Shown: positions 1 to 64,000 of the stretch, piece by piece
Layout: the number at the start of each line of letters is the position of its first letter
Numbering within the stretch: position 1 is the stretch's first letter
Virus record (IMG/VR): IMGVR_UViG_3300029705_000015
Reading direction: 5' to 3' (one strand)
Length of the DNA: 64,000 nt
Origin: a virus
Lineage: Duplodnaviria > Heunggongvirae > Uroviricota > Caudoviricetes
The notes under the pieces: model-generated
What the model saw: only the letters and a program-made list of their open reading frames with translations
The model's database searches: none
What the model was told of the DNA's origin: nothing
Made by a program: the position numbers and the translations under genes

Positions 1-6
1 AGAGTA

Positions 7-882
7 ATGGGTGGCGGTACTTGGACTAGAAGTTCCTTTGCAAGTTACAGCACTACGAAGGGCATGACTGTTGACTCCTTGACTGGATCCATTACTGGTA
101 CTTATACCAGTCAGGAGATGTATAAGCAGAAGCGGCTGCATAAGGAGTTGGATCCTTACAACATTGTTCGTGAATGTGTGGACTCTGAAGAGCATCCTGA
201 GACTATTCCTGTTATCCTGGCTCTGGATGTAACTGGTAGTATGGGCCAGACGGCGGTTGAAGTTGCAAAAGAGCTGAATGTCATCATGACTGATCTTTAT
301 GATCGTGTTAAGGACATTGAGTTCTGTATCATGGGCATCGGCGATTTGATGTGTGATGATTCTCCCATTCAGATGTCTCAGTTTGAGTCTGATATTCGTA
401 TCGCTGAGCACATGGATAAAGTCTATTTTGAGTATGGTGGCGGCGGTAATGCTTATGAGTCTTATACTGCTGCCTGGTACATGGGCCTGTATCATACGAA
501 GCTTGATTGTTGGAATCGTGGTAAGAAGGGCATCATTATCACACTGGGTGATGAGCAGTTGAATCCTCACTTGCCTCACAAAGCATTAGAGGACGCAACA
601 GGCGACAGTGTTCAGGCTTCTGTTGAAACAAAGACGCTGTATCCTGCAGTGTGTGAAAAGTTTGATGTCTATCACATTGATGTTGATCATCGCCATTATC
701 GTGATTCAGGCATTGACCCCTCTTGGAAGAAGTACATGGATGAAAATCATTACAAGAGTGTTTCTCTGAATGCTGTTAAGGACACTATTGTTGAGATGAT
801 CCTTCATTCCATCGGTGATGTAACCCCTGTTGAAGAAACTTCAGGCATTCAGCAGAACGAAAACGGCGAGATTGTGTGGTGA
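7..882 (+). CDS. von Willebrand factor A (VWA) domain protein, possibly 5'-truncated at the window edge
   Basis: MIDAS-like DxSxS motif (LALDVTGSM) followed by a VWA-like fold pattern. The ORF begins at the window start. Confidence 0.55.
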   Translation: MGGGTWTRSSFASYSTTKGMTVDSLTGSITGTYTSQEMYKQKRLHKELDPYNIVRECVDSEEHPETIPVILALDVTGSMGQTAVEVAKELNVIMTDLYDRVKDIEFCIMGIGDLMCDDSPIQMSQFESDIRIAEHMDKVYFEYGGGGNAYESYTAAWYMGLYHTKLDCWNRGKKGIIITLGDEQLNPHLPHKALEDATGDSVQASVETKTLYPAVCEKFDVYHIDVDHRHYRDSGIDPSWKKYMDENHYKSVSLNAVKDTIVEMILHSIGDVTPVEETSGIQQNENGEIVW

Positions 883-889
883 GTTTTGA

Positions 890-2068
890 GTGACTGATAT
901 CAAAGTTGTTGTAGGCGCAAACTTCGGTGATGAAGGTAAGGGCTTGATGACAGATTATTTCTGTCATCAAGCTACTTCCAAGAATAAGAGCTGTATCGTT
1001 GTTATGAGTAATGGCGGCGCGCAGCGTGGTCATACTGTTAATCTTCTTGACGGTAAACGACATGTATTCAAACATTTCGGAGCGGGAACTATGGTTGGTG
1101 CCGACACATATTGCCCTGCTGAGTTTATCTTGAACCCGATGGAATTCGTTCGAGAGTATGAGGATTTACAGCAACTTGGATATCATCCTCTGGTGTATGT
1201 TGAGTCAATTTGCAGATGGACTACACCGTTTGACATGATCATAAATCAAATTGTTGAAGCTGCTCGTGACAACAAAAAGCACGGTAGTTGTGGTATGGGT
1301 ATCTGGGAAACAGTTTATAGATATCAGACCAAACCTGTATTCTGGACCATCTTCGAGTTCAATCAGTTACCTCATGATGCTAAAGTTTCCTATCTTGAAA
1401 ATATTCGAGATGTATATCTTCCCGCAAGACTGAAGGAGCACGGTGTCACTGATGTTCCTTCTGAATGGAAAGAGATTTTGGAATCTTCTATCTTGATCGA
1501 CAACTATATCAATGATGTTAAGTTGTTTGTGGCTGCAGTTACTAGAGTAACTCATCCTATTTTGAAGAACTACGATTCCGTAGTATTTGAAAATGGCCAG
1601 GGATTGCTCTTGGATGAAAACTGCACATTCTATGGTGATAATACAACTCCGAGCAACACTGGTATCTTCAACGCTTGTCGTAGAATCAATATACAGTTTG
1701 ATAAAGCAGATGTTGAATTCTGTTATGTTACTAGAACCTACATGACTCGTCATGGCGCTGGTAGATTTGTAACAGAGTGCGACAAGAGTCTTATCAATGG
1801 TTCAATGGTTGATGAAACAAATGGGTGGAATGAATTCCAAGATAATCTGAGATACGGGCAACTTGATATCGACAATCTGAAATGCAGAATTGAAAACAAT
1901 GTACTCAATGCACAAGATTTGAAATTCCACTACAAAACAAGTATTGCAGTAACACACACAAATGAACATCAGCTGGATTATTCTCAGCTTCGTACTAAGA
2001 TTATTGGTGATGTTTACACCTCTGATTCAAGAACGAGGGATTCGGTTAAGTTGTTCACTGAATTCTAA
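890..2068 (+). CDS. adenylosuccinate synthetase (PurA)-like protein; PurZ candidate
   Basis: N-terminal VVVGANFGDEGKG P-loop, a GGAQRGHTV motif and a length of 392 aa match the PurA family. Confidence 0.75.
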   Translation: MTDIKVVVGANFGDEGKGLMTDYFCHQATSKNKSCIVVMSNGGAQRGHTVNLLDGKRHVFKHFGAGTMVGADTYCPAEFILNPMEFVREYEDLQQLGYHPLVYVESICRWTTPFDMIINQIVEAARDNKKHGSCGMGIWETVYRYQTKPVFWTIFEFNQLPHDAKVSYLENIRDVYLPARLKEHGVTDVPSEWKEILESSILIDNYINDVKLFVAAVTRVTHPILKNYDSVVFENGQGLLLDENCTFYGDNTTPSNTGIFNACRRINIQFDKADVEFCYVTRTYMTRHGAGRFVTECDKSLINGSMVDETNGWNEFQDNLRYGQLDIDNLKCRIENNVLNAQDLKFHYKTSIAVTHTNEHQLDYSQLRTKIIGDVYTSDSRTRDSVKLFTEF

Positions 2069-2071
2069 GAG

Positions 2072-2275
2072 GTGTTCGGAATGCAACTGTATGGATTTCA
2101 AGCGTATGTACAACTCGATTCAGGACGATGGATTGCTGATGTATTCCGAGTATTTTCTAATTCAGAATATACAGCGATGCTTGCGCTCGAGGAAAGTTTA
2201 GATAGACGATACATTGACTATTTCATTGAAGAGTCCTGGATCATTTATCCTGAAGAGGGTTTAGTTTTACTTTAA
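2072..2275 (+). CDS. hypothetical protein
   Basis: Small ORF lying between PurA-like and the kinase gene. TAA stop. Confidence 0.35.
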   Translation: MFGMQLYGFQAYVQLDSGRWIADVFRVFSNSEYTAMLALEESLDRRYIDYFIEESWIIYPEEGLVLL

Positions 2276-2284
2276 GAGGTAAAT

Positions 2285-2836
2285 ATGAAAAATACTATTG
2301 TTGTAAATCTTTTTGCTGCTCCTGGCGCGGGTAAAAGTACAGGAGCAGCATATATCTTTGCTCGTCTTAAGATGAACGGGGTTGATGCAGAACTTGTAAC
2401 TGAGTTTGCAAAAGATAAGGTGTGGGAAGAGAACCCTGCCCCATTCAAAAATCAAGCTTACATGTTCGGTAAGCAGTCCTATAAGATTGGACGCTGTGCA
2501 GGTAAAGTAGATGTCATTGTAACTGACTCCCCTTTACCTCTGTCAATCTACTATAACAATGAAGAACGACTCACAGAGAACTTCGACAATACTGTTATGG
2601 ATGTATTCCGTTCTTATCTCAACATGAACTATCTGTTAACTCGTGTTAAGCCCTACAATCCGAACGGTAGACATCAAACAGAATCAGAATCCGATAAAGT
2701 GGCGGAAGGCTTAAAAACTTTACTTCACGAGCAGAGCATTCCTTATGCTTCCAAGGACGGAGATAAGGATGGATATGATGAAATTGTTCTGGATGTGATC
2801 GGTGAGTTGAGAAACCTCGGCGTGTTCAAAGATTAA
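2285..2836 (+). CDS. P-loop NTPase / putative nucleotide kinase
   Basis: Walker A motif AAPGAGKST near the N-terminus. GAGG RBS. Followed by a hairpin terminator. Confidence 0.55.
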   Translation: MKNTIVVNLFAAPGAGKSTGAAYIFARLKMNGVDAELVTEFAKDKVWEENPAPFKNQAYMFGKQSYKIGRCAGKVDVIVTDSPLPLSIYYNNEERLTENFDNTVMDVFRSYLNMNYLLTRVKPYNPNGRHQTESESDKVAEGLKTLLHEQSIPYASKDGDKDGYDEIVLDVIGELRNLGVFKD

Positions 2837-2851
2837 GATTACATAAATAAC

Positions 2852-2885
2852 AGCGCTAGTTGATTATTCGACTAGCGCTTTTTAT
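2852..2885 (+). terminator. rho-independent terminator
   Basis: Hairpin AGCGCTAGT/ACTAGCGCT followed by a T-run. Overlaps the next promoter's -35. Confidence 0.6.
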
Positions 2886-2888
2886 AAT
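2860..2888 (+). promoter_or_regulatory. sigma70-like promoter (TTGATT-17-TATAAT), conserved phage motif
   Basis: AGTTGATT -35, 17-nt spacer, TATAAT -10. Lies upstream of the paralog array. Confidence 0.5.
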
Positions 2889-2918
2889 ATTTATATAGTA
2901 AAAGAATAGAGGTATACT

Positions 2919-3404
2919 ATGTTTAAGATTCGAAGAAGCGTGTTTGAGACTAATAGCTCAAGCTCTCACAGTATTACAATTCCATATCCGTTACATGTTG
3001 AGGAAAGTACTCTGCCGGTTAACGAAGATGGATACATTGAAGTAGAATTACATGAGTTCTGCCATTTCCCTCAGGATGGTCAGATGGCACGGTTGGCTTG
3101 GTTGATACAGCTCATTGTAAATGACAAGATTGGATATAACTCATTCTGGTATGCACATACTAACGAGGAATGGGAACAGCTTGCGGAAAAGTTGTATGCT
3201 CTGGAAGAATTTCAAGAGCTGGAAAATGAGATAGCAAGTTATGCAAACTGTCGGGGTGTTAGACTTGCTCACGGAACAGAAGGATATATTGACCATGAAT
3301 CTTGTTACGAGAGCATGAAAGTATTTTTACTTGAGTACAATGTAGATGCAGCAGGTTTTGTATTCGGCAAGGACATTGAAATGTACTTTGAGTTTTGTGG
3401 TTGA
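2919..3404 (+). CDS. paralog family protein (FETNSSS[ST]H N-terminal motif), member 1
   Basis: N-terminus MFKIRRSVFETNSSSSHSI is shared with 4 downstream paralogs. RBS present. Confidence 0.6.
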   Translation: MFKIRRSVFETNSSSSHSITIPYPLHVEESTLPVNEDGYIEVELHEFCHFPQDGQMARLAWLIQLIVNDKIGYNSFWYAHTNEEWEQLAEKLYALEEFQELENEIASYANCRGVRLAHGTEGYIDHESCYESMKVFLLEYNVDAAGFVFGKDIEMYFEFCG

Positions 3405-3416
3405 GGAAGTGATTAT

Positions 3417-3647
3417 ATGAAACTTTATTTTGCATCAGCAATAATTCAAGGAAATTCAAAACCTCATCTGATAGCCATGAATACCGGTGAGATTAGTCAG
3501 GAAAAAGCAGAACGAATTATAACTGCTATACGACAATCTTACTGCGTCTTATCTGCATGGGTTGATTCGTTTGATGAAAATAACAAAAAAGAAACTGTTT
3601 TTCATGAATGCTATGTTGATGCTTTTGGAACAGTCACTTCAATTTGA
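3417..3647 (+). CDS. hypothetical protein
   Basis: ORF with an RBS (GAGGAAG). TGA stop. Confidence 0.4.
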   Translation: MKLYFASAIIQGNSKPHLIAMNTGEISQEKAERIITAIRQSYCVLSAWVDSFDENNKKETVFHECYVDAFGTVTSI

Positions 3648-3656
3648 GGAGGATAT

Positions 3657-4163
3657 ATGATTAAAGTTAGAAAGAACTGCTTCGAGACAAATAGTTCCAG
3701 TACACATGCAATATGCATTCCTGACGCATTAAGATACAATCTGAGGCATGTTGATTTCGGCATTGGTGAGTGGGGATGGGGTGTTGATAATCCGGAACCA
3801 GAAGATTACTTATATACTGCAATTTTGGAGCTCTATGGAGATAAGGAAGAAGAGCTTCAAGAGAAGTTAACTATTCTTAAAACAATGCTAAACAATAATG
3901 GCATTTCATACTCATTTGTAAAACCGAATTGGAGCGACTCTGGTAACTGGAGATGGCTTGAAAATGGTGGCATTGACCACGGTGGCGAGTTATCTGAACT
4001 TGTTGAAGATTTGTTGAATGATGAAAGTTTGTTAATGAAATATCTTGCAGGAGCACAGATCTGCACGGGTAACGATAATTCTGATTCAGGTTATGATCCT
4101 CCTCACAAGCTATATGACGATAAAGCAGCGGAAGGTTGGCGCTGTTACTGGAAAGGAAACTGA
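3657..4163 (+). CDS. paralog family protein (FETNSSSTH motif), member 2
   Basis: N-terminus MIKVRKNCFETNSSSTHAI. GGAGG RBS. Confidence 0.6.
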   Translation: MIKVRKNCFETNSSSTHAICIPDALRYNLRHVDFGIGEWGWGVDNPEPEDYLYTAILELYGDKEEELQEKLTILKTMLNNNGISYSFVKPNWSDSGNWRWLENGGIDHGGELSELVEDLLNDESLLMKYLAGAQICTGNDNSDSGYDPPHKLYDDKAAEGWRCYWKGN

Positions 4164-4351
4164 TTGTGCCAAATATACCGGAACTATTGAGACAGTTAGC
4201 AGACGCTATTGAGCAGAACCAACATGATGAGGAATGCCGGAGAGTTGCTGAACGTAACCGAGTTGATGATCTAATTTCTAACGTTGACGCGCTTACACAT
4301 AAGAATGAAGATAAGCTACAAAGAATTGCAAAAATTCTACTGGAGGATTGA
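4136..4351 (+). CDS. hypothetical protein (start uncertain)
   Basis: ORF overlaps the upstream gene's end. The true start may be further downstream. Confidence 0.3.
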   Translation: MALLLERKLIVPNIPELLRQLADAIEQNQHDEECRRVAERNRVDDLISNVDALTHKNEDKLQRIAKILLED

Positions 4352-4357
4352 ATACAT

Positions 4358-4921
4358 ATGTTTCAGGTAAGAAATAACTGTTTTGAAACTAATAGTAGTT
4401 CTTCTCATAGTCTTGTTATTACCAACAAGGATAATGGAAGATATACACCTGAGGAGGCTCTTAATTCCTTGTACTGGATGAGAGATGGGTGGTGGGAGCC
4501 TTACGGAAAACTGTATTTTGGAAGACATCCGTTCCAGGTCTTGTCAACCTTTAGCGACAAGTTGCGGTATGTTTATGCTCACACACCATTCCGTAGTCGT
4601 CCCTCAAAGAAACACAAGTGGAATAACTACAGTGCAATGTACTGGGTGATAAACAACAAGATTAAGAAGTTCTTGCCCGGCTTCAAGGGTATTCGAGTTC
4701 CTCGTGGTACTCATATCGGTACGGATGATCATTGTTTGTGGGGCTGGTTAAAACAAGCAAACATCACTCTGGAAGAGTTCTTGATGAATAAGAACATCAT
4801 TGTTATCTGTGATGGTGATGAATACTGCGTGTGGACTGGAATGAAAAAACTGGGCTTGATTACCAAGGACAACATCAAGTTATCCATTCCCGAAAAAGAG
4901 TGGTGGGAAGAAGATGACTAA
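4358..4921 (+). CDS. paralog family protein (FETNSSSSH motif), member 3
   Basis: N-terminus MFQVRNNCFETNSSSSHSL. Confidence 0.6.
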   Translation: MFQVRNNCFETNSSSSHSLVITNKDNGRYTPEEALNSLYWMRDGWWEPYGKLYFGRHPFQVLSTFSDKLRYVYAHTPFRSRPSKKHKWNNYSAMYWVINNKIKKFLPGFKGIRVPRGTHIGTDDHCLWGWLKQANITLEEFLMNKNIIVICDGDEYCVWTGMKKLGLITKDNIKLSIPEKEWWEEDD

Positions 4922-5213
4922 ACAAGAATTTGAAACTGTTAAAACAATAATTTATGCTTGTTCTCATCCTGTTTGGAGCAACGGTATGCGTATTCCTTAT
5001 GCAGATACGGACAGAGTTATTTCTGCGTTAGAGAAGATTTTTGCGGAAGAACTTGGAGTCCGAAAAGAAGAACCGTTGTACCGAATATGGAAAGACCAAG
5101 ACGACGCTAAGCGTGCTCTGGAAGCCGCTGAAGAAGAGAAAGTTGAAAAGGAAGAGAAGTCTTCTGATACGGCTGCTAATTTCTTGATGAGAATACTTGG
5201 AAGGAGTAAATGA
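4914..5213 (+). CDS. hypothetical protein
   Basis: ORF with ATGA start-stop overlap to the upstream gene. Confidence 0.45.
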   Translation: MTKQEFETVKTIIYACSHPVWSNGMRIPYADTDRVISALEKIFAEELGVRKEEPLYRIWKDQDDAKRALEAAEEEKVEKEEKSSDTAANFLMRILGRSK

Positions 5214-5214
5214 T

Positions 5215-5634
5215 ATGATTAAAGTACGAAGAAGTACATTTGAAACCAACAGCTCTTCTACTCATACTATTACAATTGTATCAAGAGAAGAGTATGATGG
5301 CTGGAGAAAAGGAAAGTATCTCTATGATCGTTGGTCTCAAAAACTTGTTCCGGCACGTCAGTTGACCGAGTACGAAAAACGAGATGCAAAGGAACAGTAT
5401 GAAATCAACAGAAAGTCTTACTGGAAAACTTGGGACGAGATGGATGAATATGATCGTGATCAAGTGTATGGTGAGTATACTGCAAAACTGATGGAAGGCA
5501 CTTACAATCTTATGACTGAAAAACAATACGACGAATGGTGTGGTGAACGAGGGATGGAAACCTCTTGTGTATCATACACCACAGCAAGCGGTGACGGTAT
5601 TGTTGCTTTCGGTTACGGTGGATATGATGGTTGA
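5215..5634 (+). CDS. paralog family protein (FETNSSSTH motif), member 4
   Basis: N-terminus MIKVRRSTFETNSSSTHTI. AAGGAG RBS sits 9 nt upstream of the ATG at 5215. Confidence 0.6.
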   Translation: MIKVRRSTFETNSSSTHTITIVSREEYDGWRKGKYLYDRWSQKLVPARQLTEYEKRDAKEQYEINRKSYWKTWDEMDEYDRDQVYGEYTAKLMEGTYNLMTEKQYDEWCGERGMETSCVSYTTASGDGIVAFGYGGYDG

Positions 5635-5645
5635 GGTAATTATCA

Positions 5646-6017
5646 ATGATCAAGGTAAGACAAAGTGTTTTTGAAACAAACTCAAGCTCAACTCATACAA
5701 TCACTATGTGCACTGAGGACCAGTTCACTAAATGGCAGAAGAATCAGCTTTTCTGGGATAATGACGCAGAGGAACTTGTAGATGAAACTGAAATGCTTGA
5801 AAGCATTGCAAATTCCTGTGGACAATGTAGTGTTGATGAACTGCTTGAAGCTAAAGAGAAAAGCTATCAAGAATATTTGAAAATGTTAGCCGGTTACGAC
5901 TACTACACTCGCAGTTCGTTCATTGAATTGAATACATATGAGCATTTCAGTAAAAAGTATACATCGCCTTCTGGAGACATTGTTTATGCATTCGGATGGT
6001 ATGGAAGTAACTATTAA
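5646..6017 (+). CDS. paralog family protein (FETNSSSTH motif), member 5
   Basis: N-terminus MIKVRQSVFETNSSSTHTI. Confidence 0.6.
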   Translation: MIKVRQSVFETNSSSTHTITMCTEDQFTKWQKNQLFWDNDAEELVDETEMLESIANSCGQCSVDELLEAKEKSYQEYLKMLAGYDYYTRSSFIELNTYEHFSKKYTSPSGDIVYAFGWYGSNY

Positions 6018-6026
6018 GGAGCAAAA

Positions 6027-6554
6027 ATGACAAAGTTTATCTGTATTTCAGGTAAAGCACAGAATGGAAAAGACACAAGTGCAAGACTTCTGTGCAGTTA
6101 TTTGGAACAAAAAGGAAACAGAGTGCTTATTGTGCATTATGCAGATCTGTTGAAATATATCTGTAGAAATTGGTTTGGATGGAACGGCGAAAAGGATAAC
6201 TTCGGACGAACTCTTTTACAGAAAGTTGGAACTGATGTTGTTAGAAACAAGCGTCCTGACTTCTGGGTAGATTTCATCCTTGATGTGGTAAACTTGTTTG
6301 AAAACGAGTGGGATTACATCATAATTCCTGACACAAGATTTCCGAATGAGCTGTACAAGATCAAGGAAAGTGGATATCCTATGACGCACATTCGTGTTGT
6401 TCGGAAAGACTTTGAAAGCCCTCTATCAGCTGAACAGCAAGCTCATGCTTCAGAAGTGGCACTTGACAATGAGGTTCCCGATATTCTTCTTGTAAACGAA
6501 GGAACACTTGATAAGTTAAATAGTGCAATTGTTGAGATTGTTAAACAACTGTAA
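6027..6554 (+). CDS. deoxynucleoside monophosphate kinase (T4 gp1/T5-like dNMP kinase)
   Basis: P-loop ISGKAQNGKDT and the overall pattern match phage dNMP kinases. Confidence 0.65.
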   Translation: MTKFICISGKAQNGKDTSARLLCSYLEQKGNRVLIVHYADLLKYICRNWFGWNGEKDNFGRTLLQKVGTDVVRNKRPDFWVDFILDVVNLFENEWDYIIIPDTRFPNELYKIKESGYPMTHIRVVRKDFESPLSAEQQAHASEVALDNEVPDILLVNEGTLDKLNSAIVEIVKQL

Positions 6555-6561
6555 AGAAAAT

Positions 6562-6596
6562 AAGACAGATCAAGTTGATTGATCTGTCTTTTCTTA
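6562..6596 (+). terminator. rho-independent terminator
   Basis: Perfect inverted repeat AAGACAGATC/GATCTGTCTT followed by a T-rich tail. Confidence 0.65.
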
Positions 6597-6603
6597 TTAT
6601 AAT
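6575..6603 (+). promoter_or_regulatory. sigma70-like promoter (TTGATT-17-TATAAT)
   Basis: Conserved motif sitting in the terminator loop. Confidence 0.45.
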
Positions 6604-6639
6604 AATGTTGTAAAATAAAAGAAGAGGAAGTGATTTCGC

Positions 6640-6963
6640 ATGAAGAAGTCTCATGTCGTTATCTATCAGATTAAGAACGTTGCTGAAGTTGACTATGCGT
6701 TCAGAAGCTTTGACAGGACAAAGTTCCGTTTCAGCGACTATCAGAAGGTTTATGAAATGGATGTCGAGCCTGGCTTCTATGTAGACATTCTGGAAAATCT
6801 TTTCAGTCTGTTTAATCGTCCTGACTTGCGCCCGAAGGATTTCACAGGTCATTCGATGAGTGTTTCTGACGTTGTTGTCATTGACGGTAAAGGTTACTAT
6901 TGCGATGCGTTCGCTTGGTCCAACATGGGGGATATGAATGAAGTCATTAAAAACTGTCCTTGA
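6640..6963 (+). CDS. YodL-like domain protein (tentative)
   Basis: ~107 aa with the pattern VVIYQ...VYEMD...FNRPDLRPKDFTGHSMSVSDVVVIDG, which resembles the YodL-like family recalled from polyvalent-protein and ICE contexts. Assignment is from memory. Confidence 0.4.
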   Translation: MKKSHVVIYQIKNVAEVDYAFRSFDRTKFRFSDYQKVYEMDVEPGFYVDILENLFSLFNRPDLRPKDFTGHSMSVSDVVVIDGKGYYCDAFAWSNMGDMNEVIKNCP

Positions 6964-7234
6964 CCGCATGAAGGAGCAGAATATTGCTCTTGAAGACAAT
7001 GAAAAGATTGTAATTCCTGTTGACGAGTTCTATGTCGAATTACACGGTGAAACTCGCTTTGGTAGAATCTTCCCGAAGGAAGGAATCATTGTTACGCTAC
7101 TTCCTTGTGAAGATGGCAACTCAGAAACAGGTTCCATCAATCTTCCGTATATCTGGAAGATCAAGAATGTATATGAAACATGGCTCAGTAGCGGTTCTAT
7201 TGCTTACCGCACTGAATTCTACGTTGTTGAATAA
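6938..7234 (+). CDS. hypothetical protein
   Basis: ORF overlapping the upstream gene's end. Confidence 0.4.
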   Translation: MKSLKTVLDRMKEQNIALEDNEKIVIPVDEFYVELHGETRFGRIFPKEGIIVTLLPCEDGNSETGSINLPYIWKIKNVYETWLSSGSIAYRTEFYVVE

Positions 7235-7248
7235 GGAGTTGATTCATT

Positions 7249-8160
7249 TTGAGCAAGTGGGTACATTATCGTAACGGCAACTACAACGTTCATATCAATC
7301 TAAGTGACGGAACTAAGATTCGGGAAAACGAGCTGGATTGCCTTATTCCCGAGTATCCAGAAAGTATGGACATCAAGATTACCAACAAGTGCAATATGGG
7401 CTGCAAGTTCTGTCATGAGAATTCCACTCTTGACGGTTTGCACGGTGACATCATGAATCTTGAATTCATTGATACATTGCAACCTTACACTGAGCTTGCT
7501 ATTGGCGGAGGTAATCCTCTTGAACATCCTGACTTGGAGGCATTTCTGAGAAAGTGTCAGGAATTGTTCTTAATTCCGAGTATGACTGTGCATCAGAAGC
7601 ACTTTCTGGAGAACATTGACTTTCTCCGAATGCTTCGTGACGAAAAGTTGATCTATGGTTTGGGAGTGTCCGTAAACTCTCCTACTCAGGAAGTTATTGA
7701 TGCATTGAAGGAATTTCCGAATGCAGTAGTTCATGTTATTGCCGGTATTGTAACTTACACTGACCTTGCTGCTCTTGCAGATAATAATTTGAAGATCTTG
7801 CTGTTAGGCTACAAGGATTTTAGACGTGGTGAGGCTCTTCACAAGAGTGTTGGTCAAGCAATTGACGATAAGATTCAAATGCTCTATGATCTACTTCCTA
7901 CAATGAAAGACAAGCATTGGTTCAACACCATCAGCTTTGACAACCTGGCAATCAAACAATTGACTCCTGCAAGACTTCTTTCCGAAGAAGAGTATGACCA
8001 ATTCTACATGGGGGACGATGGAAGTCATACTATGTACGTGGACTGTGTCAACAAGAAGTTTGCAATCAGTTCCACTTCTCCTGTTACATATGACATCCTG
8101 CCCAATATCAAAGATATGTTTGCTAAGGTTCGTGAGGTAAGCGGTCATGATCAGTCTTAA
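7249..8160 (+). CDS. radical SAM domain protein
   Basis: CNMGCKFC (CxxxCxxC) cluster near the N-terminus. TTG start with an AAGGAG RBS. Confidence 0.6.
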   Translation: MSKWVHYRNGNYNVHINLSDGTKIRENELDCLIPEYPESMDIKITNKCNMGCKFCHENSTLDGLHGDIMNLEFIDTLQPYTELAIGGGNPLEHPDLEAFLRKCQELFLIPSMTVHQKHFLENIDFLRMLRDEKLIYGLGVSVNSPTQEVIDALKEFPNAVVHVIAGIVTYTDLAALADNNLKILLLGYKDFRRGEALHKSVGQAIDDKIQMLYDLLPTMKDKHWFNTISFDNLAIKQLTPARLLSEEEYDQFYMGDDGSHTMYVDCVNKKFAISSTSPVTYDILPNIKDMFAKVREVSGHDQS

Positions 8161-8566
8161 ATCATTTGAGCAAATAACAGCTGCTCTTCTGAAATATCAC
8201 AGAGAGCTTCGTGATCTTGAGAACAACTTGAATGTTTCATTTGACGATAACTGGATGGTTCATATTATGGACAATGTTATCAAAGGGCTTTCTTGTTCTT
8301 TTCATGAGGATAAAGACTTTGAAGGGTTTTGCTACAACGAGCTAACCTCAGCACAAGTCTCAAAGATCAATGAGTTCTTACAATACTTTGTATATGCGTG
8401 GGAATGTGGCGAGGAGCCTCCTGCTTGGATTGTATACGAAAGATACAATGTTCTTGAGGGTCCCTTGAAGCTAGAATGCCGTTGTCAGTATGATGCATAC
8501 GAAATCATTAAAGACTTCCTTGAGCATCCTCAAGACGATATTACATGGAGGCTTGAAGACATATGA
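8147..8566 (+). CDS. hypothetical protein
   Basis: ORF with a start overlap to the upstream gene. Confidence 0.45.
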   Translation: MISLKSFEQITAALLKYHRELRDLENNLNVSFDDNWMVHIMDNVIKGLSCSFHEDKDFEGFCYNELTSAQVSKINEFLQYFVYAWECGEEPPAWIVYERYNVLEGPLKLECRCQYDAYEIIKDFLEHPQDDITWRLEDI

Positions 8567-9051
8567 ATGTAATTTTTCTTGACATTGATGGTGTCCTCAA
8601 CAGCCAAACAACAGAAGAAAGATGCAACGGAGTAATCGGCATTGATGATGACAAAGTTGCTCGTCTAGCAGCAATTGTGGATAAAAATGATGCAATCTTG
8701 ATTTTAACTTCTTCCTGGAGATATCATTGGTGGAAGAAAGAAAAAGAGGATGACGAACAACACCCTCTTGGTGAATACTTGGATAAGAAACTTGCAAGTT
8801 ACTGCATAAAGATTACAGATAAGATTTCTTACGGTGGGTTCAACAGAGGAAGAGCAATTCGGAATTGGCTCAAAGAACATCCAGAAGTTTCTGCGTTTAT
8901 TGTTCTTGATGATGAAGAATTTGATTACAGAGAGGATGATGTTTGGCTAATTCCCTATCTTGTAAAAACGTCATTCTATTCTGATCTTGGAGGTCTACAA
9001 GAAACTCATGTATTTGTAGCCAACAAGTTATTCAGAAAACAAGTTGATTGA
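8563..9051 (+). CDS. HAD superfamily hydrolase (phosphatase-like)
   Basis: Motif I FLDIDGVL at the N-terminus and LDDEEF near the C-terminus. Confidence 0.55.
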   Translation: MNVIFLDIDGVLNSQTTEERCNGVIGIDDDKVARLAAIVDKNDAILILTSSWRYHWWKKEKEDDEQHPLGEYLDKKLASYCIKITDKISYGGFNRGRAIRNWLKEHPEVSAFIVLDDEEFDYREDDVWLIPYLVKTSFYSDLGGLQETHVFVANKLFRKQVD

Positions 9052-9072
9052 TTACAGTTAACTTATTATAAT
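9044..9072 (+). promoter_or_regulatory. sigma70-like promoter (TTGATT-17-TATAAT)
   Basis: Conserved motif upstream of 9109. Confidence 0.45.
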
Positions 9073-9108
9073 ATGTTTGTAAATAAAAAATAAAGAGGTG
9101 ATTGAAAA

Positions 9109-9432
9109 ATGCGTTACAAGTTCTATGCTAGCGGCAACAAGGTCGTTTGTGTGTCTTCTTACGCAAAGCGAGCAGTTCGTGGTGTTGCAAAGTGCAATAC
9201 TGAGCAGGATACATTTGAACTGGAAGTTGGTAAGAAGCTTGCTCAGCTTCGTTGCGACAAGAATATTGCCACTAAGCGGCATAAGCGAGCCGGTGAGCAG
9301 TATGTTGCTGCAATGAGAGCATACGAAGCTGCTGAAGCAAATATGCTCAAGATGCGTAAGTACTTTGAAGACTCTCAGGATGAGCTGATGAGTGCTACTG
9401 CAAATCTGGAAGCATTTGAATCCAGCATCTAA
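9109..9432 (+). CDS. hypothetical protein
   Basis: GAGGTG RBS. Basic coiled-coil-like sequence. Confidence 0.5.
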   Translation: MRYKFYASGNKVVCVSSYAKRAVRGVAKCNTEQDTFELEVGKKLAQLRCDKNIATKRHKRAGEQYVAAMRAYEAAEANMLKMRKYFEDSQDELMSATANLEAFESSI

Positions 9433-9567
9433 TCGTTGTATAACTCATTAACCGAATGAGGTGACATAGAGCTCTGTGTGGTGCGAGCAGAGATAACTGA
9501 GACGGAAGGGGAGCGAAGGCTCATGATTCCTACAACGCACTTATTCGGTTGATATCGCACATTCTAT

Positions 9568-9650
9568 GCGGGTGTGGTGGAATTGGCAGACGCGCCGGAT
9601 TTAGGTTCCGGTGGGCGACCGTACGAGTTCAAGTCTCGTCACCCGTACCA
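9568..9650 (+). tRNA. tRNA-Leu(TAG): tRNA-Leu (anticodon TAG), type II
   Basis: Acceptor GCGGGTG/CACCCGT, anticodon arm CCGGA-TTTAGGT-TCCGG, long variable arm, TTCAAGT T-loop and encoded CCA. Confidence 0.75.
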
Positions 9651-10400
9651 AATATCCACACGACCGGAAAATCGGATGCCGGCGCTTGCCAAGGTGTGAA
9701 AGCGATGAGTGGAGTGATTCGTCACTTGTGGATATTCTATATGTCCGTTGGTGTACTTACGGCACGTTGTGTAGCTGATAATATCGGCAGCAAAGGTCCC
9801 AGAGAGTGCCTGGGAACGGATATTTTTCCAGATGTATTTATTGAATGCAGGAATGCATCTGTGACCGTTTAACTGCATTTCAAAGACCGGATAAAGGGTG
9901 CGAGGGTCATAGTTCGGTGATGCCTATTCCGAACATTGTATTTTGCATTCCTCAAAACCGAAGGAATGAAAGGTAGTAAAGGTCTACCATTGCTTGGTGA
10001 TTTCTTGCCCCTATTCCAAGTACTTAAAAAATCTATGCCATCCACTTACTGCGAAAGTGGTGAGTCCTTCGCAGAGGACAAAAGGTGAGGAGCTACCACA
10101 AGTGCTAACCCGGACAGCTCGCCCGTTGAGGAGCAAAAGCCAGCACGCAAGGGCATGCGGAAGAATCAGGTGTGATGAAAAGTTATTTAACTCCGAGGAC
10201 TGATCAACCTCCTGTTGTAATTTTTCATCATTAACAACTTACTTAGGCCACAATGAAGGTAACTTGTCGCAAATATGATTTCGTTACATATATTGTATAC
10301 TTAAAGGCCCAGAATGACAAGCTAGTGGTGTAATGGCTTCCTTCATCAAGTTGATATTCTCGTAAGTGTTTATTGTAATATGAATAAATAAATTAGATAT

Positions 10401-10475
10401 TGGGGTGTCGCCAAGCGGTAAGGCACAGGACTTTGACTCCTGCATTCAGTGGTTCGATCCCACTCACCCCAGCCA
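10401..10475 (+). tRNA. tRNA-Gln(TTG): tRNA-Gln (anticodon TTG)
   Basis: Acceptor TGGGGTG/CACCCCA, anticodon arm CAGGA-CTTTGAC-TCCTG, T-arm AGTGG-TTCGATC-CCACT and CCA. Confidence 0.75.
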
Positions 10476-10579
10476 AAGGGTTCATCAATCTCTCCTACAG
10501 ATCTAAGCGTCATGACGAGGTATTGCACAGCAAAAATTGATGATATAGTGACACAAGTGCACAATGTTGTCACATATAT

Positions 10580-10654
10580 GCTCCTGTAGTTCAAGAAGGT
10601 AGAACACCGGAAAGTTAATCCGGAGGGTTGCAGGTTCGAGGCCGGCTGGGAGCA
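10580..10654 (+). tRNA. tRNA-like, anticodon GTT (Asn?) with an atypical anticodon loop
   Basis: D-arm GTTC/GAAC and anticodon arm CCGGA-AAGTTAA-TCCGG. A33 replaces the usual U33 and the T-stem has a mismatch. Confidence 0.4.
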
Positions 10655-11041
10655 CTTGTTGCTTTTTCACTGCTTTGAAGCAATTTCAAGTCCCGAGGGA
10701 ATGGGCCAAGAAACATATCGATGAGTAGCTACTTTGATCACTGTTTCATAAAGCACTTGGGCAGGTAGGGTTAGAATGCCAGATGTATTTGTTAGTCTCG
10801 AGATGACAGATCATTCCTACTAGCTTGATAACTAGTTCTCAAAAAGTTATCCGTAGCAGTTGAGTATGGTAGTAAATTCTGTTATGTTGATAAATCTACT
10901 CAAAGAGGTAAGAGCTCAGAGACGTGAGTGTGAGAAACGAAGTAGACGATGAGCCAAGGGGAATGCCTCCAGGCAGTTGACCCCAAGACTGCAAATTCCT
11001 TTAGTGCCGCTTCAGTTGGACGCCGAACTCGTACTAAGGGT

Positions 11042-11077
11042 GGGAGATCGGATAGTTCTTCCGATCTCCTCTTGTTT
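11042..11077 (+). terminator. rho-independent terminator
   Basis: Hairpin GGAGATCGGA/TCCGATCTCC followed by TCTTGTTT. Confidence 0.55.
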
Positions 11078-11156
11078 CTAAATATTCAGTTCAATTGGTA
11101 GAGCTAAAAACTTACATTGTATATATTACTATAACAAAGGTTATAGAGGTATTGCA

Positions 11157-11926
11157 ATGGTTGTTAAAAAATTGATATGTGAGTACTGCGGTGTTGAAAT
11201 TTCAGTCTCTAACTACAGTAAACACATTCGACGACATGAGAAACATCCTGAATCTTTCGAGACTCCAAAATATCAGATCAAACATGAGGGCTTGAATTGT
11301 TCATTCTGTGGAAAATTATGTAAGAATCGAAATAGTTTAAGTAATCATGAAAGACTTTGTAGATTAAATCCTGATAGGAAAGCCAGTGCACTTGAACGTT
11401 ACAATATCTCCGATCATCAAGTTTGGAATAAGGGGTTAACAGTAGAGAGTGACGAACGTGTTAAACAACACGCATTGAGTCGAAAAGGAAGAGAAGGAAC
11501 ATTCAAAGGTAAGCATCATTCTGATTCAGCAAAACAAAAACTTCGGGAAGCAAGACTAAATTATTTATCTGATAATCCAGATAAGGTTCCATATCTGCTT
11601 AATCACTCCTCAAAACAAGTTATCCTGAATTATATTTTTCGGAGTTATTTGAAATTGAGGATATTCCACTCAAACATCATAAACAGATTTCCTACTACCA
11701 GTTAGATTTCTACAATGATGAATGTATGCTTGATATTGAAATTGATGGTGAGCAACACTATGTGGACGAACGAATTGTTGAAAGTGATAAAAGACGATCT
11801 AGATATCTAGAGGATCTTGGTTGGACAGTTTTTAGAATTCGATGGTCTGAGTATCAAAGAATGTCATTACAAGAGAAGCAAGAAGTTGTTAATCACATTA
11901 AAAAACTAATAGATATGCGGCGCTAG
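11157..11926 (+). pseudogene. homing endonuclease-like gene, frameshifted (N-terminal zinc fingers with NUMOD3 motifs; C-terminal DUF559/Vsr-like PD-(D/E)xK nuclease in the -1 frame)
   Basis: ORF 11157-11705 has C2H2-like CxxC..H..H fingers and NUMOD3-like motifs (WNKGL, GKHHSDSAKQKLREA). Its tail is nonsense, and frame -1 from ~11603 encodes YYQLDFYNDECMLDIEIDGEQH...GWTVFRIRW, a DUF559-like domain. Confidence 0.55.
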
Positions 11927-11994
11927 CTCAGCTGGACTAGAGCAATCGCCTTTTAAGCGATGGGTCAGGAGTTCAAATCTCCTGCGCCGCACCA
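11917..11994 (+). tRNA. tRNA-Lys(TTT): tRNA-Lys (anticodon TTT)
   Basis: Acceptor GCGGCGC/GCGCCGC, anticodon arm ATCGC-CTTTTAA-GCGAT, TTCAAAT T-loop and CCA. Overlaps the endonuclease stop codon. Confidence 0.75.
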
Positions 11995-12115
11995 ATGCTA
12001 CTAGTACAAAAACAGATCTCTTTCCTTGCTTTACCGAGGACAGGTTAGAAACCAGGAGACAGTATTTCTCCCTCTAAAGGAGAGGATTGTGGCTTACATC
12101 CACAGTAGCAAACCA
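11995..12115 (+). ncRNA. tRNA-like element with a CUA (amber-reading) anticodon-type hairpin; candidate non-canonical suppressor tRNA
   Basis: Hairpin TCTCC-CTCTAAA-GGAGA (12067-12083) carries CTA at anticodon positions. Downstream lie a T-arm-like TGTGG-CTTACAT-CCACA and AGTAGCA-A-ACCA. A complementary TGCTACT sits at 11995, but the 5' region is ~45 nt too long for a D-arm. Confidence 0.25.
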
Positions 12116-12197
12116 AGCGGCTCAAAAGTTTGATGGCTGACTTTCCAAGGACTTGTGCTTGCACCGGACCAGTTTTTCGCAGCCATCATTTTAATAT

Positions 12198-12274
12198 GCG
12201 GTAGTAGCTCAGTTGGCTAGAGCATCTGCCTTCCAAGCAGAGGGTCGCGAGTTCGAGTCTCGTCTACCGCTCCA
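12198..12274 (+). tRNA. tRNA-Gly(TCC): tRNA-Gly (anticodon TCC)
   Basis: Acceptor GCGGTAG/CTACCGC, anticodon arm TCTGC-CTTCCAA-GCAGA, TTCGAGT T-loop and CCA. Confidence 0.75.
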
Positions 12275-12457
12275 TGCTCTATGGAGTATGCAACTTTAAT
12301 CAAAAGAATTCAGTAATAGAGACTTCGGGCACCAATGCGTACGATGGTGCTTTATGTAAAGGTGAGACGAATTAGTAATGAGCTTAGAAGTGTGAAAAAG
12401 CTGAAAGGCGTTGATTCATTGGGGGTTGTGCATAGCTCCGCTCTATAGAGCAACCAT

Positions 12458-12535
12458 CTAGATGTAGCTCAGTTTGGTCAGAGCGCTTGCTTCGGGAGCA
12501 AGAAGTCGCAAGTTCGAATCTTGTCATCTGGACCA
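12458..12535 (+). tRNA. tRNA-Pro(CGG): tRNA-Pro (anticodon CGG)
   Basis: Acceptor CTAGATG/CATCTGG, anticodon arm CTTGC-TTCGGGA-GCAAG, TTCGAAT T-loop and CCA. Confidence 0.65.
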
Positions 12536-12542
12536 TATGATT

Positions 12543-12660
12543 GAAGCAGTTATATCAGTTACTTCAAAAGATGATCAAAACAGCCGTCGAACGACGTGAA
12601 GGTTCAAGTCCTTCTCTGCTTCTAATGGAAGCAGATGGTGGAATAGGTAGACACAGCAGT
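12543..12660 (+). ncRNA. Y-RNA-like tRNA mimic (YrlA-type permuted tRNA-like module)
   Basis: Motif TGAAGCAG-N6-CAGTTACTTC, shared with the repeats downstream of the TROVE gene. It is followed by a T-arm GAAGG-TTCAAGT-CCTTC, an acceptor-like hairpin TCTGCTTC-TAATG-GAAGCAGA and a D-arm-like TGGTGGAATAGGTAGACAC, in the order T-arm, closed acceptor hairpin, D-arm. Confidence 0.45.
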
Positions 12661-12701
12661 CCATAAATCACTGATATTGCACATTCTCAATCATTACATA
12701 T

Positions 12702-12793
12702 AGGGGTGTCGCATAGTGGCGATTGCAGCGGTCTCCAAAACCGCCGAGTACTGATCATGCTCCACCTAGGTTCGAGTCCTAGCGCCCCTGCCA
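12702..12793 (+). tRNA. type II tRNA with anticodon CCA (Trp codon reader), isotype uncertain
   Basis: Acceptor AGGGGTG/CGCCCCT, anticodon arm GCGGT-CTCCAAA-ACCGC, 20-nt variable arm hairpin, T-arm CTAGG-TTCGAGT-CCTAG and CCA. Confidence 0.5.
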
Positions 12794-12800
12794 CATATGA

Positions 12801-12830
12801 ACGGTAGCTTCGGTTACCGTTCTTTTTTTA
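12801..12830 (+). terminator. rho-independent terminator
   Basis: Hairpin ACGGTAGC-TTCG-GTTACCGT (UUCG tetraloop) followed by T7. Confidence 0.65.
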
Positions 12831-12834
12831 TTAG

Positions 12835-12863
12835 TTGATTATTTAACTGTTTAATTATATAAT
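12835..12863 (+). promoter_or_regulatory. sigma70-like promoter (TAGTTGATTATTTAACTGTT...TATAAT)
   Basis: Conserved motif with a 17-nt spacer. Confidence 0.5.
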
Positions 12864-12893
12864 ATGAGTATAAAGCACATGGAGGTAATTGTT

Positions 12894-13625
12894 ATGGATT
12901 ATGTTTCTATTCAGGATATTCGTTGCTTGGCCACTAAGTTGAATGCTGAGCCTGCTTATCAGCACGAGGATGAAGACTTCTATGTTGGAGTAACCACTCT
13001 GGCAAGTGACATTGAAGAGCTTCAGAGATTTCCTAAGAAAAAAGGCTACTGGAAAGGTGTTCGTAAGCAGAAATGGATCTATGCTCAATGTTCTGAGTGT
13101 GGTACTGTTCATGATGTTGCTACTAATTTCTGCCCGGACTGTGGTATTGAAATGGAAAGTAAAGATCTGAAAATGGAGCCAGAAAACAAGATTCAGTTCA
13201 ACGGCATGGTTAACGGAGTTCCTGCATTTACTGGAACACTTCCGTTGGAATTCAACAAAGAGCGTGCAATTGAAATACGCTTAGATAACAACGAAGGTAT
13301 CGCATTCATTCGACTTGCAAATCTTGATGGTTTTGCAACTTATGGAATCGAACAAACAAGAGAACATGATTGTGGTCATGGACCTGGATATATCTGGGCT
13401 AGTAGAGCAACTGTTATGAACAGAGTTTTTGATGTTGCTCTTATTGATGCTCTCTACAAAGTTGAAGGTAGAAACACTTACAGCTGTTGTGCAATTGATC
13501 TCAACACAATGACTCAGTTGCTTGAAGGTACTGAGTACAACGTGGATCCTGTTCCGCGTGTCACCGCAGAAGATATTCATTATGATGTAAAGAGAGTTTG
13601 GAGGAGAGTTGATCGTGAAGGGTAA
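12894..13625 (+). CDS. hypothetical zinc-ribbon protein
   Basis: GGAGG RBS lies 8 nt upstream of the ATG at 12894. CxxC...CxxC ribbon. The 12864 start would lie upstream of the predicted transcription start. Confidence 0.55.
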   Translation: MDYVSIQDIRCLATKLNAEPAYQHEDEDFYVGVTTLASDIEELQRFPKKKGYWKGVRKQKWIYAQCSECGTVHDVATNFCPDCGIEMESKDLKMEPENKIQFNGMVNGVPAFTGTLPLEFNKERAIEIRLDNNEGIAFIRLANLDGFATYGIEQTREHDCGHGPGYIWASRATVMNRVFDVALIDALYKVEGRNTYSCCAIDLNTMTQLLEGTEYNVDPVPRVTAEDIHYDVKRVWRRVDREG

Positions 13626-13914
13626 GAAATTTTCTGCTGCGGAGAAACATTTCCAAGAAAAGGAAATTAAACTCCGCAAAGATATCCAGTACTGGCAAGA
13701 ACTTGCAATTCAACGAGCCGCACATATCAAGGAACTTGAAGCAGCTCTTAAGTCTGCAAATAGTACTGTTGAACAACAAAGAGACTGGATTGAGCGTCTC
13801 TTACAATATACTGAGCTGAGTCCCGAAGATATCAAGGCTGCTTGTGAGAAAGATAAAGCAATGGCAGCATGTGCGGACTTAATCTTAGGTGCAAGTAGCT
13901 TCTGGAGGTTCTAA
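13609..13914 (+). CDS. hypothetical coiled-coil protein
   Basis: ORF overlapping the upstream gene's end. Confidence 0.4.
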   Translation: MIVKGKKFSAAEKHFQEKEIKLRKDIQYWQELAIQRAAHIKELEAALKSANSTVEQQRDWIERLLQYTELSPEDIKAACEKDKAMAACADLILGASSFWRF

Positions 13915-13915
13915 C

Positions 13916-14235
13916 ATGAGAAATACATACAAAGCTCTCGATGTTAGAGAGTGCCGTGTTCTAGAAAACGTGGAATATCGTAAACCGTATGGCGCCGGTG
14001 GCACACCGGATCTGTTTGTGTTCCTCATCAACTTCGTGTTATTGTAATCGCTCAAGAAGACAATGATAAAGCTAGAGTTCGTTTTGAGTTTGTTCAAGCG
14101 TATGAATACCAATTTCTAGGCGAAACTCGTTACACTGGTTACATAGGTGATTGGAATCTGATTGTTCCTGGTGACTACTTCACGATTCAGGAGACTGACA
14201 CTTATGATAAAGTAACTATACTGAGCACACTGTAG
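13916..14235 (+). pseudogene. hypothetical gene with an apparent -1 frameshift (43-codon ORF followed by an 84-codon start-less ORF)
   Basis: The ATG ORF 13916-14047 ends at TAA. An overlapping -1 frame continues to the TAG at 14233 without a start codon. Confidence 0.3.
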
Positions 14236-14264
14236 TTGATTATTTAACTGTTATATTATATAAT
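14236..14264 (+). promoter_or_regulatory. sigma70-like promoter (conserved motif)
   Basis: TAGTTGATTATTTAACTGTTAT, 17-nt spacer, TATAAT. Confidence 0.5.
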
Positions 14265-14302
14265 CATAGTGTAATAAATAAAGCGAAGGATGTGGTTACC
14301 AC

Positions 14303-14551
14303 ATGAAGGTTTGCAGGAAAGTTTTTTCTTATACTACACAGTCCTCTAAGGATAAAAACGATCCTATGGATATGGTGTTGAAAGAGCTGAATGAAACTAT
14401 TGAAGCAGAAAATATCATCAGCATTGAAACAAATTCTTCTCGAGGAGAGTTTCGATATGACCGCGGTAGTTTATTTGACTATGCTTCTATCGACAGAAGT
14501 AATGGTCATTGTCCCTTAACAGTTAATGTAACTGTTTTTTATAGAGCTTGA
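14303..14551 (+). CDS. hypothetical protein
   Basis: ORF downstream of the promoter. Confidence 0.4.
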   Translation: MKVCRKVFSYTTQSSKDKNDPMDMVLKELNETIEAENIISIETNSSRGEFRYDRGSLFDYASIDRSNGHCPLTVNVTVFYRA

Positions 14552-14567
14552 TCAAGGAGGATATACA

Positions 14568-15143
14568 ATGCATAACAAATTTGATGTACGTATCTGCAAA
14601 TGTGGACGAATTCATTTTATCGATAACAATCTCATCGATGAGGCTCTGGAACAAGATAAGAACCTGATGCTGGTATGCGGAGGATGTGGATCCATTCAGC
14701 TTATTGGAGCTGATCGTGAAACTGACTGGGTTGATACTGGCAAGACTGTATTCAATATGTATACCTTCAATATTCAGGAAGAACAGCAGATCTGGGATGC
14801 CTCTCTGTTTACTGGGAGCGATAAGAAAAAGCCTGTTAGCAAGATCTTGTATGACGCGGGCGTTCAGGTAATGATGCAGAGTGGGTACTTTGCCAGATCT
14901 TTTGAAAACGGTGTTGGTAGATTTCAGGATATGTGGTATCCCGATTTTTGGAAGATTCCTGCAAATGCCACTGCACAGGAATACAAAGAGTTCATTGAAC
15001 AGTGGCAGAAAGATTCTGTAACAGTTAATATGCCGTTCCTGCTTCGTACCTTAACAGAGGAACAAGCTCAAGCTCTTTCTGGTTACATTATTGAGGGGCT
15101 TGATTGGAAAGGAACAAAGTTTGAAAGGGAGTGGCACAAATGA
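14568..15143 (+). CDS. hypothetical zinc-ribbon protein
   Basis: GGAGG RBS. CKCGR...CGGCG motif. Confidence 0.5.
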   Translation: MHNKFDVRICKCGRIHFIDNNLIDEALEQDKNLMLVCGGCGSIQLIGADRETDWVDTGKTVFNMYTFNIQEEQQIWDASLFTGSDKKKPVSKILYDAGVQVMMQSGYFARSFENGVGRFQDMWYPDFWKIPANATAQEYKEFIEQWQKDSVTVNMPFLLRTLTEEQAQALSGYIIEGLDWKGTKFEREWHK

Positions 15144-15490
15144 TTGACGGCAATGTAATCAAGTTTGGATATGGAACAGTAGCAGTTGCAAACAACTATT
15201 CCGATGTAGTGTTCACAGCCATTAAACCTCCGCAGGAAGTTGGAAGACAGCTGCAATGTACAGACGAGTTAGAGTATGACTACAAAACTCGAATCAAGAT
15301 TAGCATGGCTGAACATTATCATGAGCTGAAGGAAAAGTTAAAAGCTGTTTTACAGATCAATGATTCTTGCGTTGTTACTGTTGCGGGATATACATTTGAC
15401 TTCAGTAACTTTAATCCGAAAAGTGTCGAAGTGATTCTGGATCATGCCACATATGCTTACCACAGTTATATTCGACTTTGTGCAGTTTAA
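15131..15490 (+). CDS. hypothetical protein
   Basis: ORF overlapping the upstream gene's end. Confidence 0.45.
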   Translation: MAQMIDGNVIKFGYGTVAVANNYSDVVFTAIKPPQEVGRQLQCTDELEYDYKTRIKISMAEHYHELKEKLKAVLQINDSCVVTVAGYTFDFSNFNPKSVEVILDHATYAYHSYIRLCAV

Positions 15491-15503
15491 GGAGGCAATA
15501 CAT

Positions 15504-15989
15504 ATGTTTGATAAGGTTAACAAGCTGCTGGAGCAGTACATCGGTGGGCAGATCTTTTTTACTGAGCTTGATAAAGCTGTAAAGTTCGATTCTTGCATCC
15601 TTGGTCAGCTTGTGGCTGCCGTAAGGGAAGAATTTGGTGAGAATGTGTGCACCATCGCAAGTGGGGAAATCGGTCTGGCTATGCACAACATGGGAGTTCC
15701 CGTTGACTTCCTTGTTCCAGGCGGCCTGAGACACGATCCCTCAAAGATCAATCTGGAGCCTTTCAAAAAGAGCATTGAGGGCAAGGGCTTCGTATTCATT
15801 GACGACTCTTACTTCAGTGGAAGAACTGTACTGGTTGTTCGTGAAGAAATTGCTCGTCTCGGTGGCGTCTTCCTTGGCACATATGTTGCATATGATGGCT
15901 CCAAGAATAAAGAGTGTGATGTTCATGCTCTGTACAGATACTACGATTATCATGATGTACTCGGCAGACCTCTGAAGAAGGAGGAATAA
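15504..15989 (+). CDS. phosphoribosyltransferase (type I PRTase) domain protein
   Basis: PRPP-binding-like motif FVFIDDSYFSGRTV. GGAGG RBS before the ATG at 15504. Confidence 0.55.
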   Translation: MFDKVNKLLEQYIGGQIFFTELDKAVKFDSCILGQLVAAVREEFGENVCTIASGEIGLAMHNMGVPVDFLVPGGLRHDPSKINLEPFKKSIEGKGFVFIDDSYFSGRTVLVVREEIARLGGVFLGTYVAYDGSKNKECDVHALYRYYDYHDVLGRPLKKEE

Positions 15990-15991
15990 GA

Positions 15992-16306
15992 ATGAGCAAG
16001 AGACTCGAACGATATATCATGGATCGAAACTACCATACTTCTGATGAGGAAATTCTGCGGTTGTGTCCTGATGTAATCGGTATTTTTTACGGATTTAACA
16101 ACTACATGTGTAACATTACACATATCAAAGAACTGGTGGATGCTGTACATAAAGAGTATCCTGAAATCAAAGAAGAGGATATGAATGTATGGTATGTTGA
16201 AAAACATATGTCAATTCGACACGCTGGATATACTGTACTACGTGTATCAATTCCAACCAATGATTATCTACAAATGAGAAAAAATCATGAAATTGGAATT
16301 CTGTAA
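15992..16306 (+). CDS. hypothetical protein
   Basis: ORF with AGGAGG RBS. Confidence 0.45.
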   Translation: MSKRLERYIMDRNYHTSDEEILRLCPDVIGIFYGFNNYMCNITHIKELVDAVHKEYPEIKEEDMNVWYVEKHMSIRHAGYTVLRVSIPTNDYLQMRKNHEIGIL

Positions 16307-16322
16307 CTTGAGGTAACTAATC

Positions 16323-16685
16323 ATGATTCATTTCTACAACGAACAGGAATATGGCTATTTTGCATACGTCGATGACCTTGGCAATCTAGTTATTGGAGAA
16401 CGTGTTCCCCATAGAGATGTTCTCTGGCACGGTTTCTACAAAGGGGAAGATGATACTCCCTATCTTGACAAGATCAAAGTAGCAAACCCTAAACTTTATA
16501 AAAGAATTGTGGACTACTTCGAGAACGGTCCGATGGAAGATTCAGATAGTCTTGCAAGTATTGCTCAATGTAGTAACTACACTGATCTTGAAAAATTGGA
16601 AAAGATATTCAAGAGACAAAGAGGTTCCATCTACAAAAATCACATCGAACTTTACTATGTTCTTGCGAGCATGTTTGGAGGATAG
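16323..16685 (+). CDS. hypothetical protein
   Basis: ORF ending at a TAG. Confidence 0.45.
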   Translation: MIHFYNEQEYGYFAYVDDLGNLVIGERVPHRDVLWHGFYKGEDDTPYLDKIKVANPKLYKRIVDYFENGPMEDSDSLASIAQCSNYTDLEKLEKIFKRQRGSIYKNHIELYYVLASMFGG

Positions 16686-16686
16686 A

Positions 16687-17310
16687 ATGGAATCAATCTT
16701 ACTAAGTATGAAGCCTCAAAGATGCGAAAAAGTTGCATCGGGTGACATAACTATCGATATTCGGAAAACAAGAGTGAATATTGAAACACCATTCAAAGTG
16801 TATTTATACTGTACAAAAGGTCGTAGGGCAAAGTCAGAGATTGTTAAAGTAGGTTATGTAATCGGAGAGTTCATATGTAAAAGATTACACTATTTTGCAT
16901 TCCGTGAGATGTTTGCTCCTCCCTTGTGGGAACAGAGTATAGGTAACGGTTACTATATAACTTGTGGCGAACTCGATAAAACAGGTATGTCTTATGATGA
17001 GTTGTGTGAGTATGGCAACGAAAAAGACGTTTACGGTCTAGAAATATCAGATCTTGAAATCTATGATGTTCCAAAACCTCTAAATGAGTTCTACTATGCA
17101 GGAGCGCCGGATTCGTGTGAACTTGAGGATGATCTGTGTGCTTACTGCTCTGCCACTGACTACGGTGAAACAAAATGTTATTCTACTCCGAATGGATACT
17201 ACATGTGCGAAGGTAGCTGGTGTGGTGAAGCATATGACTGCTATCTTGAAGAGAACTACACAATTGTACATCCTCCGAGAAGTTTTTGTAGAGTTGAGGT
17301 GATAAGATGA
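16687..17310 (+). CDS. ASCH domain protein with a Cys-rich C-terminus
   Basis: MKPQRCEKVASGDITIDIRKTR matches the ASCH N-terminal pattern. GGAGG RBS before the ATG at 16687. The longer 16507 ORF is an out-of-context extension. Confidence 0.5.
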   Translation: MESILLSMKPQRCEKVASGDITIDIRKTRVNIETPFKVYLYCTKGRRAKSEIVKVGYVIGEFICKRLHYFAFREMFAPPLWEQSIGNGYYITCGELDKTGMSYDELCEYGNEKDVYGLEISDLEIYDVPKPLNEFYYAGAPDSCELEDDLCAYCSATDYGETKCYSTPNGYYMCEGSWCGEAYDCYLEENYTIVHPPRSFCRVEVIR

Positions 17311-17744
17311 CTGCTGAAAATACAATTCAATGGATGATGGATTTCTATCCTGAACTTTACCCAACAAGAAAGCACTGTTTGAATCAGCTGTTCTGTGTTA
17401 TCGGAAACGGATACAAGTGGATCAATGGAGAACTTGTTGACACCGATCCGGATGAATTTACAAAGCGGTACAAGTTTAAGAAACCAGTTGATAGAGCTGT
17501 TAGTCGAAATGAAGAACATTGGTACTTAATGTCTGACTGGCACAAACAACTAAAACAACTTGATCCAGAACATAGAACTCCTATGCAGTATGAATTTGAG
17601 TGGTATCCGGTAGCTTCAGAATACTCATATGTTGTCAACTTTCCAGAGGACATAACTCCAAGTTGGAAAGCAGCTATTCTGGAATGCAGAAAGTTACTTG
17701 CCTCGGATGGAATTGTGCTCATAGTTGAGGAGGAATCAACATGA
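17307..17744 (+). CDS. hypothetical protein
   Basis: ORF with ATGA overlap. Confidence 0.45.
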   Translation: MTAENTIQWMMDFYPELYPTRKHCLNQLFCVIGNGYKWINGELVDTDPDEFTKRYKFKKPVDRAVSRNEEHWYLMSDWHKQLKQLDPEHRTPMQYEFEWYPVASEYSYVVNFPEDITPSWKAAILECRKLLASDGIVLIVEEEST

Positions 17745-18085
17745 CTGATGAACAAGCTCTTGAAATCTTACAACAAGATCATCCGAAAAACAAAGATGAG
17801 TTTTTTCGAGCTCTTGCATACGCAGCTGTTAAATTTCATGAACGATGTTGGAAAGTATACAACCCCGAAACATTTAGTGACTCATATTCGCTAAGTCAAG
17901 GAATGAAAGTACATCTTGGAATCAGATATAGCGATGGATCACGAGGTCGAGTGGATGGAAAAGTTGCATATGATGTTCGTCACAAATGGAAACTAGAAAT
18001 TGACAGTAGTTCAAAAAATATCTACACTCATGATGCAGTAATCGAAAAGTGGATGCCTTATCCTGATTATCCTAACGATAACTAA
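17741..18085 (+). CDS. hypothetical protein
   Basis: ORF with ATGA overlap. Confidence 0.45.
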   Translation: MTDEQALEILQQDHPKNKDEFFRALAYAAVKFHERCWKVYNPETFSDSYSLSQGMKVHLGIRYSDGSRGRVDGKVAYDVRHKWKLEIDSSSKNIYTHDAVIEKWMPYPDYPNDN

Positions 18086-18116
18086 GCTAACTGTAGAAAT
18101 ATAGTTAGCTTTTTTT
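18085..18116 (+). terminator. rho-independent terminator
   Basis: Hairpin AAGCTAACT/AGTTAGCTT followed by T6. Confidence 0.65.
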
Positions 18117-18118
18117 AG

Positions 18119-18147
18119 TTGATTATTTAACTGTTATCATATATAAT
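18119..18147 (+). promoter_or_regulatory. sigma70-like promoter (conserved motif)
   Basis: TAGTTGATTATTTAACTGTTATC...TATAAT. Confidence 0.5.
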
Positions 18148-18184
18148 GTTAGTATAATAAATAACAGTTAAGGAAGTGCATCTT

Positions 18185-18532
18185 ATGTTTAAGTTCCATA
18201 CTTATGTTCCCGCTTCTCAGATTTGGCCTACTGCTGAAAATCATGTTGACAAGGGAATGGCCCTTGGCTTAGTAAGAGGCTATTGTGTTGAGGTTAAGCT
18301 CAGTGACGGTAGCACTGATTGGTGGTCTTGTGAGTGGATTCAAAGCGAGCCCGAAACTGAATTCAATGATGATTTTCATATTTGGTTGTGGAAGGAAAAC
18401 TGTGTTGAACTCACCGGTAGAATCTGCTTCAGAGGTTATGGTTTTGAAGAATATGACTTTGAAGAGCGTGAACATGTAGTTCGGCCCATCGATGACGCCG
18501 AAGCACTTAAAATCATTCAGAGTGTTGCTTGA
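18185..18532 (+). CDS. hypothetical protein
   Basis: AAGGAAG RBS lies 10 nt upstream of the ATG at 18185. Confidence 0.5.
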   Translation: MFKFHTYVPASQIWPTAENHVDKGMALGLVRGYCVEVKLSDGSTDWWSCEWIQSEPETEFNDDFHIWLWKENCVELTGRICFRGYGFEEYDFEEREHVVRPIDDAEALKIIQSVA

Positions 18533-18545
18533 GGAGGTAACTGTT

Positions 18546-18749
18546 ATGTATGAAATGAATTTTGTTTGTAAGTGTATCAAGTCCTGTTGGGACTTCGATG
18601 TGGACGCTGGAGAGGTTTACAACGGAACTGCTGTTTTCGACAAAAACGGATTTGTTACGTTTGTTATCCACATCTTTGATGACCCTCCTATCCGTTGTGT
18701 TCAAGAGTGGTTCGAAGAGTATTTTGAACTTGTACATACAAACAACTAG
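18546..18749 (+). CDS. hypothetical protein
   Basis: GAGGAGG RBS before the ATG at 18546. Confidence 0.45.
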   Translation: MYEMNFVCKCIKSCWDFDVDAGEVYNGTAVFDKNGFVTFVIHIFDDPPIRCVQEWFEEYFELVHTNN

Positions 18750-18766
18750 TTCAGGAGGTTACTAGA

Positions 18767-19177
18767 ATGAGGTTTAATATATTTGAAAGCACCGTTGGTG
18801 CATGTGTGGCGGTAGAAGATGCACTCACTGAAAGAGAGGCGTTGATTCAGTATCTTCTAAGACATGAAGAACTGGATGATATTATGTTGTGGAAGTTTAC
18901 CGATCGTTCCAGCTCGTGGAAACTTGCTAAGTATGATCAGGAAGATGAATACTTGTATGCAAAGTTAGCTCCTCACGAGGATAACTTGTGGGAATTTTTC
19001 AATCAACTACCTCAAGGATACGATATGCAGATTTTTGATGCCGAAGGTAAACTTTTGGTAGAAAGTTACAATAGCATCTCAAGTTCAATGGATGATTATA
19101 GAATTCAATCCGTAAAAAGATCAGAAACTGATCACACTGTTTTCATTGTAAAAGTTGAGAAGGGAGGGGATGTGTAA
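18767..19177 (+). CDS. hypothetical protein
   Basis: AGGAGG RBS. Confidence 0.5.
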   Translation: MRFNIFESTVGACVAVEDALTEREALIQYLLRHEELDDIMLWKFTDRSSSWKLAKYDQEDEYLYAKLAPHEDNLWEFFNQLPQGYDMQIFDAEGKLLVESYNSISSSMDDYRIQSVKRSETDHTVFIVKVEKGGDV

Positions 19178-19180
19178 ACT

Positions 19181-19579
19181 ATGAAAGAATACACGCTTGA
19201 AAACATCTCTGAATGGGTGAAGGATCTTGAATCTAAGTCAAAGTTTAGTCAATTCAGAGTATATTGCATTGTTTCGAGGCATGATGAAAATTGTGTAAAA
19301 CAAAATCATATCATTGAAGCTGCAGGATTGAACAACAGATTTGGTGGCAAACAGGTTCACTGCGTTGGCGAGGATATGGCTGTCATTGAATATCAAGATT
19401 CAAGAAGAGAAGAAACTTATTTCATACCTTATGTTAAAGATCATCCTCATTCTTCGGAATGGTTTTCATCTTTTGATTGTGCTCTTCTGGCTGCAATAAG
19501 TTTGAAATATACACATAGCGTTGATGGTGGTAAATTTGCTGCAAAAATGTTGGAAGTGAGAGACAAATGCGAGGATTAA
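19181..19579 (+). CDS. hypothetical protein
   Basis: ORF in a tightly packed operon. Confidence 0.5.
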   Translation: MKEYTLENISEWVKDLESKSKFSQFRVYCIVSRHDENCVKQNHIIEAAGLNNRFGGKQVHCVGEDMAVIEYQDSRREETYFIPYVKDHPHSSEWFSSFDCALLAAISLKYTHSVDGGKFAAKMLEVRDKCED

Positions 19580-19584
19580 CTTTG

Positions 19585-19728
19585 ATGCTCGGAGCTATAT
19601 ATCTGTGGTATGTAGCTGCTAACATAAGTAACAAATATGAAAAAGCTAACTTTCTTAGAGGAATATTTGTATTCCTATCTTGGATGTCTTTCATAGCATC
19701 CATTATACTAACATGTATCGGGGTATAA
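19585..19728 (+). CDS. small membrane protein (two predicted TM segments)
   Basis: 47-aa hydrophobic ORF below the track cutoff. Confidence 0.3.
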   Translation: MLGAIYLWYVAANISNKYEKANFLRGIFVFLSWMSFIASIILTCIGV

Positions 19729-19731
19729 CTA

Positions 19732-19944
19732 ATGAGTTATGTTCGTGAAAACACAATTCTAACTGATCTGTTGAAGGTTCCTGTTAATGTGCCATTTGGT
19801 TGTGGTGGCAGTATATATAGAGTTACAAACTACAACAATCTTCAAGTTAAGTACACACACGGTTGGTGTGAAGTTCATCCCGCAGAAGCTGTAGAGGTAT
19901 ACATCAACAGAAACAAAATAAAGATTTTGGAGGATTATGTATGA
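19732..19944 (+). CDS. hypothetical protein
   Basis: ORF. Confidence 0.4.
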   Translation: MSYVRENTILTDLLKVPVNVPFGCGGSIYRVTNYNNLQVKYTHGWCEVHPAEAVEVYINRNKIKILEDYV

Positions 19945-20100
19945 TTATCCGTAAGGGTTGGAGACGTAAAATATATCGCAGAGATAGCGATATCAGTAAG
20001 TACGTTTATGAAGGTTGGTTTTTGCTTGGAATCTTCCCTTTGTATATCCATCGAGTCACTGTATATAACAAGTGACATATACCAGAGAGGATAACTAACA

Positions 20101-20295
20101 ATGGCAACTAAACCTATTACAAATGACACTGAACAACGCTCTGCAACTATTCTACTAAATCATCATAGTTTAGCAATGTGCAACGACAAGACCATGGACA
20201 AACTTGTTGAAAATTTTGCACAAGCAAAAGATCTTCTGATTGAAATTTACAAGTACAACGCAAAACGTATTGTTGAGTCACAAGAAAAGAAATAA
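20101..20295 (+). CDS. hypothetical protein
   Basis: ORF with a GAGG RBS. Confidence 0.4.
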   Translation: MATKPITNDTEQRSATILLNHHSLAMCNDKTMDKLVENFAQAKDLLIEIYKYNAKRIVESQEKK

Positions 20296-20340
20296 CGCGC
20301 ACAACTGATTGTGCAAGGATGTGCATAGGAGATAACTACT

Positions 20341-20970
20341 TTGGGATTATTTACACCGGAACAAAATAAGAAGCTGATTGAAATCTATCCATATTTACAA
20401 CCTCGCAATGTTTGGACAGATAAGATCCCAGAGGACTACGACTACAGTTACATTCGTGGTGACAGAGAGGTTCCTGATGGTTGGATGCGATTGTTCTTGC
20501 TATATTGTAAAGCAATTCGTCCTGCTCTTGTTAACGATAACTATCTCGAGCAATTTCGTTTTTCTCAGGTAAAGGAAAAGTACGGATCAATGCGCTTATA
20601 TGACTTTGGTGCACCGAAAGAAGTTCGAGATCAGGAATGGCTTTACAGTGGATATAGTGAGTTTGTTTGCCAGCGCTGCGGCAACTTCGCTAAGTATAGA
20701 ACTTCATACTGGGTGGAACAGCTATGTGAACAATGCTATGATCCGAAGGAGTGTAGCGAGTCTGTTGAAAAAGTTGTTAAACACAGATCTATAACCATTC
20801 GTTCCTATGGACGAGATGGAGATACGTCAAGGACTCTATCATACAAAGATGTAAACACTGAGTACCGTAAGTGTATGAAGATGACAGATCAGCAATTCTT
20901 CGATTACATTACAAAGGAGGAGAACTATGCTCCAGAAAAACATCGACAAACAGGAACGCAAGAAGCGTGA
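20341..20970 (+). CDS. hypothetical zinc-ribbon protein (TTG start)
   Basis: CQRCG...CEQC motif. GGAG RBS. Confidence 0.45.
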   Translation: MGLFTPEQNKKLIEIYPYLQPRNVWTDKIPEDYDYSYIRGDREVPDGWMRLFLLYCKAIRPALVNDNYLEQFRFSQVKEKYGSMRLYDFGAPKEVRDQEWLYSGYSEFVCQRCGNFAKYRTSYWVEQLCEQCYDPKECSESVEKVVKHRSITIRSYGRDGDTSRTLSYKDVNTEYRKCMKMTDQQFFDYITKEENYAPEKHRQTGTQEA

Positions 20971-21206
20971 TACTTGGGTTGGATACTACCCTCGTAGAAC
21001 TCCTACCAAGAAGACGCTGATGGATCGTCAAGATAAAAAGCACAGGAATAAACAAGCCCTGCTATCTACTAAGTGGCGGGGTGATTTTTTGCCAGTTTTT
21101 TGGTAGTTTTTCTTAGTAGATCTTGTTACAACTAATCAAGTAGTATACATTATACTCTACAAGTTGATCGCGTTAAAACTTGTTGCACAAAGTGTAATAA
21201 ATCAAG

Positions 21207-21235
21207 TTGAATTACAATAATATAATAAATATAAT
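21207..21235 (+). promoter_or_regulatory. sigma70-like promoter (TTGAAT-17-TATAAT)
   Basis: Conserved motif. Additional AAGTTGAT copies occur at 21164 and 21275. Confidence 0.4.
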
Positions 21236-21313
21236 ATGACCTGTGGTCATTAACTTGGTTAAAGTTATACAAAGTTGATTGTACGATTTAAGTAAAAGTA
21301 TGAGGTCTACAAC

Positions 21314-21529
21314 ATGAAGATGATTACAGCAAAAGGCTACAAAGCATTCCACGGCAAGATGCTTATTCAGCTTGCTCCAAGTGTAAAAGATGTTGCTCCA
21401 TTTATCGAGGGCCCATATGATTGGATCTATGATCCTGAAACAAATATGTGGTATTCAGATCATCATTCCTATTCCGGCAACGTAACTACTCCGTTGTTTG
21501 ATGATTGGAAAGACGAAAAAACAAGTTGA
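21314..21529 (+). CDS. hypothetical protein
   Basis: ORF. Confidence 0.45.
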   Translation: MKMITAKGYKAFHGKMLIQLAPSVKDVAPFIEGPYDWIYDPETNMWYSDHHSYSGNVTTPLFDDWKDEKTS

Positions 21530-21554
21530 TTGTTTTAACAGTTTACAATATAAT
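21526..21554 (+). promoter_or_regulatory. sigma70-like promoter (TTGATT-17-TATAAT)
   Basis: Conserved motif. Confidence 0.45.
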
Positions 21555-21630
21555 GTAAGTGTAGATAATAAATTTACAAATGAATTCTCAATCAAGTTAT
21601 TACATATCTTTTATGAGGAGGAGTTTGTAA

Positions 21631-21873
21631 ATGAGTGAACTACGATATGCTACTGTACGAAAGTATGCTTCTCGTGAGTTAGCAAACAACAACTGTCAAC
21701 ATGCAATAATTGGAGCAAAGATTGTTCAAGAGGATGGTCAGGCTGTTCTAGTTCTTGCAAGTAATCCTGATAGGATTGTTTACATTGTTGATGATGTGTC
21801 CTTTGAGAATTACATTCAGATGTTGTTTGATAAGTATCCACAGATTAATTCAATTTGTGCAGTTCATAGATAG
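21631..21873 (+). CDS. hypothetical protein
   Basis: GAGGAGG RBS. Ends at TAG 4 nt before a tRNA. Confidence 0.5.
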   Translation: MSELRYATVRKYASRELANNNCQHAIIGAKIVQEDGQAVLVLASNPDRIVYIVDDVSFENYIQMLFDKYPQINSICAVHR

Positions 21874-21877
21874 AAAC

Positions 21878-21953
21878 GGGCCATTAGCTCAACTGGCAGA
21901 GCATCTGGCTCATAACCGGACGGTTCAGGGTTCAATCCCCTGGTGGCCCACCA
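21878..21953 (+). tRNA. tRNA-Met(CAT): tRNA-Met (anticodon CAT)
   Basis: Acceptor GGGCCAT/GTGGCCC, anticodon arm TCTGG-CTCATAA-CCGGA, TTCAATC T-loop and CCA. Confidence 0.7.
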
Positions 21954-22058
21954 CTATGTATCCATAACATAGTACCTCCTTTCAAATTAAAAGCCTCAAT
22001 GTGGCACAAGGCTCCAGCTGCAACTGGTTCAGGAGTGCCACACTTCTACGAAATATAT

Positions 22059-22136
22059 CCTTCAATGGTGCAGTTGGTAGACACCGCCTTGCTATGGAAA
22101 GGCGTTGCGTTGGTTCGAGTCCAACTTGATGGACCA
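22059..22136 (+). tRNA. tRNA-like with an 8-nt anticodon loop (aberrant or pseudo tRNA)
   Basis: Acceptor CCTTCAA/TTGATGG has one mismatch. The anticodon stem CGCCTT/AAGGCG carries an 8-nt loop GCTATGGA. T-arm GTTGG-TTCGAGT-CCAAC and CCA are present. Confidence 0.3.
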
Positions 22137-22669
22137 GAATGTCGTAGATCTGAATCTAGGCGGGGTGGCGAAGTGCCCAAAATCCTCGTGAGGGCAATTG
22201 CAGGGGAGCTGCTTCTAGGGCTGAAGGCTCCTTACGACATCTAAATATGATGAGAGCTGGTTACTCTGCTGAGCGGTGAAACGATATATCTGCAGGCGGT
22301 GCGTGCACCTACACGACATCATATTTAGCGTTAACCGAACTCTTTACGTGAAGTTGAGTGACTCATACACAGGTAGCATTTACATTAAATCTGCTTCTAT
22401 AAAGTTATGTTCAAGAGTTGTTAAGAGGATCTGTATGAGAGATCCGTCGGGTTGCAGCGTTTATTTAACAACAAATGAGCAGCATCATAGGCCACTGGCT
22501 TGTTACACGACCTCAAGGCGAACAGATAAGATGGATGACGGTGTGGCAACGCAGACCAACTTACGGCTCTGTAACAAACTTGTATAATTGTTACATCTAT
22601 AGATAGTGTCTAGGCGTTGAGTAGAGGAAATGTAACAAGTTAGTGGTACTAGTTGTTTTCTTAAGATCT

Positions 22670-22756
22670 GCGGGATTGCATGGAATGGTAGACAGGGCAG
22701 ACTCAAAATCTGTTGCTCATAAGAGCGTGAGGGTTCGAGTCCCTCATCCCGCACCA
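22670..22756 (+). tRNA. tRNA-Leu(CAA): tRNA-Leu (anticodon CAA), type II
   Basis: Acceptor GCGGGAT/ATCCCGC, anticodon arm GCAGA-CTCAAAA-TCTGT, variable arm hairpin GCTC-ATAA-GAGC, T-arm TGAGGG-TTCGAGT-CCCTCA and CCA. Confidence 0.7.
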
Positions 22757-22768
22757 TACAAAAGATAG

Positions 22769-22797
22769 TTGATTTAACTGTTATCATAAATTATAAT
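22769..22797 (+). promoter_or_regulatory. sigma70-like promoter (conserved motif)
   Basis: TAGTTGATTTAACTGTTATC...TATAAT. Confidence 0.5.
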
Positions 22798-22829
22798 AAG
22801 AATGTAAATAATTCATGGAGGTTGATGTT

Positions 22830-23027
22830 ATGCCAAAGCCTGATGGAACTCTTTACAGATGGGAGCTTGCCGAATTGCGCCAAGCGGAAGCAAGTTATGA
22901 AAGAGCTGTTCACAGAACAAAGATGACACAAGGATCCTCCTCTCAGCCCTACAATGAGGCGGCAGAGAAAGTTGCGTTTGCTCGTTTGCTATCCGCAAAT
23001 ACAAAGTATGGCGGATACAGACGTTAA
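22830..23027 (+). CDS. hypothetical protein
   Basis: GGAGG RBS before the ATG at 22830. Confidence 0.45.
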   Translation: MPKPDGTLYRWELAELRQAEASYERAVHRTKMTQGSSSQPYNEAAEKVAFARLLSANTKYGGYRR

Positions 23028-23213
23028 CAGTTTTCTGTTAGCTGTATAAAACAGTTTGATTAGACGCTAAGTTGCAAGTCGCTTAGCAGCGAGTGAAGGC
23101 TTGCCGAAGAGTACAACTTGCATGAATGATTTGAAGAGGTAATTGCACTTCTTGTTGTTCTATGTAAGCCAGTTAGTTGACTCCACACCATTGATGGACT
23201 AGATGGTATCAAG

Positions 23214-23242
23214 TTGATCATTTCGTAGTATAACTATATAAT
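23214..23242 (+). promoter_or_regulatory. sigma70-like promoter (TTGATC-17-TATAAT)
   Basis: Conserved motif upstream of the tRNA fragment and tRNA. Confidence 0.4.
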
Positions 23243-23256
23243 CACTTTATAGATAA

Positions 23257-23282
23257 GCCCGTGTGGTGGAATAGGTAGACAC
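23257..23282 (+). other. tRNA 5' fragment (acceptor plus D-arm only)
   Basis: GCCCGTG-TG-GTGGAATAGGTAGACAC with no downstream anticodon or T arms. The D-arm is identical to the fragment at 12635-12654. Confidence 0.4.
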
Positions 23283-23321
23283 TTTAATCTTTCGTTGTAT
23301 ATATTACTATAAAATAAATTT

Positions 23322-23458
23322 GGCCCAATGGTGGAATTGGTAGACACAAGGGACTTGTTGGATGCCAGTGCTAATCGAGTAGGGGCAGCACCTACATCCG
23401 ACACCAAAAATCCCTCGCTGGAGACAGCGTACCGGTTCGAGTCCGGTTTGGGCCACCA
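23322..23458 (+). tRNA. type II tRNA (Ser-TGA or Leu-TAA like) with a ~50-nt structured insertion in the anticodon loop
   Basis: Acceptor GGCCCAA/TTGGGCC-A-CCA, D-arm and anticodon stem AGGGA/TCCCT. The loop region 23354-23410 is 57 nt and has an internal helix TTGGATG...CATCCGA. Variable arm CGCTG-GAGA-CAGCG and T-arm ACCGG-TTCGAGT-CCGGT follow. Confidence 0.5.
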
Positions 23459-23472
23459 GAAAGATCAATAGT

Positions 23473-24393
23473 ATGAGTACAAAAGAAGATTATAACTTAT
23501 CTAGACCAAGAATTGCGTGTCCTCATTGTGGTCGAGGAATAACAAAAGCTTGTTATGATCGGCATGTTTCAGTTTGTTTGAAAAATCAGTCACAGATCCA
23601 AAGAGAGTCTTACAAGTTAGATCATGATGGTTTGAATTGTAAGTTCTGTGGAAAGTTGTGCAAGAGCACAAACAGTTTGATACAACACGAAATCCGATGT
23701 AAAGATAATCCCCATAGGAATTGTCATACCGCTTTGCAAGATCATGTTGCTAACAATGTTAGAGGTCAAACAAAGCATACATCTTTGCAGATACGGAAAC
23801 AAAGTGAGCGCTTACAAGATCTGTATGCAAGTGGTGAGCTTATTCCTGCAAGTAAAGGAAAGCCTGGAAGCTTTTCCGGATGTAAACACAGCATAGAAAC
23901 AAAACGCAAGATTGGAGAACATGTTTCTGCGTCACGAAAAGCAGGATATGCTTCAGGTAGAATAACACCAGCAAAGGGTGTTGGTTGTGGTAAGTATTCT
24001 TACATACAGTACAAAGACAGAACGTACATGTTGCGAAGCACATACGAGTTCATCTATGCGCTGTATCTTTTGAAGAACGGTATTGAATTTGAACTGGAAG
24101 CTATTCGAGTTCCAGCAACAAATTCTTCTACTGTTTCAAACTCAACATTCATTTCAGATTTTAGTTACGATAACAAGGTTGTAGAAATCAAGGGAATTCC
24201 AAGCGAAAAAGACTCATGTATAAAAGATGCATTTGAGTCCGCTGGATATACATTTGTAGAACTATTTGAATCTGATATCGCTATCTATAAAGAGTGGCTG
24301 AAATCAAACAATATTCCTATCGATGAATTACTAGTTAAAATCAAAGATCATCATGACAAGAAAGACTATTTTGTCTTCACATTTGATAACTAG
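23473..24393 (+). CDS. homing endonuclease-like protein (zinc finger, NUMOD3 motifs, PD-(D/E)xK-like C-terminal domain)
   Basis: CPHCG/CKFCG fingers, the NUMOD3-like CKHSIETKRKIGEH, and a C-terminal STYEFIYALYL...VVEIKG. Paralogous to 25060 and 31871. Ends at TAG. Confidence 0.6.
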   Translation: MSTKEDYNLSRPRIACPHCGRGITKACYDRHVSVCLKNQSQIQRESYKLDHDGLNCKFCGKLCKSTNSLIQHEIRCKDNPHRNCHTALQDHVANNVRGQTKHTSLQIRKQSERLQDLYASGELIPASKGKPGSFSGCKHSIETKRKIGEHVSASRKAGYASGRITPAKGVGCGKYSYIQYKDRTYMLRSTYEFIYALYLLKNGIEFELEAIRVPATNSSTVSNSTFISDFSYDNKVVEIKGIPSEKDSCIKDAFESAGYTFVELFESDIAIYKEWLKSNNIPIDELLVKIKDHHDKKDYFVFTFDN

Positions 24394-24661
24394 TTGTTTA
24401 TACCAATCGCTTGATTCCTGTAGCGTTTGAAACCGCCAATAATGCGACCCAGCGACTAATGTCGCTGCTAAGTGAGGCGTACGAGGAAAGAAGGGTTGAG
24501 CGATACAAAGCGTCTTGCTTTTGTTACTTTTTCTTCTGGCGCAGAATACTAAAAGTATCCGTAACGATGCAATACTTCCTAAGACGTGACAGGGTTAGGG
24601 ATAAGTAAAATCCGACGACAAATCATGGTTGACTGCTGGAATAGACAGCTATTTTTAACAT

Positions 24662-24752
24662 GGAGCGGTACCCAAGTGGTGAAGGGGGCAGTTTGCTAAA
24701 CTGCTAGGCGGTTAACAGCCGTGCAAGGGTTCGAACCCCTCCCGCTCCGCCA
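24662..24752 (+). tRNA. tRNA-Ser(GCT): tRNA-Ser (anticodon GCT), type II
   Basis: Acceptor GGAGCGG/CCGCTCC, anticodon arm GCAGT-TTGCTAA-ACTGC, long variable arm, TTCGAAC T-loop and CCA. Confidence 0.7.
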
Positions 24753-24941
24753 ATTCATTCAAAGGCGGTAAGATGGAAAAGTTAACTCCCGAGATTGAAA
24801 ACTTACTAGCTGGAACATTCAAGCTCCGACAAACACTATCTTCTGTACTTCCTCCCGAAGCAGTTGATTACATTATTGAATTGATTGCAAAGGATGGCGC
24901 ACATAGAAAATTCTTGGAGATTACAAATATGCAAGATTAAG

Positions 24942-24970
24942 TTGATTGTTTACATAGTACATTATATAAT
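24942..24970 (+). promoter_or_regulatory. sigma70-like promoter (TTGATT-17-TATAAT)
   Basis: Conserved motif upstream of the endonuclease gene at 25060. Confidence 0.45.
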
Positions 24971-25059
24971 GTTGACGTGGTTACTAGATAGTTTATGCGG
25001 TTAGTCTTGTTTTATTCATTGTATAATATGTTATATAATTCTTCCGGAGTTTGTAACAT

Positions 25060-25731
25060 ATGTACATTTGCCCATTTTGTAACAAAGAATGCAAAAATCA
25101 AAACAGTTTAACAAATCATAAACGATTTTGTAAACTCAATCCAGACCATATTATTATGCCACCTCATAGGAAAGGCATTCCTTCATGGAATAGTGGCTTG
25201 ACAAGCAAAGATGATTCTAGAATTCTTTGTGGTTCAGAATTATCAGATGCAGTTAAACAGGGAATGATGAATTCTAATTATATCCCAACAGGACGAGCTT
25301 CAACCGATGAGAAAGAACAACTAAGAAGACAAAAGTTGTCCGTGGTAGCAAAAGAAAGAAACTTGGGTGGATATGTTCCAGGCTCTGGAAGAGGCAAGAA
25401 GGGTTGGTATAAAGGATTTTTCTGCGATTCTACATATGAGTTAGTTTATGTAATCTTCAATCTTGATAACGGTATACCATTCAAGAAATGTCAGAAAGTT
25501 TATCAATATCTGATTGATGGTGAAACTCATAACTATCATCCTGATTTTGAATTAGCAGATGGGACGCTTGTTGAGATAAAAGGTTATCATAACAGTCTTG
25601 TTGATATAAAAGCTGCATCTGTTGTAGATACAAAAATTGACATTCTTTATGAGTCAGACTTGAAGTATGCATTTGACTGGGTTGAAAGTCATTATGAATA
25701 CAAAGAATTATCTGACTTATATGAAAAATAA
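25060..25731 (+). CDS. homing endonuclease-like protein (zinc finger, NUMOD3, PD-(D/E)xK)
   Basis: CPFCNKECKN finger, the NUMOD3-like SWNSGLTSKDDSR, and a C-terminal YHPDFELADGTLVEIKG (PD...EIK) motif. Confidence 0.6.
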   Translation: MYICPFCNKECKNQNSLTNHKRFCKLNPDHIIMPPHRKGIPSWNSGLTSKDDSRILCGSELSDAVKQGMMNSNYIPTGRASTDEKEQLRRQKLSVVAKERNLGGYVPGSGRGKKGWYKGFFCDSTYELVYVIFNLDNGIPFKKCQKVYQYLIDGETHNYHPDFELADGTLVEIKGYHNSLVDIKAASVVDTKIDILYESDLKYAFDWVESHYEYKELSDLYEK

Positions 25732-25736
25732 TATTT

Positions 25737-25831
25737 GGCGGGATACCGAAGCGGTCATAACGGCACGGTCTTGAAAACCGTTGTGTCGGCTCTGATCCGA
25801 CCCGGGGGTTCGAGTCCCTCTCCCGCCGCCA
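25737..25831 (+). tRNA. tRNA-Ser(TGA): tRNA-Ser (anticodon TGA), type II
   Basis: Acceptor GGCGGGA/TCCCGCC, anticodon arm ACGGT-CTTGAAA-ACCGT, long variable arm, TTCGAGT T-loop and CCA. Confidence 0.7.
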
Positions 25832-25860
25832 TAAACAATTTACTACTTGATTGAAAGTAG

Positions 25861-25889
25861 TTGAAGTTATTTACATTCTATCATATAAT
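25861..25889 (+). promoter_or_regulatory. sigma70-like promoter (TTGAAG-17-TATAAT)
   Basis: Conserved motif upstream of the TROVE gene. Confidence 0.45.
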
Positions 25890-25941
25890 ATGGATGTAAA
25901 CGATAGATAAATTCTTAGATGATTACAAGGAGATGACCTGT

Positions 25942-27603
25942 ATGAGCAAATTGTCTAATGCAGCAATGGAAATGCGTGAAGAGGCAACTCTGCGCAGAGA
26001 CGAAACCGTCGTCAATTTTATGGGTGGTGACTCTTATGTTATCAACCCTCTGGACACCTTGAAGATGATTACCGCGTCTTCTATTTATGGTGAGCCTTCC
26101 TATTATCGGGATAGTGCTAGCGCAAAGAAGACTTGCGGTAAATACACTCTGGATAGTCGGTATGTTACTGACTCTGTTATTCCTTCCGAGTATGAAGGTA
26201 AGCAGACCAATGTGGTTATGGAGGAGGCAATTGATGCCGCTCTGAACTACGATTTTGCAGGAACTTTGCAGTGGGCAATTGAATTGCGTAATGAGTTCAA
26301 TATGCGCTTGAATCCTCAGGTAATCATGGTTCGGGCTGCCCTGCATCCGAAGCGTGCTGAGTTTACTGCAGCAAATCCTGGTGAGTTTGATAAGATCAAT
26401 CAGCAGGTGATGTCTCGTGCCGATGAGCCGATGACTCAGATGGCTTACTACTTGTACAAGAACAAGGGCAAGAAGAACAACATTCCTTCTGTTATTAAGC
26501 GCTCTTGGGCAACTAAGCTGAGTAAGCTCGGCAGATATCCTGTTGCTAAGTACAAGAATCATGAAATCGGCATGATCAATGCGGTTCGTTTGTGTCATGC
26601 AAACTCAGCTGTCATTGATGAACTGATGACTTCTGGCACTGTTGAGGTGTCTGAAGATAAGAAGACTTGGGAGAATCTTCGCTCCGAAGGCAAGTCTTGG
26701 AAGGAAATTTTCCAGACTGTTGATATGGGTCACATGGCTCTACTTCGTAACCTGCGCGGTGTATTCAGCGAGGTAGACGATGTAGCATTCTGTAAGGAAT
26801 ATCTGGATAAGCTGAAGGCTGGTGTTCTTACCGGCAAACAGTTCCCGTTCCGTTACTATGCAGCAATGAATGCTGTTAACAGCAGTAGCAAGTGCAATCA
26901 TCGTTCTATGATCATTGATGCTCTGGAGGAGTGCTTTGACATTGCTCTTGAGAACTATCCTAAGTTAAAGGGCAAGACGATGTGTCTGTCTGATAACTCC
27001 GGGTCTGCTTGGGGCACAATGAACTCTGAGTATGGCACTGTTACAATTGCAGAAATTGACAACTTGTCTTCCGTTATTACTGCAGCTTGCTCCGAAGATG
27101 GTTATGTTGGTGAATTTGGTGACAGACTCATTGTTCATCCTGTTAGCAAGCGTCAGGGCGTCCTGAATCAAGCCAAGCAGATCTCTATGGATCGCGGTCG
27201 TAAGGTTGGTGGTTCCACCGAGGGTGGTATCTGGGAGTTCTTCTACAATGCTATCCAGAACAAGGAACATTGGGATAACATCTTCATCTACTCTGACCAG
27301 CAAGCAGGCCATGGTGGTTTGTATGGTACTTCCACTCAGTCTGCTAAGTACTCCAAGGCAGGATTCGGCTGCGGTAGTGCATGGGGTGGCAACTACATCA
27401 ACGTGTATAAGTTGATCCTGGAGTACCGTAAGAAGGTTAATCCTCATGTTAACGTCTTCTCTATTCAGACTGCAGGTTATGATAACATTGTAATTCCTGA
27501 AATGGCTTATCGTACTGCTATTCAGTATGGTTGGACCGGCAAGGAAGCGGTGTTTGCCTCTGAATACATTCGTCAGTGGAATGACATTGAAAACCGTAAC
27601 TAA
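25942..27603 (+). CDS. Ro60/Rsr-like TROVE domain protein with a C-terminal vWA domain
   Basis: The N-terminal VNFMGGDSYVINPLDTLKMITASSIYGEPSYY matches the Ro60/Rsr N-terminal pattern. The C-terminal MIDAS motif CLSDNSGSAWG indicates a vWA domain. AAGGAG RBS lies 9 nt before the ATG at 25942. Confidence 0.7.
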   Translation: MSKLSNAAMEMREEATLRRDETVVNFMGGDSYVINPLDTLKMITASSIYGEPSYYRDSASAKKTCGKYTLDSRYVTDSVIPSEYEGKQTNVVMEEAIDAALNYDFAGTLQWAIELRNEFNMRLNPQVIMVRAALHPKRAEFTAANPGEFDKINQQVMSRADEPMTQMAYYLYKNKGKKNNIPSVIKRSWATKLSKLGRYPVAKYKNHEIGMINAVRLCHANSAVIDELMTSGTVEVSEDKKTWENLRSEGKSWKEIFQTVDMGHMALLRNLRGVFSEVDDVAFCKEYLDKLKAGVLTGKQFPFRYYAAMNAVNSSSKCNHRSMIIDALEECFDIALENYPKLKGKTMCLSDNSGSAWGTMNSEYGTVTIAEIDNLSSVITAACSEDGYVGEFGDRLIVHPVSKRQGVLNQAKQISMDRGRKVGGSTEGGIWEFFYNAIQNKEHWDNIFIYSDQQAGHGGLYGTSTQSAKYSKAGFGCGSAWGGNYINVYKLILEYRKKVNPHVNVFSIQTAGYDNIVIPEMAYRTAIQYGWTGKEAVFASEYIRQWNDIENRN

Positions 27604-27739
27604 CTAAAGTAGATGGCTGAAGCGGCCGTAACAGTTCCTTCAAAAATAACATCTTACATACTCTACAAATGTTTTCTTTTGAACTCTTTTATAACTTCAC
27701 CTCCTGTTATAAATCCATTTTTTCAAACTGTTACATTTC

Positions 27740-28227
27740 ATTCTCAGCCTTTACATAGATAAACTAGATACTACGATTGTTGATGCAGTTGGTCCAGTTA
27801 CTTCGGATAATAAATTTTACTGTCAAACAAAATTTTAGTTGGTTCAAATCCAACAACGTCTATTGCGGGCGTAAGTGCTTATGCTGGAACAGTATTTCTC
27901 AACAATCTTTGAAAACATAGTTTGCTGATGCAGCTGAAAGAGTTACTTCAAATTTGACTGTTAATCAAAAACTTGAGACCACATATCTCTTTCCTTTATT
28001 CTCAGCTTCTATATAACAATAAAATATCATTTGTGATGCAGTCGAATCAGTTACTTCTTGCTTAGGGAGCACGGGGTCGTGGGTTCGAGTCCCACCTGTT
28101 CGTTTAAGCAGCGACAGTAGCTCAGTCGGGAGAGCACGTACAATAGTATTCACTGGTTCATTTATTCTCACAAATTGTTATTGTATAATATATCATATGT
28201 TTCGATGCGGTAGTTCGAGATACTTCA
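27740..28227 (+). repeat. array of four direct repeats (TGATGCAG-N6-9-(C)AGTTACTTC) with tRNA-like arms; candidate Y-RNA (YrlA-like) genes
   Basis: Repeats lie at 27781-27805, 27926-27949, 28034-28057 and 28203-28227. Each is preceded by TTATTCTCA. T-arm-like GTTGG-TTCAAAT-CCAAC sits at 27838-27854 and GTGGG-TTCGAGT-CCCAC at 28079-28095. A hairpin and a D-arm-like GCGACAGTAGCTCAGTCGGGAGAGCAC follow at 28111-28137. Confidence 0.45.
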
Positions 28228-28284
28228 ACATTGTTTTTCTGGATGTACTTAAGACCTTGAACAATTGTTCTCGAAACATCTTAT

Positions 28285-28362
28285 GGGCCCGTAGCTCAGT
28301 TTTGGGAGAGCATCTGATTTGCACTCAGAAGGTCAGGAGTTCGAGCCTCCTCGGGTCCACCA
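28285..28362 (+). tRNA. tRNA-Ala(TGC): tRNA-Ala (anticodon TGC)
   Basis: Acceptor GGGCCCG/CGGGTCC with the G3:U70 Ala identity pair, anticodon arm TCTGA-TTTGCAC-TCAGA and CCA. Confidence 0.75.
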
Positions 28363-28746
28363 GCTTACTCGAGTAAGACGCTTGTCAGTCAAGTGGTGGA
28401 ACATCTGATGGTTGACGCTGTAAAAGTTAAATGCGTTCGAGTGCGGAGCGAAGGTTGGTCGCCGCATAAACATAAATTGTATATAAAGATATAAGATATT
28501 ATGAAAGGGTTATGCGCCATGTTTGAACTTAGATTTGAACTCAATATGGATAATGGTGGATACCCTCATTATGATATTTTTAACAATCGTTGTGAAAGAA
28601 TAACATCACATGTATTGCGAATAACTTGAATGTACAGTATATATAACTGATCAGCATTGAGTGTTCGCAAGAATATTCAATGCTTTTATTTTTAGTTGAT
28701 AATTCCTTGTGCATATTATAACATATGTATATAGAATAATAGATAT

Positions 28747-28822
28747 TCCCCTATAGCTCAGTTGGTAGAGCGGCGGACTGTTAATCCGTGTGTCGCAGGT
28801 TCGAGCCCTGCTGGGGGAGCCA
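28747..28822 (+). tRNA. tRNA-Asn(GTT): tRNA-Asn (anticodon GTT)
   Basis: Acceptor TCCCCTA/TGGGGGA, anticodon arm CGGA-CTGTTAA-TCCG, TTCGAGC T-loop and CCA. Confidence 0.7.
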
Positions 28823-28931
28823 TAAATCACGGTTTAGTTTAAGTGTAAAACATCCGAATCCCAGGAACAAGACCACATTTAATTATGTGAAGATATGTAA
28901 GGTCAAGACTTACAGCCGTGTCCAAAAATAA

Positions 28932-29018
28932 GGGTCGGTAGAGCGTAGTTGGTACCGCACCGGACTGTAAATCCGGTCCTTATTGGCAGCGCTGGTTCGA
29001 GTCCAGCCCGGCCCACCA
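28932..29018 (+). tRNA. tRNA-Tyr(GTA): tRNA-Tyr (anticodon GTA), type II
   Basis: Acceptor GGGTCGG/CCGGCCC, anticodon arm CCGGA-CTGTAAA-TCCGG, long variable arm, TTCGAGT T-loop and CCA. Confidence 0.7.
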
Positions 29019-29160
29019 ATGCTTACTTTGATGAAGATGAATGTAGTCAAGTAGAAAACTTATGCCTAAGTGTACAGTTGATCATCCGGCTGTGCAGGGA
29101 CAGGATAAAACGTCGGGGAAGTTTAGATTAGTGTCACCTGTCATCCTACTTAATATATTT

Positions 29161-29238
29161 CCGGGTGTAGCTCAGTTTGGCTAGAGCGCGTGATTTGGGA
29201 TCACGAGGCCGCGAGTTCGAGTCTCGCCACTCGGACCA
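29161..29238 (+). tRNA. tRNA-Pro(TGG): tRNA-Pro (anticodon TGG)
   Basis: Acceptor CCGGGTG/CACTCGG, anticodon arm CGTGA-TTTGGGA-TCACG, T-arm GCGAG-TTCGAGT-CTCGC and CCA. Confidence 0.7.
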
Positions 29239-29241
29239 CAT

Positions 29242-29316
29242 GTCGTCATCATACAGCGGTTAGTATGCCAGACTGTCTCTCTGGTCACAGGGGTTCGAGT
29301 CCCCTTGACGGCGCCA
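29242..29316 (+). tRNA. tRNA-Asp(GTC): tRNA-Asp (anticodon GTC)
   Basis: Acceptor GTCGTCA/TGACGGC, anticodon arm CCAGA-CTGTCTC-TCTGG, TTCGAGT T-loop and CCA. Confidence 0.7.
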
Positions 29317-29694
29317 TTCTTTCATTATTGAGGAAACATTATGGCACTTGGTTTTAGTGATTTACTTGAGTCTATTGAAGATGCATCTGAAAGTTATGAT
29401 TCTGGCTGTTCTCTTTTAGCAACTTCAGATGATCTTGAATATACAAATTCGACAAGTGACAAACATGATTCTTCTTGCTCTTTATTAAATCCAACAGATT
29501 GAGGTAACTAAGAGATGACTCAGTTTCAATTTGATATGATCTGTAAGATTATTCAGAATGGTGCTCCTGTTCTTGCAAATGAACTTTGTGGTGCATTGAA
29601 TGATCTTGTTGTTGATTATAACAAACTAGTTGAGCGAATACAGAGTATTCAGGAAACAGATGTTGAATCTAAGGATGAAAATCCTTCCTGATAT

Positions 29695-29789
29695 GCTCCC
29701 GTAGCTCAATTGGTAGAGCGGCGGATTTATACTCCGTTTAGCACCAGATTAGTGCAAGGTTCTCGGTTCGAGTCCGAGTGGGAGTACCA
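29695..29789 (+). tRNA. tRNA with anticodon TAT (AUA reader) and a 23-nt hairpin inserted in the variable loop; Asn-tRNA-like backbone
   Basis: Acceptor GCTCCCG/TGGGAGT, D-arm GCTC/GAGC and anticodon arm GGCGGA-TTTATAC-TCCGTT. The variable region TTAGCACCAGATTAGTGCAAGGT contains a GCAC/GTGC hairpin. T-arm CTCGG-TTCGAGT-CCGAG and CCA follow. The backbone is nearly identical to tRNA-Asn at 28747. Confidence 0.45.
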
Positions 29790-30214
29790 CTCAATCTGAT
29801 AACTAGGAGTTGATTTACTTGAGTTCTGAAAAGAAGTGCTCTGGAGTACAGCGCATAACATATGAGGAGTTTGATAAACTACATACAAAGCAGCTGATAG
29901 CTATGCGACATACGGTAACTGATCCTTATTTCTGTGATTATATTTGTCCTGGCTGTTGTGCAAGGTATGAATGTGAAGCAGCTCGAGAACATAATTATAA
30001 AACTCTTAGAGAGGTTCTTGCTACAAGACCTCATGTGCTTAACAAACAAGAAAGTAAAGCACTTCGTAAACAGCGCAAGAAACAAGGTAAATAAGTTGAT
30101 ACGGGCAGTTAAGTATGTTTACGATATAGCTTGTTTAGCTCATGACTGTACTAGCGTATGTGTAAAAACTTAGTCGGTGCGCAACGATGTTCTTCGGACG
30201 CTGTCCTTTGATTT

Positions 30215-30289
30215 GCCTCAGTCGCCAAGCGGTAAGGCACGGTCTTCATACGGCCGCTATCGTAAGTTCAAATCTTACCTGAGGCACCA
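30215..30289 (+). tRNA. tRNA-Met(CAT): tRNA-Met/Ile2 (anticodon CAT)
   Basis: Acceptor GCCTCAG/CTGAGGC, anticodon arm CGGTC-TTCATAC-GGCCG, T-arm GTAAG-TTCAAAT-CTTAC and CCA. Confidence 0.65.
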
Positions 30290-30303
30290 AGAGGAGATAA
30301 CTA

Positions 30304-30564
30304 ATGGTTGGTCAGAATTATACTTTTACAATGACTCCTGAAGAATACCATCTATATGAACAATGGTGCAAAGAAAATCATCTGGATGAATATTCAGGGG
30401 CAGCTGGTGGTAATGTGGGGTTTGAAATTATTCCTACATCACTTGGAGAAATTGTAACAGTTTTTGCTCATATTGTTGTTCGTGATGAACTTGGTGAAGT
30501 CAGTCATGATAAGAATGGCGTTCCTAAGAGAAAGCGGATTGAATATGTGCTTCGTGATATCTAA
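30304..30564 (+). CDS. hypothetical protein (between tRNA genes)
   Basis: GAGGAG RBS. 86 aa. Confidence 0.45.
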   Translation: MVGQNYTFTMTPEEYHLYEQWCKENHLDEYSGAAGGNVGFEIIPTSLGEIVTVFAHIVVRDELGEVSHDKNGVPKRKRIEYVLRDI

Positions 30565-30567
30565 TAT

Positions 30568-30644
30568 GCTTCCGTAGCTCAGTTGGCTAGAGCACCTGAC
30601 TCTTAATCAGGGTGTCCTCGGTTCGAACCCGAGCGGGAGTACCA
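30568..30644 (+). tRNA. tRNA-Lys(CTT): tRNA-Lys (anticodon CTT)
   Basis: Acceptor GCTTCCG/CGGGAGT, anticodon arm CCTGA-CTCTTAA-TCAGG, TTCGAAC T-loop and CCA. Confidence 0.65.
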
Positions 30645-30650
30645 ATACAT

Positions 30651-30729
30651 ACATCCGTAGCTCAGTAGGAATTAGAGCGCTTGACTACGAATCAAGAGGT
30701 CGTGGGTTCGAGTCCAGCCGAGGACACCA
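30651..30729 (+). tRNA. tRNA-Arg (anticodon ACG)-like with a non-complementary acceptor stem (possible pseudo or chimeric tRNA)
   Basis: 5' ACATCCG-TA-GCTC...GAGC, anticodon arm CTTGA-CTACGAA-TCAAG. The 3' side CCAGC-CGAGGAC-A-CCA does not pair with the 5' acceptor. Confidence 0.35.
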
Positions 30730-30772
30730 AAACTTGTATATGATTTCATATAGAATTATATAGAGGTTGAAT

Positions 30773-31144
30773 ATGAAATTCAAACGTGTAAATGATATTG
30801 ATGAGCGATTTACTAACGAGTATAGTAAAAAGGATCATCACTCTCGACATGTTGTTAAGAATCGAGAATATCCACCCATAACAGAAACAGAGTATGAAGC
30901 AATTGCGGACAAGCTTGCTCTCACACCTGTAGATCACAGAACTATCTTCGGTTATCAAACAACTGCTCCTGAAGGTGACTCAAGAGTTCGGTATGCAAAG
31001 TATAACAAGGAAACCGGTGATTTTGTTGTATACGGATACAAAGGCTCGGAGCCAATGATTATATCTTTACACAAGAAAACATGGCGCCAATTCAATACTG
31101 ATATGACTGTTAAATATCAGGATGAAATTCCTGCAGGAAAATAA
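30773..31144 (+). CDS. hypothetical protein
   Basis: AGAGG RBS lies 7 nt before the ATG at 30773. Confidence 0.5.
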   Translation: MKFKRVNDIDERFTNEYSKKDHHSRHVVKNREYPPITETEYEAIADKLALTPVDHRTIFGYQTTAPEGDSRVRYAKYNKETGDFVVYGYKGSEPMIISLHKKTWRQFNTDMTVKYQDEIPAGK

Positions 31145-31145
31145 G

Positions 31146-31174
31146 TTGAATTATTTCCATACATATATTATAAT
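31146..31174 (+). promoter_or_regulatory. sigma70-like promoter (TTGAAT-17-TATAAT)
   Basis: Conserved motif. Confidence 0.45.
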
Positions 31175-31204
31175 TGTAGTATAATAATTGTGGAGGGAAT
31201 AGTT

Positions 31205-31420
31205 ATGAAGAGAATCAACGAAGTTCTTGCTCAGGATATCATAGATGAACAGATTGCCTCAGGATATCAGTTGACAGTGTGTCCTGTTTGTGGTAATGAG
31301 ACTTTTGATGATTATTCCATCTGCCCGCACTGTGGTTGGGAACAGGACGGAACAGTTGATCTAGATCAGTATTCTTCTGCAAATGGTTCCTCCATTCATG
31401 AATATAGAAAATCCTTGTAA
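31205..31420 (+). CDS. zinc-ribbon protein
   Basis: GGAGGG RBS. CPVCG...CPHCG motif. Confidence 0.5.
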   Translation: MKRINEVLAQDIIDEQIASGYQLTVCPVCGNETFDDYSICPHCGWEQDGTVDLDQYSSANGSSIHEYRKSL

Positions 31421-31468
31421 ATTTACACGATTTCAATGATTTTCCTTGTATACATTATATGTAAATAT

Positions 31469-31546
31469 TGCAGAGTAGAGAAGTGGCCTATCTCGCAAGC
31501 CTCATAAGCTTGAGACCGTTGGTTCGAATCCAACCTCTTGCAACCA
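31469..31546 (+). tRNA. tRNA-Met (anticodon CAT)-like with a bulged acceptor stem
   Basis: D-arm GAGA/TCTC, anticodon arm CAAGC-CTCATAA-GCTTG and T-arm GTTGG-TTCGAAT-CCAAC. The acceptor TGCAGAG/CTCT-T-GCA has one bulged U, followed by A-CCA. Confidence 0.4.
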
Positions 31547-31805
31547 TAAATCAGATGCTATTTGGTAGTAAAAGTACGATGCCGAAAGGTAAGAAAATAG
31601 CTATGTCCATTTCTTGCGACCTTTTAATGGTGAAGATATAGTGGTCTTCACGAATGGATGTCCTGCTTGGAGAATCGGGAGTGCAGGAGTAGCATCATAA
31701 GACCACATCGGGAAGTATCCTCACGCTATATCACAAGACGGTATGGGATGACTTAATAGAAAGTAGAGGCTAGTGGTGTCTTTGTGTTTCGCTTCCCGCT
31801 CATTT

Positions 31806-31843
31806 GCCGGTATAGCTCAGTTGGTAGAGCAGCTGATTTGATT
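31806..31843 (+). other. tRNA 5' half (acceptor, D-arm and 5' anticodon stem) truncated at the homing-endonuclease gene
   Basis: GCCGGTA-TA-GCTC-AGTTGGTA-GAGC-A-GCTGA-TTTGATT runs directly into the endonuclease ORF. No matching 3' half lies downstream. Confidence 0.45.
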
Positions 31844-31870
31844 ATTGTATATAAATATGCATAAGTAATA

Positions 31871-32569
31871 ATGGAGCATATTTATATGAGCGAAGAAACT
31901 AAGTTTCAGTGTGAATACTGTAATAAAATATGCAAAAATGCTAATAGTTTAGCACAGCATCAGATAAGATGTTCTTCAAATCCAAATAGAATTCACTCTT
32001 CCTTTGTTGCTGGTTTTAATACAAAAGGAAGACAAGCTTGGAATACTGGGCGTACAAAAGAAACAGATGAGCGTGTGGCAAAACAAGCGGAACAACAACG
32101 CAAGTTTTATGAAACACATCCTGGAACATTTACAGGAAAGACTCATACTGAAACATATAAGTTAATGATGAGTGAACTTGCTCATGAACGAGGCCTTGGT
32201 GGGTTCAATATGAGAAGCAAGGGCATTCATTATCATGGATCAAAATTAGATTCAACTTATGAGCTAGCTGTTGCTCAGTCTCTTGATGAAAACAGTATTG
32301 TTTGGGAGAGACCAAAATCATTTACATATGTTGGATTTGATAACAAACAACATAGATATGTCCCTGATTTCTATCTTCCAGATTATGACATTTATCTTGA
32401 TCCGAAAAATGATTTTCTAATCAACAATGTTAATCCTGGTCTTGGTTACAATGACTGTGACAAGATTAAACTTGTTGAACATCAGTTGGGAATTAGAGTC
32501 TTAATTCTTGATTCAGAGCATCTTACATGGGACAAGATAAAATCTAAGATTGATGCCGAAGTCCCATAG
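31871..32569 (+). CDS. homing endonuclease-like protein (zinc finger, NUMOD3, PD-(D/E)xK)
   Basis: CEYCNKICKN finger, NUMOD3-like AWNTGRTKETDERV and GKTHTETYKLMMSE motifs, and a C-terminal YVPDFYLPDYDIYLDPK. Ends at TAG. An alternative start is the ATG at 31886. Confidence 0.6.
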   Translation: MEHIYMSEETKFQCEYCNKICKNANSLAQHQIRCSSNPNRIHSSFVAGFNTKGRQAWNTGRTKETDERVAKQAEQQRKFYETHPGTFTGKTHTETYKLMMSELAHERGLGGFNMRSKGIHYHGSKLDSTYELAVAQSLDENSIVWERPKSFTYVGFDNKQHRYVPDFYLPDYDIYLDPKNDFLINNVNPGLGYNDCDKIKLVEHQLGIRVLILDSEHLTWDKIKSKIDAEVP

Positions 32570-32640
32570 CGGCCGATTGGACCGGATTTGTAACCCGGTG
32601 GCTCCTGCCCGCGTCGGTTCGAATCCGACCTTCGGCTCCA
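32570..32640 (+). other. tRNA 3' remnant lacking a D-arm (anticodon TGT-like loop, T-arm, acceptor 3' strand, CCA)
   Basis: ACCGG-ATTTGTAAC-CCGGT, variable region, T-arm GTCGG-TTCGAAT-CCGAC, then CTTCGGC-T-CCA. The 5' GCCGATT pairs only 5 of 7 and there is no D-arm. Confidence 0.4.
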
Positions 32641-33379
32641 TAAAAATTGAATCTTGACAAGTGCATAGTAAAATATATAATCATTGACAACTCAGTGCAG
32701 AACGAATACCATCGTGCTGAGAACTCGATCCTGCCTGCGGGCGCCTGGAATGCGAAAAACATTCACGAACGATAGCTTGTGATAGCTAGAGGGTTTATGG
32801 AGTGATTCATAGATTCCGCCTCTGAACTGAGGTCCAGGATGGAAGGGTGTGCTGACATAGTTGTAATCAAAGATACCGTCTTATCGCTCCCACAATAGAC
32901 AGCTTGGTTAACAGCCGAGCCGAATCCAAGTTAGGTATTAGCTGGTGACTGTTACAAACCTTGGAAAGACCAACAAGGAAGTTTGCGTTGATCCCTCAGC
33001 AATGAGGAGTATAAGATAAGGTCGGAGGTGCGAGTAGCTCAAACGCAATTGACGTAAGATGATGCTGTAAAGAACTTGGATAGTAATAGAAAAAGTTACT
33101 AATATTATCAAAATTTCTGAATGGCGAGTGAAAGTTGCAAGTACCCAATCTTGCATGGGATTTGGAATTACTAGTTGAGAATTTACCGAGTAATCGGTAT
33201 CAGGTCCTATGTTAATTCTGGGGCAAGAAGTTTATGGTGGACGCATCATAGGCTCAGACTTGTCTCCCCATTGATCGAATATGGTTGAGGACTAAACAGT
33301 TGGTAAGGCGAAGGCCTGTTGATGAACTTATATATTTTACTATGTGCTTGTCTGAGTGTTTTTCATTCCTCCTTTCGTG

Positions 33380-33421
33380 ATAACGAGCTTGTCGATAAGT
33401 TGACAAGCTCGTTATTTGTTT
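33380..33421 (+). terminator. rho-independent terminator
   Basis: 14-bp hairpin ATAACGAGCTTGTC/GACAAGCTCGTTAT followed by TTTGTTTG. Confidence 0.6.
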
Positions 33422-33452
33422 GTTCATTTCTACAATAACTGTTATTTTATAG

Positions 33453-33481
33453 TTGATTACACTACATAACTATTATATAAT
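33453..33481 (+). promoter_or_regulatory. sigma70-like promoter (TTGATT-17-TATAAT)
   Basis: Conserved motif. Confidence 0.5.
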
Positions 33482-33513
33482 ACTAGTGTAAAATATAACA
33501 TGGAGGTAATGTT

Positions 33514-33783
33514 ATGAAGTATGGCAAATGTAACTTTGATTCAGTTAGATGGATAGTCAGAGATGATGATGGTTCCCTTGAATGGAAAGAAGGAACCTTG
33601 GAAGAAGCCAAAGCTGATATTGAGCAGGATTCCGGAACATGTGCACTTTTCTTTCCAAAAGATGTTGAAGGATTAGGTCATCCTATCAATCCTGATGTAA
33701 GCAGAACTCAGTTTGAAAAGGAACCTGGAATCTTTGGTGTCTGTTACTACAAGGGGTGGAGTGGTTATGTGTTTGAGGGATGA
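33514..33783 (+). CDS. hypothetical protein
   Basis: GGAGG RBS. Confidence 0.5.
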   Translation: MKYGKCNFDSVRWIVRDDDGSLEWKEGTLEEAKADIEQDSGTCALFFPKDVEGLGHPINPDVSRTQFEKEPGIFGVCYYKGWSGYVFEG

Positions 33784-34009
33784 AAATGTTAATCTTCGTC
33801 ACGTCTTCAAAATTGAAATTTACAACAGCATTGGTCCTCTTGAACAAGACGAAGTAATTCTTTACAATGCTGATAAAATTGACGAAGAAACCGCCCTTCA
33901 AGTTGTAAGGGCAGGAGCATACAGTGAGTATGTGTTGCATATGAGTATGCGACATTTTGAGGCACTATTTTTGAACAAGGAGCGTGATCCGTTTTGTCCT
34001 TTGGTGTAA
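33767..34009 (+). CDS. hypothetical protein
   Basis: GGAG RBS before the ATG at 33767. Overlaps the upstream gene's end. Confidence 0.4.
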   Translation: MCLRDENVNLRHVFKIEIYNSIGPLEQDEVILYNADKIDEETALQVVRAGAYSEYVLHMSMRHFEALFLNKERDPFCPLV

Positions 34010-34284
34010 TACAGTATAAGAGTCCTTTCCGTTGTGTTCCTCGAAATCCAAATCACATCTGTGGATTTTGCGGTACAAACGTAGATGTTAAGTATGCGTA
34101 TGATGTGGAATCATCTGAAAATTATCCTGAAGCTTCCAGGGCAGATGCAACCTCGGTTTATAGTTGCAGTTCTTGTACTCTTAGGAAAATGTATCATGTT
34201 CCTTCAAACCCTCTACAGTATGAATTTGATCTTGGAGATCTCCACTGCAAATGCAAACCTTGCTCGTCAAGAGAAGGAAATTGA
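33994..34284 (+). CDS. hypothetical Cys-rich protein (TTG start; possibly the frameshifted N-terminal part of the downstream gene)
   Basis: Cys-rich ORF overlapping the 34220 ORF in another frame. Confidence 0.3.
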   Translation: MSFGVIQYKSPFRCVPRNPNHICGFCGTNVDVKYAYDVESSENYPEASRADATSVYSCSSCTLRKMYHVPSNPLQYEFDLGDLHCKCKPCSSREGN

Positions 34285-34927
34285 GCTGAAAGCTCGTGAG
34301 GTTGAGATTACCGAGCGTAGATTGGAAGCTGAAGTCAAGAAGACAGCTGACGCACAGAAATATGCTACTCAGCAAGCGGCAGACGCAGAGTTGTATCAAG
34401 CTCAGAAGAAAGCAGATGCGGATCTGTTCAAGCGTAAGCGCGAAGCAGAAGCCGAGAAGTTTGAAGCAGAGCAGAAAGCTGAGGCAACCAAGGCAGAATC
34501 TATTGCAAAGAAAGTTGCAATGGAGAACGAGGCTGCTGGTATTGAGGCTCGTGGTAAAGCCGAAGCTGAGGCAATTCGTGCTAAAGCAGAGGCTGAGGCA
34601 GCAGGTATCCTGAAGAAGGCTGAAGCTATGGAACGCTATGGTGAAGCAGCAAAGATGGATATGCAGTTGGAAGCTGTTAAGGTGCTGTTTGAGAAGTTCC
34701 CTGCAATGGCTGCTGCCATCGGCGAAGGCTACAAGGGTGTTGATAAGATTGTCATGATGGGGTCTGACTCCAATCAGCTGGCAAACAACATCATTGGCAC
34801 TACTACTCAACTGAGTGAGGGGCTGTCTGCAAGCCTCGGGTTTGATCTGAAGTCACTCTTAGCGGGTGTTCTCGGTGGCAAACTTGCCGCTGGTAACTGT
34901 GAATGTGGCGGAAATTGTGACAAGTAA
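34220..34927 (+). CDS. flotillin-like EA-repeat coiled-coil protein (band 7 C-terminal-like)
   Basis: Long AEAEA/KAEAEA repeat coiled coil typical of flotillin C-terminal domains. C-terminal CECGGNCDK. The start is uncertain and there is no obvious RBS. Confidence 0.45.
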   Translation: MNLILEISTANANLARQEKEIELKAREVEITERRLEAEVKKTADAQKYATQQAADAELYQAQKKADADLFKRKREAEAEKFEAEQKAEATKAESIAKKVAMENEAAGIEARGKAEAEAIRAKAEAEAAGILKKAEAMERYGEAAKMDMQLEAVKVLFEKFPAMAAAIGEGYKGVDKIVMMGSDSNQLANNIIGTTTQLSEGLSASLGFDLKSLLAGVLGGKLAAGNCECGGNCDK

Positions 34928-34944
34928 TTTTTGAAGATACATAA

Positions 34945-34978
34945 AAAGAGCTAGAGAATCATCTCTAGCTCTTTTTAT
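34945..34978 (+). terminator. rho-independent terminator
   Basis: Hairpin AGAGCTAGAGA-ATCA-TCTCTAGCTCT followed by T5. Confidence 0.65.
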
Positions 34979-34983
34979 TGTAG

Positions 34984-35012
34984 TTGATTATTATACTGTT
35001 AAATATTATAAT
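34984..35012 (+). promoter_or_regulatory. sigma70-like promoter (conserved motif)
   Basis: TAGTTGATTATTATACTGTTAAA...TATAAT. Confidence 0.5.
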
Positions 35013-35044
35013 AGAAATATAAAAAATAGGTGGAGGGACAACTT

Positions 35045-35320
35045 ATGCCAACATTTTCTATCGACATTTCCAATATCTCTTACAAAAACTTAACATTTAT
35101 CGAGGTGCTCAATGCCCTTTCTGAATACATTGCAGTAACTGGAGACAATGAAATTCCTCCTATCATATTCGAGGAAACTGGGGAAATCATAAATGGCTAT
35201 AAAATTTTCGTTGACAACACTCCTTACAACATTGAGAACATCTTTGACCTGCTACCTTACATTAGCAGGTTCAAAGAAATGAAAACTTGTTTTACAACTC
35301 TTTGGACAAACGATATCTGA
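35045..35320 (+). CDS. hypothetical protein
   Basis: GGAGGG RBS before the ATG at 35045. Confidence 0.5.
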   Translation: MPTFSIDISNISYKNLTFIEVLNALSEYIAVTGDNEIPPIIFEETGEIINGYKIFVDNTPYNIENIFDLLPYISRFKEMKTCFTTLWTNDI

Positions 35321-35332
35321 TAGGAGCATACT

Positions 35333-35926
35333 ATGACACCTAAAGATTTTATCATTGGAGCTGATATGGACGATACTTTAACAAAGTTAATCGTTCCGTG
35401 GTATCAGTGGTTGAATAATAAATATAACAAACATGTTGATCCTTATGCAGATATGCACTAGAATCCTCAAGTTCAATATCCCGATCTAACAACTCATCAG
35501 ATATTTGAACCATTGTTTATTGAGGAGTTCTGGGATAATGTTACTCCCATTGAGGGCTCCGTCGGATATGTTAAGAAACTGATTGAGGAAGGATTTCAAT
35601 TCTATGTTGTAACCTCCTCTCATCATGATACAGTTTCTGCAAAATTCAACAGAGTTCTATTCAAGTATTATCCATTTATCGATAGACACAACATTATAAC
35701 AACATCCAACAAACAATTGATAAAGATGCATATACTCATAGATGATGGTCCACACAATATTGTTGGCGACTATTATGGTTTACTTATGGAGGCAGCTCAT
35801 AATAGGAACTGGGATGAAAGCAAACACGAAAAAGTAACGCGAGTTCGTAGTTGGAAAGAGATCTATGAGAAAGTTCATGAGATTTACAATGAACTTTCTA
35901 GAAATTATGCGGAGGTATCTGTATGA
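35333..35926 (+). CDS. 5'(3')-deoxyribonucleotidase (NT5C/HAD-like) interrupted by an in-frame TAG at 35459-35461
   Basis: The N-terminal part has HAD motif I IIGADMDDTL and an AGGAG RBS. The same frame continues after the TAG with ...YPDL...EPLFIEEFWDNVTPIEG...VVTSS...LIDDGPHNI, matching NT5C-family conservation. No RBS or ATG precedes the second part. Confidence 0.55.
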
Positions 35927-37896
35927 CACTAAGTGACATCATTGCTCTTTGGATGAAACACACTGAGTATGATCCCGACAGAAAATCGTTCCGCCTCGGT
36001 TCAATGATTTCTCAAGCGCATACTTGTACTAAGTTAATGTCAGAGTTAACAAATGAATACGACAACTCAGGTATGCTTGCAGTACTGTACGCCAGAAGTT
36101 GCTATGATGAGATGCTTGATGACTACAGAATCAATCTTGCAGAGTTTGTAAAGGACAAGAATGCCATTCAAGAATACTGGGATATGTGGGATGCGTTCAA
36201 CTCTCCTGTAATCAAAGAAGCTGAAGATCGACTTGTTAACATGTTTAATAATCTTGTAACAAAAGTTTCTGGTGTTGCATTACTTGGTGAGGGTGATAGA
36301 GAATCCGATCTCAAGATGTTGTATGCTAGTGTTCAAAAAGTTACCGAGTCCTTGTGCAAGGTTAAGGTAGAATCCTTTCTGAAGGGAGCCCCTTGCCTCG
36401 GAACTTTCGAGCACATTAGTTCTGTTATAGAAGTTTTTCCAACTCTGGCGCAGTATTTGAGAGTTGTTGAAAATAGAGTGGATGGAGTTTACATTGCATA
36501 TATATCTCAGTACGGTAAAGCAGGTGGCTACTTTACATTCATTCTGAAAAGTAACGGCAACATCATTTCTCTGAATGATCGCATCGATGAAGCTTATGTA
36601 GGGCAACACGGAAATTGTCGTAATGGTCGTTGGCAAGAAGCTGCCCTATTTGATCTTTTCCCTTATGATGAAATTCTTGACTTTAGTAGCCATGATTACA
36701 AAGGATATGCAACAAAGTGGACCGTCAAAGAAACTGAAGACAATGGCATTCCGTTGAAGACACTCAAGCAAGAATCTTACATGGCTATTCTACTTGCACT
36801 TATTCTGATTACAGGTAAGTACAATAACAAGGATGTGAGCGATGTTAAACAAAGATTGCTGGATACATTGTTAACTCCTAACTTAACTTTGTTGGAAGAA
36901 CATTGTGATACTACAGCTCTTGTTCCTATCAACAGTAGTGCAATTGTTGCTTATGCAAATGATTGGAAGCCTTCCGTAGATACAAGTATTATTCTTGATA
37001 AGAGTTACGGAGACAGATTTGATCATTCAAAAAATAAAGATAAGCACTATACAGAGACAGGGACCTTCAAAGGATTCAATCAAGAATTTGTTGATTGGTA
37101 TGCTGATGATTTTGTTCTGGACGCCTCAAAAATCATGTATACTCCTGATCGGTTGGCAATTACTGACGGAACTACAACGATGAAACATGCAGAGTTTGTA
37201 GGTACTCGTGAAAAGTTTGAAATGGAAGTATATCGTCAAGGCAGAAAACAGCTTGCAGAGCATATTCAGCGTAGAATGATTCGAGAGTTCGAAGAATTCG
37301 GCGGACATGAAGCAGTGATGAAATGGTTTTACAATCTTGTTTTAAGCAACAAGGATAAGATTCTAAACCTTGCCCTTGATAAGTGGCAAGCAATCAAAAT
37401 TGATGAGACGGAAAGAAGCTACGAAAGATCTTTCTGTTGGATCCCTTGTTCACAAGAACTACACACCACGATTGAAGAAACATACGAACATTTCCAGATG
37501 TTGGACCATAGTGTCAACGCCCCTCAAGAGTTGAAGGGAAGACACGGTGACTACTATGCAGAGAAGTGGAAGTGCCCCATTACTGGTACAACTGCAAATG
37601 TATGGTTCCATTTCTTACCTTGTAGCTACAAGGAGATTGAACGAATCTTTGGAGTAGAAGTTCCTCGAGTTATGAAGGGCTATACTATCACAAGCCCTGT
37701 TGATGGATTTGCAAAAGGTAACAGTATTCTTTCTTCTACTGATGCTGTTGCAGATATTGATCATATCTACACTTCTCAAAGTAGTACAGCAAGACTGCTG
37801 AGAGGAAGAACTCCTTCCAGCAGATTTGAGTTCAGTATCGGCTTGAGTAAGCGTGGATTAAATAAGCTGTTGAAAGAAAGACAAAACAACGGTTGA
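35923..37896 (+). CDS. large hypothetical protein (657 aa)
   Basis: Long ORF with ATGA overlap. No recognisable motifs. Confidence 0.55.
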   Translation: MTLSDIIALWMKHTEYDPDRKSFRLGSMISQAHTCTKLMSELTNEYDNSGMLAVLYARSCYDEMLDDYRINLAEFVKDKNAIQEYWDMWDAFNSPVIKEAEDRLVNMFNNLVTKVSGVALLGEGDRESDLKMLYASVQKVTESLCKVKVESFLKGAPCLGTFEHISSVIEVFPTLAQYLRVVENRVDGVYIAYISQYGKAGGYFTFILKSNGNIISLNDRIDEAYVGQHGNCRNGRWQEAALFDLFPYDEILDFSSHDYKGYATKWTVKETEDNGIPLKTLKQESYMAILLALILITGKYNNKDVSDVKQRLLDTLLTPNLTLLEEHCDTTALVPINSSAIVAYANDWKPSVDTSIILDKSYGDRFDHSKNKDKHYTETGTFKGFNQEFVDWYADDFVLDASKIMYTPDRLAITDGTTTMKHAEFVGTREKFEMEVYRQGRKQLAEHIQRRMIREFEEFGGHEAVMKWFYNLVLSNKDKILNLALDKWQAIKIDETERSYERSFCWIPCSQELHTTIEETYEHFQMLDHSVNAPQELKGRHGDYYAEKWKCPITGTTANVWFHFLPCSYKEIERIFGVEVPRVMKGYTITSPVDGFAKGNSILSSTDAVADIDHIYTSQSSTARLLRGRTPSSRFEFSIGLSKRGLNKLLKERQNNG

Positions 37897-37921
37897 ATGT
37901 TACATGTAGTTCAATTATAAT
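37893..37921 (+). promoter_or_regulatory. sigma70-like promoter (TTGAAT-17-TATAAT)
   Basis: Conserved motif overlapping the upstream gene's stop codon. Confidence 0.45.
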
Positions 37922-37953
37922 ATTGTTATAAATAAAAAAAGAGGTGAGTTATC

Positions 37954-38289
37954 TTGCAGAATCAGAATGAAAAGATTGTGGTGAAGATCTGGATCGATGA
38001 TGTTCGTCCAGCTCCTGAAGGGTACAAGTGGATCAAATCTGTCAATGAAGCCATTGATTTTCTTAGAGTGGGAAAGTGGTACGATGACTACATTGTTGAT
38101 GTAGAATTCATCATTGATATCGATCACGATGCAGGTGACTATGCCACTGACGGTGGTGACTATATCAGAGTTCTGGATTGGATGGAACAGGAGAATATGC
38201 GTGCAACCTTCCACATTCATTCAATGAATCCTGTTGGAGTACAGAATATGAGAAACATTATTCAGCGTAACGGTTGGAAGGAGATATAG
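37954..38289 (+). CDS. hypothetical protein (receiver-like domain?), TTG start
   Basis: IWIDDVRPAP...IIDIDHDAGD pattern. AGAGGTGAG RBS. Ends at TAG. Confidence 0.4.
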   Translation: MQNQNEKIVVKIWIDDVRPAPEGYKWIKSVNEAIDFLRVGKWYDDYIVDVEFIIDIDHDAGDYATDGGDYIRVLDWMEQENMRATFHIHSMNPVGVQNMRNIIQRNGWKEI

Positions 38290-38293
38290 TTTC

Positions 38294-38605
38294 ATGGCAA
38301 AACAGACTGATTCTTATGTTATTGGTTTGTCTCCTAACAATCTGCTATTCATTGAATTCAGCTTTGACTACAGTACAGGTAAAGAGCCAGTTAGTAGAGT
38401 AACTTATGGAATAATGCATGTTTCAGAGGCAACAATCATTCCTGGAGAAAAGAATGCATTTGAAATATTGCAAGAAATAAAAGATCGTAGAGACAAAATT
38501 TCAATTGTTGCTCCAACGATACTTGAAAGCTGTTTGAATCCTGACGGAATAAATGTTGATAACCTTCATATCTATGAAGTTCGTGTTGGTTGGGAGGTTC
38601 ACTAA
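38294..38605 (+). CDS. hypothetical protein
   Basis: ORF. Confidence 0.45.
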   Translation: MAKQTDSYVIGLSPNNLLFIEFSFDYSTGKEPVSRVTYGIMHVSEATIIPGEKNAFEILQEIKDRRDKISIVAPTILESCLNPDGINVDNLHIYEVRVGWEVH

Positions 38606-38606
38606 G

Positions 38607-38822
38607 ATGGATAGATACATTTATAGAATTGAGGTTGATACCTTCAAGGAATTCAGCCCACACAATCCTCCTGATGCATACTATGAGTCAAAACTACTTT
38701 GCAGAAAAGCTGATGATGCAGAGGCTCCGTGGGAAATTTGTAACATTGTTCATAGTAACAGCCCTGAGTCAGCGTTTATCGGGAATAATCATTTCAGATT
38801 AAAATTAGAAGGGAAATGGTAA
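38607..38822 (+). CDS. hypothetical protein
   Basis: ATG at 38607 immediately after the upstream stop codon. Confidence 0.45.
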   Translation: MDRYIYRIEVDTFKEFSPHNPPDAYYESKLLCRKADDAEAPWEICNIVHSNSPESAFIGNNHFRLKLEGKW

Positions 38823-39007
38823 TCATGTTTAGGAAGTATTTTGAAAATACACGACATTACACTTGTCGTGATTGTGGTAAAGATTTTACGCATAATTTTT
38901 TACAGTGGTTCTGGACTATTCTGCATAATGACATCTCTCGTCATCGATATGTTAAATGTCCGCACTGTAAACATAGACACTGGTTACAAGCCAAGAGGAT
39001 TATGTAA
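38816..39007 (+). CDS. zinc-ribbon protein
   Basis: CRDCG...CPHCKHRH motif. Confidence 0.45.
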   Translation: MVIMFRKYFENTRHYTCRDCGKDFTHNFLQWFWTILHNDISRHRYVKCPHCKHRHWLQAKRIM

Positions 39008-39009
39008 AA

Positions 39010-39480
39010 TTGAAATTATTCATTCTGTTCACAGTACTAACAACACTCAATGTTATCTTAAGTACTGTTAAATCACTTGTTACAATAAAGTGCGGCAAAT
39101 TCATCGCCGCACTTGTTAATGCTCTTGCCTATGGACTCAATACAGTAGCTATTATTTACACAGTTTGTGATCTTCCGTTGTGGCTGAAAGTGCTGGTTGT
39201 TGCTATAACGAACTTCATTGGTGTATTTATTGTAAAGTGGATTGAAGAAAAATCCCGAAAAGAAAAACTTTGGAAGATTGAATGTACAATCCCTTACAGC
39301 AGATATGAAACACTCCACTACAATCTCGATAATCATTTCTTACCACATAATTATATATTACTTGGCGAGAAGTATGCAGTGTTCAATATCTACTGTTCAA
39401 CAAAATTTGACACAGCGATCGCGTACAAGCTACTCAAAGATGCGGACGCTAGATACTTTGTTAGCGAAACAAGAGAATAG
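39010..39480 (+). CDS. membrane protein (TTG start)
   Basis: Several hydrophobic segments. Ends at TAG. Confidence 0.4.
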   Translation: MKLFILFTVLTTLNVILSTVKSLVTIKCGKFIAALVNALAYGLNTVAIIYTVCDLPLWLKVLVVAITNFIGVFIVKWIEEKSRKEKLWKIECTIPYSRYETLHYNLDNHFLPHNYILLGEKYAVFNIYCSTKFDTAIAYKLLKDADARYFVSETRE

Positions 39481-39501
39481 TTAAAACAACAGTATTTTTA
39501 G

Positions 39502-39530
39502 TTGAATACTTTTAACTGTTACTATATAAT
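39502..39530 (+). promoter_or_regulatory. sigma70-like promoter (TTGAAT-17-TATAAT)
   Basis: Conserved motif. Confidence 0.5.
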
Positions 39531-39567
39531 GATAGTATAATAAATGACCTGATGGAGGGTATCATAT

Positions 39568-40530
39568 ATGGCACATGAAGTTGAGACAATGTTTTACAAC
39601 TATGGTAAGACAGAAGAGGAACATAGACGATTGGTTCCTTGGCATGGTCTTGGAACTCCTGTTGAAGAAGCTCCTACAAGTGCGGACGCATTAAAACTGG
39701 CTGGATTAGACTGGAAGGTTGAAGGTAAGCCGATCTTTACCGATAACGGTATCAGAATTCCTGGATACGTTGCCAACACACGAGACAATGATGGTTCTGT
39801 TCTTGGTGTTGTGACTGAAAAGTACAAGATTGTGCAGAACGAAGATGCGTTTGCGTTTACTGACTCTCTGATTGGTGGTGAGGTTCGGTACGAAACTGCA
39901 GGTAGTCTTCGTAACGGCAAGAGCACATTCCTGTTGGCTAAGCTGCCTGACACAAAGATTCTGGATGATGATTTTGGTCAGTATCTTTGCTTCACCAATA
40001 CTCATGATGGTAGCGGTGCTGTTAAGGTCATGATGACTCCTGTTCGTGTTGTATGTAACAACACACTGAACCTTGCGCTTAATACTACAAAGCGCATGTG
40101 GACCTGTAAGCACATGGGCAGCATGAAGGACAAGCTTCATGAAGCTGAAGAAACTCTCGGCTTTGCTCATAAGTATATGGACAATCTGGCGGTGGTTGCG
40201 GAGCGTCTTGCAAATGTTTCTCTTCGGGATGAAGAAATTCAAGCAATTGTTGCGGAGATGTTTCCGATGGATGAAAACAGCTCCGAGCGCACAAAAGCAA
40301 ACATGCAGAAAGCAAAGCAAGAATTCATGGTTGCGTACTATATGCCAGACATTGAAAAGTTCCGTAATACAGCTTGGGGCTTGCTCAATGCTACAAGCGA
40401 CTGGATGAGTCACACATCCCCTCAGCGCAACACTCCAACTTATCAGGAGCGTAACTTCGAGCGCATCATCTGTGGGCATCCTATTCTGGACGCCATTATG
40501 AAGAAAGTTGGTGCAGGAGTCAATACCTGA
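39568..40530 (+). CDS. DUF932 (phage/plasmid-like) domain protein
   Basis: Signature FTNTHDGSGAVKVMMTPVRVVCNNTL (C.N.HDGS...R..C.N.). GGAGGG RBS. Confidence 0.6.
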   Translation: MAHEVETMFYNYGKTEEEHRRLVPWHGLGTPVEEAPTSADALKLAGLDWKVEGKPIFTDNGIRIPGYVANTRDNDGSVLGVVTEKYKIVQNEDAFAFTDSLIGGEVRYETAGSLRNGKSTFLLAKLPDTKILDDDFGQYLCFTNTHDGSGAVKVMMTPVRVVCNNTLNLALNTTKRMWTCKHMGSMKDKLHEAEETLGFAHKYMDNLAVVAERLANVSLRDEEIQAIVAEMFPMDENSSERTKANMQKAKQEFMVAYYMPDIEKFRNTAWGLLNATSDWMSHTSPQRNTPTYQERNFERIICGHPILDAIMKKVGAGVNT

Positions 40531-40543
40531 TATCTGAAAATAG

Positions 40544-40572
40544 TTGATTATCTGTCAGCAGAAAACTATAAT
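40544..40572 (+). promoter_or_regulatory. sigma70-like promoter flanked by inverted repeat ATCTGTCAGCAG/CTGTTGACAGAT (putative operator)
   Basis: TAGTTGATTATC...TATAAT. An 11 of 12 inverted repeat at 40550-40561 and 40575-40586 brackets the -10. Confidence 0.45.
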
Positions 40573-40603
40573 AACTGTTGACAGATATTCTTTGTAAAGG
40601 AGA

Positions 40604-42478
40604 ATGATTGTGAGTAAGGAATATACTTCCGAATCAATTCAAGTGCTCGACGACATTGCACATATGCAATTGCGTAGAGGCATGTATATTGGTGAGGCTA
40701 ATGATCCTCGTCAGTTGTTGTCAGAAGTATTTGATAATGCAATTGATGAAGTTCAGGCAGGCTTCAGCGATGAGCTGATTGTCACAATTGACACAGCTAC
40801 AAACAAGTACAGTGTAAGAGACTTTGGTCGTGGTATTCCTCATGGCAAGAAGACTCTTGAAAACGGAACCCAGAAAGAGATTCTGGAAATTTTGATCACG
40901 AAAGCAAACAGTGGTGGTAAGTTTGATAATTCCTCATACAACTACTCCTCCGGCTTGAATGGTCTTGGTCTTACAATTACCAATGCGCTTTCCAATGAAA
41001 TTCATCTGGCATCTTATCGTGATGGTGCTGTTGTTGAAGCAAGAGCTTACGGCAGTACTGTTGTGGATCTTGCATATGAACTTGGCAGTACTGAACGCAA
41101 CGGTACTCTGGTTGAGTTTATCCCGAATCCGAAGATGTTCCACAGTAAGAAGATTCCTGTTGACTTCATTCGTGACCGCTGTCGTGTAGCAAGTGCGCTT
41201 GGTTTTAGAGCAAGACTGATTGTTGATGGAGTTGAGCAGAAAACAGATGCAAGTATGTTTGACCTCATCAAAGAAGAAAATGACAAGGTTAGTATCTATG
41301 TGAATGTACAGCCTATCGAAGTTGTTGCAACCACAGCTGAAAAGATGAAGGTTGCTCTGCGATACACTTCCGAAACAAATGACCGATATTTCGGTTATAC
41401 CAATCTGTTAAGCAACTACCTTGGCGGAACTCATGTTCAGGAGCTTTCAAAGACAATCATTACAGCTTGGAAGGAATTCATTGAGAGCCACAAAAACATC
41501 AAGCCTTCTGTGGAACTTCACAACAACGACTTCTTGATTGGTCTCCGTGGTGTGTGTGCGGTATTCATTGCACATCCTGAATTCTCTTCCCAGACAAAGG
41601 AAAAGCTCGTTGTTAACAGAAAGTACTTTGAGGAACTAATGGGCTTGTTTAAGTCTCAGTTCTCTCGTTATCTTGAAGAGAATGTTCTCATTGCACAGCA
41701 GCTTATTAAGCGCTTTGAAGAATATCGTGTTGCTCAGAACAATCTGCTTTCCAGAAAAGAAATTAGCTCGTTGATTAAAGTAAACAACGATGGTGAAGAC
41801 AACATTCGTAGAAGGTCCGTTGTATCTAAGCTCGTTGAGTGTACTTCCCGCAAGCGTAAAGACACTGAGCTGTTTATTGTGGAGGGTGACTCTGCGAAGG
41901 GTCCGTATATGTTTACACGTAACAAAGAGCTGCAAGCAGTGCTACCTCTTAGAGGTAAGATCTTAAATGTTACCTACAAGTCCATCAAGGATGCAGTTAA
42001 GAACGCAGAAATTTGTGATATTGCAAATAGTATGGGTTGTGGCATCGGTGGCGCTTGTGATGCAAATAAATCACGATATGAGCGTGTAATCATTTCAGCT
42101 GATGCTGACCCTGATGGATTGCAGATTAACTGTTTGGTACTCTCAGTATTTATCAATCTGTTTCCTGATATGGTTAAACAAGGTAGGGTATTTGTGTCAA
42201 TGCCTCCGTTGTACTGCTGGGGTGACAATCCAAAAAACTACGGCTGGTGTAACAAAGTTGAGGACATTCCTGCTGGTGTAAAGAATGTGCATCGTTTCAA
42301 GGGCTTGGGTGAAATGAATGATGATCAGCTTGAGTACTTCTTAGTTAATCCTGAAACTCGAAACCTTATGCAGATTCAGTATCCTTCTGATGTAGAAGAG
42401 TTCAACAGAATTCTTGGTACTTCAGCAGGTAAGAATGATCTGCTGAAAGAACTCGGAATTGTTGAGAAGGGAGAGTAA
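40604..42478 (+). CDS. type II DNA topoisomerase ATPase/TOPRIM subunit (GyrB / T4 gp39-like)
   Basis: GHKL ATPase motifs (RRGMYIGEANDPRQLLSEVFDNAIDE) and TOPRIM FIVEGDSAKGP. GTG start with an AAGGAG RBS. Confidence 0.8.
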   Translation: MIVSKEYTSESIQVLDDIAHMQLRRGMYIGEANDPRQLLSEVFDNAIDEVQAGFSDELIVTIDTATNKYSVRDFGRGIPHGKKTLENGTQKEILEILITKANSGGKFDNSSYNYSSGLNGLGLTITNALSNEIHLASYRDGAVVEARAYGSTVVDLAYELGSTERNGTLVEFIPNPKMFHSKKIPVDFIRDRCRVASALGFRARLIVDGVEQKTDASMFDLIKEENDKVSIYVNVQPIEVVATTAEKMKVALRYTSETNDRYFGYTNLLSNYLGGTHVQELSKTIITAWKEFIESHKNIKPSVELHNNDFLIGLRGVCAVFIAHPEFSSQTKEKLVVNRKYFEELMGLFKSQFSRYLEENVLIAQQLIKRFEEYRVAQNNLLSRKEISSLIKVNNDGEDNIRRRSVVSKLVECTSRKRKDTELFIVEGDSAKGPYMFTRNKELQAVLPLRGKILNVTYKSIKDAVKNAEICDIANSMGCGIGGACDANKSRYERVIISADADPDGLQINCLVLSVFINLFPDMVKQGRVFVSMPPLYCWGDNPKNYGWCNKVEDIPAGVKNVHRFKGLGEMNDDQLEYFLVNPETRNLMQIQYPSDVEEFNRILGTSAGKNDLLKELGIVEKGE

Positions 42479-42479
42479 C

Positions 42480-43868
42480 ATGAAAGATTTCATTACTACT
42501 GATGCTTGTGAGCTTGCCAAGACTAACTATACTGAATACTCTCAGTATGTTGCTCAAGGTCGTAGTTATCCTTCCATCTATGATGGTGCTAAGAGCAGCT
42601 ACAAGAGAGCAATCTATGGTATGTACACCAACAAGACAAGCAAGACTGTTAAGGTTGCGGAGCTTGCTGCTCATGCTCTTCCTTATCATCCGCACCCTAC
42701 TTCAGTTGCAGGTGTTATCATTCAGTTGGGAGATGGCGGTAACAAGTTAAAGCTGATGGACACTCAAGGCAACTGGGGCAACAGTGCTAGACACATTGAA
42801 GCGTCTGCAGAAAGATACATTGGCGGCAAGCTTTCTGCTTTGGCTGAGCATCTGTTGTGTGACTCCATTGAGTACTGCAAATTTGTTCCTGGAGAGATTG
42901 ATAAGGACGAACCGCTTGCTCTTCCTGCATTGATTCCTCTGTGCTTCATTAACGGTAATAGTGGTATTCCCTCAGGACTTCCTACGTTGAATATTCCCAC
43001 AATTGACATCATTGGAATGATTGATTACTACCTTGATATCCTTGCTCACAAAGATGTTGAATACAAGCCTAAGAAGCATCCGAAGCCTAACTTAGAAATC
43101 AATGTGCTGTCTAGTATCGAGGATTGGAATGCTGTTCTCGAAACCGGTAAGGGCAGCATTCGAACTGCTCCTATCATGGAGATTGATTCTTCCAATGTTA
43201 TCACAATTACGGGTTTACCTAAGACAAAGACTGTTGATCATGTTCGCAAGATTGTTGAAAAAGAAATCCTTCTTGACAAGATTGATGTTCGAGATGAGAC
43301 AGCTGAAACTATTCGGATTGTTATTGAGAAGGTTCCTCATAAACAGTGTGACATGAAGGAACTGTTCAAGAGACTCTACACAAAGCTGCAGTCCTCCGAA
43401 ACCTATAACTTGGCATTCTTCGATGAAGAAAAGATCTATGTACCTTGTAGCTTCCACAAAGTTATCAGAACCAACTTACAATATGTTATTGATACACATC
43501 GTAATCGGTTGGTAAAGGAAATGGTTCAGCTGAATATCCGACTCCGTGTCCTGCAAATCATCGAGGACATGAAGAAAAAGAACAGCTTGAAGAGTTTGTT
43601 TGACCTGGATAACAAGGCTGCGTTAAGTCACATTTGTACCACATATAAATGTGATGAAGATATTGCAAGCAAAGTGCTGCAGAAACCCATTTCTTATTTA
43701 ACAAAGGAACACGGTCAGGAACTTGTTGACTTGATGGCAGCAATTGATGAGAATGTCACTAATCAAAGTGACATTTATGAGTTCATGACTAAGAAATACA
43801 AGGCGCTAAAGAAAGAGCTGACTCCTATTCTCAAGAATAAGTTTGCTCCGACAACCTTCATTAAATGA
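42480..43868 (+). CDS. type II DNA topoisomerase cleavage-religation subunit (GyrA/ParC N-terminal-like, T4 gp52-like)
   Basis: YSQYVAQGRSYPSIYDGAKSSYKRAIYGMY resembles the GyrA N-terminal region. AAGGGAGAG RBS before the ATG at 42480. Confidence 0.7.
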   Translation: MKDFITTDACELAKTNYTEYSQYVAQGRSYPSIYDGAKSSYKRAIYGMYTNKTSKTVKVAELAAHALPYHPHPTSVAGVIIQLGDGGNKLKLMDTQGNWGNSARHIEASAERYIGGKLSALAEHLLCDSIEYCKFVPGEIDKDEPLALPALIPLCFINGNSGIPSGLPTLNIPTIDIIGMIDYYLDILAHKDVEYKPKKHPKPNLEINVLSSIEDWNAVLETGKGSIRTAPIMEIDSSNVITITGLPKTKTVDHVRKIVEKEILLDKIDVRDETAETIRIVIEKVPHKQCDMKELFKRLYTKLQSSETYNLAFFDEEKIYVPCSFHKVIRTNLQYVIDTHRNRLVKEMVQLNIRLRVLQIIEDMKKKNSLKSLFDLDNKAALSHICTTYKCDEDIASKVLQKPISYLTKEHGQELVDLMAAIDENVTNQSDIYEFMTKKYKALKKELTPILKNKFAPTTFIK

Positions 43869-43873
43869 TTTCA

Positions 43874-43903
43874 TAGCGCAGCTACATGAAGTGGCTGCGC
43901 TAT
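43874..43903 (+). repeat. conserved hairpin ATAGCGCAGC-loop-GCTGCGCTAT (family of 3)
   Basis: The same 10-bp stem recurs at 45877-45910 and 50555-50586, each after a gene end and before a promoter. Confidence 0.5.
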
Positions 43904-43907
43904 CAAG

Positions 43908-43936
43908 TTGAATATCAAACAGTTATCTATTATAAT
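43908..43936 (+). promoter_or_regulatory. sigma70-like promoter (TTGAAT-17-TATAAT)
   Basis: Conserved motif. Confidence 0.45.
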
Positions 43937-43965
43937 AAGATCATAATAGATAAGGAAGTGATTCT

Positions 43966-44139
43966 GTGAAACAGCTCAAAGTTCAAATCGTGTGTGATGA
44001 AACAAAGCATACAGTTGCTATTTCAGTTGATGATGGTGAGTTCATGACTTATAAAAACGACAATCCTGTTATAGATCGTCTTCTGAAATATTTGGACTGG
44101 CCCGAGCGATACAATGTTGTAGTTGACTCTGTTAAATAA
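43966..44139 (+). CDS. small hypothetical protein (GTG start)
   Basis: AAGGAAGTG RBS. 57 aa. Confidence 0.35.
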   Translation: MKQLKVQIVCDETKHTVAISVDDGEFMTYKNDNPVIDRLLKYLDWPERYNVVVDSVK

Positions 44140-44167
44140 CAACTCAAAGAAAGATGAGGATTGAAAT

Positions 44168-44638
44168 ATGAAAATGAATCAGCTGATTGAAAAGATCAAG
44201 TCTATTCCTGGTGGTCGTTTCTTTCGTGTGCGGTACATGACTAAGGTAAAGATGACTGCAGAATCTCTGCAGAAGGGGTTGACAATCATTAAGATTGTTG
44301 AAACCACAACTCGAACCGGCGTCAAGTACAAGAACATTGCAGGGGTTGTTCCGAACGAGTACCCTGACAGCTATGTTCCGAAGCAGACTAACTGGGAGTG
44401 GGTTATCCCTCAGCGAGTAAAGCACAATAGCAAGACTGGTAAGGATTACCTCGTCATTGCTCCGATCGAGAAGGGACATAACACTCATGTGTCGTATGTT
44501 CTCACTGATGCAGATGGCAACAGCCGCATCATTACTAAGGAAGAGGCTAAAGAGTACTCTGTGGCTTCTTACTGGAAAGATGGCGACAAGCCAGCTGTTA
44601 TGAATGTCACTTTGGAGAATGTTTTGCTGGTAAAATAA
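44168..44638 (+). CDS. hypothetical protein
   Basis: GAGGA RBS. Confidence 0.5.
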   Translation: MKMNQLIEKIKSIPGGRFFRVRYMTKVKMTAESLQKGLTIIKIVETTTRTGVKYKNIAGVVPNEYPDSYVPKQTNWEWVIPQRVKHNSKTGKDYLVIAPIEKGHNTHVSYVLTDADGNSRIITKEEAKEYSVASYWKDGDKPAVMNVTLENVLLVK

Positions 44639-44667
44639 CTTCCAGAGTTCTGGCAGATTCGACTATA

Positions 44668-44727
44668 GCTAACAGGAGTAATTGATTAACATGACAACAG
44701 TTACTGGTTAACTTTGCTCCTGTTAGC
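44668..44727 (+). repeat. long-range inverted repeat GCTAACAGGAG ... CTCCTGTTAGC (stem with a 38-nt loop)
   Basis: Perfect 11-bp arms in the intergenic region after 44638. Confidence 0.4.
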
Positions 44728-44796
44728 GCCTAAAGCACAAGGAGGGATGTTGCAGGTGAAATTCCGATATGAGGACCACCGCTACAAACTAAAACT

Positions 44797-45147
44797 ATGC
44801 CTACAAAGATCTACATTAGCGCATCAGAAATACAGAATACATGTACAGATAGAGACTCTCAAGAAACCAACATCAACTGGTTAAGAGATGATGATATACT
44901 TGCAGTAGAAACAAGCGACAATACATTTCTTACAAAGATGAAGCACATAATGGAACGAGATCCAGAAAGCTACAAGTGCTATTACCACGCAGGAAATGTC
45001 GATAAGAAAACTGGCAAAGTTTACAGCTATGTATTTGAAGTAAGTAAGAAGCTCTTGAACTTCAGAGTTCAAAGTACACGTAAAGAGCTGACTGAAGAAG
45101 AAAAGATTGCACTGCGTAAAAGACTCAAAAATATTTCAGATTCATAA
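44797..45147 (+). CDS. hypothetical protein
   Basis: ORF. Confidence 0.45.
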   Translation: MPTKIYISASEIQNTCTDRDSQETNINWLRDDDILAVETSDNTFLTKMKHIMERDPESYKCYYHAGNVDKKTGKVYSYVFEVSKKLLNFRVQSTRKELTEEEKIALRKRLKNISDS

Positions 45148-45328
45148 ATCAACTAAGTTAACAAGAAAAAGTAGTGCTAAATTACATTGTAAACAAAGTA
45201 AATGTTGCTCGGGAGTATTAACCGTTTTTTAATCTATTGAAAAACTAGTAAAAATATTTCAGATTGTAAAAACTGTTAAATAAAAGTGCAAAATTAGCGC
45301 TAAATTGATCGTTCAAAGATAAAAAACA

Positions 45329-45365
45329 AAGCACTACAGCACATAACGCGTTGTAGTGCTTTTTA
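45329..45365 (+). terminator. rho-independent terminator
   Basis: Hairpin AGCACTACA-13 nt-TGTAGTGCT followed by T4. Confidence 0.6.
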
Positions 45366-45432
45366 GTATGTGCGCAAGTAAGGTCTTGTATATAGTAGTG
45401 TAAGTTAACTTATAACAAAGAGGTAAATATAC

Positions 45433-45858
45433 ATGTACGATTTATTTGAAGCTCTAAATAGAGCACATGAACTTGATGAAGCTGCTTTCAGCGGCGGCAT
45501 GGCTGGTGACAATAGTGCTAGTGGTGGCACTATTCGTGGTAGAGGTGCTTCTACACAGCCTGGAAAGAACAACTACTTAAACAGAATGAAGAGCAAGAAT
45601 CCCGATCTTGTTGACACTATGGTAATCAAAGTTAGTGACATTAAGCCTGGAATGATTACTCAAGCTGGACAAGTTAAGGAAGCTGAGCCTCGTAGTCATG
45701 TTAGCGGTGGCAAGAAGATGTACATTATGCACACCAATGGCTATGATGGATTCTGGGGTCTTGATGAAACAATGGATGTTATGGTTGATCCTGAGAACAA
45801 GTCAAAGCCCTTCAGTGGTGATTACAGATCTCTGTTGAAGATGGGCCTACAAGAATAA
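45433..45858 (+). CDS. hypothetical protein
   Basis: AGAGG RBS. Confidence 0.5.
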   Translation: MYDLFEALNRAHELDEAAFSGGMAGDNSASGGTIRGRGASTQPGKNNYLNRMKSKNPDLVDTMVIKVSDIKPGMITQAGQVKEAEPRSHVSGGKKMYIMHTNGYDGFWGLDETMDVMVDPENKSKPFSGDYRSLLKMGLQE

Positions 45859-45876
45859 TCTGTTACAATTGATATC

Positions 45877-45910
45877 ATAGCGCAGTTGCACTTAGTTGTA
45901 GCTGCGCTAT
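45877..45910 (+). repeat. conserved hairpin ATAGCGCAG-loop-CTGCGCTAT (family member)
   Basis: Shares its stem sequence with the hairpins at 43874 and 50555. Confidence 0.5.
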
Positions 45911-45914
45911 TTAG

Positions 45915-45943
45915 TTGTATATTTTAACAGTTTATTATATAAT
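45915..45943 (+). promoter_or_regulatory. sigma70-like promoter (TTGTAT-17-TATAAT)
   Basis: TTTAGTTGTATATTTTAACAGTTTATTATATAAT conserved motif. Confidence 0.45.
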
Positions 45944-45975
45944 GTATATAAGAAGATAACTGGAGGTTGAGCTTT

Positions 45976-46287
45976 ATGGAAATGTACACGATCAAGGATA
46001 TGGTAGCAAACAAGATGGTGGCTGTTATCGATGGTACTGAGATGTCAATGGAGGAGGCTCTTGAATTCTTACGAAAAGAAAACAAAGAGCTTACTGAGCA
46101 AAGAGACTTAGCTGTTGAATGTGTTGAGATGTTTATCAAGTCCTGTGGCTCTTGTGCTTTATGTGCAAAGATGGATTGCAAGTTGAGATACAAGCATAGA
46201 ACTTGGGAAAGTCCTTGTAGTCCTATCTGGAGTGGTCACATGGATGCTGCAGCTGGTGGATCTTGTATATACTGTTATGATAAGTAA
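45976..46287 (+). CDS. hypothetical Cys-rich protein
   Basis: GGAGG RBS before the ATG at 45976. Confidence 0.5.
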   Translation: MEMYTIKDMVANKMVAVIDGTEMSMEEALEFLRKENKELTEQRDLAVECVEMFIKSCGSCALCAKMDCKLRYKHRTWESPCSPIWSGHMDAAAGGSCIYCYDK

Positions 46288-46309
46288 ATAACTGTGAGGT
46301 TAACTATAT

Positions 46310-47827
46310 ATGAATGAACAAGAATTGATGCTTCCTGCTCCGTACGATAAGTACTATGAGATTGTTTCAACTGATGTTGCTGGAGAGATTCCTGAAGCAT
46401 TTAACAACTATTCAGAACTAGATGTTCTTGCAAAAGTGTACGCAAAGGAACACTATGAGGATGCACTTGCGGATAACTGTTTAGATTGTGTCTGGCTTGT
46501 CAGTGATGAAGTTGGTAAGCAGTTGCTCGTTACTGCCGTTAATGATCGTGTTTATCCTCTGACGCTTGAAGAAGTTATGGACTGTGTTGGTTTGAAGGAA
46601 GCCAGCACAAGTGAGCCTTCCTCTGTTGAATATGGCAACTTCCTTACAAATCACTATAAAGAGATTGATGCTGTGCTACAGAAGTATGGTATCACAAAAC
46701 TATCCTATCGTCGTAGCACTGAGTATGCTGGAACTGTTAACGGTCACAAGTTCTTCTTTGTTGAGGGCAATACTGGAACAGGACATTATGCTAAAGAGCT
46801 GTACATTGATGGTAGAGAAGTAGATTTGTACCAGTCAAAAGAGTCGACAAGATCTTTATCCAACCTCAATGATATGAATTATTTTGGTATTCTTTCACTT
46901 GTTAAGATGCTGGAGACAGATAATCTTGGTGGAATTGTTTATCGTGATGTTGACACACTTGATGACTATGAAGAGTCTCTTGTGGAAGATACAGAAATGT
47001 CTGATGCTCAGAGACTTGCTCTTCAAGAGCTTGATACAGCGCTAGACTGTGGAGAACTTGATTCCGATAAACATGCTTTTGCTTATCAGATTCAGTGGGA
47101 TATCAACTTTGAAGATGTATTACTGTTTATCAATGGCATCAATATTGATTTGAAAGATATCAAACATGTTGAATATGGTGACTGTGATGAAACAGAGTTT
47201 GATGGTTGCTATTCCGTCACTTTACACAATGGTGAAGTTAAGAGATATGGTTGGCACGATTTTGATATGACTGGTTCCTTAACTTGTATTGATTCTAACG
47301 TGAATGAAGATTATGAATTGATCACAGATAAAACATTCATTCAACATCCAATGAACTATGATGTTACGGATAGCTTGAGTTTTGAAGTTCAAGATAATGT
47401 AAAAGTATTTATTCACAGAGGTCCTGGTAAGCAAAAAGAATACTACATTATTATCGGTGATGCTTATGTTGCTCATTCTTTCAATAAACTTGAAACCGTA
47501 GAGAGATATCTAAGAAAGAATAAACTTGTTAAAGAGACAATGAACGAATCTTTCAAGGCGGGGGATCCTGTATACGTTAGCGTCGCAAATCGACAAGGTC
47601 GTGTTCTTAAAATGATTTCCGATGATGTTGTAGAAGTTGAACTAGAGAGCACATTCTTGTATCCGGCTCGAATTGATAGATACTATACTAGTGAAGTTGA
47701 ACTTGTTAACTACGATCCTGATAAAGATGACGATGGACTTGATCCGGTAGTAATCGAACATCCTGAAGATATTGACACTTATCTTGCTGATCCCGATAAC
47801 AAATTTATTCCTGATGATGAATTCTGA
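46310..47827 (+). CDS. hypothetical acidic protein (505 aa)
   Basis: Long ORF with GAGG RBS. Confidence 0.55.
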   Translation: MNEQELMLPAPYDKYYEIVSTDVAGEIPEAFNNYSELDVLAKVYAKEHYEDALADNCLDCVWLVSDEVGKQLLVTAVNDRVYPLTLEEVMDCVGLKEASTSEPSSVEYGNFLTNHYKEIDAVLQKYGITKLSYRRSTEYAGTVNGHKFFFVEGNTGTGHYAKELYIDGREVDLYQSKESTRSLSNLNDMNYFGILSLVKMLETDNLGGIVYRDVDTLDDYEESLVEDTEMSDAQRLALQELDTALDCGELDSDKHAFAYQIQWDINFEDVLLFINGINIDLKDIKHVEYGDCDETEFDGCYSVTLHNGEVKRYGWHDFDMTGSLTCIDSNVNEDYELITDKTFIQHPMNYDVTDSLSFEVQDNVKVFIHRGPGKQKEYYIIIGDAYVAHSFNKLETVERYLRKNKLVKETMNESFKAGDPVYVSVANRQGRVLKMISDDVVEVELESTFLYPARIDRYYTSEVELVNYDPDKDDDGLDPVVIEHPEDIDTYLADPDNKFIPDDEF

Positions 47828-47843
47828 TAAGAGGTGAATAAAC

Positions 47844-47996
47844 ATGATTCAAATTCTTGAAAATGGTAAGTACAGAATTATTACTTGTGCTTGTGGTTGT
47901 AAGTATACTTTTGGCACTACTGATATTGAGGAAGGAATTGTTCCTTGTCCTGAATGCGGTGCTAAGAATACAGCTCCTGAAGTTCCTGCTAATTGA
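47844..47996 (+). CDS. small zinc-ribbon protein
   Basis: GAGGTG RBS. CACGC...CPECG motif. 50 aa. Confidence 0.4.
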   Translation: MIQILENGKYRIITCACGCKYTFGTTDIEEGIVPCPECGAKNTAPEVPAN

Positions 47997-48003
47997 ATAA
48001 CAA

Positions 48004-48037
48004 AGAGCTACTGACTTCGGTTGGTAGCTCATTTTTA
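48004..48037 (+). terminator. rho-independent terminator
   Basis: Hairpin GAGCTAC-12 nt-GTAGCTC followed by ATTTTTA. Confidence 0.6.
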
Positions 48038-48081
48038 TGTTGATTTGTAGAATAGCTTTTGAATAATAGGATTCAGCTTAG

Positions 48082-48110
48082 TTGATTAAATTACTGTTAC
48101 TTTATATAAT
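48082..48110 (+). promoter_or_regulatory. sigma70-like promoter (TTGATT-17-TATAAT)
   Basis: Conserved motif. Confidence 0.5.
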
Positions 48111-48147
48111 ATGTATGTAGTTAGATAAGGATTGGAGGTGTATTCCT

Positions 48148-48396
48148 GTGAACTACGGTAAGATCTACATTGCCACAAACAACTGGCAAACTGGTACTCC
48201 CATTGAGGACTACAACGAGGGTGTTGCATACTTTACATTGTTTGGTGAGCAGTGCAAGTGCTCTTTGATTGATCCTGTTGTCTACCACAAGATTGAAACA
48301 GGCGAGTGGATTCCTTTTGAGCGTGCTCGTGATATCATCGAAGTGAGAACTCCAGAAATCAACATTGAGCTGTTGCGGAAGACAGCAACACGATAA
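48148..48396 (+). CDS. hypothetical protein (GTG start)
   Basis: GGAGGTG RBS. Confidence 0.45.
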   Translation: MNYGKIYIATNNWQTGTPIEDYNEGVAYFTLFGEQCKCSLIDPVVYHKIETGEWIPFERARDIIEVRTPEINIELLRKTATR

Positions 48397-48419
48397 ATAT
48401 AGAAAGTGATGGTGTTTAT

Positions 48420-49322
48420 ATGAAACATATTTTTAGAGTGTTTCTTGCACTACTGTTGATTGTAGTTATGATTGCTACAGCAGCATGTACAAGCAAGAAC
48501 GATGAGTTGACTCCTCCTGTTGAAGGTGATGAAACTCAGGCTACTGAGCTGCAGGAAGTTCCTGTTACTCTTGCAGAACAAGTTGTTTATGATGCAAATG
48601 ACATCAAGATTACAGTTACTGGTTTGAATCATGGTGGTTTTACTACTGACGTAACTCTACTTATTGAAAATAACAGTAACAAGAATATCTTAATCACTGC
48701 TCGTGATTTGTCTGTAAATACTTACATGATGGATGGCACTTTGTATGCCGAAGTTGCAGCTGGTAAGAAAGCAAATGAAGATATTTCAATCATGAATCTT
48801 GATCTTGATGCTGCGGGAATTGAAACAATTACTGACATTGTATTCTACTTCAATATCAGCGATCCTGAAACTTGGAATGATATTGCAAATTCGGATCTGA
48901 TTACATTAAAGACTTCTGCAACTGATTATGTACAGGACTTCTATGATGAAGGTCAATTACTGTATGATGAAAATGGAATTCGTGTTATCTGCCGAGGATT
49001 GAAGCAGGACATGATCTGGGATGGGGCTTGTGTATTCTATATCGAGAATAATTCTGATCAAGCTGTGACTGTGTATTCGGAAAATGTTTCTGTTAATGGT
49101 TTTATGCAAGAATCAAGCCTCTGGGCGGATTTGAGACCAGGCACAAGAATTGTTGATAGTATGTCCTTGATGGATCTGGAAGATATCTCTGTTAACAGTA
49201 TTCATGGAATTGAGGAAATTGAATTCAATCTAAAGATTATTGACAAGGATACTTGGGACAAGATTGCAGTAACTGATCCGTTTACTCTGACTTTCAATGA
49301 GCCTGAAACTCCAACAGAGTAA
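48420..49322 (+). CDS. lipoprotein with repeated beta-rich domains
   Basis: Signal peptide MKHIFRVFLALLLIVVMIATAAC with a lipobox-like TAAC. Internal duplication. Confidence 0.5.
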   Translation: MKHIFRVFLALLLIVVMIATAACTSKNDELTPPVEGDETQATELQEVPVTLAEQVVYDANDIKITVTGLNHGGFTTDVTLLIENNSNKNILITARDLSVNTYMMDGTLYAEVAAGKKANEDISIMNLDLDAAGIETITDIVFYFNISDPETWNDIANSDLITLKTSATDYVQDFYDEGQLLYDENGIRVICRGLKQDMIWDGACVFYIENNSDQAVTVYSENVSVNGFMQESSLWADLRPGTRIVDSMSLMDLEDISVNSIHGIEEIEFNLKIIDKDTWDKIAVTDPFTLTFNEPETPTE

Positions 49323-49342
49323 CAGATAAGGAGAGTAGAAAA

Positions 49343-49624
49343 GTGAAGTCACTTATTCGTAGTATTGTTATCAAGGTGGCAGTTGCAGTTATTCTTATTA
49401 CTGTGCTGTCTCTGGTACTTAGCGCAATTATGCCGACATTTGGCAATGACATTGCGTTGGGGCAGTTGGAGAACGACGATGTGAGTTTCATGCAGATGGA
49501 AATGTGGAATCGAGTTCAAAACGGAGTTACAACTGTTCAGTACATTATTACAGGCATTTGTGGTGTCTTGATTGGCACCGATGTATACAAATTTATCAAA
49601 TCAAAAGAAACGGAAGGTAAGTAA
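49343..49624 (+). CDS. small membrane protein (possible NfeD-like partner of the SPFH protein), GTG start
   Basis: AAGGAG RBS. Two TM segments. Immediately upstream of the SPFH gene. Confidence 0.4.
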   Translation: MKSLIRSIVIKVAVAVILITVLSLVLSAIMPTFGNDIALGQLENDDVSFMQMEMWNRVQNGVTTVQYIITGICGVLIGTDVYKFIKSKETEGK

Positions 49625-49625
49625 A

Positions 49626-50540
49626 ATGAAGCATATCAAGAAGCTGCTGTTGATTGCCTTGTTGGTGATTACAGTTTGTTCTCTGGCTGGCTGCCGTAAG
49701 CCTTATGACAAGCCGGAATTTGTAACTATTGAAGCATCTCAGACTGCATTCCTGATTCCTCTGGTTGGCGATACATCGGATCAGGGAGCATTTGAGTCAG
49801 AGGAGCTTCTTCTGGAAGCAAAAGTGGCTACGAAGGAGATTCAGATTCCGCACCGTTGGGTCCAGACTGGTCGAAAAGAATATCAAGGTGAATGGCGTCC
49901 TTCTGCAACAGTAATTGTTGTTGAGCGCAAGCCAGTATCCCGTTCTTGGGAGTCTGGCGATTCTGCTGCCGATTCTTCTAACAAAGCAATCTTTGGTGAG
50001 ACAGCTGATAACATCGGCATCTATGTTGGTATGAACTGTACTGCAATGATTGAAGAGAAGGATGCAGCAAAGTTCTTGTATCGTTACAACAATACTCCTC
50101 TGGAAACAATCATTGATACTGATATCAAGAAGATGGTTGAGGATCGGTTCAACATTGAAACAGCAAAGTATCTTTCTACCGACCTTGGTACCAAGAAGGG
50201 TGAAATTATCGAAGCTGTTAAGTCTTATGTTGTTGATTACTTCCAGGATTATGGCATCACGATTACTGTTCTTGGCTTGAAGGAAGGCATCAGTTTTGAG
50301 AATCCTGCCATTCAGGAAGCACTTGATGCAAAGTTTGCTTCTGAGCAGGAGCTGGAAATTCAGCAGAATAAGAATGCAGCGTTGATTGCAAAAGCTGAGG
50401 CTGAAGCAGAAGCAAACAAGTTACTGTCTGATTCTATCACAAAAGAGATTCTTGCACAGATGTACTACGAAAAGTGGGATGGTAAGTTGCCTACATACTA
50501 TGGCAGCGGAGATGAAAATCCCCTTATTCAGGTTCCTTGA
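49626..50540 (+). CDS. SPFH/band 7 domain lipoprotein
   Basis: Lipoprotein signal MKHIKKLLLIALLVITVCSLAGC, an SPFH-like body and an AKAEAEAEA tail. Confidence 0.55.
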   Translation: MKHIKKLLLIALLVITVCSLAGCRKPYDKPEFVTIEASQTAFLIPLVGDTSDQGAFESEELLLEAKVATKEIQIPHRWVQTGRKEYQGEWRPSATVIVVERKPVSRSWESGDSAADSSNKAIFGETADNIGIYVGMNCTAMIEEKDAAKFLYRYNNTPLETIIDTDIKKMVEDRFNIETAKYLSTDLGTKKGEIIEAVKSYVVDYFQDYGITITVLGLKEGISFENPAIQEALDAKFASEQELEIQQNKNAALIAKAEAEAEANKLLSDSITKEILAQMYYEKWDGKLPTYYGSGDENPLIQVP

Positions 50541-50554
50541 TACATAACTAAACA

Positions 50555-50592
50555 ATAGCGCAGCTTCTTGATGTGGCTGCGCTATTTTTATG
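50555..50592 (+). terminator. rho-independent terminator (conserved ATAGCGCAGC/GCTGCGCTAT hairpin)
   Basis: 10-bp stem followed by TTTTTA. Confidence 0.6.
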
Positions 50593-50599
50593 TTTACAG

Positions 50600-50628
50600 T
50601 TGATTAATCTTATTTACTACATTATAAT
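50600..50628 (+). promoter_or_regulatory. sigma70-like promoter (TTGATT-17-TATAAT)
   Basis: Conserved motif. Confidence 0.5.
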
Positions 50629-50663
50629 ATATGTATAATAAAGAACTAGTTGGAGGTACTAGT

Positions 50664-51023
50664 ATGAAGAAGTTTATCAAAATCAGTGATTTCTGTACAG
50701 CGCTAAACGTTGCAACTGCACAGCACAGTCACATGCGTATCCTGTCTATTGGAACTACCAGTAATGGATTCTATACGCTCCGATGTGTTGATGATGACGG
50801 TAAAGAGTATGTATTCAAGGTATCCTGTTGGGATAACTCTACGACCAGTATGATTGATCGTGTTGATGTTTTGGAGCATGCAATAAAGTACGGTAACAGA
50901 GCTGCCGCTGAATTTTTGAAATCTTTTGGTCCTGATAACTATGTTCAGACAAAAGAAAACTATGCAGACCTTCTATACCTTCTTACTAACGGAGCAGAAG
51001 GAATTCCAATGGAGAACTTCTGA
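50664..51023 (+). CDS. hypothetical protein
   Basis: GGAGG RBS before the ATG at 50664. Confidence 0.5.
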   Translation: MKKFIKISDFCTALNVATAQHSHMRILSIGTTSNGFYTLRCVDDDGKEYVFKVSCWDNSTTSMIDRVDVLEHAIKYGNRAAAEFLKSFGPDNYVQTKENYADLLYLLTNGAEGIPMENF

Positions 51024-51232
51024 TGTTAACAATTCTTAAACCTTGCCCTTTCTGTCACGGAAGAGCAAAGCGAAAGCACGGAAAGTATAATCTTCTTGGA
51101 GCGTATGGTACTCCAGAGCAAGATAGAACTTGGTATGCTGTTTATTGCACAAAGTGCTATGTGAGTCAGTGGCCCAAGACGTATTTTTCTCGTGAAGATT
51201 CAGATAATGCGTGGAATAACAGAGGAGGCTAA
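51023..51232 (+). CDS. Lar family restriction alleviation protein
   Basis: ~69 aa with LKPCPFCHGRAKRK...YAVYCTKC, matching the Lar-family CPFCG pattern. Confidence 0.55.
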   Translation: MLTILKPCPFCHGRAKRKHGKYNLLGAYGTPEQDRTWYAVYCTKCYVSQWPKTYFSREDSDNAWNNRGG

Positions 51233-51235
51233 AAG

Positions 51236-51406
51236 ATGAACTTTGATGGACATTCTTGCCCCAAATGTGGATGTGGTGTAACTCGAACCAAACGCACTTA
51301 CAAGTGCAGATGTGGCTGGAGCTACAAAGAGCCTGAAGAGACGTACAAGAATCGCTGGAAGCGTTATTTTGAAGAGAGGGATCGAAAATATGCCCAGTGT
51401 AGATAA
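51236..51406 (+). CDS. small zinc-ribbon protein
   Basis: GGAGG RBS. CPKCGCG...CRCG motif. Confidence 0.4.
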   Translation: MNFDGHSCPKCGCGVTRTKRTYKCRCGWSYKEPEETYKNRWKRYFEERDRKYAQCR

Positions 51407-52094
51407 GATGTATACATATTTAAGAGGATATCTTGTTGGAGCAAATATGACTGAGTCTATCAAGGCTCTTGGTTTTGCTCGTCAACAGCACTCTCTGCAA
51501 ACACGTAAGGATGGCACTCCTTATATTGTCCACCCTTTGTCAATGGCTTGCTACGCTGTTGCTTTAGGGCTAAAAGACGATAATATCATTGCTACTATTC
51601 TGTTACATGATGTCTCGGAAGACTGCGGAATTCGTGTTGAACACATTGCTGTTAACAGAACAATTCAAGATGCAGTTAAGCACATGACGATAACAAAGTT
51701 TGATACTGATGTGGACAAGATTGAAACAAAGTGTCGTTACTTCAATGAGCTGTTAGAGAGCAGAGAAGCTCTTATTTGTAAAGCTCTTGATCGGTATAAC
51801 AATCTTTCCGATGCTCCGTTGTCTCTTTCTTCTGATGCGGTTGCAAAGAATATTGCAGAAACAGAAATATTACTGTTGCCCATCTTGAAATCAGCAAAAC
51901 AACTTTATCCAGATCTTGCTGACGCTTTGTTCATTCTCAGAACTAACTTAGAGGTACTTGTTAACATCTTGAAGAAACAGTACTATGATCAGTATACTAA
52001 GTGGAGATGTATCTATCAGCGTCAAACAACAAAGAATTCAATCAAGGATGAATTGAAAGGAGTTACCGATGCCGACTTACAAGGGTTGTCTTGA
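51390..52094 (+). CDS. RelA/SpoT-family HD domain hydrolase ((p)ppGpp hydrolase-like)
   Basis: RKDGTPYIVHPLSMACYAVALGLKDDNIIATILLHDVSED matches the SpoT/Rel HD motif. GAGGG RBS before the ATG at 51390. Confidence 0.6.
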   Translation: MPSVDKMYTYLRGYLVGANMTESIKALGFARQQHSLQTRKDGTPYIVHPLSMACYAVALGLKDDNIIATILLHDVSEDCGIRVEHIAVNRTIQDAVKHMTITKFDTDVDKIETKCRYFNELLESREALICKALDRYNNLSDAPLSLSSDAVAKNIAETEILLLPILKSAKQLYPDLADALFILRTNLEVLVNILKKQYYDQYTKWRCIYQRQTTKNSIKDELKGVTDADLQGLS

Positions 52095-52302
52095 AATTCC
52101 TATCAATGATATTCATTCAAAGTTTGCGCTGTTTCCGACTCTTGATATGAATGGTAAATCTCTGTGGTTGAAATCCTACTGGGTTTATGGTAACTACTGT
52201 GAGATAGGATTCTTTGCTTTCCGAGGATCAAAGAAAGATTATCCAACAGTTGAATCATTCTGGAATAGTATAAGATTTAGAATTCCTAACATGTGGAGGT
52301 AA
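52069..52302 (+). CDS. hypothetical protein
   Basis: ORF. Confidence 0.4.
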   Translation: MPTYKGCLEIPINDIHSKFALFPTLDMNGKSLWLKSYWVYGNYCEIGFFAFRGSKKDYPTVESFWNSIRFRIPNMWR

Positions 52303-52304
52303 GT

Positions 52305-52919
52305 ATGAGTTGGATTACAAATAAAGTATACTACAGATTTATCTATGTAATGATCTGTATTGTGTCTGCATTGATTGCTGTTTGCCCTGGAGTCATTTCA
52401 GTGTTTATTCCTGAGGGTATGACTTGGCTTATCTTTCTAATGATCCTGCCCTGTGTTGGTCAGATCTTCTTTGTGGCAACACCGATTACAAATGCACTTG
52501 AAGAGTATCGTAATGCATGTAGTAAACGTGGATTGATTCATGAGCAGGATATTTATAAACTGTTTGAAAAGAATGGTACTGCAAAGCTACATGTTGCAGA
52601 CATCGATAAACTTCCTCGTTACAATGTTGATATTTCTGACACAAAGTATCAGTTGTTTACTGAGACCATTCCTGTAATTGAGGACAGTAGTGGCACTGAA
52701 AGGAACATTGAAAGAAGTTATGTTCGTTGTTTACATTGTGACTATACTTTCCCGTCTACTGTAATTGATGATGAAGATTTCAAGCACTGTCCGTGCTGTG
52801 GTCGTCGGATTACAAGATATCGAGTTCCAAAGGATTGGTACAAGAAACGAGCCGGGCTTGTTTGTGAAAACACAACATGGAAACCTGAAAGCGTAGCAAA
52901 CAAGATGAGGGAGAAGTAA
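52305..52919 (+). CDS. membrane protein with a C-terminal zinc ribbon
   Basis: GGAGG RBS before the ATG at 52305. N-terminal TM helices. CLHCDY...CPCCG motif. Confidence 0.5.
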   Translation: MSWITNKVYYRFIYVMICIVSALIAVCPGVISVFIPEGMTWLIFLMILPCVGQIFFVATPITNALEEYRNACSKRGLIHEQDIYKLFEKNGTAKLHVADIDKLPRYNVDISDTKYQLFTETIPVIEDSSGTERNIERSYVRCLHCDYTFPSTVIDDEDFKHCPCCGRRITRYRVPKDWYKKRAGLVCENTTWKPESVANKMREK

Positions 52920-53407
52920 TGCCAACAATAAATGATTGTGAAAAATGCACACAATATTGCCCTCAAAGACAACTGGCCAGAGAACAAGCTGAAAAGCGCA
53001 TGTATGCTACTAACGAGTTTGTTGCTTTGCAGAAAGAAATTGAAGCAGGTAAGCTTGTTCGTGTTGTACAGGCTTACTGGCTGTGGAACCGCTTGTCGGA
53101 CACTGTTAGATGCTCTCATTGTAACAGCTTAAGTGGAGTTGTTTCATCAAAGGAAGCATTTGATGATTTCTGTAGTGAGCAACATTACTGTTACAATTGT
53201 GGCTCCAAGATGGTTAACCCACATGAATCCAGTGTAACTTTGAAGCATATCAAAAATGATGACAAACATGCACGTTGGATCAGAGCTGAATGTTCAGAAA
53301 AGGACGGTAATGCAAACTGCTCCAACTGTGGTCACTGGGACTGGGATGATGCGAAGTATTGTAAGGGCTGTGGTTCTAGGATGACGAGGAGTACTGCTAA
53401 TGACTAA
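52919..53407 (+). CDS. zinc-finger-rich hypothetical protein
   Basis: Several CxxC pairs. Confidence 0.5.
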   Translation: MPTINDCEKCTQYCPQRQLAREQAEKRMYATNEFVALQKEIEAGKLVRVVQAYWLWNRLSDTVRCSHCNSLSGVVSSKEAFDDFCSEQHYCYNCGSKMVNPHESSVTLKHIKNDDKHARWIRAECSEKDGNANCSNCGHWDWDDAKYCKGCGSRMTRSTAND

Positions 53408-53741
53408 CTCGCAAGAAATGCAAGATTTGATGCAGTTGCAACAAATGTCGGAAGTTGAGAACTTCCATAAGCGTTCTATTGTAGAGGAATTTGAGCTGAG
53501 TAACATGATTGAGTTACTTAATAATGCTCCAGGAATCGGCTGGTCCGCCTCAGCAAGAAGAATGATTGCAGAACATCTTGTTGCTAACGGTGTGAAAATT
53601 CCTGTTTACTGTAAGGACTGTAAACATCGGAAAAGGCCTTTGTTTGCTGGATGCGGTGATGCATACTGTGACAAACACCATAGGCACGTAGAATTTGAGG
53701 ATTTCTGTTCTGATGGAGCGAGGAGGGATAACAATGCTTGA
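53400..53741 (+). CDS. hypothetical protein
   Basis: ORF with an overlapping start. Confidence 0.45.
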   Translation: MTNSQEMQDLMQLQQMSEVENFHKRSIVEEFELSNMIELLNNAPGIGWSASARRMIAEHLVANGVKIPVYCKDCKHRKRPLFAGCGDAYCDKHHRHVEFEDFCSDGARRDNNA

Positions 53742-54132
53742 TTGTGTTGGTAAAGAATTACAGATTGGTGACAAAGTTGTCTGTGCTGATAGACAGTATG
53801 CTGATTTACTGATTGGTGAGATTATCGGCTTTACACCAAAGAAAGCTCGTGTTCGTTATCATAGAAGTGAGTACGGTGATGCTTATGGTGTACACGGACA
53901 GAATGAGCAGTTAAAAGAATCCTATCAGATTTTCAAGTATGAGGAAGTAAAAGAAGCTTACTGGCAGCACCGAGGAGCTCACAATGATTACATCTGGGCG
54001 GAATGTTCTAACTGCGGATTTCGTGAAGAGAACTGGAAAGTAGTCAAGCTCGGAAAAAGCGATACTGACTATGTGGATGTTAAGTGGCAACACTGCCCTA
54101 ACTGTGGATCTCGTATGAAGGTGAGGAAATAA
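53734..54132 (+). CDS. hypothetical zinc-ribbon protein
   Basis: GGAGGG RBS before the ATG at 53734. CSNCG...CPNCG motif. Confidence 0.5.
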   Translation: MLDCVGKELQIGDKVVCADRQYADLLIGEIIGFTPKKARVRYHRSEYGDAYGVHGQNEQLKESYQIFKYEEVKEAYWQHRGAHNDYIWAECSNCGFREENWKVVKLGKSDTDYVDVKWQHCPNCGSRMKVRK

Positions 54133-54135
54133 GCA

Positions 54136-54444
54136 ATGAAAAGATTAACATATAAACAAGGAATTGATGGTTACGAGGATGTTGGTTTACGTACTGGTGT
54201 AACTGTTGGAGACGCAATTTGTAAACTTGCAGATCTTGAAGAGCGGAATGTTGAAAGTAGAGTCCTTGATCTTCCTGCAGTATCAGAGCATGAGTATCAG
54301 CTCTTTGTGGAAGGTCTTGAAGATTATTTCAAAGAAGCAGATCAGGAAGATACAAGTGTTGGTATCTTTGGTATGACTTATGGTGAAAAGATGCTCGCGA
54401 ATGCTCTTATGAAGTTCTTGAAGGACGGCATTAAGAATGAGTAA
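54136..54444 (+). CDS. hypothetical protein
   Basis: ORF. Confidence 0.45.
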   Translation: MKRLTYKQGIDGYEDVGLRTGVTVGDAICKLADLEERNVESRVLDLPAVSEHEYQLFVEGLEDYFKEADQEDTSVGIFGMTYGEKMLANALMKFLKDGIKNE

Positions 54445-54712
54445 GAGTCTTAGAGCCGATGTTGAAAAAGCTGTTGCGGATTCAAGACGCCTTGATGAGG
54501 ACTACTTTATGCAGCAGTGCCGAGGATTAACTTCACCAGAGATACTCAACTTCTATCGCAACTATTATTATCAAGAACCATCATGTACTGAACACGGACT
54601 TGTTGCAGTTGCACTAAATGAAATATTGCCTAACTATACACGATATGTACAAGCACATCAATTGGCACTCGAGGGGAGGTTCGATGAAGCAATCAAAAGA
54701 ATACTTAAGTAA
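54437..54712 (+). CDS. hypothetical protein
   Basis: ORF. Confidence 0.45.
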   Translation: MSKSLRADVEKAVADSRRLDEDYFMQQCRGLTSPEILNFYRNYYYQEPSCTEHGLVAVALNEILPNYTRYVQAHQLALEGRFDEAIKRILK

Positions 54713-54875
54713 AGAAACATTACTTAAAGGAATTGAACTATCTCAGCAAGTTTACAATGAACATGAATCTGAACTGACTCCTTTGCTTGTTAAGATGGCT
54801 GTTACTGCATTGGAAACAATCAAAGAATTTGTTAACATGACTCCAGCAGAATATGTTCAGGAGGTAGATGCTTGA
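54684..54875 (+). CDS. hypothetical protein
   Basis: GGGGAGG RBS before the ATG at 54684. Confidence 0.4.
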   Translation: MKQSKEYLSKETLLKGIELSQQVYNEHESELTPLLVKMAVTALETIKEFVNMTPAEYVQEVDA

Positions 54876-55078
54876 TGACTGTTGTATTTATTCTTGCACT
54901 TCTAGTTGTAATATTTGCATTATTCAACTATAATAAAATTAGCTATTCAAAGTGGTATGAAAGATGTGTAATCAATTCAAAGCATCCTGACTGGTCTCCG
55001 AAGTGCGGAATTGATTTCATCAAGAAAGATCCACAGTGGTTTATTGATAACGGATACGAGGAGTATGTTAACATATGA
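54872..55078 (+). CDS. small membrane protein
   Basis: N-terminal TM helix. Confidence 0.4.
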   Translation: MMTVVFILALLVVIFALFNYNKISYSKWYERCVINSKHPDWSPKCGIDFIKKDPQWFIDNGYEEYVNI

Positions 55079-55248
55079 AACTTGTATTTATTGGAACCGA
55101 TGGGTCAATGGGGCTAACTACTGGTAAGACTTATACTGCTCGTGTTACCAGCGATGAACGCTATATATGGGTAAGTTGGAATAAAGGTTCTTGTTGCTAC
55201 TCAAGTCCTCAAACATTTGCAAAAAATTGGGCTATCGTGAGAGATTAA
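55075..55248 (+). CDS. small hypothetical protein
   Basis: 57-aa ORF with ATGA overlap. Confidence 0.3.
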   Translation: MKLVFIGTDGSMGLTTGKTYTARVTSDERYIWVSWNKGSCCYSSPQTFAKNWAIVRD

Positions 55249-55250
55249 GT

Positions 55251-55382
55251 ATGTTTAACTGGATAAGAAGACAATTTTGTAAACATGAATTCATTCATGT
55301 TCAAAAGACTATTTATGCCGATTGTGTATGCCATTCATATCTTTGTAAAAAGTGTGGATGGATAAGAAAGATTGTCACATGA
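55251..55382 (+). CDS. small zinc-binding protein (paralog pair member)
   Basis: CKHEF...CVCHSYLCKKCG motif. Confidence 0.3.
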   Translation: MFNWIRRQFCKHEFIHVQKTIYADCVCHSYLCKKCGWIRKIVT

Positions 55383-55522
55383 AATTATTTAACTGTTTGA
55401 AAAGATTGTGGTGTCAACACGAACATCAGCACATCAAGAAAACTGTTTACAAGAACGCAATTGTAACTACATTTACATGCCTCAACTGTGGTCATGTAGA
55501 TACAATAATGAAATGTAGGTGA
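55379..55522 (+). CDS. small zinc-binding protein (paralog pair member)
   Basis: CQHEH...CLNCGH motif, similar to the gene at 55251. Confidence 0.3.
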   Translation: MKLFNCLKRLWCQHEHQHIKKTVYKNAIVTTFTCLNCGHVDTIMKCR

Positions 55523-55851
55523 TTTCTATGGGAGAACATTTTACTGAGTACGCATACAAGAATGGTTATGCGGCAGGATATGAAGCAGCCAAACAAACTT
55601 ATTCTGAGGGTAACGACTTCTTTGTTAAGTTTCCTTGCAAGCCGGGCGACATTGTTTACATAATTGAAGGCAATGTTCTTACAACTCACAAGTGTACTGG
55701 CTTCTGGGTTGCCGAGAACTGGATCCAGCTTCAACTGCTTGATGGTAGAACATTTACTTGTTGGGACGGTGTTGACAAATATTTCAACAAGACTATATTC
55801 ACTGATATGGAACTTGCACTTGCAGAATGGGAAAAGGTCAAAAATGATTAA
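55519..55851 (+). CDS. hypothetical protein
   Basis: ORF. Confidence 0.45.
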   Translation: MISMGEHFTEYAYKNGYAAGYEAAKQTYSEGNDFFVKFPCKPGDIVYIIEGNVLTTHKCTGFWVAENWIQLQLLDGRTFTCWDGVDKYFNKTIFTDMELALAEWEKVKND

Positions 55852-56359
55852 GAAATTCTTCAAGTGGCTAAACTATAGATTTTCAAGGGAGTGGTGCTAT
55901 GAGCAACAAATGGTTAAAGGTAATGCTTGCGATAGTCGGTGTAACGGCGTCTTTGGCGGTGGTCCTGAAACTAACTGGCTGTCGTATTCCTGTATGGACT
56001 GCAGGTTTTGGTCACCAGAAAGGAAAGTAAAAAGAGTGAGAGATATCGGTAGAGTATTTACACCTGGAGACAAAGTTTTTGTTCTCGAAAGAGATGAGTG
56101 TGGAGCTGCATCGGATATTAGTGGCTTCATGTTTCTTGCTCAAAATGAGCATGTAGTAATTGTTACACCGTTTATCAATGAGATGAGAAAGTTAAAAGAA
56201 ACTCTTGATTATCTTGTTGAACAAACAGCTGAAAACTACAATTGTGAACTGTGTGTATTTCCTATCAATGATTGCTTCTTAAGTGTTGAAGCCGCAAAGA
56301 TCCAGAGAACACTGGAAGAAGATGCATATGAATATGCAGATGAGGATGAAGACGAATGA
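55844..56359 (+). CDS. hypothetical Cys-rich protein
   Basis: ATG at 55844 with ATGA overlap. Confidence 0.45.
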   Translation: MIKKFFKWLNYRFSREWCYEQQMVKGNACDSRCNGVFGGGPETNWLSYSCMDCRFWSPERKVKRVRDIGRVFTPGDKVFVLERDECGAASDISGFMFLAQNEHVVIVTPFINEMRKLKETLDYLVEQTAENYNCELCVFPINDCFLSVEAAKIQRTLEEDAYEYADEDEDE

Positions 56360-56625
56360 GTGATGAATTGATTCGTAAATCAGATGCAAGAAGAGCTGTA
56401 TTACAAGCAGCTCCCAATGTTGCTTACTGTATTGAAAACTTGAAGCCTGTAAGTGCTGTCATTCCAAAAGAAGCAGTAATTGTTGAAAGAATTGTTGATC
56501 ATACGTTCCCATCCCACACTGTATTTGAATGTAGTCTGTGTGATGCTTCTGTTGAGCCGTTTCATAACTGGTGCGGTATCTGTGGTGCAAGATTCAAAGA
56601 GGTGCAATATGTCAGAAATGTTTAA
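56356..56625 (+). CDS. hypothetical zinc-ribbon protein
   Basis: CSLCD...CGICG motif. Confidence 0.45.
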   Translation: MSDELIRKSDARRAVLQAAPNVAYCIENLKPVSAVIPKEAVIVERIVDHTFPSHTVFECSLCDASVEPFHNWCGICGARFKEVQYVRNV

Positions 56626-56708
56626 CAGTGAATATAAAGATATCCCTGTTCCCAATGTTACACGAATTATGAGGAACAGAGCTAAGTTCATGGTGGAGGC
56701 TTTGAAAA

Positions 56709-56900
56709 ATGCAAAAAGATTGCCCAATGCAAGTAAACGGAAAATGTCGTCTATCTCAAATGGATTGTTCGGACTATCCATTTAATCTCTGTAGTATCTT
56801 TCAACAAGCATATCAACTCGGAAAAGAAGCTGGCTACAAAGAAGCAGATGCTATGAACTACTACGAAGGATCTGGTATTGGAGGGTTCCATGAGTACTGA
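56709..56900 (+). CDS. hypothetical protein
   Basis: ORF. A competing overlapping ORF lies at 56609-56785. Confidence 0.3.
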   Translation: MQKDCPMQVNGKCRLSQMDCSDYPFNLCSIFQQAYQLGKEAGYKEADAMNYYEGSGIGGFHEY

Positions 56901-57354
56901 TAAACTACGCAAGGGGCAAGATTTACTCAAAGCATATCGTGAGATGCAGACTGCAAGGGAAATGTACACTGCCTCACCAGATACAACAACTTACTTGCTC
57001 TACCGAGACACAAAGAAAACTTATGATAATCTTTGTAAGGAGATTGCAAAAGATCTTGAGCAAGGTCATTCTCCTGAAATGATCAAGGATGCAAAAACAG
57101 ATAACAATGCTGTAAAGCCTCCTGTTGAAATCGGTGACACCGTTTATTTTATCATGAACGGAGAAGTATATAAAACAACTGTTGTTTTATTGTCCTGGAC
57201 ACAGTACTCTGATAAAAGTATTAGATCAGAAATTCGTGGTGAGGTTTGTCCTTTCCACACTTTCGGTGCCACTTGGGATGAGTGGGGCAAGGTTGTGTTC
57301 GGAACTGAGGAGGAGGCAAAGGTAATGTTAACAAAGAAAGATGAATGTGTATGA
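56890..57354 (+). CDS. hypothetical protein
   Basis: GGAGGG RBS before the ATG at 56890. Confidence 0.5.
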   Translation: MSTDKLRKGQDLLKAYREMQTAREMYTASPDTTTYLLYRDTKKTYDNLCKEIAKDLEQGHSPEMIKDAKTDNNAVKPPVEIGDTVYFIMNGEVYKTTVVLLSWTQYSDKSIRSEIRGEVCPFHTFGATWDEWGKVVFGTEEEAKVMLTKKDECV

Positions 57355-57605
57355 GTATAGAATCAGTTCTTGGAATCTATACACTGGTTGTTGTTTTCTG
57401 TAATGTTATTTGGTGGATCTGTTGTTGTCCAGTATCTTGTTTTGGATTGGGGCTCTGTTTTCTAAATCCTCAGTACATTCACAAGAATACAAAACTTAAC
57501 TGGTTTGGAACAATGCTTGTTTGTATTGTTGCTAATCTTGCCTTCGGGCCTATGTCACTACTTTACTGGCTATACAAATTATGTACAGTTGGGAGGAGAT
57601 ACTAA
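57345..57605 (+). CDS. small membrane protein
   Basis: Hydrophobic ORF. Confidence 0.4.
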   Translation: MCMSIESVLGIYTLVVVFCNVIWWICCCPVSCFGLGLCFLNPQYIHKNTKLNWFGTMLVCIVANLAFGPMSLLYWLYKLCTVGRRY

Positions 57606-57607
57606 CT

Positions 57608-57790
57608 GTGACAAGAAAAAGATTTATCAAGCTGTTAATGGCTGCTGGCTACTCTCGTAATCAAAGTAATGTTATTGCGAAGTATTCAGCGCGTCCATAT
57701 ACAGTTTATAACGTTTTATCAGTGCATAAACAACTAACATCTGCTACATGTTATCGTAGAAAAAATTATAGGTATAAAAATGACTCGTAA
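57608..57790 (+). CDS. TRKRFIKLLMA paralog family protein 1 (GTG start)
   Basis: VTRKRFIKLLMAAGYSRNQSNV N-terminus, shared with the genes at 57780 and 59255. Confidence 0.45.
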   Translation: MTRKRFIKLLMAAGYSRNQSNVIAKYSARPYTVYNVLSVHKQLTSATCYRRKNYRYKNDS

Positions 57791-57974
57791 AAGATTTGTT
57801 AAATTACTAATGGCTAGTGGGCAATCTCGTAACTTAGCTAATGTTACAGCACAAGCATTTTGTATGCTACAGAAACCCTACATGTTTCCAGCGTACTTTG
57901 AACAAGCAACTTCAGCTTCGTGTTATCCAGTAAAGAACTACAAGATATCTTTCGACAAATGGAGGTATAAATGA
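57780..57974 (+). CDS. TRKRFIKLLMA paralog family protein 2
   Basis: MTRKRFVKLLMASGQSRNLANV. Confidence 0.45.
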   Translation: MTRKRFVKLLMASGQSRNLANVTAQAFCMLQKPYMFPAYFEQATSASCYPVKNYKISFDKWRYK

Positions 57975-58159
57975 AACGCGTTGATATGATTGATAACTGT
58001 TTCAAACAATACCAACTGTTAGTTGATAAACTTGCAATAACAGCCGACGACAAAAATGAAGCAAGAAGACTTCGTATGAATTCAGCACAACTTATGATTG
58101 TTTTAAGACAGTTCGGATGCCAGAGAGACAACAACTATGACGCTAAAAGAATATCTTGA
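57971..58159 (+). CDS. hypothetical protein
   Basis: ORF. Confidence 0.4.
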   Translation: MKRVDMIDNCFKQYQLLVDKLAITADDKNEARRLRMNSAQLMIVLRQFGCQRDNNYDAKRIS

Positions 58160-58316
58160 AAAACAGATTAAATATTTTTCTGAATCAAAGAAAGAATCCA
58201 GAGTAGATGACCCTATGTATCATCTATTTGAAGGACGTGTGAGAGCATATACTGATATTCTTCTAACTTGCCCTACTAGCGTGCTTGAAAAGAAAATTTT
58301 AGATGAGGTGTGGTAA
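58137..58316 (+). CDS. small hypothetical protein
   Basis: 59-aa ORF. Confidence 0.3.
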   Translation: MTLKEYLEKQIKYFSESKKESRVDDPMYHLFEGRVRAYTDILLTCPTSVLEKKILDEVW

Positions 58317-58317
58317 G

Positions 58318-58506
58318 ATGTTAAATTTGATTGCGTGTATCATCTGTTCATTAGCTGTTATTGCACAATGGAATGATAACTGGGCATTAGTTACTGTTTG
58401 TGCATTGTTTGCTCTGGCTAATGGTTACTTTTCAATTCCGTGGTTGCGTAAAAAGTTTACTGAATTGAATTATTCTTGGAAGCACAGACACGATGATGAC
58501 TTTTGA
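58318..58506 (+). CDS. small membrane protein
   Basis: GAGGTG RBS. Two TM segments. Confidence 0.4.
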   Translation: MLNLIACIICSLAVIAQWNDNWALVTVCALFALANGYFSIPWLRKKFTELNYSWKHRHDDDF

Positions 58507-58512
58507 TTACAG

Positions 58513-58541
58513 TTGAATAAACTCCTATACTACATTATAAT
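58513..58541 (+). promoter_or_regulatory. sigma70-like promoter (TTGAAT-17-TATAAT)
   Basis: Conserved motif. Confidence 0.45.
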
Positions 58542-58574
58542 AATATTGTAGAAATCAGTTGAGGAGGAGTCACC

Positions 58575-59258
58575 ATGAAACGCTATATGATTGAAGTTGT
58601 CCCTAAGTTTGAACAGAATCCTACACAAGATGATTTTGATGTCATTTGTGCAGAACTTGTTACAGCTGTTGATAATCTGTGCAATAACAACAAAAGATCT
58701 TTTCATGTTATGTATCCTCTTCAGGAAGATATAGATAAAGGTAACTATCATTATCGGATTCATATCCTTGTCAATAGTGAGAGTGAGTTACGCTCCTCTA
58801 CTCTCTTTGATCTTTTGAATCCCATCCATCCTCTTGTTCTGATTAACTTGCAGGAAAGTAGATTCTGTATGAGAGCAGGGGATGGTGTGCATTGGTATCA
58901 CGAAGGTGAGACAACTTACTATGATGGTGGTACCTATACTAGTCCTAACTATGATCTGTATATCAACGGCAAGACACACTATACTGTACAATATGTTCCT
59001 CTTGCAATTCGGAGTATGTATGATCGAGATAAGAAACGCTACGAAGGCGTAACCTATATGTGGCGGTGCACTGGCTGTTGGGATAACTTTATGCAAGCGA
59101 CAACACTAGATGAGGCGCTTGTTGAATTTGAAGATTACTACTACAAGTTGCTATGGAAGGCTGTTGAGGGTACTAGAGAGCATCTTAGGGAAGCCGAAGA
59201 TAACTTCAAACAGTTTGTTGAATATCAGATGTTTACAAGACGTGGAGGCCAGAAATGA
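58575..59258 (+). CDS. hypothetical protein
   Basis: GAGGAGGAG RBS. Confidence 0.55.
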   Translation: MKRYMIEVVPKFEQNPTQDDFDVICAELVTAVDNLCNNNKRSFHVMYPLQEDIDKGNYHYRIHILVNSESELRSSTLFDLLNPIHPLVLINLQESRFCMRAGDGVHWYHEGETTYYDGGTYTSPNYDLYINGKTHYTVQYVPLAIRSMYDRDKKRYEGVTYMWRCTGCWDNFMQATTLDEALVEFEDYYYKLLWKAVEGTREHLREAEDNFKQFVEYQMFTRRGGQK

Positions 59259-59503
59259 CTCGTAACAGATTTATCAAACTTCTGATGTCAAGAGGCTGCC
59301 CTCGAAATGCAGCAAATACTATTGCTGATGAAGCAAGCGAAACATCTTACATCAGTTACTACAAAAGAATGTTATTCAGTACAAGTCCTTTTCATCCTTA
59401 TGTTGATTACACAATATATTCAGATGGTAAGGTTGAATGTATTGTAGGAGACTATTATGATTCAATCAGAGATTACATTACGAGAAGCAATCAAAGCTGT
59501 TAG
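59255..59503 (+). CDS. TRKRFIKLLMA paralog family protein 3
   Basis: MTRNRFIKLLMSRGCPRNAANT. Confidence 0.45.
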   Translation: MTRNRFIKLLMSRGCPRNAANTIADEASETSYISYYKRMLFSTSPFHPYVDYTIYSDGKVECIVGDYYDSIRDYITRSNQSC

Positions 59504-59795
59504 TGCTTTTCTACCTATCAAGATAATTGTTAATAACTGTGTGCTTTACAATGATTATGATAGTGAGATCGTTGTTGATCAGTTAGAAGATGGTTCTTTC
59601 ATTTTTGGAGAGAAGAATCCTCCTGAAGATGTTGTACCCAATCGTCTTTGGCAATTTGACAATTATCTTGTAACTGATGTTACTGTTGGCATTGTACAAC
59701 ATCATCACAGTATAGTAAGTATTACTGCACATTATTCAAAAGAACTGGAAGTGAAAAACAATGAGGGAAGTTGTAAGAGTCAAGAAAATTCCTGA
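59457..59795 (+). CDS. hypothetical protein
   Basis: ORF. Confidence 0.4.
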   Translation: MIQSEITLREAIKAVSAFLPIKIIVNNCVLYNDYDSEIVVDQLEDGSFIFGEKNPPEDVVPNRLWQFDNYLVTDVTVGIVQHHHSIVSITAHYSKELEVKNNEGSCKSQENS

Positions 59796-60210
59796 GCATG
59801 AAGTTACTCAGCGATGGTATATTGCGGAAGACGGAACTGAATTTGCAAGAGAACAAGACTGTGTAAGATATGAGAAGAATTGTGTAATTCAAGCTCATCC
59901 TGTTTTCAAAACTTGTATAACTGGATGTCACACGTTTGATGAATGTTACGGTATGGTTCTATATCATCTAAGAAACGATGAAGATCATGAGTTTTTGTTG
60001 AGTACTTTCACTGATCGCCAGAAGATTCATTTTGCTGATGAGTATGAAAAGTACGGACCTGGTTGGTACATGTACTATTCGGAATCCGGAGACTATATCT
60101 ATGACATCTCCAATCTACGAAACTTCGAACATTACTTGGAAGAAACACGAGATGATTTCAACAGATGGGAAGATGAAATCATTGAGAAGATGCGAAAAGC
60201 ACTTAGATAA
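59761..60210 (+). CDS. hypothetical protein
   Basis: ORF. Confidence 0.45.
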   Translation: MREVVRVKKIPEHEVTQRWYIAEDGTEFAREQDCVRYEKNCVIQAHPVFKTCITGCHTFDECYGMVLYHLRNDEDHEFLLSTFTDRQKIHFADEYEKYGPGWYMYYSESGDYIYDISNLRNFEHYLEETRDDFNRWEDEIIEKMRKALR

Positions 60211-60230
60211 CTAACATGAAAATATAAATA

Positions 60231-60264
60231 AATGACGCTACATTTTCTGTAGCGTCATTTTTTG
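60231..60264 (+). terminator. rho-independent terminator
   Basis: Hairpin AATGACGCTACA-TTTTC-TGTAGCGTCATT followed by T5. Confidence 0.65.
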
Positions 60265-60347
60265 CTTGTCCCGATACTATCCAGAGGAAATTTCTGTATA
60301 TCAGAAAAGTCGTTGTATATATGATTATAGGACGAAAGGAGATATTC

Positions 60348-60674
60348 ATGTATCTAGCATTCAATTCTAGGGTATATTTTCATGAGTCAATATCTCCTGA
60401 AGATACAGATGTGCTGTGGATACAAGCATCACCGATTGATAGAATTGTTCCCACATCAAGTTTGTTAGTCGATTCCGATACTGATTTTGTTGAAGAATCA
60501 AAACAATTGTTATCTATTTATGATTTTGAGATAATTCCTCAAGTAAAAATCTTTTCAGCTGAATCACAGGATTGGGAAGTATGCGTTGGAGCATACACAC
60601 TTGTATCAAGTGATGGTTATATTTTGAAAGCTTCTGAGGGAGCGTACTTGATAACAAAGAAAGGAGATTACTAA
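60348..60674 (+). CDS. hypothetical protein
   Basis: AAGGAG RBS before the ATG at 60348. Confidence 0.45.
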   Translation: MYLAFNSRVYFHESISPEDTDVLWIQASPIDRIVPTSSLLVDSDTDFVEESKQLLSIYDFEIIPQVKIFSAESQDWEVCVGAYTLVSSDGYILKASEGAYLITKKGDY

Positions 60675-62320
60675 TGAGCACAAGGGAAGAATATCAGTTA
60701 TCTCTTACTGCACAAGAGATTGACGATAAACTAAGAACATCAGTCCTTTACACCGAACAGGTTTTGACCGATGAACAGAAAGCACAGGCAAGGGCGAATA
60801 TTGGGGCTGCTGACGAAGAAGCAATTTGCGATAAACTGACCGTCCACAAATTTGTAAACCTGTATGACAAAGATTCAACAGAAAATGAGGACGGCGGATA
60901 CTATGCGGCAACCCCTGCCGTATTTGAGTGGAAAGTAAGCGCCAACCACAGGGAAACCCATTTTATTCCCTGTAAACCACAAACTGCATACAGTTTTTCC
61001 GCATGGGTAACATCAGCCTTTAGTGGTTGGCATGTTGGTTATTTTGATAAGGATAAGAACTACATAACAGGTACTTCTTCAGGTCACGGTAATACCTATA
61101 TAACAACGCCAAAAAATGCTTGTTATTTCCGGGTGGGTATTAGTAAAACCTACTTTGATAAATTGTCTATCGTTGAGGGCAAGGTCGCACCGCCCCACTA
61201 TTTGCCCTACAATCAAGAGGCGGTAGGTACTACAGTAAATCCCTATTTTAACGATTTGTTCGTAAATGGCGAGAGTGTAAAAACAAAGTTTGCCGATATG
61301 GGCGGTGCTTTGGGAGATTTGCAGACGGAAACCGAAACTCTAAAGGGTCAAGTTGAGGAACTGCAAACCGGCACAGAGGACACTGATTCCCCAAGCGGCG
61401 TAACCTTGCCCTTGAATATTTCCGGCATCTATACCAGTGCCGCAAGTACGGACTTCTTCCCCAACCTTGCCGCAATCTATACAGCATATGACCAATTTTT
61501 GACACAGAAGAATGTGACCAAAAAGGTTATAGGCTACGGCTCAAAAGCGGATGGCACAGAAGATACCACACTTCCCATTTATGCCTATACTATCGGCAAT
61601 CCCATTTCCGGGGATGTAAAGGACTGCCCCAAGGTGTTGTTAACATCGGGCATACACGCCGACGAAAAAACCGCAATCATGGGATTATATAACTTTGTGG
61701 CAAGCCTGTTTGACAGCACCAACGAAAACGGCACAGCACTACGGAACGCATTGACCTTTGAAGTTGTACCTTGCATCAATCCGTGGGGGTATGACAATAC
61801 AACCACAAACAACGAGGGCAGACTTAACGCAAGGGGCGTAAATATCAATCGCAACTTTGGCAACAACTGGGAAATCAAAACCGATAACGACAAAGGGTCT
61901 GCCCCCTATTCCGAATTGGAAACCCAAGCATTAAAGGCGTGGATTGAGGATAATGCAGATGCACTCTTGCATATCGACTGTCATAACCACAACTATCCTA
62001 GAGAAACGCATATTTTCTATATGGCTTCTGATTCAGACAAGCAGAAGAAGATTTTTTCCGGCACACTTAGAAAGATTATGCCCCATGTAAATACCGCTTT
62101 TGGGGTAGACCTTTCTACAAGAAGTCATTTTGTGGAGCGAAACACAATCCCCGGTGTATGTGCAGAAAGTTATGTATTCCATAATATCGACGGCGGTATT
62201 ATCGAAACACCCTACCAAACCGCATACGGTGGAACTTGTGCGGATGGTGGCTTTATTACACCTACCGCCGATGTGATTGGCAACTATCTTATTGAAGCCA
62301 TCAAAAATGTAAGACACTAA
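60674..62320 (+). CDS. M14 zinc carboxypeptidase-like domain protein (possible virion-associated peptidoglycan peptidase)
   Basis: SGIHADEKT matches the M14 GIHAREW-type HxxE zinc-binding motif. The region is noticeably more GC-rich than its flanks. Confidence 0.5.
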   Translation: MSTREEYQLSLTAQEIDDKLRTSVLYTEQVLTDEQKAQARANIGAADEEAICDKLTVHKFVNLYDKDSTENEDGGYYAATPAVFEWKVSANHRETHFIPCKPQTAYSFSAWVTSAFSGWHVGYFDKDKNYITGTSSGHGNTYITTPKNACYFRVGISKTYFDKLSIVEGKVAPPHYLPYNQEAVGTTVNPYFNDLFVNGESVKTKFADMGGALGDLQTETETLKGQVEELQTGTEDTDSPSGVTLPLNISGIYTSAASTDFFPNLAAIYTAYDQFLTQKNVTKKVIGYGSKADGTEDTTLPIYAYTIGNPISGDVKDCPKVLLTSGIHADEKTAIMGLYNFVASLFDSTNENGTALRNALTFEVVPCINPWGYDNTTTNNEGRLNARGVNINRNFGNNWEIKTDNDKGSAPYSELETQALKAWIEDNADALLHIDCHNHNYPRETHIFYMASDSDKQKKIFSGTLRKIMPHVNTAFGVDLSTRSHFVERNTIPGVCAESYVFHNIDGGIIETPYQTAYGGTCADGGFITPTADVIGNYLIEAIKNVRH

Positions 62321-62509
62321 CGAACCACAAAAGCACCATCCTCCGGGGTGGTGACAATAACACGGAGGTAATGTAATGTACCACAGTTAAAAGAAAGGCG
62401 GCGTGTATTGATACTCACAACTCAACATAAAAAACGATTTGTCTTCACGCACACTATACGAAAATAACAAGATAACCTCCAAAAACCTTTTACATATACT
62501 TGAGAACAT

Positions 62510-62545
62510 AAAAATGACGCTGTCAACTTACAGCGTCATTTTTAT
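62510..62545 (+). terminator. rho-independent terminator
   Basis: Hairpin AAATGACGCTGT-CAACTT-ACAGCGTCATTT followed by T-rich sequence. Its stem is related to the terminator at 60231. Confidence 0.6.
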
Positions 62546-62653
62546 ATGCGGTACTTTTCTGTAAATTTATGTATTTCTACTTGGTTGATCCAAACTTTGA
62601 ATTACTGTATATATTACTGTTCTGAAGTCTATGTAGAAAGGAAACAGACGAAT

Positions 62654-63025
62654 ATGGTGTATATTGCATTGCCACAAAAAACACATATACATACAACAAC
62701 AGAACCTGTTGATAAAGAGTGTTTGTGGGTATTGAGTGAGCCAAGTGAAACTATCAAGATTGATACTGAAGTCAGTCATGTTTCAGATGGTCTCGATGCT
62801 GCAGACTATCCATTTGTGGTAACTAATCCTGAAGTACATACTGTTTATGGATTCAATGTTGTTCCAACTGTTAAGTATTATAGTGCTTCAACATCTTGTT
62901 GGGAACAAGTATCTAATGAAACAGTTAGTTCTTGGATTCTTCCCTATGTTAATTCAATGGGAGCTGTTGTAGTTCGGCAAGCATATCAAACAAGTAAAAC
63001 AAATAGAATTCTGGAGGTTAGATAA
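62654..63025 (+). CDS. hypothetical protein
   Basis: ATG at 62654 after AAAGGA. Confidence 0.45.
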   Translation: MVYIALPQKTHIHTTTEPVDKECLWVLSEPSETIKIDTEVSHVSDGLDAADYPFVVTNPEVHTVYGFNVVPTVKYYSASTSCWEQVSNETVSSWILPYVNSMGAVVVRQAYQTSKTNRILEVR

Positions 63026-63963
63026 TGGCTGACGTTGTATTAAAGAACGAAGCTGGTGAAGACGTAACCTATTCTGGTGTTGCAGGAATCAACTTGCTCA
63101 ACGCCGATGGTACTACTTCAACATTTACTCAAGATAACTGTATCTGCAACAAGGGTGCTGTTCCTTATGGTAAGGAGTTGCCTTATACTTGGGCAGAACT
63201 TTCTGAAATTGTTAAGACTGGTGACTTCACTGGTATCAACATCGGAGATTACAAAACAATTACATTAGATGGTGGCGAAACAGTTGTATGTGAAGTTGCG
63301 GGTATTGATACTTACTACAATCGTGGATATGAAAATGCTCCAGGTTCTGGTTATTATCCCTGCGACCAACATCATATTGATTTCATTAGTAGAGATTGTT
63401 TAACCACAACTGATTATGTAATTTACAATGATGTACATGAGGATCCAGAAACAGGCGACTGGATTGTGTCTAATAACGGCACTTCAGCGCAGAAGAATCC
63501 ATTTATGGCTTCTCAGTTGTATCAAACATTGAACAATACAACCGATGGTTTGATTACAAAGTTGCCTGCTGATCTAAGAAACATAATTATCAATAAACAA
63601 GCTTACATGGAAGCAAGATATTCTTCTTCTGCATTGCTTGATAAAAATTCAGGAATGACTTGGTGCAATATGGGACCGTTGTGGCTTCCTACAGAGTTTG
63701 AAGTTTGGGGAAGACACACATACAGCGAAGCTGGTCCTAACGGAGTTAACAGTGGTTGTAACATTCAGTATCCAATCTTTAAGAATGGATTACAGCATAT
63801 CCTGAAGGGATATGGAAACGCTGGCGGGGTCGGCATCTGGTGGCTGGCGTCTGCGGCTGTTGGTGTCTCCGACGGTTTCTGCTGTGTCGGCAGCGACGGT
63901 TATGCCGGCTACGACACCGCGGACTTCTACTGTCTTGTGCCGCTGTGCTTCCGAATCGGTTAA
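63025..63963 (+). CDS. hypothetical protein (possibly structural, tail-fibre-like)
   Basis: Gly/Asn/Thr-rich ORF with ATGA overlap. Confidence 0.45.
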   Translation: MADVVLKNEAGEDVTYSGVAGINLLNADGTTSTFTQDNCICNKGAVPYGKELPYTWAELSEIVKTGDFTGINIGDYKTITLDGGETVVCEVAGIDTYYNRGYENAPGSGYYPCDQHHIDFISRDCLTTTDYVIYNDVHEDPETGDWIVSNNGTSAQKNPFMASQLYQTLNNTTDGLITKLPADLRNIIINKQAYMEARYSSSALLDKNSGMTWCNMGPLWLPTEFEVWGRHTYSEAGPNGVNSGCNIQYPIFKNGLQHILKGYGNAGGVGIWWLASAAVGVSDGFCCVGSDGYAGYDTADFYCLVPLCFRIG

Positions 63964-64000
63964 TCTGAATAATCCCGACTCCCTAAGTGGAGTCGGGCCT

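What the first reader, a model, noticed from the sequence alone, without database searches (positions are those of the whole stretch)
12543..12660. Second permuted tRNA-like (YrlA-type) module inside the tRNA island
The repeat-family motif TGAAGCAG-N6-CAGTTACTTC is followed by a canonical T-arm (GAAGG-TTCAAGT-CCTTC). Next comes an acceptor-stem mimic closed by a loop (TCTGCTTC-TAATG-GAAGCAGA, perfectly complementary), then a D-arm (TGGTGGAATAGGTAGACAC). A real tRNA has the order 5' acceptor, D, anticodon, T, 3' acceptor. This T-arm, closed-acceptor, D-arm order is the architecture described for bacterial YrlA Y RNAs, and it lies 15 kb from the TROVE gene.
Basis: seen in the sequence. Interest (0 to 1): 0.6.

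Follow-up and report, generated by a model that had tools for sequence, protein, structure and literature searches.

The report
Phage Y RNA mimicking leucine tRNA
This 158-base stretch of a giant-phage genome encodes a small non-coding "Y RNA": its middle folds like a rearranged leucine tRNA and its two ends pair into the handle that the phage's Ro protein is expected to grip. It is one more example of an already described RNA class, not a new kind of element.

Summary
Two nested helices (P1, P2) join its ends and carry the 5' motif GAAGCAG-N6-CAGUUACUUC. That motif recurs in five units directly after the TROVE/Ro gene. Inside sit an anticodon-stem analogue, a variable arm, a T arm, an 8-bp closed acceptor hairpin and a D arm of tRNA-Leu type. 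This is the circularly permuted order that defines YrlA-type Y RNAs.

Four orthologues keep 97.6% of pair positions as standard pairs and show compensatory changes at 7 pairs. A covariance model built without the target finds it full length (43.7 bits, E about 1e-6). Real tRNA dimers in the window score 17-18 bits. Rfam's YrlA model misses the target, and it gives the Ro-adjacent paralogue only 30.5 bits.

The unit lies 13.2 kb from Ro, not 15 kb. It sits 1 nt after tRNA-Pro and 7 nt before tRNA-Trp, upstream of a terminator. Y-type RNAs of phage G relatives were reported in 2014.

Verdict: a new member of a known kind, with a Leu-type head that recurs in other large phages. Ro binding and the partner of the tRNA-like head are inferred, not shown.

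The parts
12537..12544 (+). P1 5' strand (ATGATTGA). Outer closing helix of the Y RNA; begins 1 nt after the CCA of tRNA-Pro.
   Evidence: An exact 8-nt complement lies at 12687-12694. All 24 units examined have such a helix, each with a different sequence.
12543..12565 (+). Family 5' motif GAAGCAG-N6-CAGTTACTTC, the presumed Ro-recognition strand. It overlaps P1 and P2. The UACUUC tail is 12560-12565.
   Evidence: 5 matches against 0.05 expected in the window. The motif is also found in phage G, Atuin and many large-phage contigs. It resembles GNCGAAN0-1G of YrlA but does not equal it.
12552..12559 (+). P2 5' strand (ATATCAGT).
   Evidence: Pairs with 12670-12677 in the MFE fold of all four orthologues. 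P2 differs in sequence between paralogous units yet stays complementary.
12580..12584 (+). P3 5' strand (ACAGC), equivalent to tRNA positions 39-43 of the anticodon stem.
   Evidence: Pairs with 12656-12660. One compensatory pair (C-G to U-A), and one A.A mismatch that becomes C-G in L004.
12585..12596 (+). Variable-arm hairpin CGTC-GAAC-GACG, followed by U48 at 12597.
   Evidence: Two pairs change on both sides in L006. It is predicted in every orthologue's MFE fold.
12598..12614 (+). T arm GAAGG-TTCAAGT-CCTTC.
   Evidence: The stem is invariant among orthologues. The loop is identical to that of the phage's own tRNA-Leu(tag).
12615..12635 (+). Closed acceptor-stem analogue: TCTGCTTC (12615-12622), loop TAATG (12623-12627), GAAGCAGA (12628-12635).
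   Evidence: 8 bp. Three pairs change on both sides across four orthologues, and 96.9% of pair positions are standard pairs.
12636..12655 (+). U8-G9 linker (12636-12637), D arm GTG-GAATAGGTAGA-CAC (12638-12654) and A26 (12655). This is a class II, tRNA-Leu-type D arm.
   Evidence: 15 of 17 bases identical to the D-arm region of the window's tRNA-Leu(tag). U-A changes to C-G in two orthologues. The same D-arm type occurs in Y units of three other phage contigs.
12656..12660 (+). P3 3' strand (GCAGT), equivalent to tRNA positions 27-31.
12670..12677 (+). P2 3' strand (ACTGATAT).
12678..12686 (+). 3' side of the internal loop between P2 and P1 (TGCACATTC). It carries the family-conserved ...AUUC that leads into UC of P1.
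   Evidence: Similar 3' loops (ATTTATTC, AAATAATC, ATTTCATTC) occur in the other units.
12687..12694 (+). P1 3' strand (TCAATCAT). A further 7 nt (TACATAT) lead to the first base of tRNA-Trp.
12458..12535 (+). tRNA-Pro(cgg), the immediate upstream neighbour. The neighbour order Pro, Y unit, Trp (synteny) is conserved in all four orthologues.
12702..12793 (+). tRNA-Trp(cca), the immediate downstream neighbour. Its RNase P site would set the 3' end of the Y RNA (inferred).
12799..12829 (+). Intrinsic terminator-like hairpin followed by a T run. It closes the Lys-Gly-Pro-Y-Trp transcription unit.
   Evidence: sbrA-like terminator hit.
25933..27603 (+). TROVE/Ro60 homologue (556 aa), the presumed protein partner.
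   Evidence: 54% identical to phage G gp540, annotated as a putative TROVE ribonucleoprotein. Pfam TROVE 19.7 bits, below the 23-bit cut-off. Matches the solved structure of Thermus phage phiLo Ro60 (PDB 9KOP/9L5Y) at E=2.4e-6.
27615..28279 (+). Array of five paralogous Y-type units: 27615-27749, 27775-27907, 27924-28006, 28029-28175 (class I tRNA-like head) and 28197-28279.

Best explanation
Window 12537-12694 (+) encodes a YrlA-type Y RNA of a phage G-like jumbo phage.

Shown:
- The two ends pair into two helices (P1, P2). These flank a conserved asymmetric internal loop that carries the family motif.
- The interior folds as a circularly permuted class II tRNA, in the order anticodon-stem analogue, variable arm, T arm, closed 8-bp acceptor hairpin, U8-G9, Leu-type D arm.
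- The helices are kept by compensatory substitutions.

Inferred:
- The RNA is transcribed with tRNA-Lys, Gly, Pro and Trp and ends at the terminator at 12799-12829.
- It is cut out by the enzymes that mature the flanking tRNAs. RNase P at tRNA-Trp would leave a 7-nt 3' tail.
- Its P1/loop/P2 module is bound by the phage Ro60 encoded 13.2 kb downstream.
- Its L-shaped head presents a tRNA-Leu-like elbow to a tRNA-binding protein. In this way it would tether that partner, or an exoribonuclease such as host PNPase, to Ro, as described for bacterial Y RNAs and the Thermus phage phiLo Yrl RNAs.
For: - Anatomy read directly from the sequence.
- P1, P2, V, T and acceptor hairpin appear in the independent MFE folds of all four orthologues.
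- On the four-orthologue alignment, 97.6% of pair positions are standard pairs and 7 of 41 pairs change on both sides. At most 1 of 500 shuffles reach this, and versions of the structure with each 3' partner shifted by 1-3 columns give 0-2.
- The end regions (first 29 nt, last 25 nt) are identical or nearly so in the four orthologues, while the head diverges.
- In 24 of 24 units across four genomes the 5-10 nt before the motif have an exact complement downstream, each with a different sequence.
- Model R1, built without the target, finds it full length at 43.7 bits, E=7e-7 in 138 kb, with every element aligned. True tRNA dimers score 17-18 bits.
- The un-permuted halves are called as a class II tRNA by ARAGORN at default settings.
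- Among the window's 22 tRNAs, the head is most similar to the two tRNA-Leu genes.
- The same motif-bearing units sit directly next to Ro in the window, phage G, Atuin and five further contigs.
- Leu-type heads lie within 2 kb of Ro in L024 and L020.
- The Ro-adjacent paralogue gets a full-length Rfam YrlA hit at E=1.4e-4.
- A15:U48 in the target against G15:C48 in the paralogue matches the Levitt-pair covariation reported for YrlA.
- The spacing from tRNA-Pro is 1 nt in the window and L005; in L004, and probably L006, a 134-nt insert lies between them. The spacing to tRNA-Trp is 5-7 nt in all four.
Against: - There is no expression, Ro-binding or modification data.
- Rfam RF02553 does not detect the target at E<=10.
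- The 5' motif reads UGAAG, not the CGAA of the published consensus.
- The unit is 13.2 kb from Ro, outside the 4-kb window used to report YrlA RNAs.
- Much of the R1 score probably comes from the end module, since units without a tRNA-like head score as high.
- P1, P2 and the T stem do not vary among the four orthologues, so those helices rest on comparison between paralogues.
- The 3-bp D stem is not predicted by thermodynamic folding, and the full proposed structure lies 7-11 kcal/mol above the MFE.
- No promoter was identified.
Confidence: 0.8

Rival explanations
1. It is a decaying remnant of two tandem tRNA-Leu genes with no function. The first copy would keep its 5' acceptor (GAAGCAG at 12543), variable arm, T arm and 3' acceptor. 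The second copy would keep its 5' acceptor, D arm and a degenerate anticodon arm.
For: - GAAGCAG occurs at both 12543 and 12628, and either copy can pair with CTGCTTC at 12616-12622.
- Rfam tRNA-Sec (20.5 bits, E=0.14) and ARAGORN at a relaxed threshold both draw a poor tRNA from 12543 to 12622.
- A hairpin after the D arm has a 7-nt loop CAUAAAU with UAA in the anticodon position.
- A dimeric-tRNA origin of YrlA has been proposed in the literature.
Against: - Compensatory changes in the acceptor hairpin, D stem, V arm and P3 across four orthologues show selection on the permuted fold.
- In L005 the upstream pairing gains an A.C mismatch, while the hairpin partner compensates.
- The upstream GAAGCAG is the family motif, found also in units with no tRNA-like part.
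- The anticodon-like hairpin is not kept in L004 or L005.
- The ends are almost invariant, which is unlike a pseudogene.
- This reading may describe the origin of the element, not its present state.
Confidence: 0.03
2. It is a genuine circularly permuted tRNA gene. Its transcript would be circularised or ligated and re-cut to give a working tRNA-Leu(UAA).
For: - The un-permuted halves joined through the native hairpin are called tRNA-Leu(taa) by ARAGORN.
- The window has tRNA-Leu(tag) and (caa) but no (taa).
Against: - The anticodon-like loop has A, not U, at position 33, and it is not conserved: CCAUAAAUC in the window and L005, CCAAGACAU in L004, CCAAAUUC in L006.
- Its 3' strand is shared with the invariant helix P2.
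- Position 73 is C and no CCA follows it.
- The unit is enclosed by the same end module as units that have no tRNA part.
- From general knowledge, permuted tRNA genes are known only in some algae and archaea and need a splicing endonuclease and a ligase. No such genes were seen among the window ORFs scanned.
Confidence: 0.02
3. It is a two-piece Y RNA. The 7-8-bp acceptor stem stacked on the T stem would be cut by RNase P in the closing loop. The new 3' end would be trimmed and CCA-tailed, as shown for Mycobacterium smegmatis YrlA. The functional RNA would then be nicked and might carry an amino acid.
For: - The acceptor analogue has 7 bp plus a G-1:C73 pair.
- M. smegmatis YrlA has a 7-bp stem and is cleaved by RNase P and gains CCA, whereas shorter stems are not cleaved.
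- The phage G unit has ACCA directly after its 3' acceptor strand and a 25-nt loop.
- Phage G encodes a CCA-adding enzyme nearby.
Against: - The loop has only 5 nt in the window and is closed by a further pair, so little single-stranded leader is available.
- No CCA is encoded after C73 in any of the four orthologues.
- Loop length and sequence are not conserved.
- Nothing here tests cleavage.
Confidence: 0.12
4. It is a conformational switch. The 3' acceptor strand would pair either with the downstream GAAGCAGA, giving the tRNA-like head and leaving the Ro motif free, or with the upstream motif GAAGCAG, masking the Ro motif.
For: - The alternative helix is a perfect 7 bp in the window and still pairs, with one G.U, in L004 and L006.
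- The 3' strand changed at fewer positions than its hairpin partner.
Against: - The alternative helix has an A.C mismatch in L005.
- The relation is not seen in the other tRNA-like units: 28029, phage G, L024, L020, L046.
- The alternative also excludes helix P1, which is in the MFE fold of every orthologue.
Confidence: 0.03

Closest known systems
YrlA (Y RNA-like A; Rfam RF02553) of Salmonella Typhimurium, M. smegmatis and other bacteria (Chen et al. 2014, PMC4201824; crystal structure 6CU1, bioRxiv 10.1101/312249)
   Same: - The ends pair into a stem that carries a 5' Ro-recognition motif.
- The interior is a circularly permuted tRNA in the order V region, T arm, closed acceptor hairpin, D arm, anticodon-stem analogue.
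- A pyrimidine at position 48 can form the Levitt pair.
- It is encoded on the same strand as Ro.
   Different: - The D arm is class II/Leu type (3-bp stem, 11-nt loop, UG rather than the conserved UA linker), not the near-invariant GCUC...GAGC arm.
- The motif reads UGAAG, not CGAA.
- There are extra conserved blocks, UACUUC and AUUCUC.
- It lies 13.2 kb from Ro inside a tRNA operon.
- It is not detected by RF02553.
Y RNA-like RNAs of Bacillus phage G, Caulobacter phage CcrColossus and mycobacteriophages (reported by Chen et al. 2014; cited in PMC12135203)
   Same: - The phage G locus holds six units with the same motif and P1/P2 module.
- One of them (L002 17783-17938) has a T arm, acceptor hairpin and D arm head.
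- The window's Ro is 54% identical to phage G gp540.
   Different: - Phage G has no Leu-type head among the units I found.
- Its unit inside the tRNA cluster (25366-25428) is a 63-nt unit with no tRNA-like head.
- I could not see which phage G units the 2014 paper listed, because its supplement is not held.
Yrl1/Yrl2 of Thermus phage phiLo with phiRo60 (PMC12135203; PDB 9L5Y)
   Same: - Phage-encoded Y-like RNAs next to a phage Ro60, with a 5'-3' stem and a bulge.
- They form a complex with host PNPase.
- The window's Ro matches this solved structure by sequence.
   Different: - The phiLo RNAs are described as stem-bulge-stem with a CGAA motif.
- YrlA is never mentioned in that paper's main text, and tRNA only twice.
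Tandem (dimeric) tRNA genes
   Same: The T arm of one tRNA followed by the acceptor strands and the D arm of the next gives the same local order. This is a known false positive for YrlA searches.
   Different: - Neither half here is a complete tRNA.
- The two acceptor strands pair with each other and co-vary.
- The unit is enclosed by P1/P2.
- Real dimers in the window score 17-18 bits against 43.7 for the target.
Circularly permuted tRNA genes of Cyanidioschyzon merolae and permuted two-piece tmRNA genes (from general knowledge, not tested here)
   Same: The 3' half is encoded before the 5' half, joined through the acceptor region.
   Different: Those are processed into working tRNA or tmRNA with a free CCA end. 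Here there is no conserved anticodon loop and no CCA, and the unit carries a Ro-type stem.

Membership tests
YrlA-type Y RNA (Chen et al. 2014; Rfam RF02553) | T stem-loop with a tRNA-like T loop | tested here: met
   GAAGG-UUCAAGU-CCUUC at 12598-12614. It aligns to the T arm of model R1.
YrlA-type Y RNA (Chen et al. 2014; Rfam RF02553) | Closed stem-loop (AS) between the T and D arms, in place of the acceptor stem | tested here: met
   8 bp at 12615-12622 with 12628-12635. Three pairs change on both sides in four orthologues.
YrlA-type Y RNA (Chen et al. 2014; Rfam RF02553) | D stem-loop after the AS, nearly invariant in sequence among YrlA RNAs, joined to the AS by a conserved UA | tested here: inconclusive
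   A D arm is present with G18 G19 and covaries. However, it is of tRNA-Leu type (GUG-GAAUAGGUAGA-CAC), and the linker is UG, not UA.
YrlA-type Y RNA (Chen et al. 2014; Rfam RF02553) | V region upstream of T that ends in a pyrimidine able to form the 15:48 Levitt pair | tested here: met
   Hairpin at 12585-12596, then U48 at 12597, with A15 at 12643. The paralogue 28029 has G15:C48.
YrlA-type Y RNA (Chen et al. 2014; Rfam RF02553) | Motif GNCGAAN0-1G near the 5' end | tested here: inconclusive
   The target reads GAUUGAAGCAG, with UGAAG in place of CGAAG and the upstream G one base further out. Atuin units read CCGAAGCG.
YrlA-type Y RNA (Chen et al. 2014; Rfam RF02553) | 5' and 3' ends pair to form the stem that carries the Ro-binding module | tested here: met
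   P1 and P2.
YrlA-type Y RNA (Chen et al. 2014; Rfam RF02553) | Encoded within 4 kb of the Ro60 gene on the same strand (the reporting criterion of the 2014 survey) | tested here: not met
   Same strand, but 13.2 kb upstream (12694 to 25933). Leu-type heads in L024 and L020 do lie within 2 kb of Ro.
YrlA-type Y RNA (Chen et al. 2014; Rfam RF02553) | Reaches the Rfam gathering score (69 bits) | tested here: not met
   No hit at E<=10. The Ro-adjacent paralogue reaches 30.5 bits and an Atuin unit 31.7 bits. So this whole phage group falls below the curated threshold.
YrlA-type Y RNA (Chen et al. 2014; Rfam RF02553) | Bound by Ro60/Rsr, and modified by TruB and DusA | not testable with these tools
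   Needs immunoprecipitation and modification mapping.
Canonical tRNA (RF00005) | Contiguous cloverleaf with an anticodon loop and a free 3' end | tested here: not met
   No RF00005 hit and no ARAGORN call in 12536-12701 at default settings.
Functional circularly permuted tRNA gene | Conserved 7-nt anticodon loop with U33, and a discriminator base followed by CCA or a processing site | tested here: not met
   The loop has A33 and varies between orthologues. C73 is followed by non-conserved loop bases.
Tandem tRNA dimer | Two complete tRNA genes head to tail | tested here: not met
   Neither half is complete. The R1 score is far above that of real dimers.

The most novel reading that the evidence does not exclude
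Large phages may carry two conserved classes of tRNA-like Y RNA heads: a class I type, and a tRNA-Leu type with a 3-bp D stem and a UG linker. On this reading the Leu-type head recruits a different tRNA-binding partner to Ro60, one that reads the class II elbow and D loop without needing an anticodon. A candidate is LeuRS, which from general knowledge does not use the anticodon. In this lineage the Leu-type Y RNA has been moved into a tRNA operon, so its synthesis and end maturation would be coupled to the phage's own tRNA supply through RNase P and the 3' processing enzymes.
Probability: 0.2. Interest if true: 0.55.

Novelty: new member of a known kind. Interest (0 to 1): 0.35.

Why it matters
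Y RNAs that mimic tRNA are known, but the partner of the tRNA-like head is still unidentified. This unit offers three practical handles on that question.
- One phage genome encodes two different heads, class I-like at 28029 and Leu-like at 12537, on the same Ro-binding handle. That is a natural paired bait for finding head-specific partners.
- Current Rfam annotation misses this phage group entirely, so Y RNAs in jumbo phages are under-counted. A group-specific model finds arrays of 3-6 units per locus.
- The tight packing between tRNAs suggests that the tRNA-processing enzymes define the Y RNA ends, which is directly testable.

None of this changes the class to which the RNA belongs.

Tried and rejected
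- Rfam scans, both at gathering thresholds and at E<=10 over 451 nt, gave no YrlA hit on the target. The only hits were a weak tRNA-Sec match and chance matches.
- blastn of the locus against 50,697 phage records found only the flanking tRNAs. The one exception was Arthrobacter phage Atuin, where the match ran into the motif. That lead opened the family comparison.
- An exact 54-nt pattern of the head found nothing in IMG/VR. Orthologues came from a neighbouring protein and from the conserved 24-nt motif in metagenomes.
- MAFFT alignments of paralogues from different phages mis-registered P2 and the long phage G loop. I therefore trimmed the phage G loop and built the model from three consistent sequences.
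- The ARAGORN label "Leu" on my un-permuted construct with an inserted anticodon arm is circular, because I supplied that anticodon. The Leu assignment rests instead on D-arm and T-loop similarity to the window's own tRNA-Leu genes.
- I considered and set aside four readings: an ordinary tRNA from 12543 to 12622, a conserved anticodon arm, a conformational switch, and ACCA in the loop of L005 as a processing signal. In L005 the ACCA is out of register with position 73.
- Two reviews (PMC10870794, PMC6047535) and the supplement of the 2014 paper are not held.
- Pfam scans of 25 window ORFs found no RNA-processing enzyme besides Ro.
Full report
**1. What is in the sequence**

The finding lies between tRNA-Pro(cgg) at 12458-12535 and tRNA-Trp(cca) at 12702-12793, both on the + strand.
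- motif TGAAGCAG-N6-CAGTTACTTC at 12542-12565
- T arm GAAGG-TTCAAGT-CCTTC at 12598-12614
- perfectly complementary TCTGCTTC-TAATG-GAAGCAGA at 12615-12635
- TG at 12636-12637, followed by GTG-GAATAGGTAGA-CAC at 12638-12654

The motif is not a chance repeat. Allowing three mismatches it occurs five times in the window against 0.05 expected. The other four copies, plus a degenerate fifth, lie in tandem directly after a 556-aa ORF at 25933-27603.

That ORF is a Ro60/TROVE homologue:
- 54% identical to phage G gp540, annotated as a putative TROVE ribonucleoprotein
- matches the solved structure of Thermus phage phiLo Ro60 at E=2.4e-6
- Pfam TROVE scores 19.7 bits, just under the 23-bit cut-off

**2. 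The unit is larger than reported and is closed by its own ends**

The MFE fold of 12536-12701 pairs ATGATTGA (12537-12544) with TCAATCAT (12687-12694). It also pairs ATATCAGT (12552-12559) with ACTGATAT (12670-12677). The z-score is -2.9.

A script applied the same logic to every motif copy. In the window, its close relative (IMG/VR UViG_3300022753_000036), phage G and Arthrobacter phage Atuin, 24 of 24 units have an exact complement of the 5-10 nt preceding the motif some 60-160 nt downstream. The helix sequence differs from unit to unit. A second helix (P2) behaves the same way in most units.

This is the layout of a Y RNA: the ends form a stem around a conserved asymmetric loop. Here the 5' side reads GA(A/U)GC(A/G)G and the 3' side ...A(U/A)UC.

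**3. The interior is a circularly permuted class II tRNA**

In tRNA numbering the interior reads as follows.

| tRNA element | Sequence | Window coordinates |
|---|---|---|
| positions 39-43 | ACAGC | 12580-12584 |
| variable arm | CGUC-GAAC-GACG | 12585-12596 |
| U48 | U | 12597 |
| T arm | GAAGG-UUCAAGU-CCUUC | 12598-12614 |
| 66-72 plus C73 | UCUGCUUC | 12615-12622 |
| closing loop | UAAUG | 12623-12627 |
| G-1 plus 1-7 | GAAGCAGA | 12628-12635 |
| U8 G9 | UG | 12636-12637 |
| D arm (3-bp stem, 11-nt loop) | GUG-GAAUAGGUAGA-CAC | 12638-12654 |
| A26 | A | 12655 |
| positions 27-31 | GCAGU | 12656-12660 |

When the two halves are joined in the normal order through a generic anticodon arm, ARAGORN calls a class II tRNA at default settings. 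The native unit gives no call. The "Leu" label on that construct is circular, because I supplied the anticodon.

The independent evidence for a Leu type is similarity. Among the window's 22 tRNAs, the head without its acceptor strands is most similar to the two tRNA-Leu genes. The D-arm region is 15/17 identical to tRNA-Leu(tag), and the T loop is identical.

**4. Orthologues and covariation**

Three orthologues were found:
- L004 5440-5597, in the IMG/VR relative
- L005 3616-3774 (-), in a metagenome assembly
- L006 931-1089, in the same assembly

In all four, the first 29 nt are identical and the last 25 nt are nearly so, while the head has diverged.

On the four-sequence alignment the proposed structure has 41 pairs:
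- 97.6% of pair positions (one pair in one sequence) are standard pairs.
- 7 pairs change on both sides: 3 in the acceptor hairpin, 2 in the V arm, 1 in the D stem and 1 in P3.
- At most 1 of 500 shuffles reach these values.
- Versions with each 3' partner shifted by 1-3 columns give 0-2 such pairs.

P1, P2 and the T stem do not vary among orthologues, so their support comes from the paralogue comparison. Each orthologue's own MFE fold contains P1, P2, V, T and the acceptor hairpin, and L004's also contains P3. The 3-bp D stem is never predicted, as is usual for D arms, and the full model lies 7-11 kcal/mol above the MFE.

**5. Covariance-model tests**

Rfam's YrlA model (RF02553) gives no hit on the target at E<=10. 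It gives a full-length but sub-threshold hit on the Ro-adjacent paralogue 28044-28162: 30.5 bits, E=1.4e-4, against a gathering score of 69. It also gives 31.7 bits on an Atuin unit. The structure line of that model confirms the order T arm, acceptor hairpin, D arm inside nested outer stems.

I then built model R1 from three tRNA-like units, excluding the target and its orthologues: window 28029, its orthologue in the relative, and phage G 17782 with its 25-nt loop shortened. Results:
- R1 finds the target full length at 43.7 bits, E=7e-7 in 138 kb, with P1, motif, P2, T, acceptor hairpin and D all aligned.
- The orthologues score 38-49 bits.
- Units without a tRNA-like head score as high, so much of the score comes from the end module.
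- Genuine tRNA dimers in the window (29158-29287, 31479-31614) score only 17-18 bits.

Rfam's YrlA model gives no score on the target, but a family-specific YrlA-type covariance model does. No tRNA finder calls a pair of adjacent tRNA fragments.

**6. Rival readings**

- *Ordinary tRNA from 12543 to 12622.* The upstream GAAGCAG could serve as the 5' acceptor strand. This is what the weak tRNA-Sec hit and relaxed ARAGORN see. In L005, however, the change in the 3' strand is compensated in the hairpin partner and leaves an A.C mismatch with the upstream copy. The upstream GAAGCAG is also simply the family motif.
- *Anticodon arm.* A hairpin after the D arm has loop CAUAAAU with UAA in the anticodon position. 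It has A at position 33, is not conserved in L004 or L005, and competes with the invariant helix P2. A working permuted tRNA is therefore very unlikely.
- *Fossils of origin.* These two features may be remnants of a tandem tRNA-Leu duplication. That would fit the published idea that YrlA RNAs arose from dimeric tRNA transcripts.
[quoted passage not shown] It remains possible here but is not supported by any encoded CCA in the four orthologues.

**7. Context and likely biogenesis**

On the + strand there is no terminator-like site between 11070 and 12799. A strong terminator-like hairpin with a T run follows tRNA-Trp at 12799-12829. No promoter was identified.

The unit starts 1 nt after the CCA of tRNA-Pro. 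It ends 7 nt before tRNA-Trp in the window and 5-7 nt before it in the orthologues.

The same tight packing recurs elsewhere:
- In Atuin, unit 3074-3183 lies between tRNA-Pro (ends 3072) and tRNA-Gly (starts 3187). Other Atuin units sit 3-5 nt from tRNA-Trp, Thr and Phe.
- In the window, unit 28197-28279 lies 5 nt before tRNA-Ala.

I infer co-transcription with the tRNAs and release by RNase P and the tRNA 3'-end machinery. This is inference only.

**8. How widespread it is**

The degenerate motif has exact matches in 40 IMG/VR stretches. R1 finds arrays of 3-4 units in several 110-260 kb contigs. Ro homologues of 50-57% identity lie next to the arrays in L020, L024, L027, L028 and L039.

Three further units, in contigs distinct from the window's lineage, carry the same Leu-type head: L024 5329-5482, L020 3985-4110 (-) and L046 7268-7382. 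Each has a T arm, a closed acceptor hairpin of unrelated but complementary sequence, a UG linker, a 3-bp GCG/CGC D stem with a GG loop, and a purine at position 26. In L024 and L020 this unit lies within 2 kb of Ro.

The Leu-type head is therefore a recurrent subtype. The window's lineage is unusual mainly in having it 13.2 kb from Ro, inside a tRNA operon.

**9. Comparison with what is known**

YrlA RNAs were described in 2014 as widespread tRNA mimics encoded near Ro in 254 bacteria and 22 phages. Their features are a V region, T arm, acceptor-stem analogue (AS) and D arm, a GNCGAAN0-1G motif, and 15:48 covariation. The crystal structure shows a true L shape, with the Ro module extending from the anticodon-stem analogue. 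The authors describe most YrlA RNAs as circularly permuted tRNAs with a closed acceptor stem. A 2025 paper states that Y RNA-like RNAs had already been identified in phage G.

The target meets the architectural features. It departs in these respects:
- D-arm type and linker (Leu-type arm, UG not UA)
- exact motif (UGAAG not CGAA)
- distance from Ro (13.2 kb)
- Rfam score (none)

I file it as a YrlA-type Y RNA of the phage G group, a new member of a known kind. Ro binding and the effector of the head are inferred by analogy: PNPase tethering in Deinococcus and Salmonella, and in Thermus phage phiLo.

**10. Verdict**

| Item | Result |
|---|---|
| Observation | confirmed, with corrected boundaries and distance |
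| Confidence that this is a structured Y-type RNA with a permuted tRNA-Leu-like head | about 0.8 |
| Interest | 0.35 |

Noticed in passing
window 32667-33336 (+): A full-length ROOL RNA (Rfam RF03087, 283 bits, E=7e-64) lies directly after tRNA-Thr (32555-32640), in the same tRNA/ncRNA island.
   Followed up: no
window 12702-12793; also 29695-29789 and 32555-32640: tRNAs that are normally class I carry long variable arms here: tRNA-Trp(cca) 92 nt, tRNA-Ile(tat) 95 nt and tRNA-Thr(tgt) 86 nt. The Trp arm is a hairpin of different sequence in L006 and is absent in L005, where the tRNA-Trp has ordinary length.
   Followed up: partly
window 23322-23455 (+): Rfam tRNA hit of 134 nt (42.8 bits) that ARAGORN does not call. 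It may be an intron-containing or otherwise interrupted tRNA.
   Followed up: no
window 22059-22136 (+): ARAGORN reports a tRNA of undetermined identity with a 2-nt 'anticodon' (at). Rfam tRNA scores it only 33 bits. Its D-arm region resembles the Leu-type D arm nearly as well as the real tRNA-Leu genes do.
   Followed up: no
L004 5306-5439; L006 upstream of 931: Two orthologous loci carry an extra 134-nt element between tRNA-Pro and the Y unit. It is closed by CCTCACAATC...GATTGTATTCTGTGAGAGG and is absent from the window and L005. It could be another structured RNA or an insertion.
   Followed up: no
L002 (phage G) 17783-17938: The tRNA-like Y unit of phage G has a 7-bp acceptor analogue whose 3' strand is followed directly by ACCA and a 25-nt loop. 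That is an encoded discriminator plus CCA, which suggests RNase P-type processing. A tRNA nucleotidyltransferase gene lies about 8 kb upstream.
   Followed up: partly
L001 (Arthrobacter phage Atuin) 2766-5648: Six Y-type units are interleaved with tRNA genes at 1-5 nt spacing around the annotated Ro-like gene. None is annotated in the GenBank record.
   Followed up: partly
window 12543-12549 and 12628-12634: The family motif GAAGCAG is identical to the 5' strand of the acceptor hairpin in the window, 6/7 in L006, and lower in L004 and L005. It is unexplained. It could be a remnant of a tandem tRNA origin or an alternative pairing.
   Followed up: partly
window 27615-28279: Of the five Ro-adjacent units, only 28029-28175 has a full tRNA-like head. 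Unit 27775-27907 has a T arm and a following hairpin but no D arm. The other three have unrelated interiors, so the heads of the array are diversified.
   Followed up: partly

What the first reader, a model, noticed from the sequence alone, without database searches (positions are those of the whole stretch)
23322..23458. Type II tRNA with a ~50-nt structured insertion in the anticodon loop
All tRNA elements are intact: acceptor GGCCCAA/TTGGGCC-A-CCA, D-arm, anticodon stem AGGGA/TCCCT, variable-arm hairpin CGCTG-GAGA-CAGCG and T-arm. The anticodon loop, however, is 57 nt (23354-23410) and folds into an extended helix (TTGGATG...CATCCGA, GTGCT...AGCAC). Removing the insert would leave CTTGAAA (Ser-TGA) or CTTAAAA (Leu-TAA). 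At ~50 nt it is far too small for a group I intron. Candidates are a novel mini-intron, a small ribozyme, or an anticodon-nuclease decoy.
Basis: seen in the sequence. Interest (0 to 1): 0.7.

Follow-up and report, generated by a model that had tools for sequence, protein, structure and literature searches.

The report
Mini-tRNA intron inside phage tRNA-Leu
A phage leucine-tRNA gene is interrupted in its anticodon loop by a conserved 50-base insert that is itself shaped like a miniature tRNA ending in CCA, which suggests a route of tRNA splicing that borrows the cell's own tRNA-trimming enzymes.

Summary
Window 23322-23458 (+) is a class II tRNA-Leu(UAA) gene (Rfam tRNA, 42.8 bits) with a 50-nt insert (23357-23406) between U34 and A35. 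Intron-less alleles in related phages fix these boundaries.

The insert belongs to a family: 22 distinct homologues, all in phage tRNA anticodon loops. Covariation supports a 7-bp acceptor-like stem, a small CAGU hairpin and a 5-bp arm with a 7-nt loop, followed by one discriminator-like base and CCA. That is a tRNA without its anticodon arm. The inner helix is not supported.

The same element, and longer versions that score as tRNAs on their own, sit at positions 32/33, 34/35, 35/36 and 36/37 of Leu, Ile, Gln, Lys, Glu and Thr tRNAs. The boundaries are always N1 to A76 of the nested fold.

My inference is excision by RNase P at the 5' site and an RNase Z/BN-like cut after CCA at the 3' site, then sealing by an Rnl-type ligase. 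None of these steps is shown. At the DNA level the intron travels with free-standing nuclease genes.

No known ribozyme, group I core or BHB motif is present. Lak megaphage papers noted "enigmatic" tRNA introns, one tRNA-like, without a mechanism. This is a new minimal variant of that kind.

The parts
23322..23356 (+). 5' exon of tRNA-Leu(UAA): acceptor 5' strand, D-arm, anticodon-stem 5' strand, C32 U33 U34
   Evidence: Rfam tRNA 42.8 bits. ARAGORN -i. Junction fixed by intron-less alleles.
23357..23406 (+). 50-nt tRNA-shaped intron (nested mini-tRNA, N1 to A76)
   Evidence: ARAGORN -i. Family alignment A2 and covariation. CM R1 hit of 59.4 bits, the only copy in the window. Removing it in silico gives a standard tRNA-Leu.
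23357..23363 (+). Acceptor-like stem, 5' strand GTTGGAT; pairs with 23396-23402
   Evidence: All 7 pairs have double-sided compensatory changes; 97.3% of cells are paired (helix 1).
23364..23371 (+). D-like mini hairpin GC-CAGT-GC (conserved CCAGTG motif)
   Evidence: Pair 10-17 covaries (UA 10, GC 7, CG 3, AU 1) and the C-G closing pair occurs in 21 of 22. The motif is invariant or near-invariant.
23372..23378 (+). Variable linker TAATCGA, in the place of a variable loop
   Evidence: Its length and sequence vary among family members.
23379..23395 (+). T-like arm: GTAGG / loop GGCAGCA / CCTAC
   Evidence: Of its 5 pairs, 4 have double-sided changes and 99.1% of cells are paired (helix 3). The 7-nt loop is conserved.
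23396..23402 (+). Acceptor-like stem, 3' strand ATCCGAC, directly abutting the T-like arm
   Evidence: There is no spacer between the T-like arm and this strand in any member.
23403..23406 (+). Discriminator-like A followed by CCA; the 3' splice site lies immediately after A23406
   Evidence: NCCA is present in all A2 members. C74 was not forced by the search pattern. Nothing of the CCA was forced.
23407..23458 (+). 3' exon: A35-A38, anticodon-stem 3' strand, long variable arm, T-arm, acceptor 3' strand, A73, CCA
   Evidence: The spliced family forms a cloverleaf with compensatory changes in 19 of 25 pairs.
23257..23282 (+). Orphan 5' fragment (positions 1-26) of an older tRNA-Leu gene; a recombination scar
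   Evidence: Read. It is closer to the intron-less L011 allele than to the new gene. blastn of L011 against the window shows that 23206-24409 replaces L011 8975-9077.
23473..24393 (+). 306-aa ORF with C2H2 zinc fingers and a weakly T7-endonuclease-I-like C-terminal domain; a probable free-standing homing nuclease that travels with the intron-bearing tRNA
   Evidence: Absent together with the intron from the close relative L011. Three paralogues lie in the tRNA array and a 38%-identical homologue lies next to the same intron in L273. Weak Phage_endo_I and T7 endonuclease I matches.

Best explanation
The insert at 23357-23406 is a genuine intervening sequence in a functional phage tRNA-Leu(UAA) gene. 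It belongs to a conserved, mobile family of tRNA-shaped introns. Its fold has five parts in order: a 7-bp acceptor-like stem, a tiny D-like hairpin (loop CAGU), a 5-bp T-like arm with a 7-nt loop stacked directly on the acceptor-like stem, one discriminator-like base, and CCA. That is the acceptor/T-arm/elbow half of a tRNA without an anticodon arm.

Both splice sites coincide exactly with the 5' end (N1) and the 3' end (A76) of this nested mini-tRNA.

The most likely mechanism, which is inferred and not shown, has three steps.
1. RNase P cuts between U34 and G1 of the intron, as it cuts any pre-tRNA 5' leader.
2. A tRNA 3'-end endonuclease cuts immediately after the CCA. Candidates are RNase Z/BN of the type that leaves CCA intact.
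3. The two tRNA halves, still held together by the outer cloverleaf, carry 3'-OH and 5'-phosphate ends. An ATP-dependent RNA ligase of the Rnl1/Rnl2 type seals them into an 87-nt tRNA-Leu.

At the DNA level the intron-bearing tRNA gene spreads between phages together with an adjacent free-standing nuclease gene. The intron probably interrupts that nuclease's target site.
For: Shown:
- The boundaries are fixed by intron-less alleles.
- There are 22 distinct homologues with 97.7% of cells paired and 103 double-sided changes. The covariation score is 0.937, against 0.243 in shuffles (0 of 500 reach it) and 0.10-0.14 when the partners are slid.
- In the 13 members found without any filter on pairing, the T-like arm is 65/65 paired and the acceptor-like stem 84/91.
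- The T-like arm always abuts the acceptor 3' strand, followed by N and CCA.
- The same element sits at 32/33, 34/35, 35/36 and 36/37 of Leu-UAA, Ile-UAU, Gln-UUG, Lys-UUU, Glu-UUC and Thr-UGU tRNAs. In each case removing exactly N1..A76 restores a 7-nt anticodon loop and a callable tRNA. The splice sites are therefore fixed relative to the intron fold, not relative to the host tRNA.
- Longer relatives of 75-77 nt are called tRNAs on their own by ARAGORN. Two of them, L291 and L153, also pass Rfam's tRNA threshold at 51.7 and 47.5 bits.
- N-1 is always a pyrimidine (U 25, C 7). N+1 is G in 26 of 32. N73 is A in 26 of 32.
- The spliced outer tRNAs keep a class II cloverleaf with 19 of 25 pairs showing compensatory changes, so the host tRNA is under selection.
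- Rnl1-type (PF09511, E 2e-19) and Rnl2-type (PF09414 with the PHA02142 OB-fold) ligases lie within about 10 kb of intron-bearing tRNAs in L153 and L282. The Rnl1 type is also in the L156 contig.
- Relative to L011, the cassette replaces an intron-less gene.
- A free-standing HNH ORF lies directly downstream of the intron-tRNA in six other loci.

From established knowledge (mine, not tested here):
- Acceptor/T-arm minihelices with a 3' CCA are RNase P substrates.
- Bacterial RNase P RNA pairs with the CCA and prefers U at -1.
- RNase P and RNase Z both leave 3'-OH and 5'-phosphate ends.
- T4 Rnl1 seals exactly such nicks in anticodon loops.
Against: - No RNA data exist. Neither splicing nor any cleavage is shown.
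- No RNA ligase, RNase Z or RtcB gene was found in the 64-kb window. The ligases seen are in other phage lineages and are common in large phages anyway (PMC7824862).
- A precise endonucleolytic cut after CCA is not the standard bacterial route. Many RNase Z enzymes are inhibited by CCA, and the host is unknown.
- The T-like loop GGCAGCA lacks the canonical U54/A58 T-loop signature.
- Members recovered through one search were pre-filtered for pairing.
- Lak megaphage tRNA introns carry an extra 5' module before their nested tRNA. For that variant an RNase P cut alone would not create the 5' splice site.
Confidence: 0.5

Rival explanations
1. The intron is cut out by a dedicated protein endonuclease, phage- or host-encoded and not RNase P or RNase Z. 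This enzyme recognises the conserved CAGU and GGCAGCA loops or the mini-tRNA shape and cuts both sites. RtcB or an Rnl ligase then joins the exons.
For: The two loop motifs are far more conserved than RNase P recognition would need. RNA-repair-type genes cluster around these tRNA arrays: HAD_SAK_2 at 8563-9051, a TROVE-like ORF at 25933-27603, and a DUF2828/DUF7788 Ro-like protein next to intron-tRNAs in 10 of 28 loci. Many neighbouring ORFs have no assigned function.
Against: Longer family members have canonical T-loops and lack the CAGU/GGCAGCA motifs, yet obey the same N1..A76 boundary rule. That argues for recognition of a generic tRNA shape. No candidate endonuclease co-occurs with all intron lineages in the flanks I hold.
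Confidence: 0.2
2. The insert is a small self-cleaving or self-splicing ribozyme of a new class, with the exons rejoined by RtcB or by the RNA itself.
For: It is a compact, conserved structure with invariant loop nucleotides. Phage tRNA arrays are known to host small ribozymes, for example the theta/HDV-like ribozymes 3' of tRNAs (10.1101/2023.06.13.544163).
Against: No Rfam family other than tRNA matches 23200-23560 at E<=10. No nucleotides are conserved around the 5' splice site, and at the 3' site only the CCA is conserved. Family members range from 47 to 129 nt and include ordinary-looking tRNAs. Two cleavages plus a ligation by 47 nt would be unprecedented.
Confidence: 0.1
3. The insert is never removed. 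Either the gene is a tRNA disabled by a selfish insertion, or the useful product is something other than tRNA-Leu: the released mini-tRNA, tRNA halves, or a decoy for anticodon nucleases.
For: There is no expression data. All host tRNAs found carry U34, which is the class attacked by known anticodon nucleases (the link to anticodon nucleases is my own knowledge). Ro-like proteins and Y-RNA-like repeats nearby show that this phage uses tRNA-like non-coding RNAs.
Against: The exons are not decaying. Nineteen distinct in-silico-spliced Leu tRNAs were recovered. The 17 of them aligned keep every stem, with compensatory changes in 19 of 25 pairs, and an invariant CUUAAAA loop. The intron-bearing copy is the only tRNA-Leu(UAA) in the window's array and displaced an intron-less one. 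In silico excision restores a callable tRNA in 23 of 24 cases.
Confidence: 0.12
4. It is a degenerate remnant of the classic group I intron of tRNA-Leu(UAA), which occupies the same U34/A35 site in cyanobacteria and plastids.
For: The host tRNA and insertion site of the window copy are identical (the group I site is my own knowledge).
Against: There is no Intron_gpI hit. At 50 nt there is no room for P3-P9. The intron ends in A, not G. The same element also occupies 32/33, 35/36 and 36/37 and other tRNAs. Its covarying structure is tRNA-like.
Confidence: 0.02
5. It is an archaeal/eukaryal-type intron with a bulge-helix-bulge motif, cut by a splicing endonuclease.
For: The intron is short, lies in the anticodon loop, and is presumably protein-dependent.
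Against: Both splice sites lie at the base of one 7-bp helix: the 5' site at its first base and the 3' site 4 nt past its last base. In a BHB motif they would lie in two 3-nt bulges separated by 4 bp (sequence). No EndA-like gene was seen. The context is bacterial phage, with ROOL RNA and bacterial-type tRNAs that encode CCA.
Confidence: 0.01

Closest known systems
'Enigmatic' tRNA introns of Lak megaphages (Devoto et al. 2019, Nat Microbiol; PMC6784885)
   Same: They are introns in the anticodon loop of phage tRNAs. Intron-less alleles exist and the sequences are highly conserved. The tRNA-Thr(TGT) intron 'itself may encode a tRNA'. The listed introns contain a nested acceptor stem and a canonical T-arm. 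No mechanism is known.
   Different: The listed Lak introns (Supplementary Table 6) are roughly 80-115 nt. They start with an extra small hairpin and an A/U-rich linker before the nested tRNA-like part, and they do not end in CCA. Lak tRNA genes do not encode CCA either. The window element is a minimal 50-nt form with no anticodon arm, conserved CAGU and GGCAGCA loops, and boundaries exactly at N1 and A76. The window has about 40% GC against 26% for Lak.
Group I intron of tRNA-Leu(UAA) in cyanobacteria and plastids, and phage group I introns with homing endonucleases
   Same: The host tRNA and the U34/A35 site are the same for the window copy. It is a bacterial or phage setting, with DNA-level mobility linked to nucleases.
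   Different: There is no ribozyme core, no Rfam hit and no terminal G, and the intron is only 50 nt. The nuclease gene lies outside the intron.
BHB introns spliced by EndA/TSEN plus RtcB or Trl1 (archaea, eukaryotes)
   Same: Both are short tRNA introns that probably depend on proteins and need a ligase.
   Different: There is no bulge-helix-bulge. The splice sites are defined by a nested tRNA-like fold. The expected end chemistry is 3'-OH/5'-phosphate rather than 2',3'-cyclic phosphate/5'-OH. The insertion positions vary from 32/33 to 36/37.
tRNA-like elements processed by RNase P and RNase Z: minihelix model substrates, mascRNA from MALAT1, plant mitochondrial t-elements, and the tRNA-like domain of bacterial YrlA
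   Same: They mimic the acceptor stem, T-arm and elbow without a decoding function. Recognition is by tRNA-maturation enzymes (my own knowledge).
   Different: Those elements mark RNA ends or sit in Y RNAs. None is nested in a tRNA anticodon loop, and none needs its flanks re-ligated. Rfam YrlA does not match the intron.
Free-standing homing endonucleases in phage tRNA clusters (T4 SegB) and 'collaborative homing' of an intron with a neighbouring nuclease gene (cyanophage psbA)
   Same: A nuclease ORF lies next to the intron-bearing gene rather than inside it. The cassette has replaced an intron-less allele. SegB is described in PMC13096335.
   Different: The nuclease families differ: C2H2 zinc finger with a T7-endonuclease-I-like domain here, and HNH in other loci. 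Cleavage of the intron-less allele has not been tested.

Membership tests
tRNA (Rfam RF00005), class II tRNA-Leu | Cloverleaf scoring above the Rfam gathering score | tested here: met
   42.8 bits against a threshold of 29, covering model positions 1-71, with the insert in the anticodon loop.
tRNA (Rfam RF00005), class II tRNA-Leu | Long variable arm, 3-bp D-stem, A73, and a 7-nt anticodon loop CUUAAAA after excision | tested here: met
   ARAGORN -i drawing. Identical junction in intron-less alleles. The spliced sequence is called tRNA-Leu(taa).
tRNA-shaped nested intron of phage tRNAs (the family defined here; the Lak 'enigmatic' introns are the nearest description) | Located inside the anticodon loop, with intron-less alleles in relatives | tested here: met
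tRNA-shaped nested intron of phage tRNAs (the family defined here; the Lak 'enigmatic' introns are the nearest description) | A 7-bp acceptor-like stem and a 5-bp arm with a 7-nt loop that abut each other, supported by covariation | tested here: met
   (0 of 500 shuffles reach the observed score). CM R1 scores 59.4 bits on the window copy.
tRNA-shaped nested intron of phage tRNAs (the family defined here; the Lak 'enigmatic' introns are the nearest description) | Splice sites exactly at N1 and at N73+3 | tested here: met
   CAA-ending variants obey the same rule (L009 tRNA-Pro and L138 tRNA-Ile; sequences, my reading).
tRNA-shaped nested intron of phage tRNAs (the family defined here; the Lak 'enigmatic' introns are the nearest description) | Lak-type 5' hairpin and A/U linker preceding the nested tRNA | tested here: not met
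   The window intron starts directly with the acceptor-like stem. It is therefore a different variant from the Lak introns.
RNase P substrate | A 12-bp coaxial acceptor/T stack with a 7-nt loop, a 3' NCCA and a pyrimidine at -1 | tested here: met
   These features make the intron substrate-like only.
RNase P substrate | Actual cleavage between N-1 and N+1 | not testable with these tools
   This needs an enzymatic assay or RNA end-mapping.
Group I intron | P1-P9 catalytic core (Rfam Intron_gpI) and a terminal G | tested here: not met
   No hit at the gathering score or at E<=10. The intron ends in A and is 50 nt long.
BHB (archaeal/eukaryal) tRNA intron | Two 3-nt bulges separated by a 4-bp helix that carry the splice sites | tested here: not met
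   The geometry read from the sequence and the covarying structure.
Known small self-cleaving ribozymes (hammerhead, twister, twister-sister, pistol, hatchet, HDV-like) | Match to the family covariance model | tested here: not met
   cmscan of 23200-23560 with permissive filters at E<=10 returns only tRNA.
Y RNA / YrlA | Match to the Rfam YrlA or Y_RNA model; a Ro-binding helix | tested here: not met
   There is no hit on the intron. A sub-threshold YrlA hit lies elsewhere in the window, at 28044-28162.

The most novel reading that the evidence does not exclude
These elements define a further class of tRNA intron beside group I, group II and BHB introns. The intron would be a miniature tRNA that gets itself excised by the universal tRNA end-maturation nucleases: RNase P at its 5' end and an RNase Z/BN-type cut after its CCA. 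The halves of the host tRNA would then be rejoined by a phage RNA-repair ligase. On this reading, splicing needs no intron-encoded catalysis and no dedicated splicing endonuclease, and the released mini-tRNA may have a function of its own.
Probability: 0.4. Interest if true: 0.9.

Novelty: new variant of a known kind. Interest (0 to 1): 0.78.

Why it matters
Bacterial and phage tRNA introns are textbook group I ribozymes. Short protein-spliced tRNA introns are considered a hallmark of archaea and eukaryotes. Here a 47-52-nt intron, conserved across many phage lineages and several tRNA species, has splice sites that coincide with the ends of a nested tRNA-like fold.

If RNase P and a 3'-end nuclease excise it, that would be a new and very economical splicing strategy. 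It would also give phage RNA ligases a housekeeping role beyond repair of anticodon-nuclease damage. And it would explain the 'enigmatic' tRNA introns noted in megaphages in 2019.

There is a practical consequence. Default bacterial tRNA finders miss these genes. Intron-aware modes misplace the boundaries and so miscall the anticodon: cases I read as Glu, Gln and Ile were called SeC, Pro and Arg. This can distort inferences about phage codon use and stop-codon recoding.

The model can be tested directly with a T7 transcript and commercially available enzymes.

Tried and rejected
- **Exact-helix pattern TTGTTGGATG..CATCCGACA in IMG/VR.** It gave six chance hits in coding DNA and none in a tRNA.
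- **Metagenome scan and genome scan.** They yielded only L249 and L273, and no convincing bacterial chromosomal copy. The two bacterial candidates, L324 and L331, are not in tRNAs. Absence from bacteria is therefore not established.
- **Ro/Y-RNA idea.** I considered that the outer helix (AUCCGA) mimics the Ro-binding helix of Y RNAs, because a TROVE-like gene lies 2.5 kb downstream. I rejected it. The helix sequence is not conserved and only its pairing is. Rfam YrlA does not hit the intron. The phage has separate Y-RNA-like repeats.
- **megablast and blastn against GenBank phages.** No cultured phage carries this intron. One hit, MT840028, is an intron-less tRNA-Leu.
- **Promoter and terminator scan around the cassette.** Nothing exceeded shuffled expectation.
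- **Ligase, RtcB, EndA or RNase Z genes in the window.** None was found among about 40 ORFs.
- **Thermodynamic folding alone.** I set that aside because it does not covary and conflicts with two stems that do.
- **Literature searches.** Only the Lak megaphage papers mention such introns, and they give no mechanism.
Full report
**1. The observation**

- Rfam's tRNA model matches 23322-23455 at 42.8 bits (gathering score 29), with all 71 model positions aligned and a 53-nt unaligned block in the anticodon loop.
- ARAGORN in its default bacterial mode does not report the gene.
- With introns allowed, ARAGORN calls tRNA-Leu(taa) with a 50-nt intron, 'gactt-Intron-aaaat'.
- The body is typical bacterial tRNA-Leu: a 3-bp D-stem, a long variable arm, A73 and an encoded CCA.

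The setting is a large phage-like genome. All genes lie on one strand. ARAGORN with introns allowed lists 24 tRNA genes between 9.5 and 32.6 kb; one of these, the 27606-28103 call, is doubtful (see noticed in passing). A ROOL RNA (283 bits) lies at 32667-33336.

**2. The boundaries and the family**

A pattern built on the tRNA body and a second one on the exon junctions recovered tRNA-Leu(UAA) genes from other viral contigs.
- Some lack the insert: L008, and L011, a close relative of the window phage whose TROVE-like protein is 94% identical.
- Others carry a 47-52-nt insert at the same place.
- The alignment of both kinds places the insert exactly between CTT and AAAA, that is between U34 and A35. 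This excludes the Ser-TGA alternative.
- The identical cassette occurs in five independent assemblies, and the identical intron is confirmed in two of them, L433 and L434. It is not an assembly artefact.

**3. Anatomy**

Read in register from their 3' ends, all members have the same plan:
- 7 nt that pair with 7 nt near the 3' end;
- a short linker carrying the motif CCAGUG;
- a 5-bp hairpin with a 7-nt loop (GGCAGCA in most);
- the 7-nt partner strand with no spacer after the hairpin;
- one base (A in most);
- CCA.

On a MAFFT alignment of 22 distinct introns (A2) this structure scores as follows.

| Measure | Observed | Control |
|---|---|---|
| Cells forming a standard pair | 97.7% | 63.9% in shuffles |
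| Cells changed on both sides | 103 | 27.2 in shuffles |
| Covariation score | 0.937 | 0.243 in shuffles (0 of 500 reach it); 0.10-0.14 when partners are slid |

All seven pairs of the long stem and four of the five pairs of the hairpin show compensatory changes. The CCAGUG motif is itself a tiny hairpin, NN-C[CAGU]G-N'N', whose outer pair covaries (UA 10, GC 7, CG 3, AU 1).

One caveat applies. The members recovered through one search were filtered for pairing. The 13 members found through the Leu exon pattern were not, and they are 65/65 paired in the hairpin and 84/91 in the long stem.

ViennaRNA does prefer it for this particular copy.

A 7-bp stem stacked on a 5-bp arm with a 7-nt loop, then a discriminator-like base and CCA, is the acceptor/T-arm half of a tRNA. 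The CAGU hairpin sits where the D-arm would be. The insert is a miniature tRNA without an anticodon arm.

The two loops change together: CCAGUG with GGCAGCA, CAAGUG with GGCAGUA, and CCAGAG with GUCAUCA. This hints at a D-loop/T-loop-like contact, but I did not establish it.

**4. The same rule in other tRNAs and at other positions**

A motif scan that did not constrain the host tRNA, followed by a structural filter, found the same element in new places:
- between C32 and U33 of tRNA-Leu(UAA) (L282, L285, L292, L293, L295, L302);
- at 34/35 of tRNA-Ile(UAU) (L278);
- at 35/36 of a CUA-anticodon loop (L289). ARAGORN did not call a tRNA there after in-silico excision, so this host assignment is my reading of the loop sequence alone.

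A scanner for any N1..NCCA tRNA-shaped insert whose removal restores a callable tRNA with the junction inside the anticodon loop found 32 distinct cases of 47-129 nt. They lie in Leu-UAA, Ile-UAU, Gln-UUG, Lys-UUU, Glu-UUC and Thr-UGU tRNAs, at 32/33, 34/35, 35/36 and 36/37.

Some long ones are ordinary-looking tRNAs.
- L291:13658-13733 is called tRNA-Lys(ttt) by ARAGORN and scores 51.7 bits with Rfam, inside a tRNA-Gln.
- L153:8033-8104 scores 47.5 bits.

ARAGORN's own intron boundaries for these non-Leu cases are off by one or two bases. They give wrong anticodons: SeC, Pro and Arg where I read Glu, Gln and Ile.

Across the 32 cases:
- the base before the intron is always a pyrimidine (U 25, C 7);
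- the first intron base is G in 26;
- the discriminator-like base is A in 26.

A covariance model of the minimal form finds one copy in the window. All hits of 28 bits or more in 600 kb of held phage DNA are nested in anticodon loops.

The key point is that both splice sites are fixed relative to the nested fold and variable relative to the host tRNA.

**5. The host tRNA is under selection**

Nineteen distinct in-silico-spliced Leu tRNAs were recovered. Seventeen of them were aligned. They fold into a class II cloverleaf in which 19 of 25 pairs show compensatory changes, and the loop CUUAAAA is invariant. Removing exactly N1..A76 yields a callable tRNA in 23 of 24 cases. The intron-bearing gene is the only tRNA-Leu(UAA) in the window. 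The insert therefore must be removed, or tolerated, for a function that constrains the whole tRNA.

**6. Mechanism (inferred)**

Established knowledge, which is mine and not tested here:
- Bacterial RNase P cleaves acceptor/T-arm minihelices that carry a 3' CCA.
- It pairs with that CCA and prefers U at -1 and G at +1.
- RNase Z/BN-family enzymes of some bacteria cut directly after an encoded CCA.
- Both enzymes leave 3'-OH and 5'-phosphate ends.
- T4 Rnl1 seals exactly such nicks in anticodon loops.

I therefore propose three steps:
1. RNase P cuts at U34|G1.
2. A tRNA 3'-end endonuclease cuts after A76.
3. An Rnl-type ligase seals the two halves.

Supporting context exists. An Rnl1-type ligase (PF09511, E 2e-19) and an Rnl2-type ligase lie within about 10 kb of intron-bearing tRNAs in L153 and L282, and the Rnl1 type is also in the L156 contig. 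Large phages commonly carry such ligases together with HAD phosphatases, kinases and TROVE proteins (PMC7824862).

The weak points are these:
- No ligase or RNase Z was found in this 64-kb window.
- The 3' cut after CCA has no identified enzyme.
- The T-like loop is non-canonical.
- There are no RNA data.

I put the fact of a tRNA-shaped, removable intron family at about 0.85. I put the RNase P / 3'-nuclease / ligase pathway at about 0.5. The rival explanations and their weights are given in their own section of this report.

**7. DNA-level mobility**

Compared with L011, window 23206-24409 replaces about 100 bp. The resident intron-less gene survives only as a 26-nt 5' fragment at 23257-23282. 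It is followed by the intron-bearing gene and a 306-aa ORF at 23473-24393.

That ORF has three paralogues in the tRNA array and a 38%-identical homologue beside the same intron in L273. It combines C2H2 zinc fingers with a domain weakly similar to T7 endonuclease I.

In six other loci an HNH ORF lies directly downstream of the intron-bearing tRNA, on the same strand.

This resembles free-standing homing nucleases in T4 tRNA clusters and 'collaborative homing'. Cleavage of the intron-less allele has not been tested.

**8. Comparison with what is known**

- No Rfam family other than tRNA matches the region. Group I and known small ribozymes are therefore excluded as far as models exist.
- The geometry is not bulge-helix-bulge.
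- The nearest description in the papers I could search is Devoto et al. 2019 (PMC6784885). Lak megaphage tRNAs contain 'enigmatic introns', and one 'itself may encode a tRNA'. Their listed introns are longer, begin with an extra hairpin and A/U linker, and do not end in CCA. No mechanism is offered there or in later Lak papers.
- Nine literature searches in total found nothing on minimal CCA-ending tRNA-shaped introns, their variable insertion sites or an RNase P route. The library is incomplete, so this is not proof of absence.

**9. Verdict**

The 'mini-intron' reading is supported and sharpened, and the ribozyme and decoy readings are not supported. I class the element as a new variant of a known but unexplained kind. 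If the proposed pathway holds, it would be a new class of tRNA splicing.

Noticed in passing
window 32667-33336 (+): Full-length ROOL RNA (Rfam RF03087, 283 bits, E 7e-64) lies directly after the last tRNA of the array.
   Followed up: no
window 25933-27603 (+) and 27610-28226 (+): A Ro60/TROVE-like ORF (Pfam TROVE E 5e-4, below the curated cut-off; phrog_850 'RNA-binding protein' E 8e-44) is followed by five tandem copies of a ~35-43-nt unit, tGATGCAG..AGTTACTTC. Rfam YrlA matches 28044-28162 below threshold (30.5 bits). These are probably phage Y-RNA-like RNAs. ARAGORN's 'tRNA-Leu(caa) with 420-nt intron' at 27606-28103 is most likely an artefact of these elements.
   Followed up: partly
window 12702-12793, 29695-29789, 32555-32640 (+): tRNA-Trp(CCA), tRNA-Ile(UAU) and tRNA-Thr(UGU) are 86-95 nt long because of long variable-arm-like insertions. 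This is unusual for these normally class I tRNAs.
   Followed up: no
window 22059-22136 (+): A tRNA-like gene with an abnormal anticodon loop (ARAGORN 'tRNA-???', Rfam 33 bits). The L011 relative has a counterpart called with a 4-base anticodon.
   Followed up: no
window 11157-11705, 23473-24393, 25060-25731, 31871-32569 (+): Four paralogous ORFs with C2H2 zinc fingers are scattered among the tRNA genes. Three of them (23473-24393, 25060-25731, 31871-32569) also share a C-terminal domain with a conserved D-F motif, followed by EIKG in two of them, weakly like T7 endonuclease I. They look like a family of free-standing homing nucleases.
   Followed up: partly
window 7249-9051 (+): A radical SAM ORF (7249-8160) and a 'Swiss Army Knife RNA repair' HAD phosphatase domain ORF (8563-9051, E 4e-21) lie just upstream of the tRNA array. 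SPFH/Band-7 (49572-50540) and flotillin-like (34085-34927) ORFs also occur in the window. Together this looks like an RNA-repair-type gene set.
   Followed up: no
window 30656-30720 (+): A partial tRNA match (Rfam model positions 6-65, 39 bits) lies right after tRNA-Lys(CTT). It may be another truncated tRNA remnant like the one at 23257-23282.
   Followed up: no
L137:519-769, L138:12781-12900, L146:5236-5505, L153:12342-12593: A different kind of short insert (37-69 nt), sharing the motif AACAGCAAG(T), occurs in other long tRNA-like genes that pass Rfam's tRNA threshold at 117-142 nt. It may be a second intron class. ARAGORN's anticodon calls for these genes are unreliable.
   Followed up: no
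L291:13658-13733, 11235-11365, 13778-13828: A complete tRNA-Lys(UUU)-like gene is nested in the anticodon loop of a tRNA-Gln(UUG). The same locus has RAGATH-33 (121.5 bits) and DUF3800-XI (43 bits) RNA motifs beside the tRNAs.
   Followed up: partly
L137, L138, L140, L146, L147, L153, L156, L278, L282, L295: A ~520-aa DUF2828+DUF7788 protein lies next to the tRNA array in 10 of the 28 loci examined. I read it as Ro/TROVE-vWA-like, on a weak colinear match to the window TROVE-like ORF (E 0.09). In 9 of the 10 my census found a nested intron in the same locus; in L156 the intron is known from the CM search instead. Cysteine desulfurase, SHMT and deaminase genes also recur there.
   Followed up: partly
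all intron-bearing host tRNAs (census): Every host tRNA found has U at the wobble position 34 (UAA, UAU, UUG, UUU, UUC, UGU, and UGG in L009). About 45% of the window's tRNAs have U34. The cause is unknown. It could be a nuclease target preference, the need for a pyrimidine at -1, or a link to anticodon-nuclease damage and repair.
   Followed up: no
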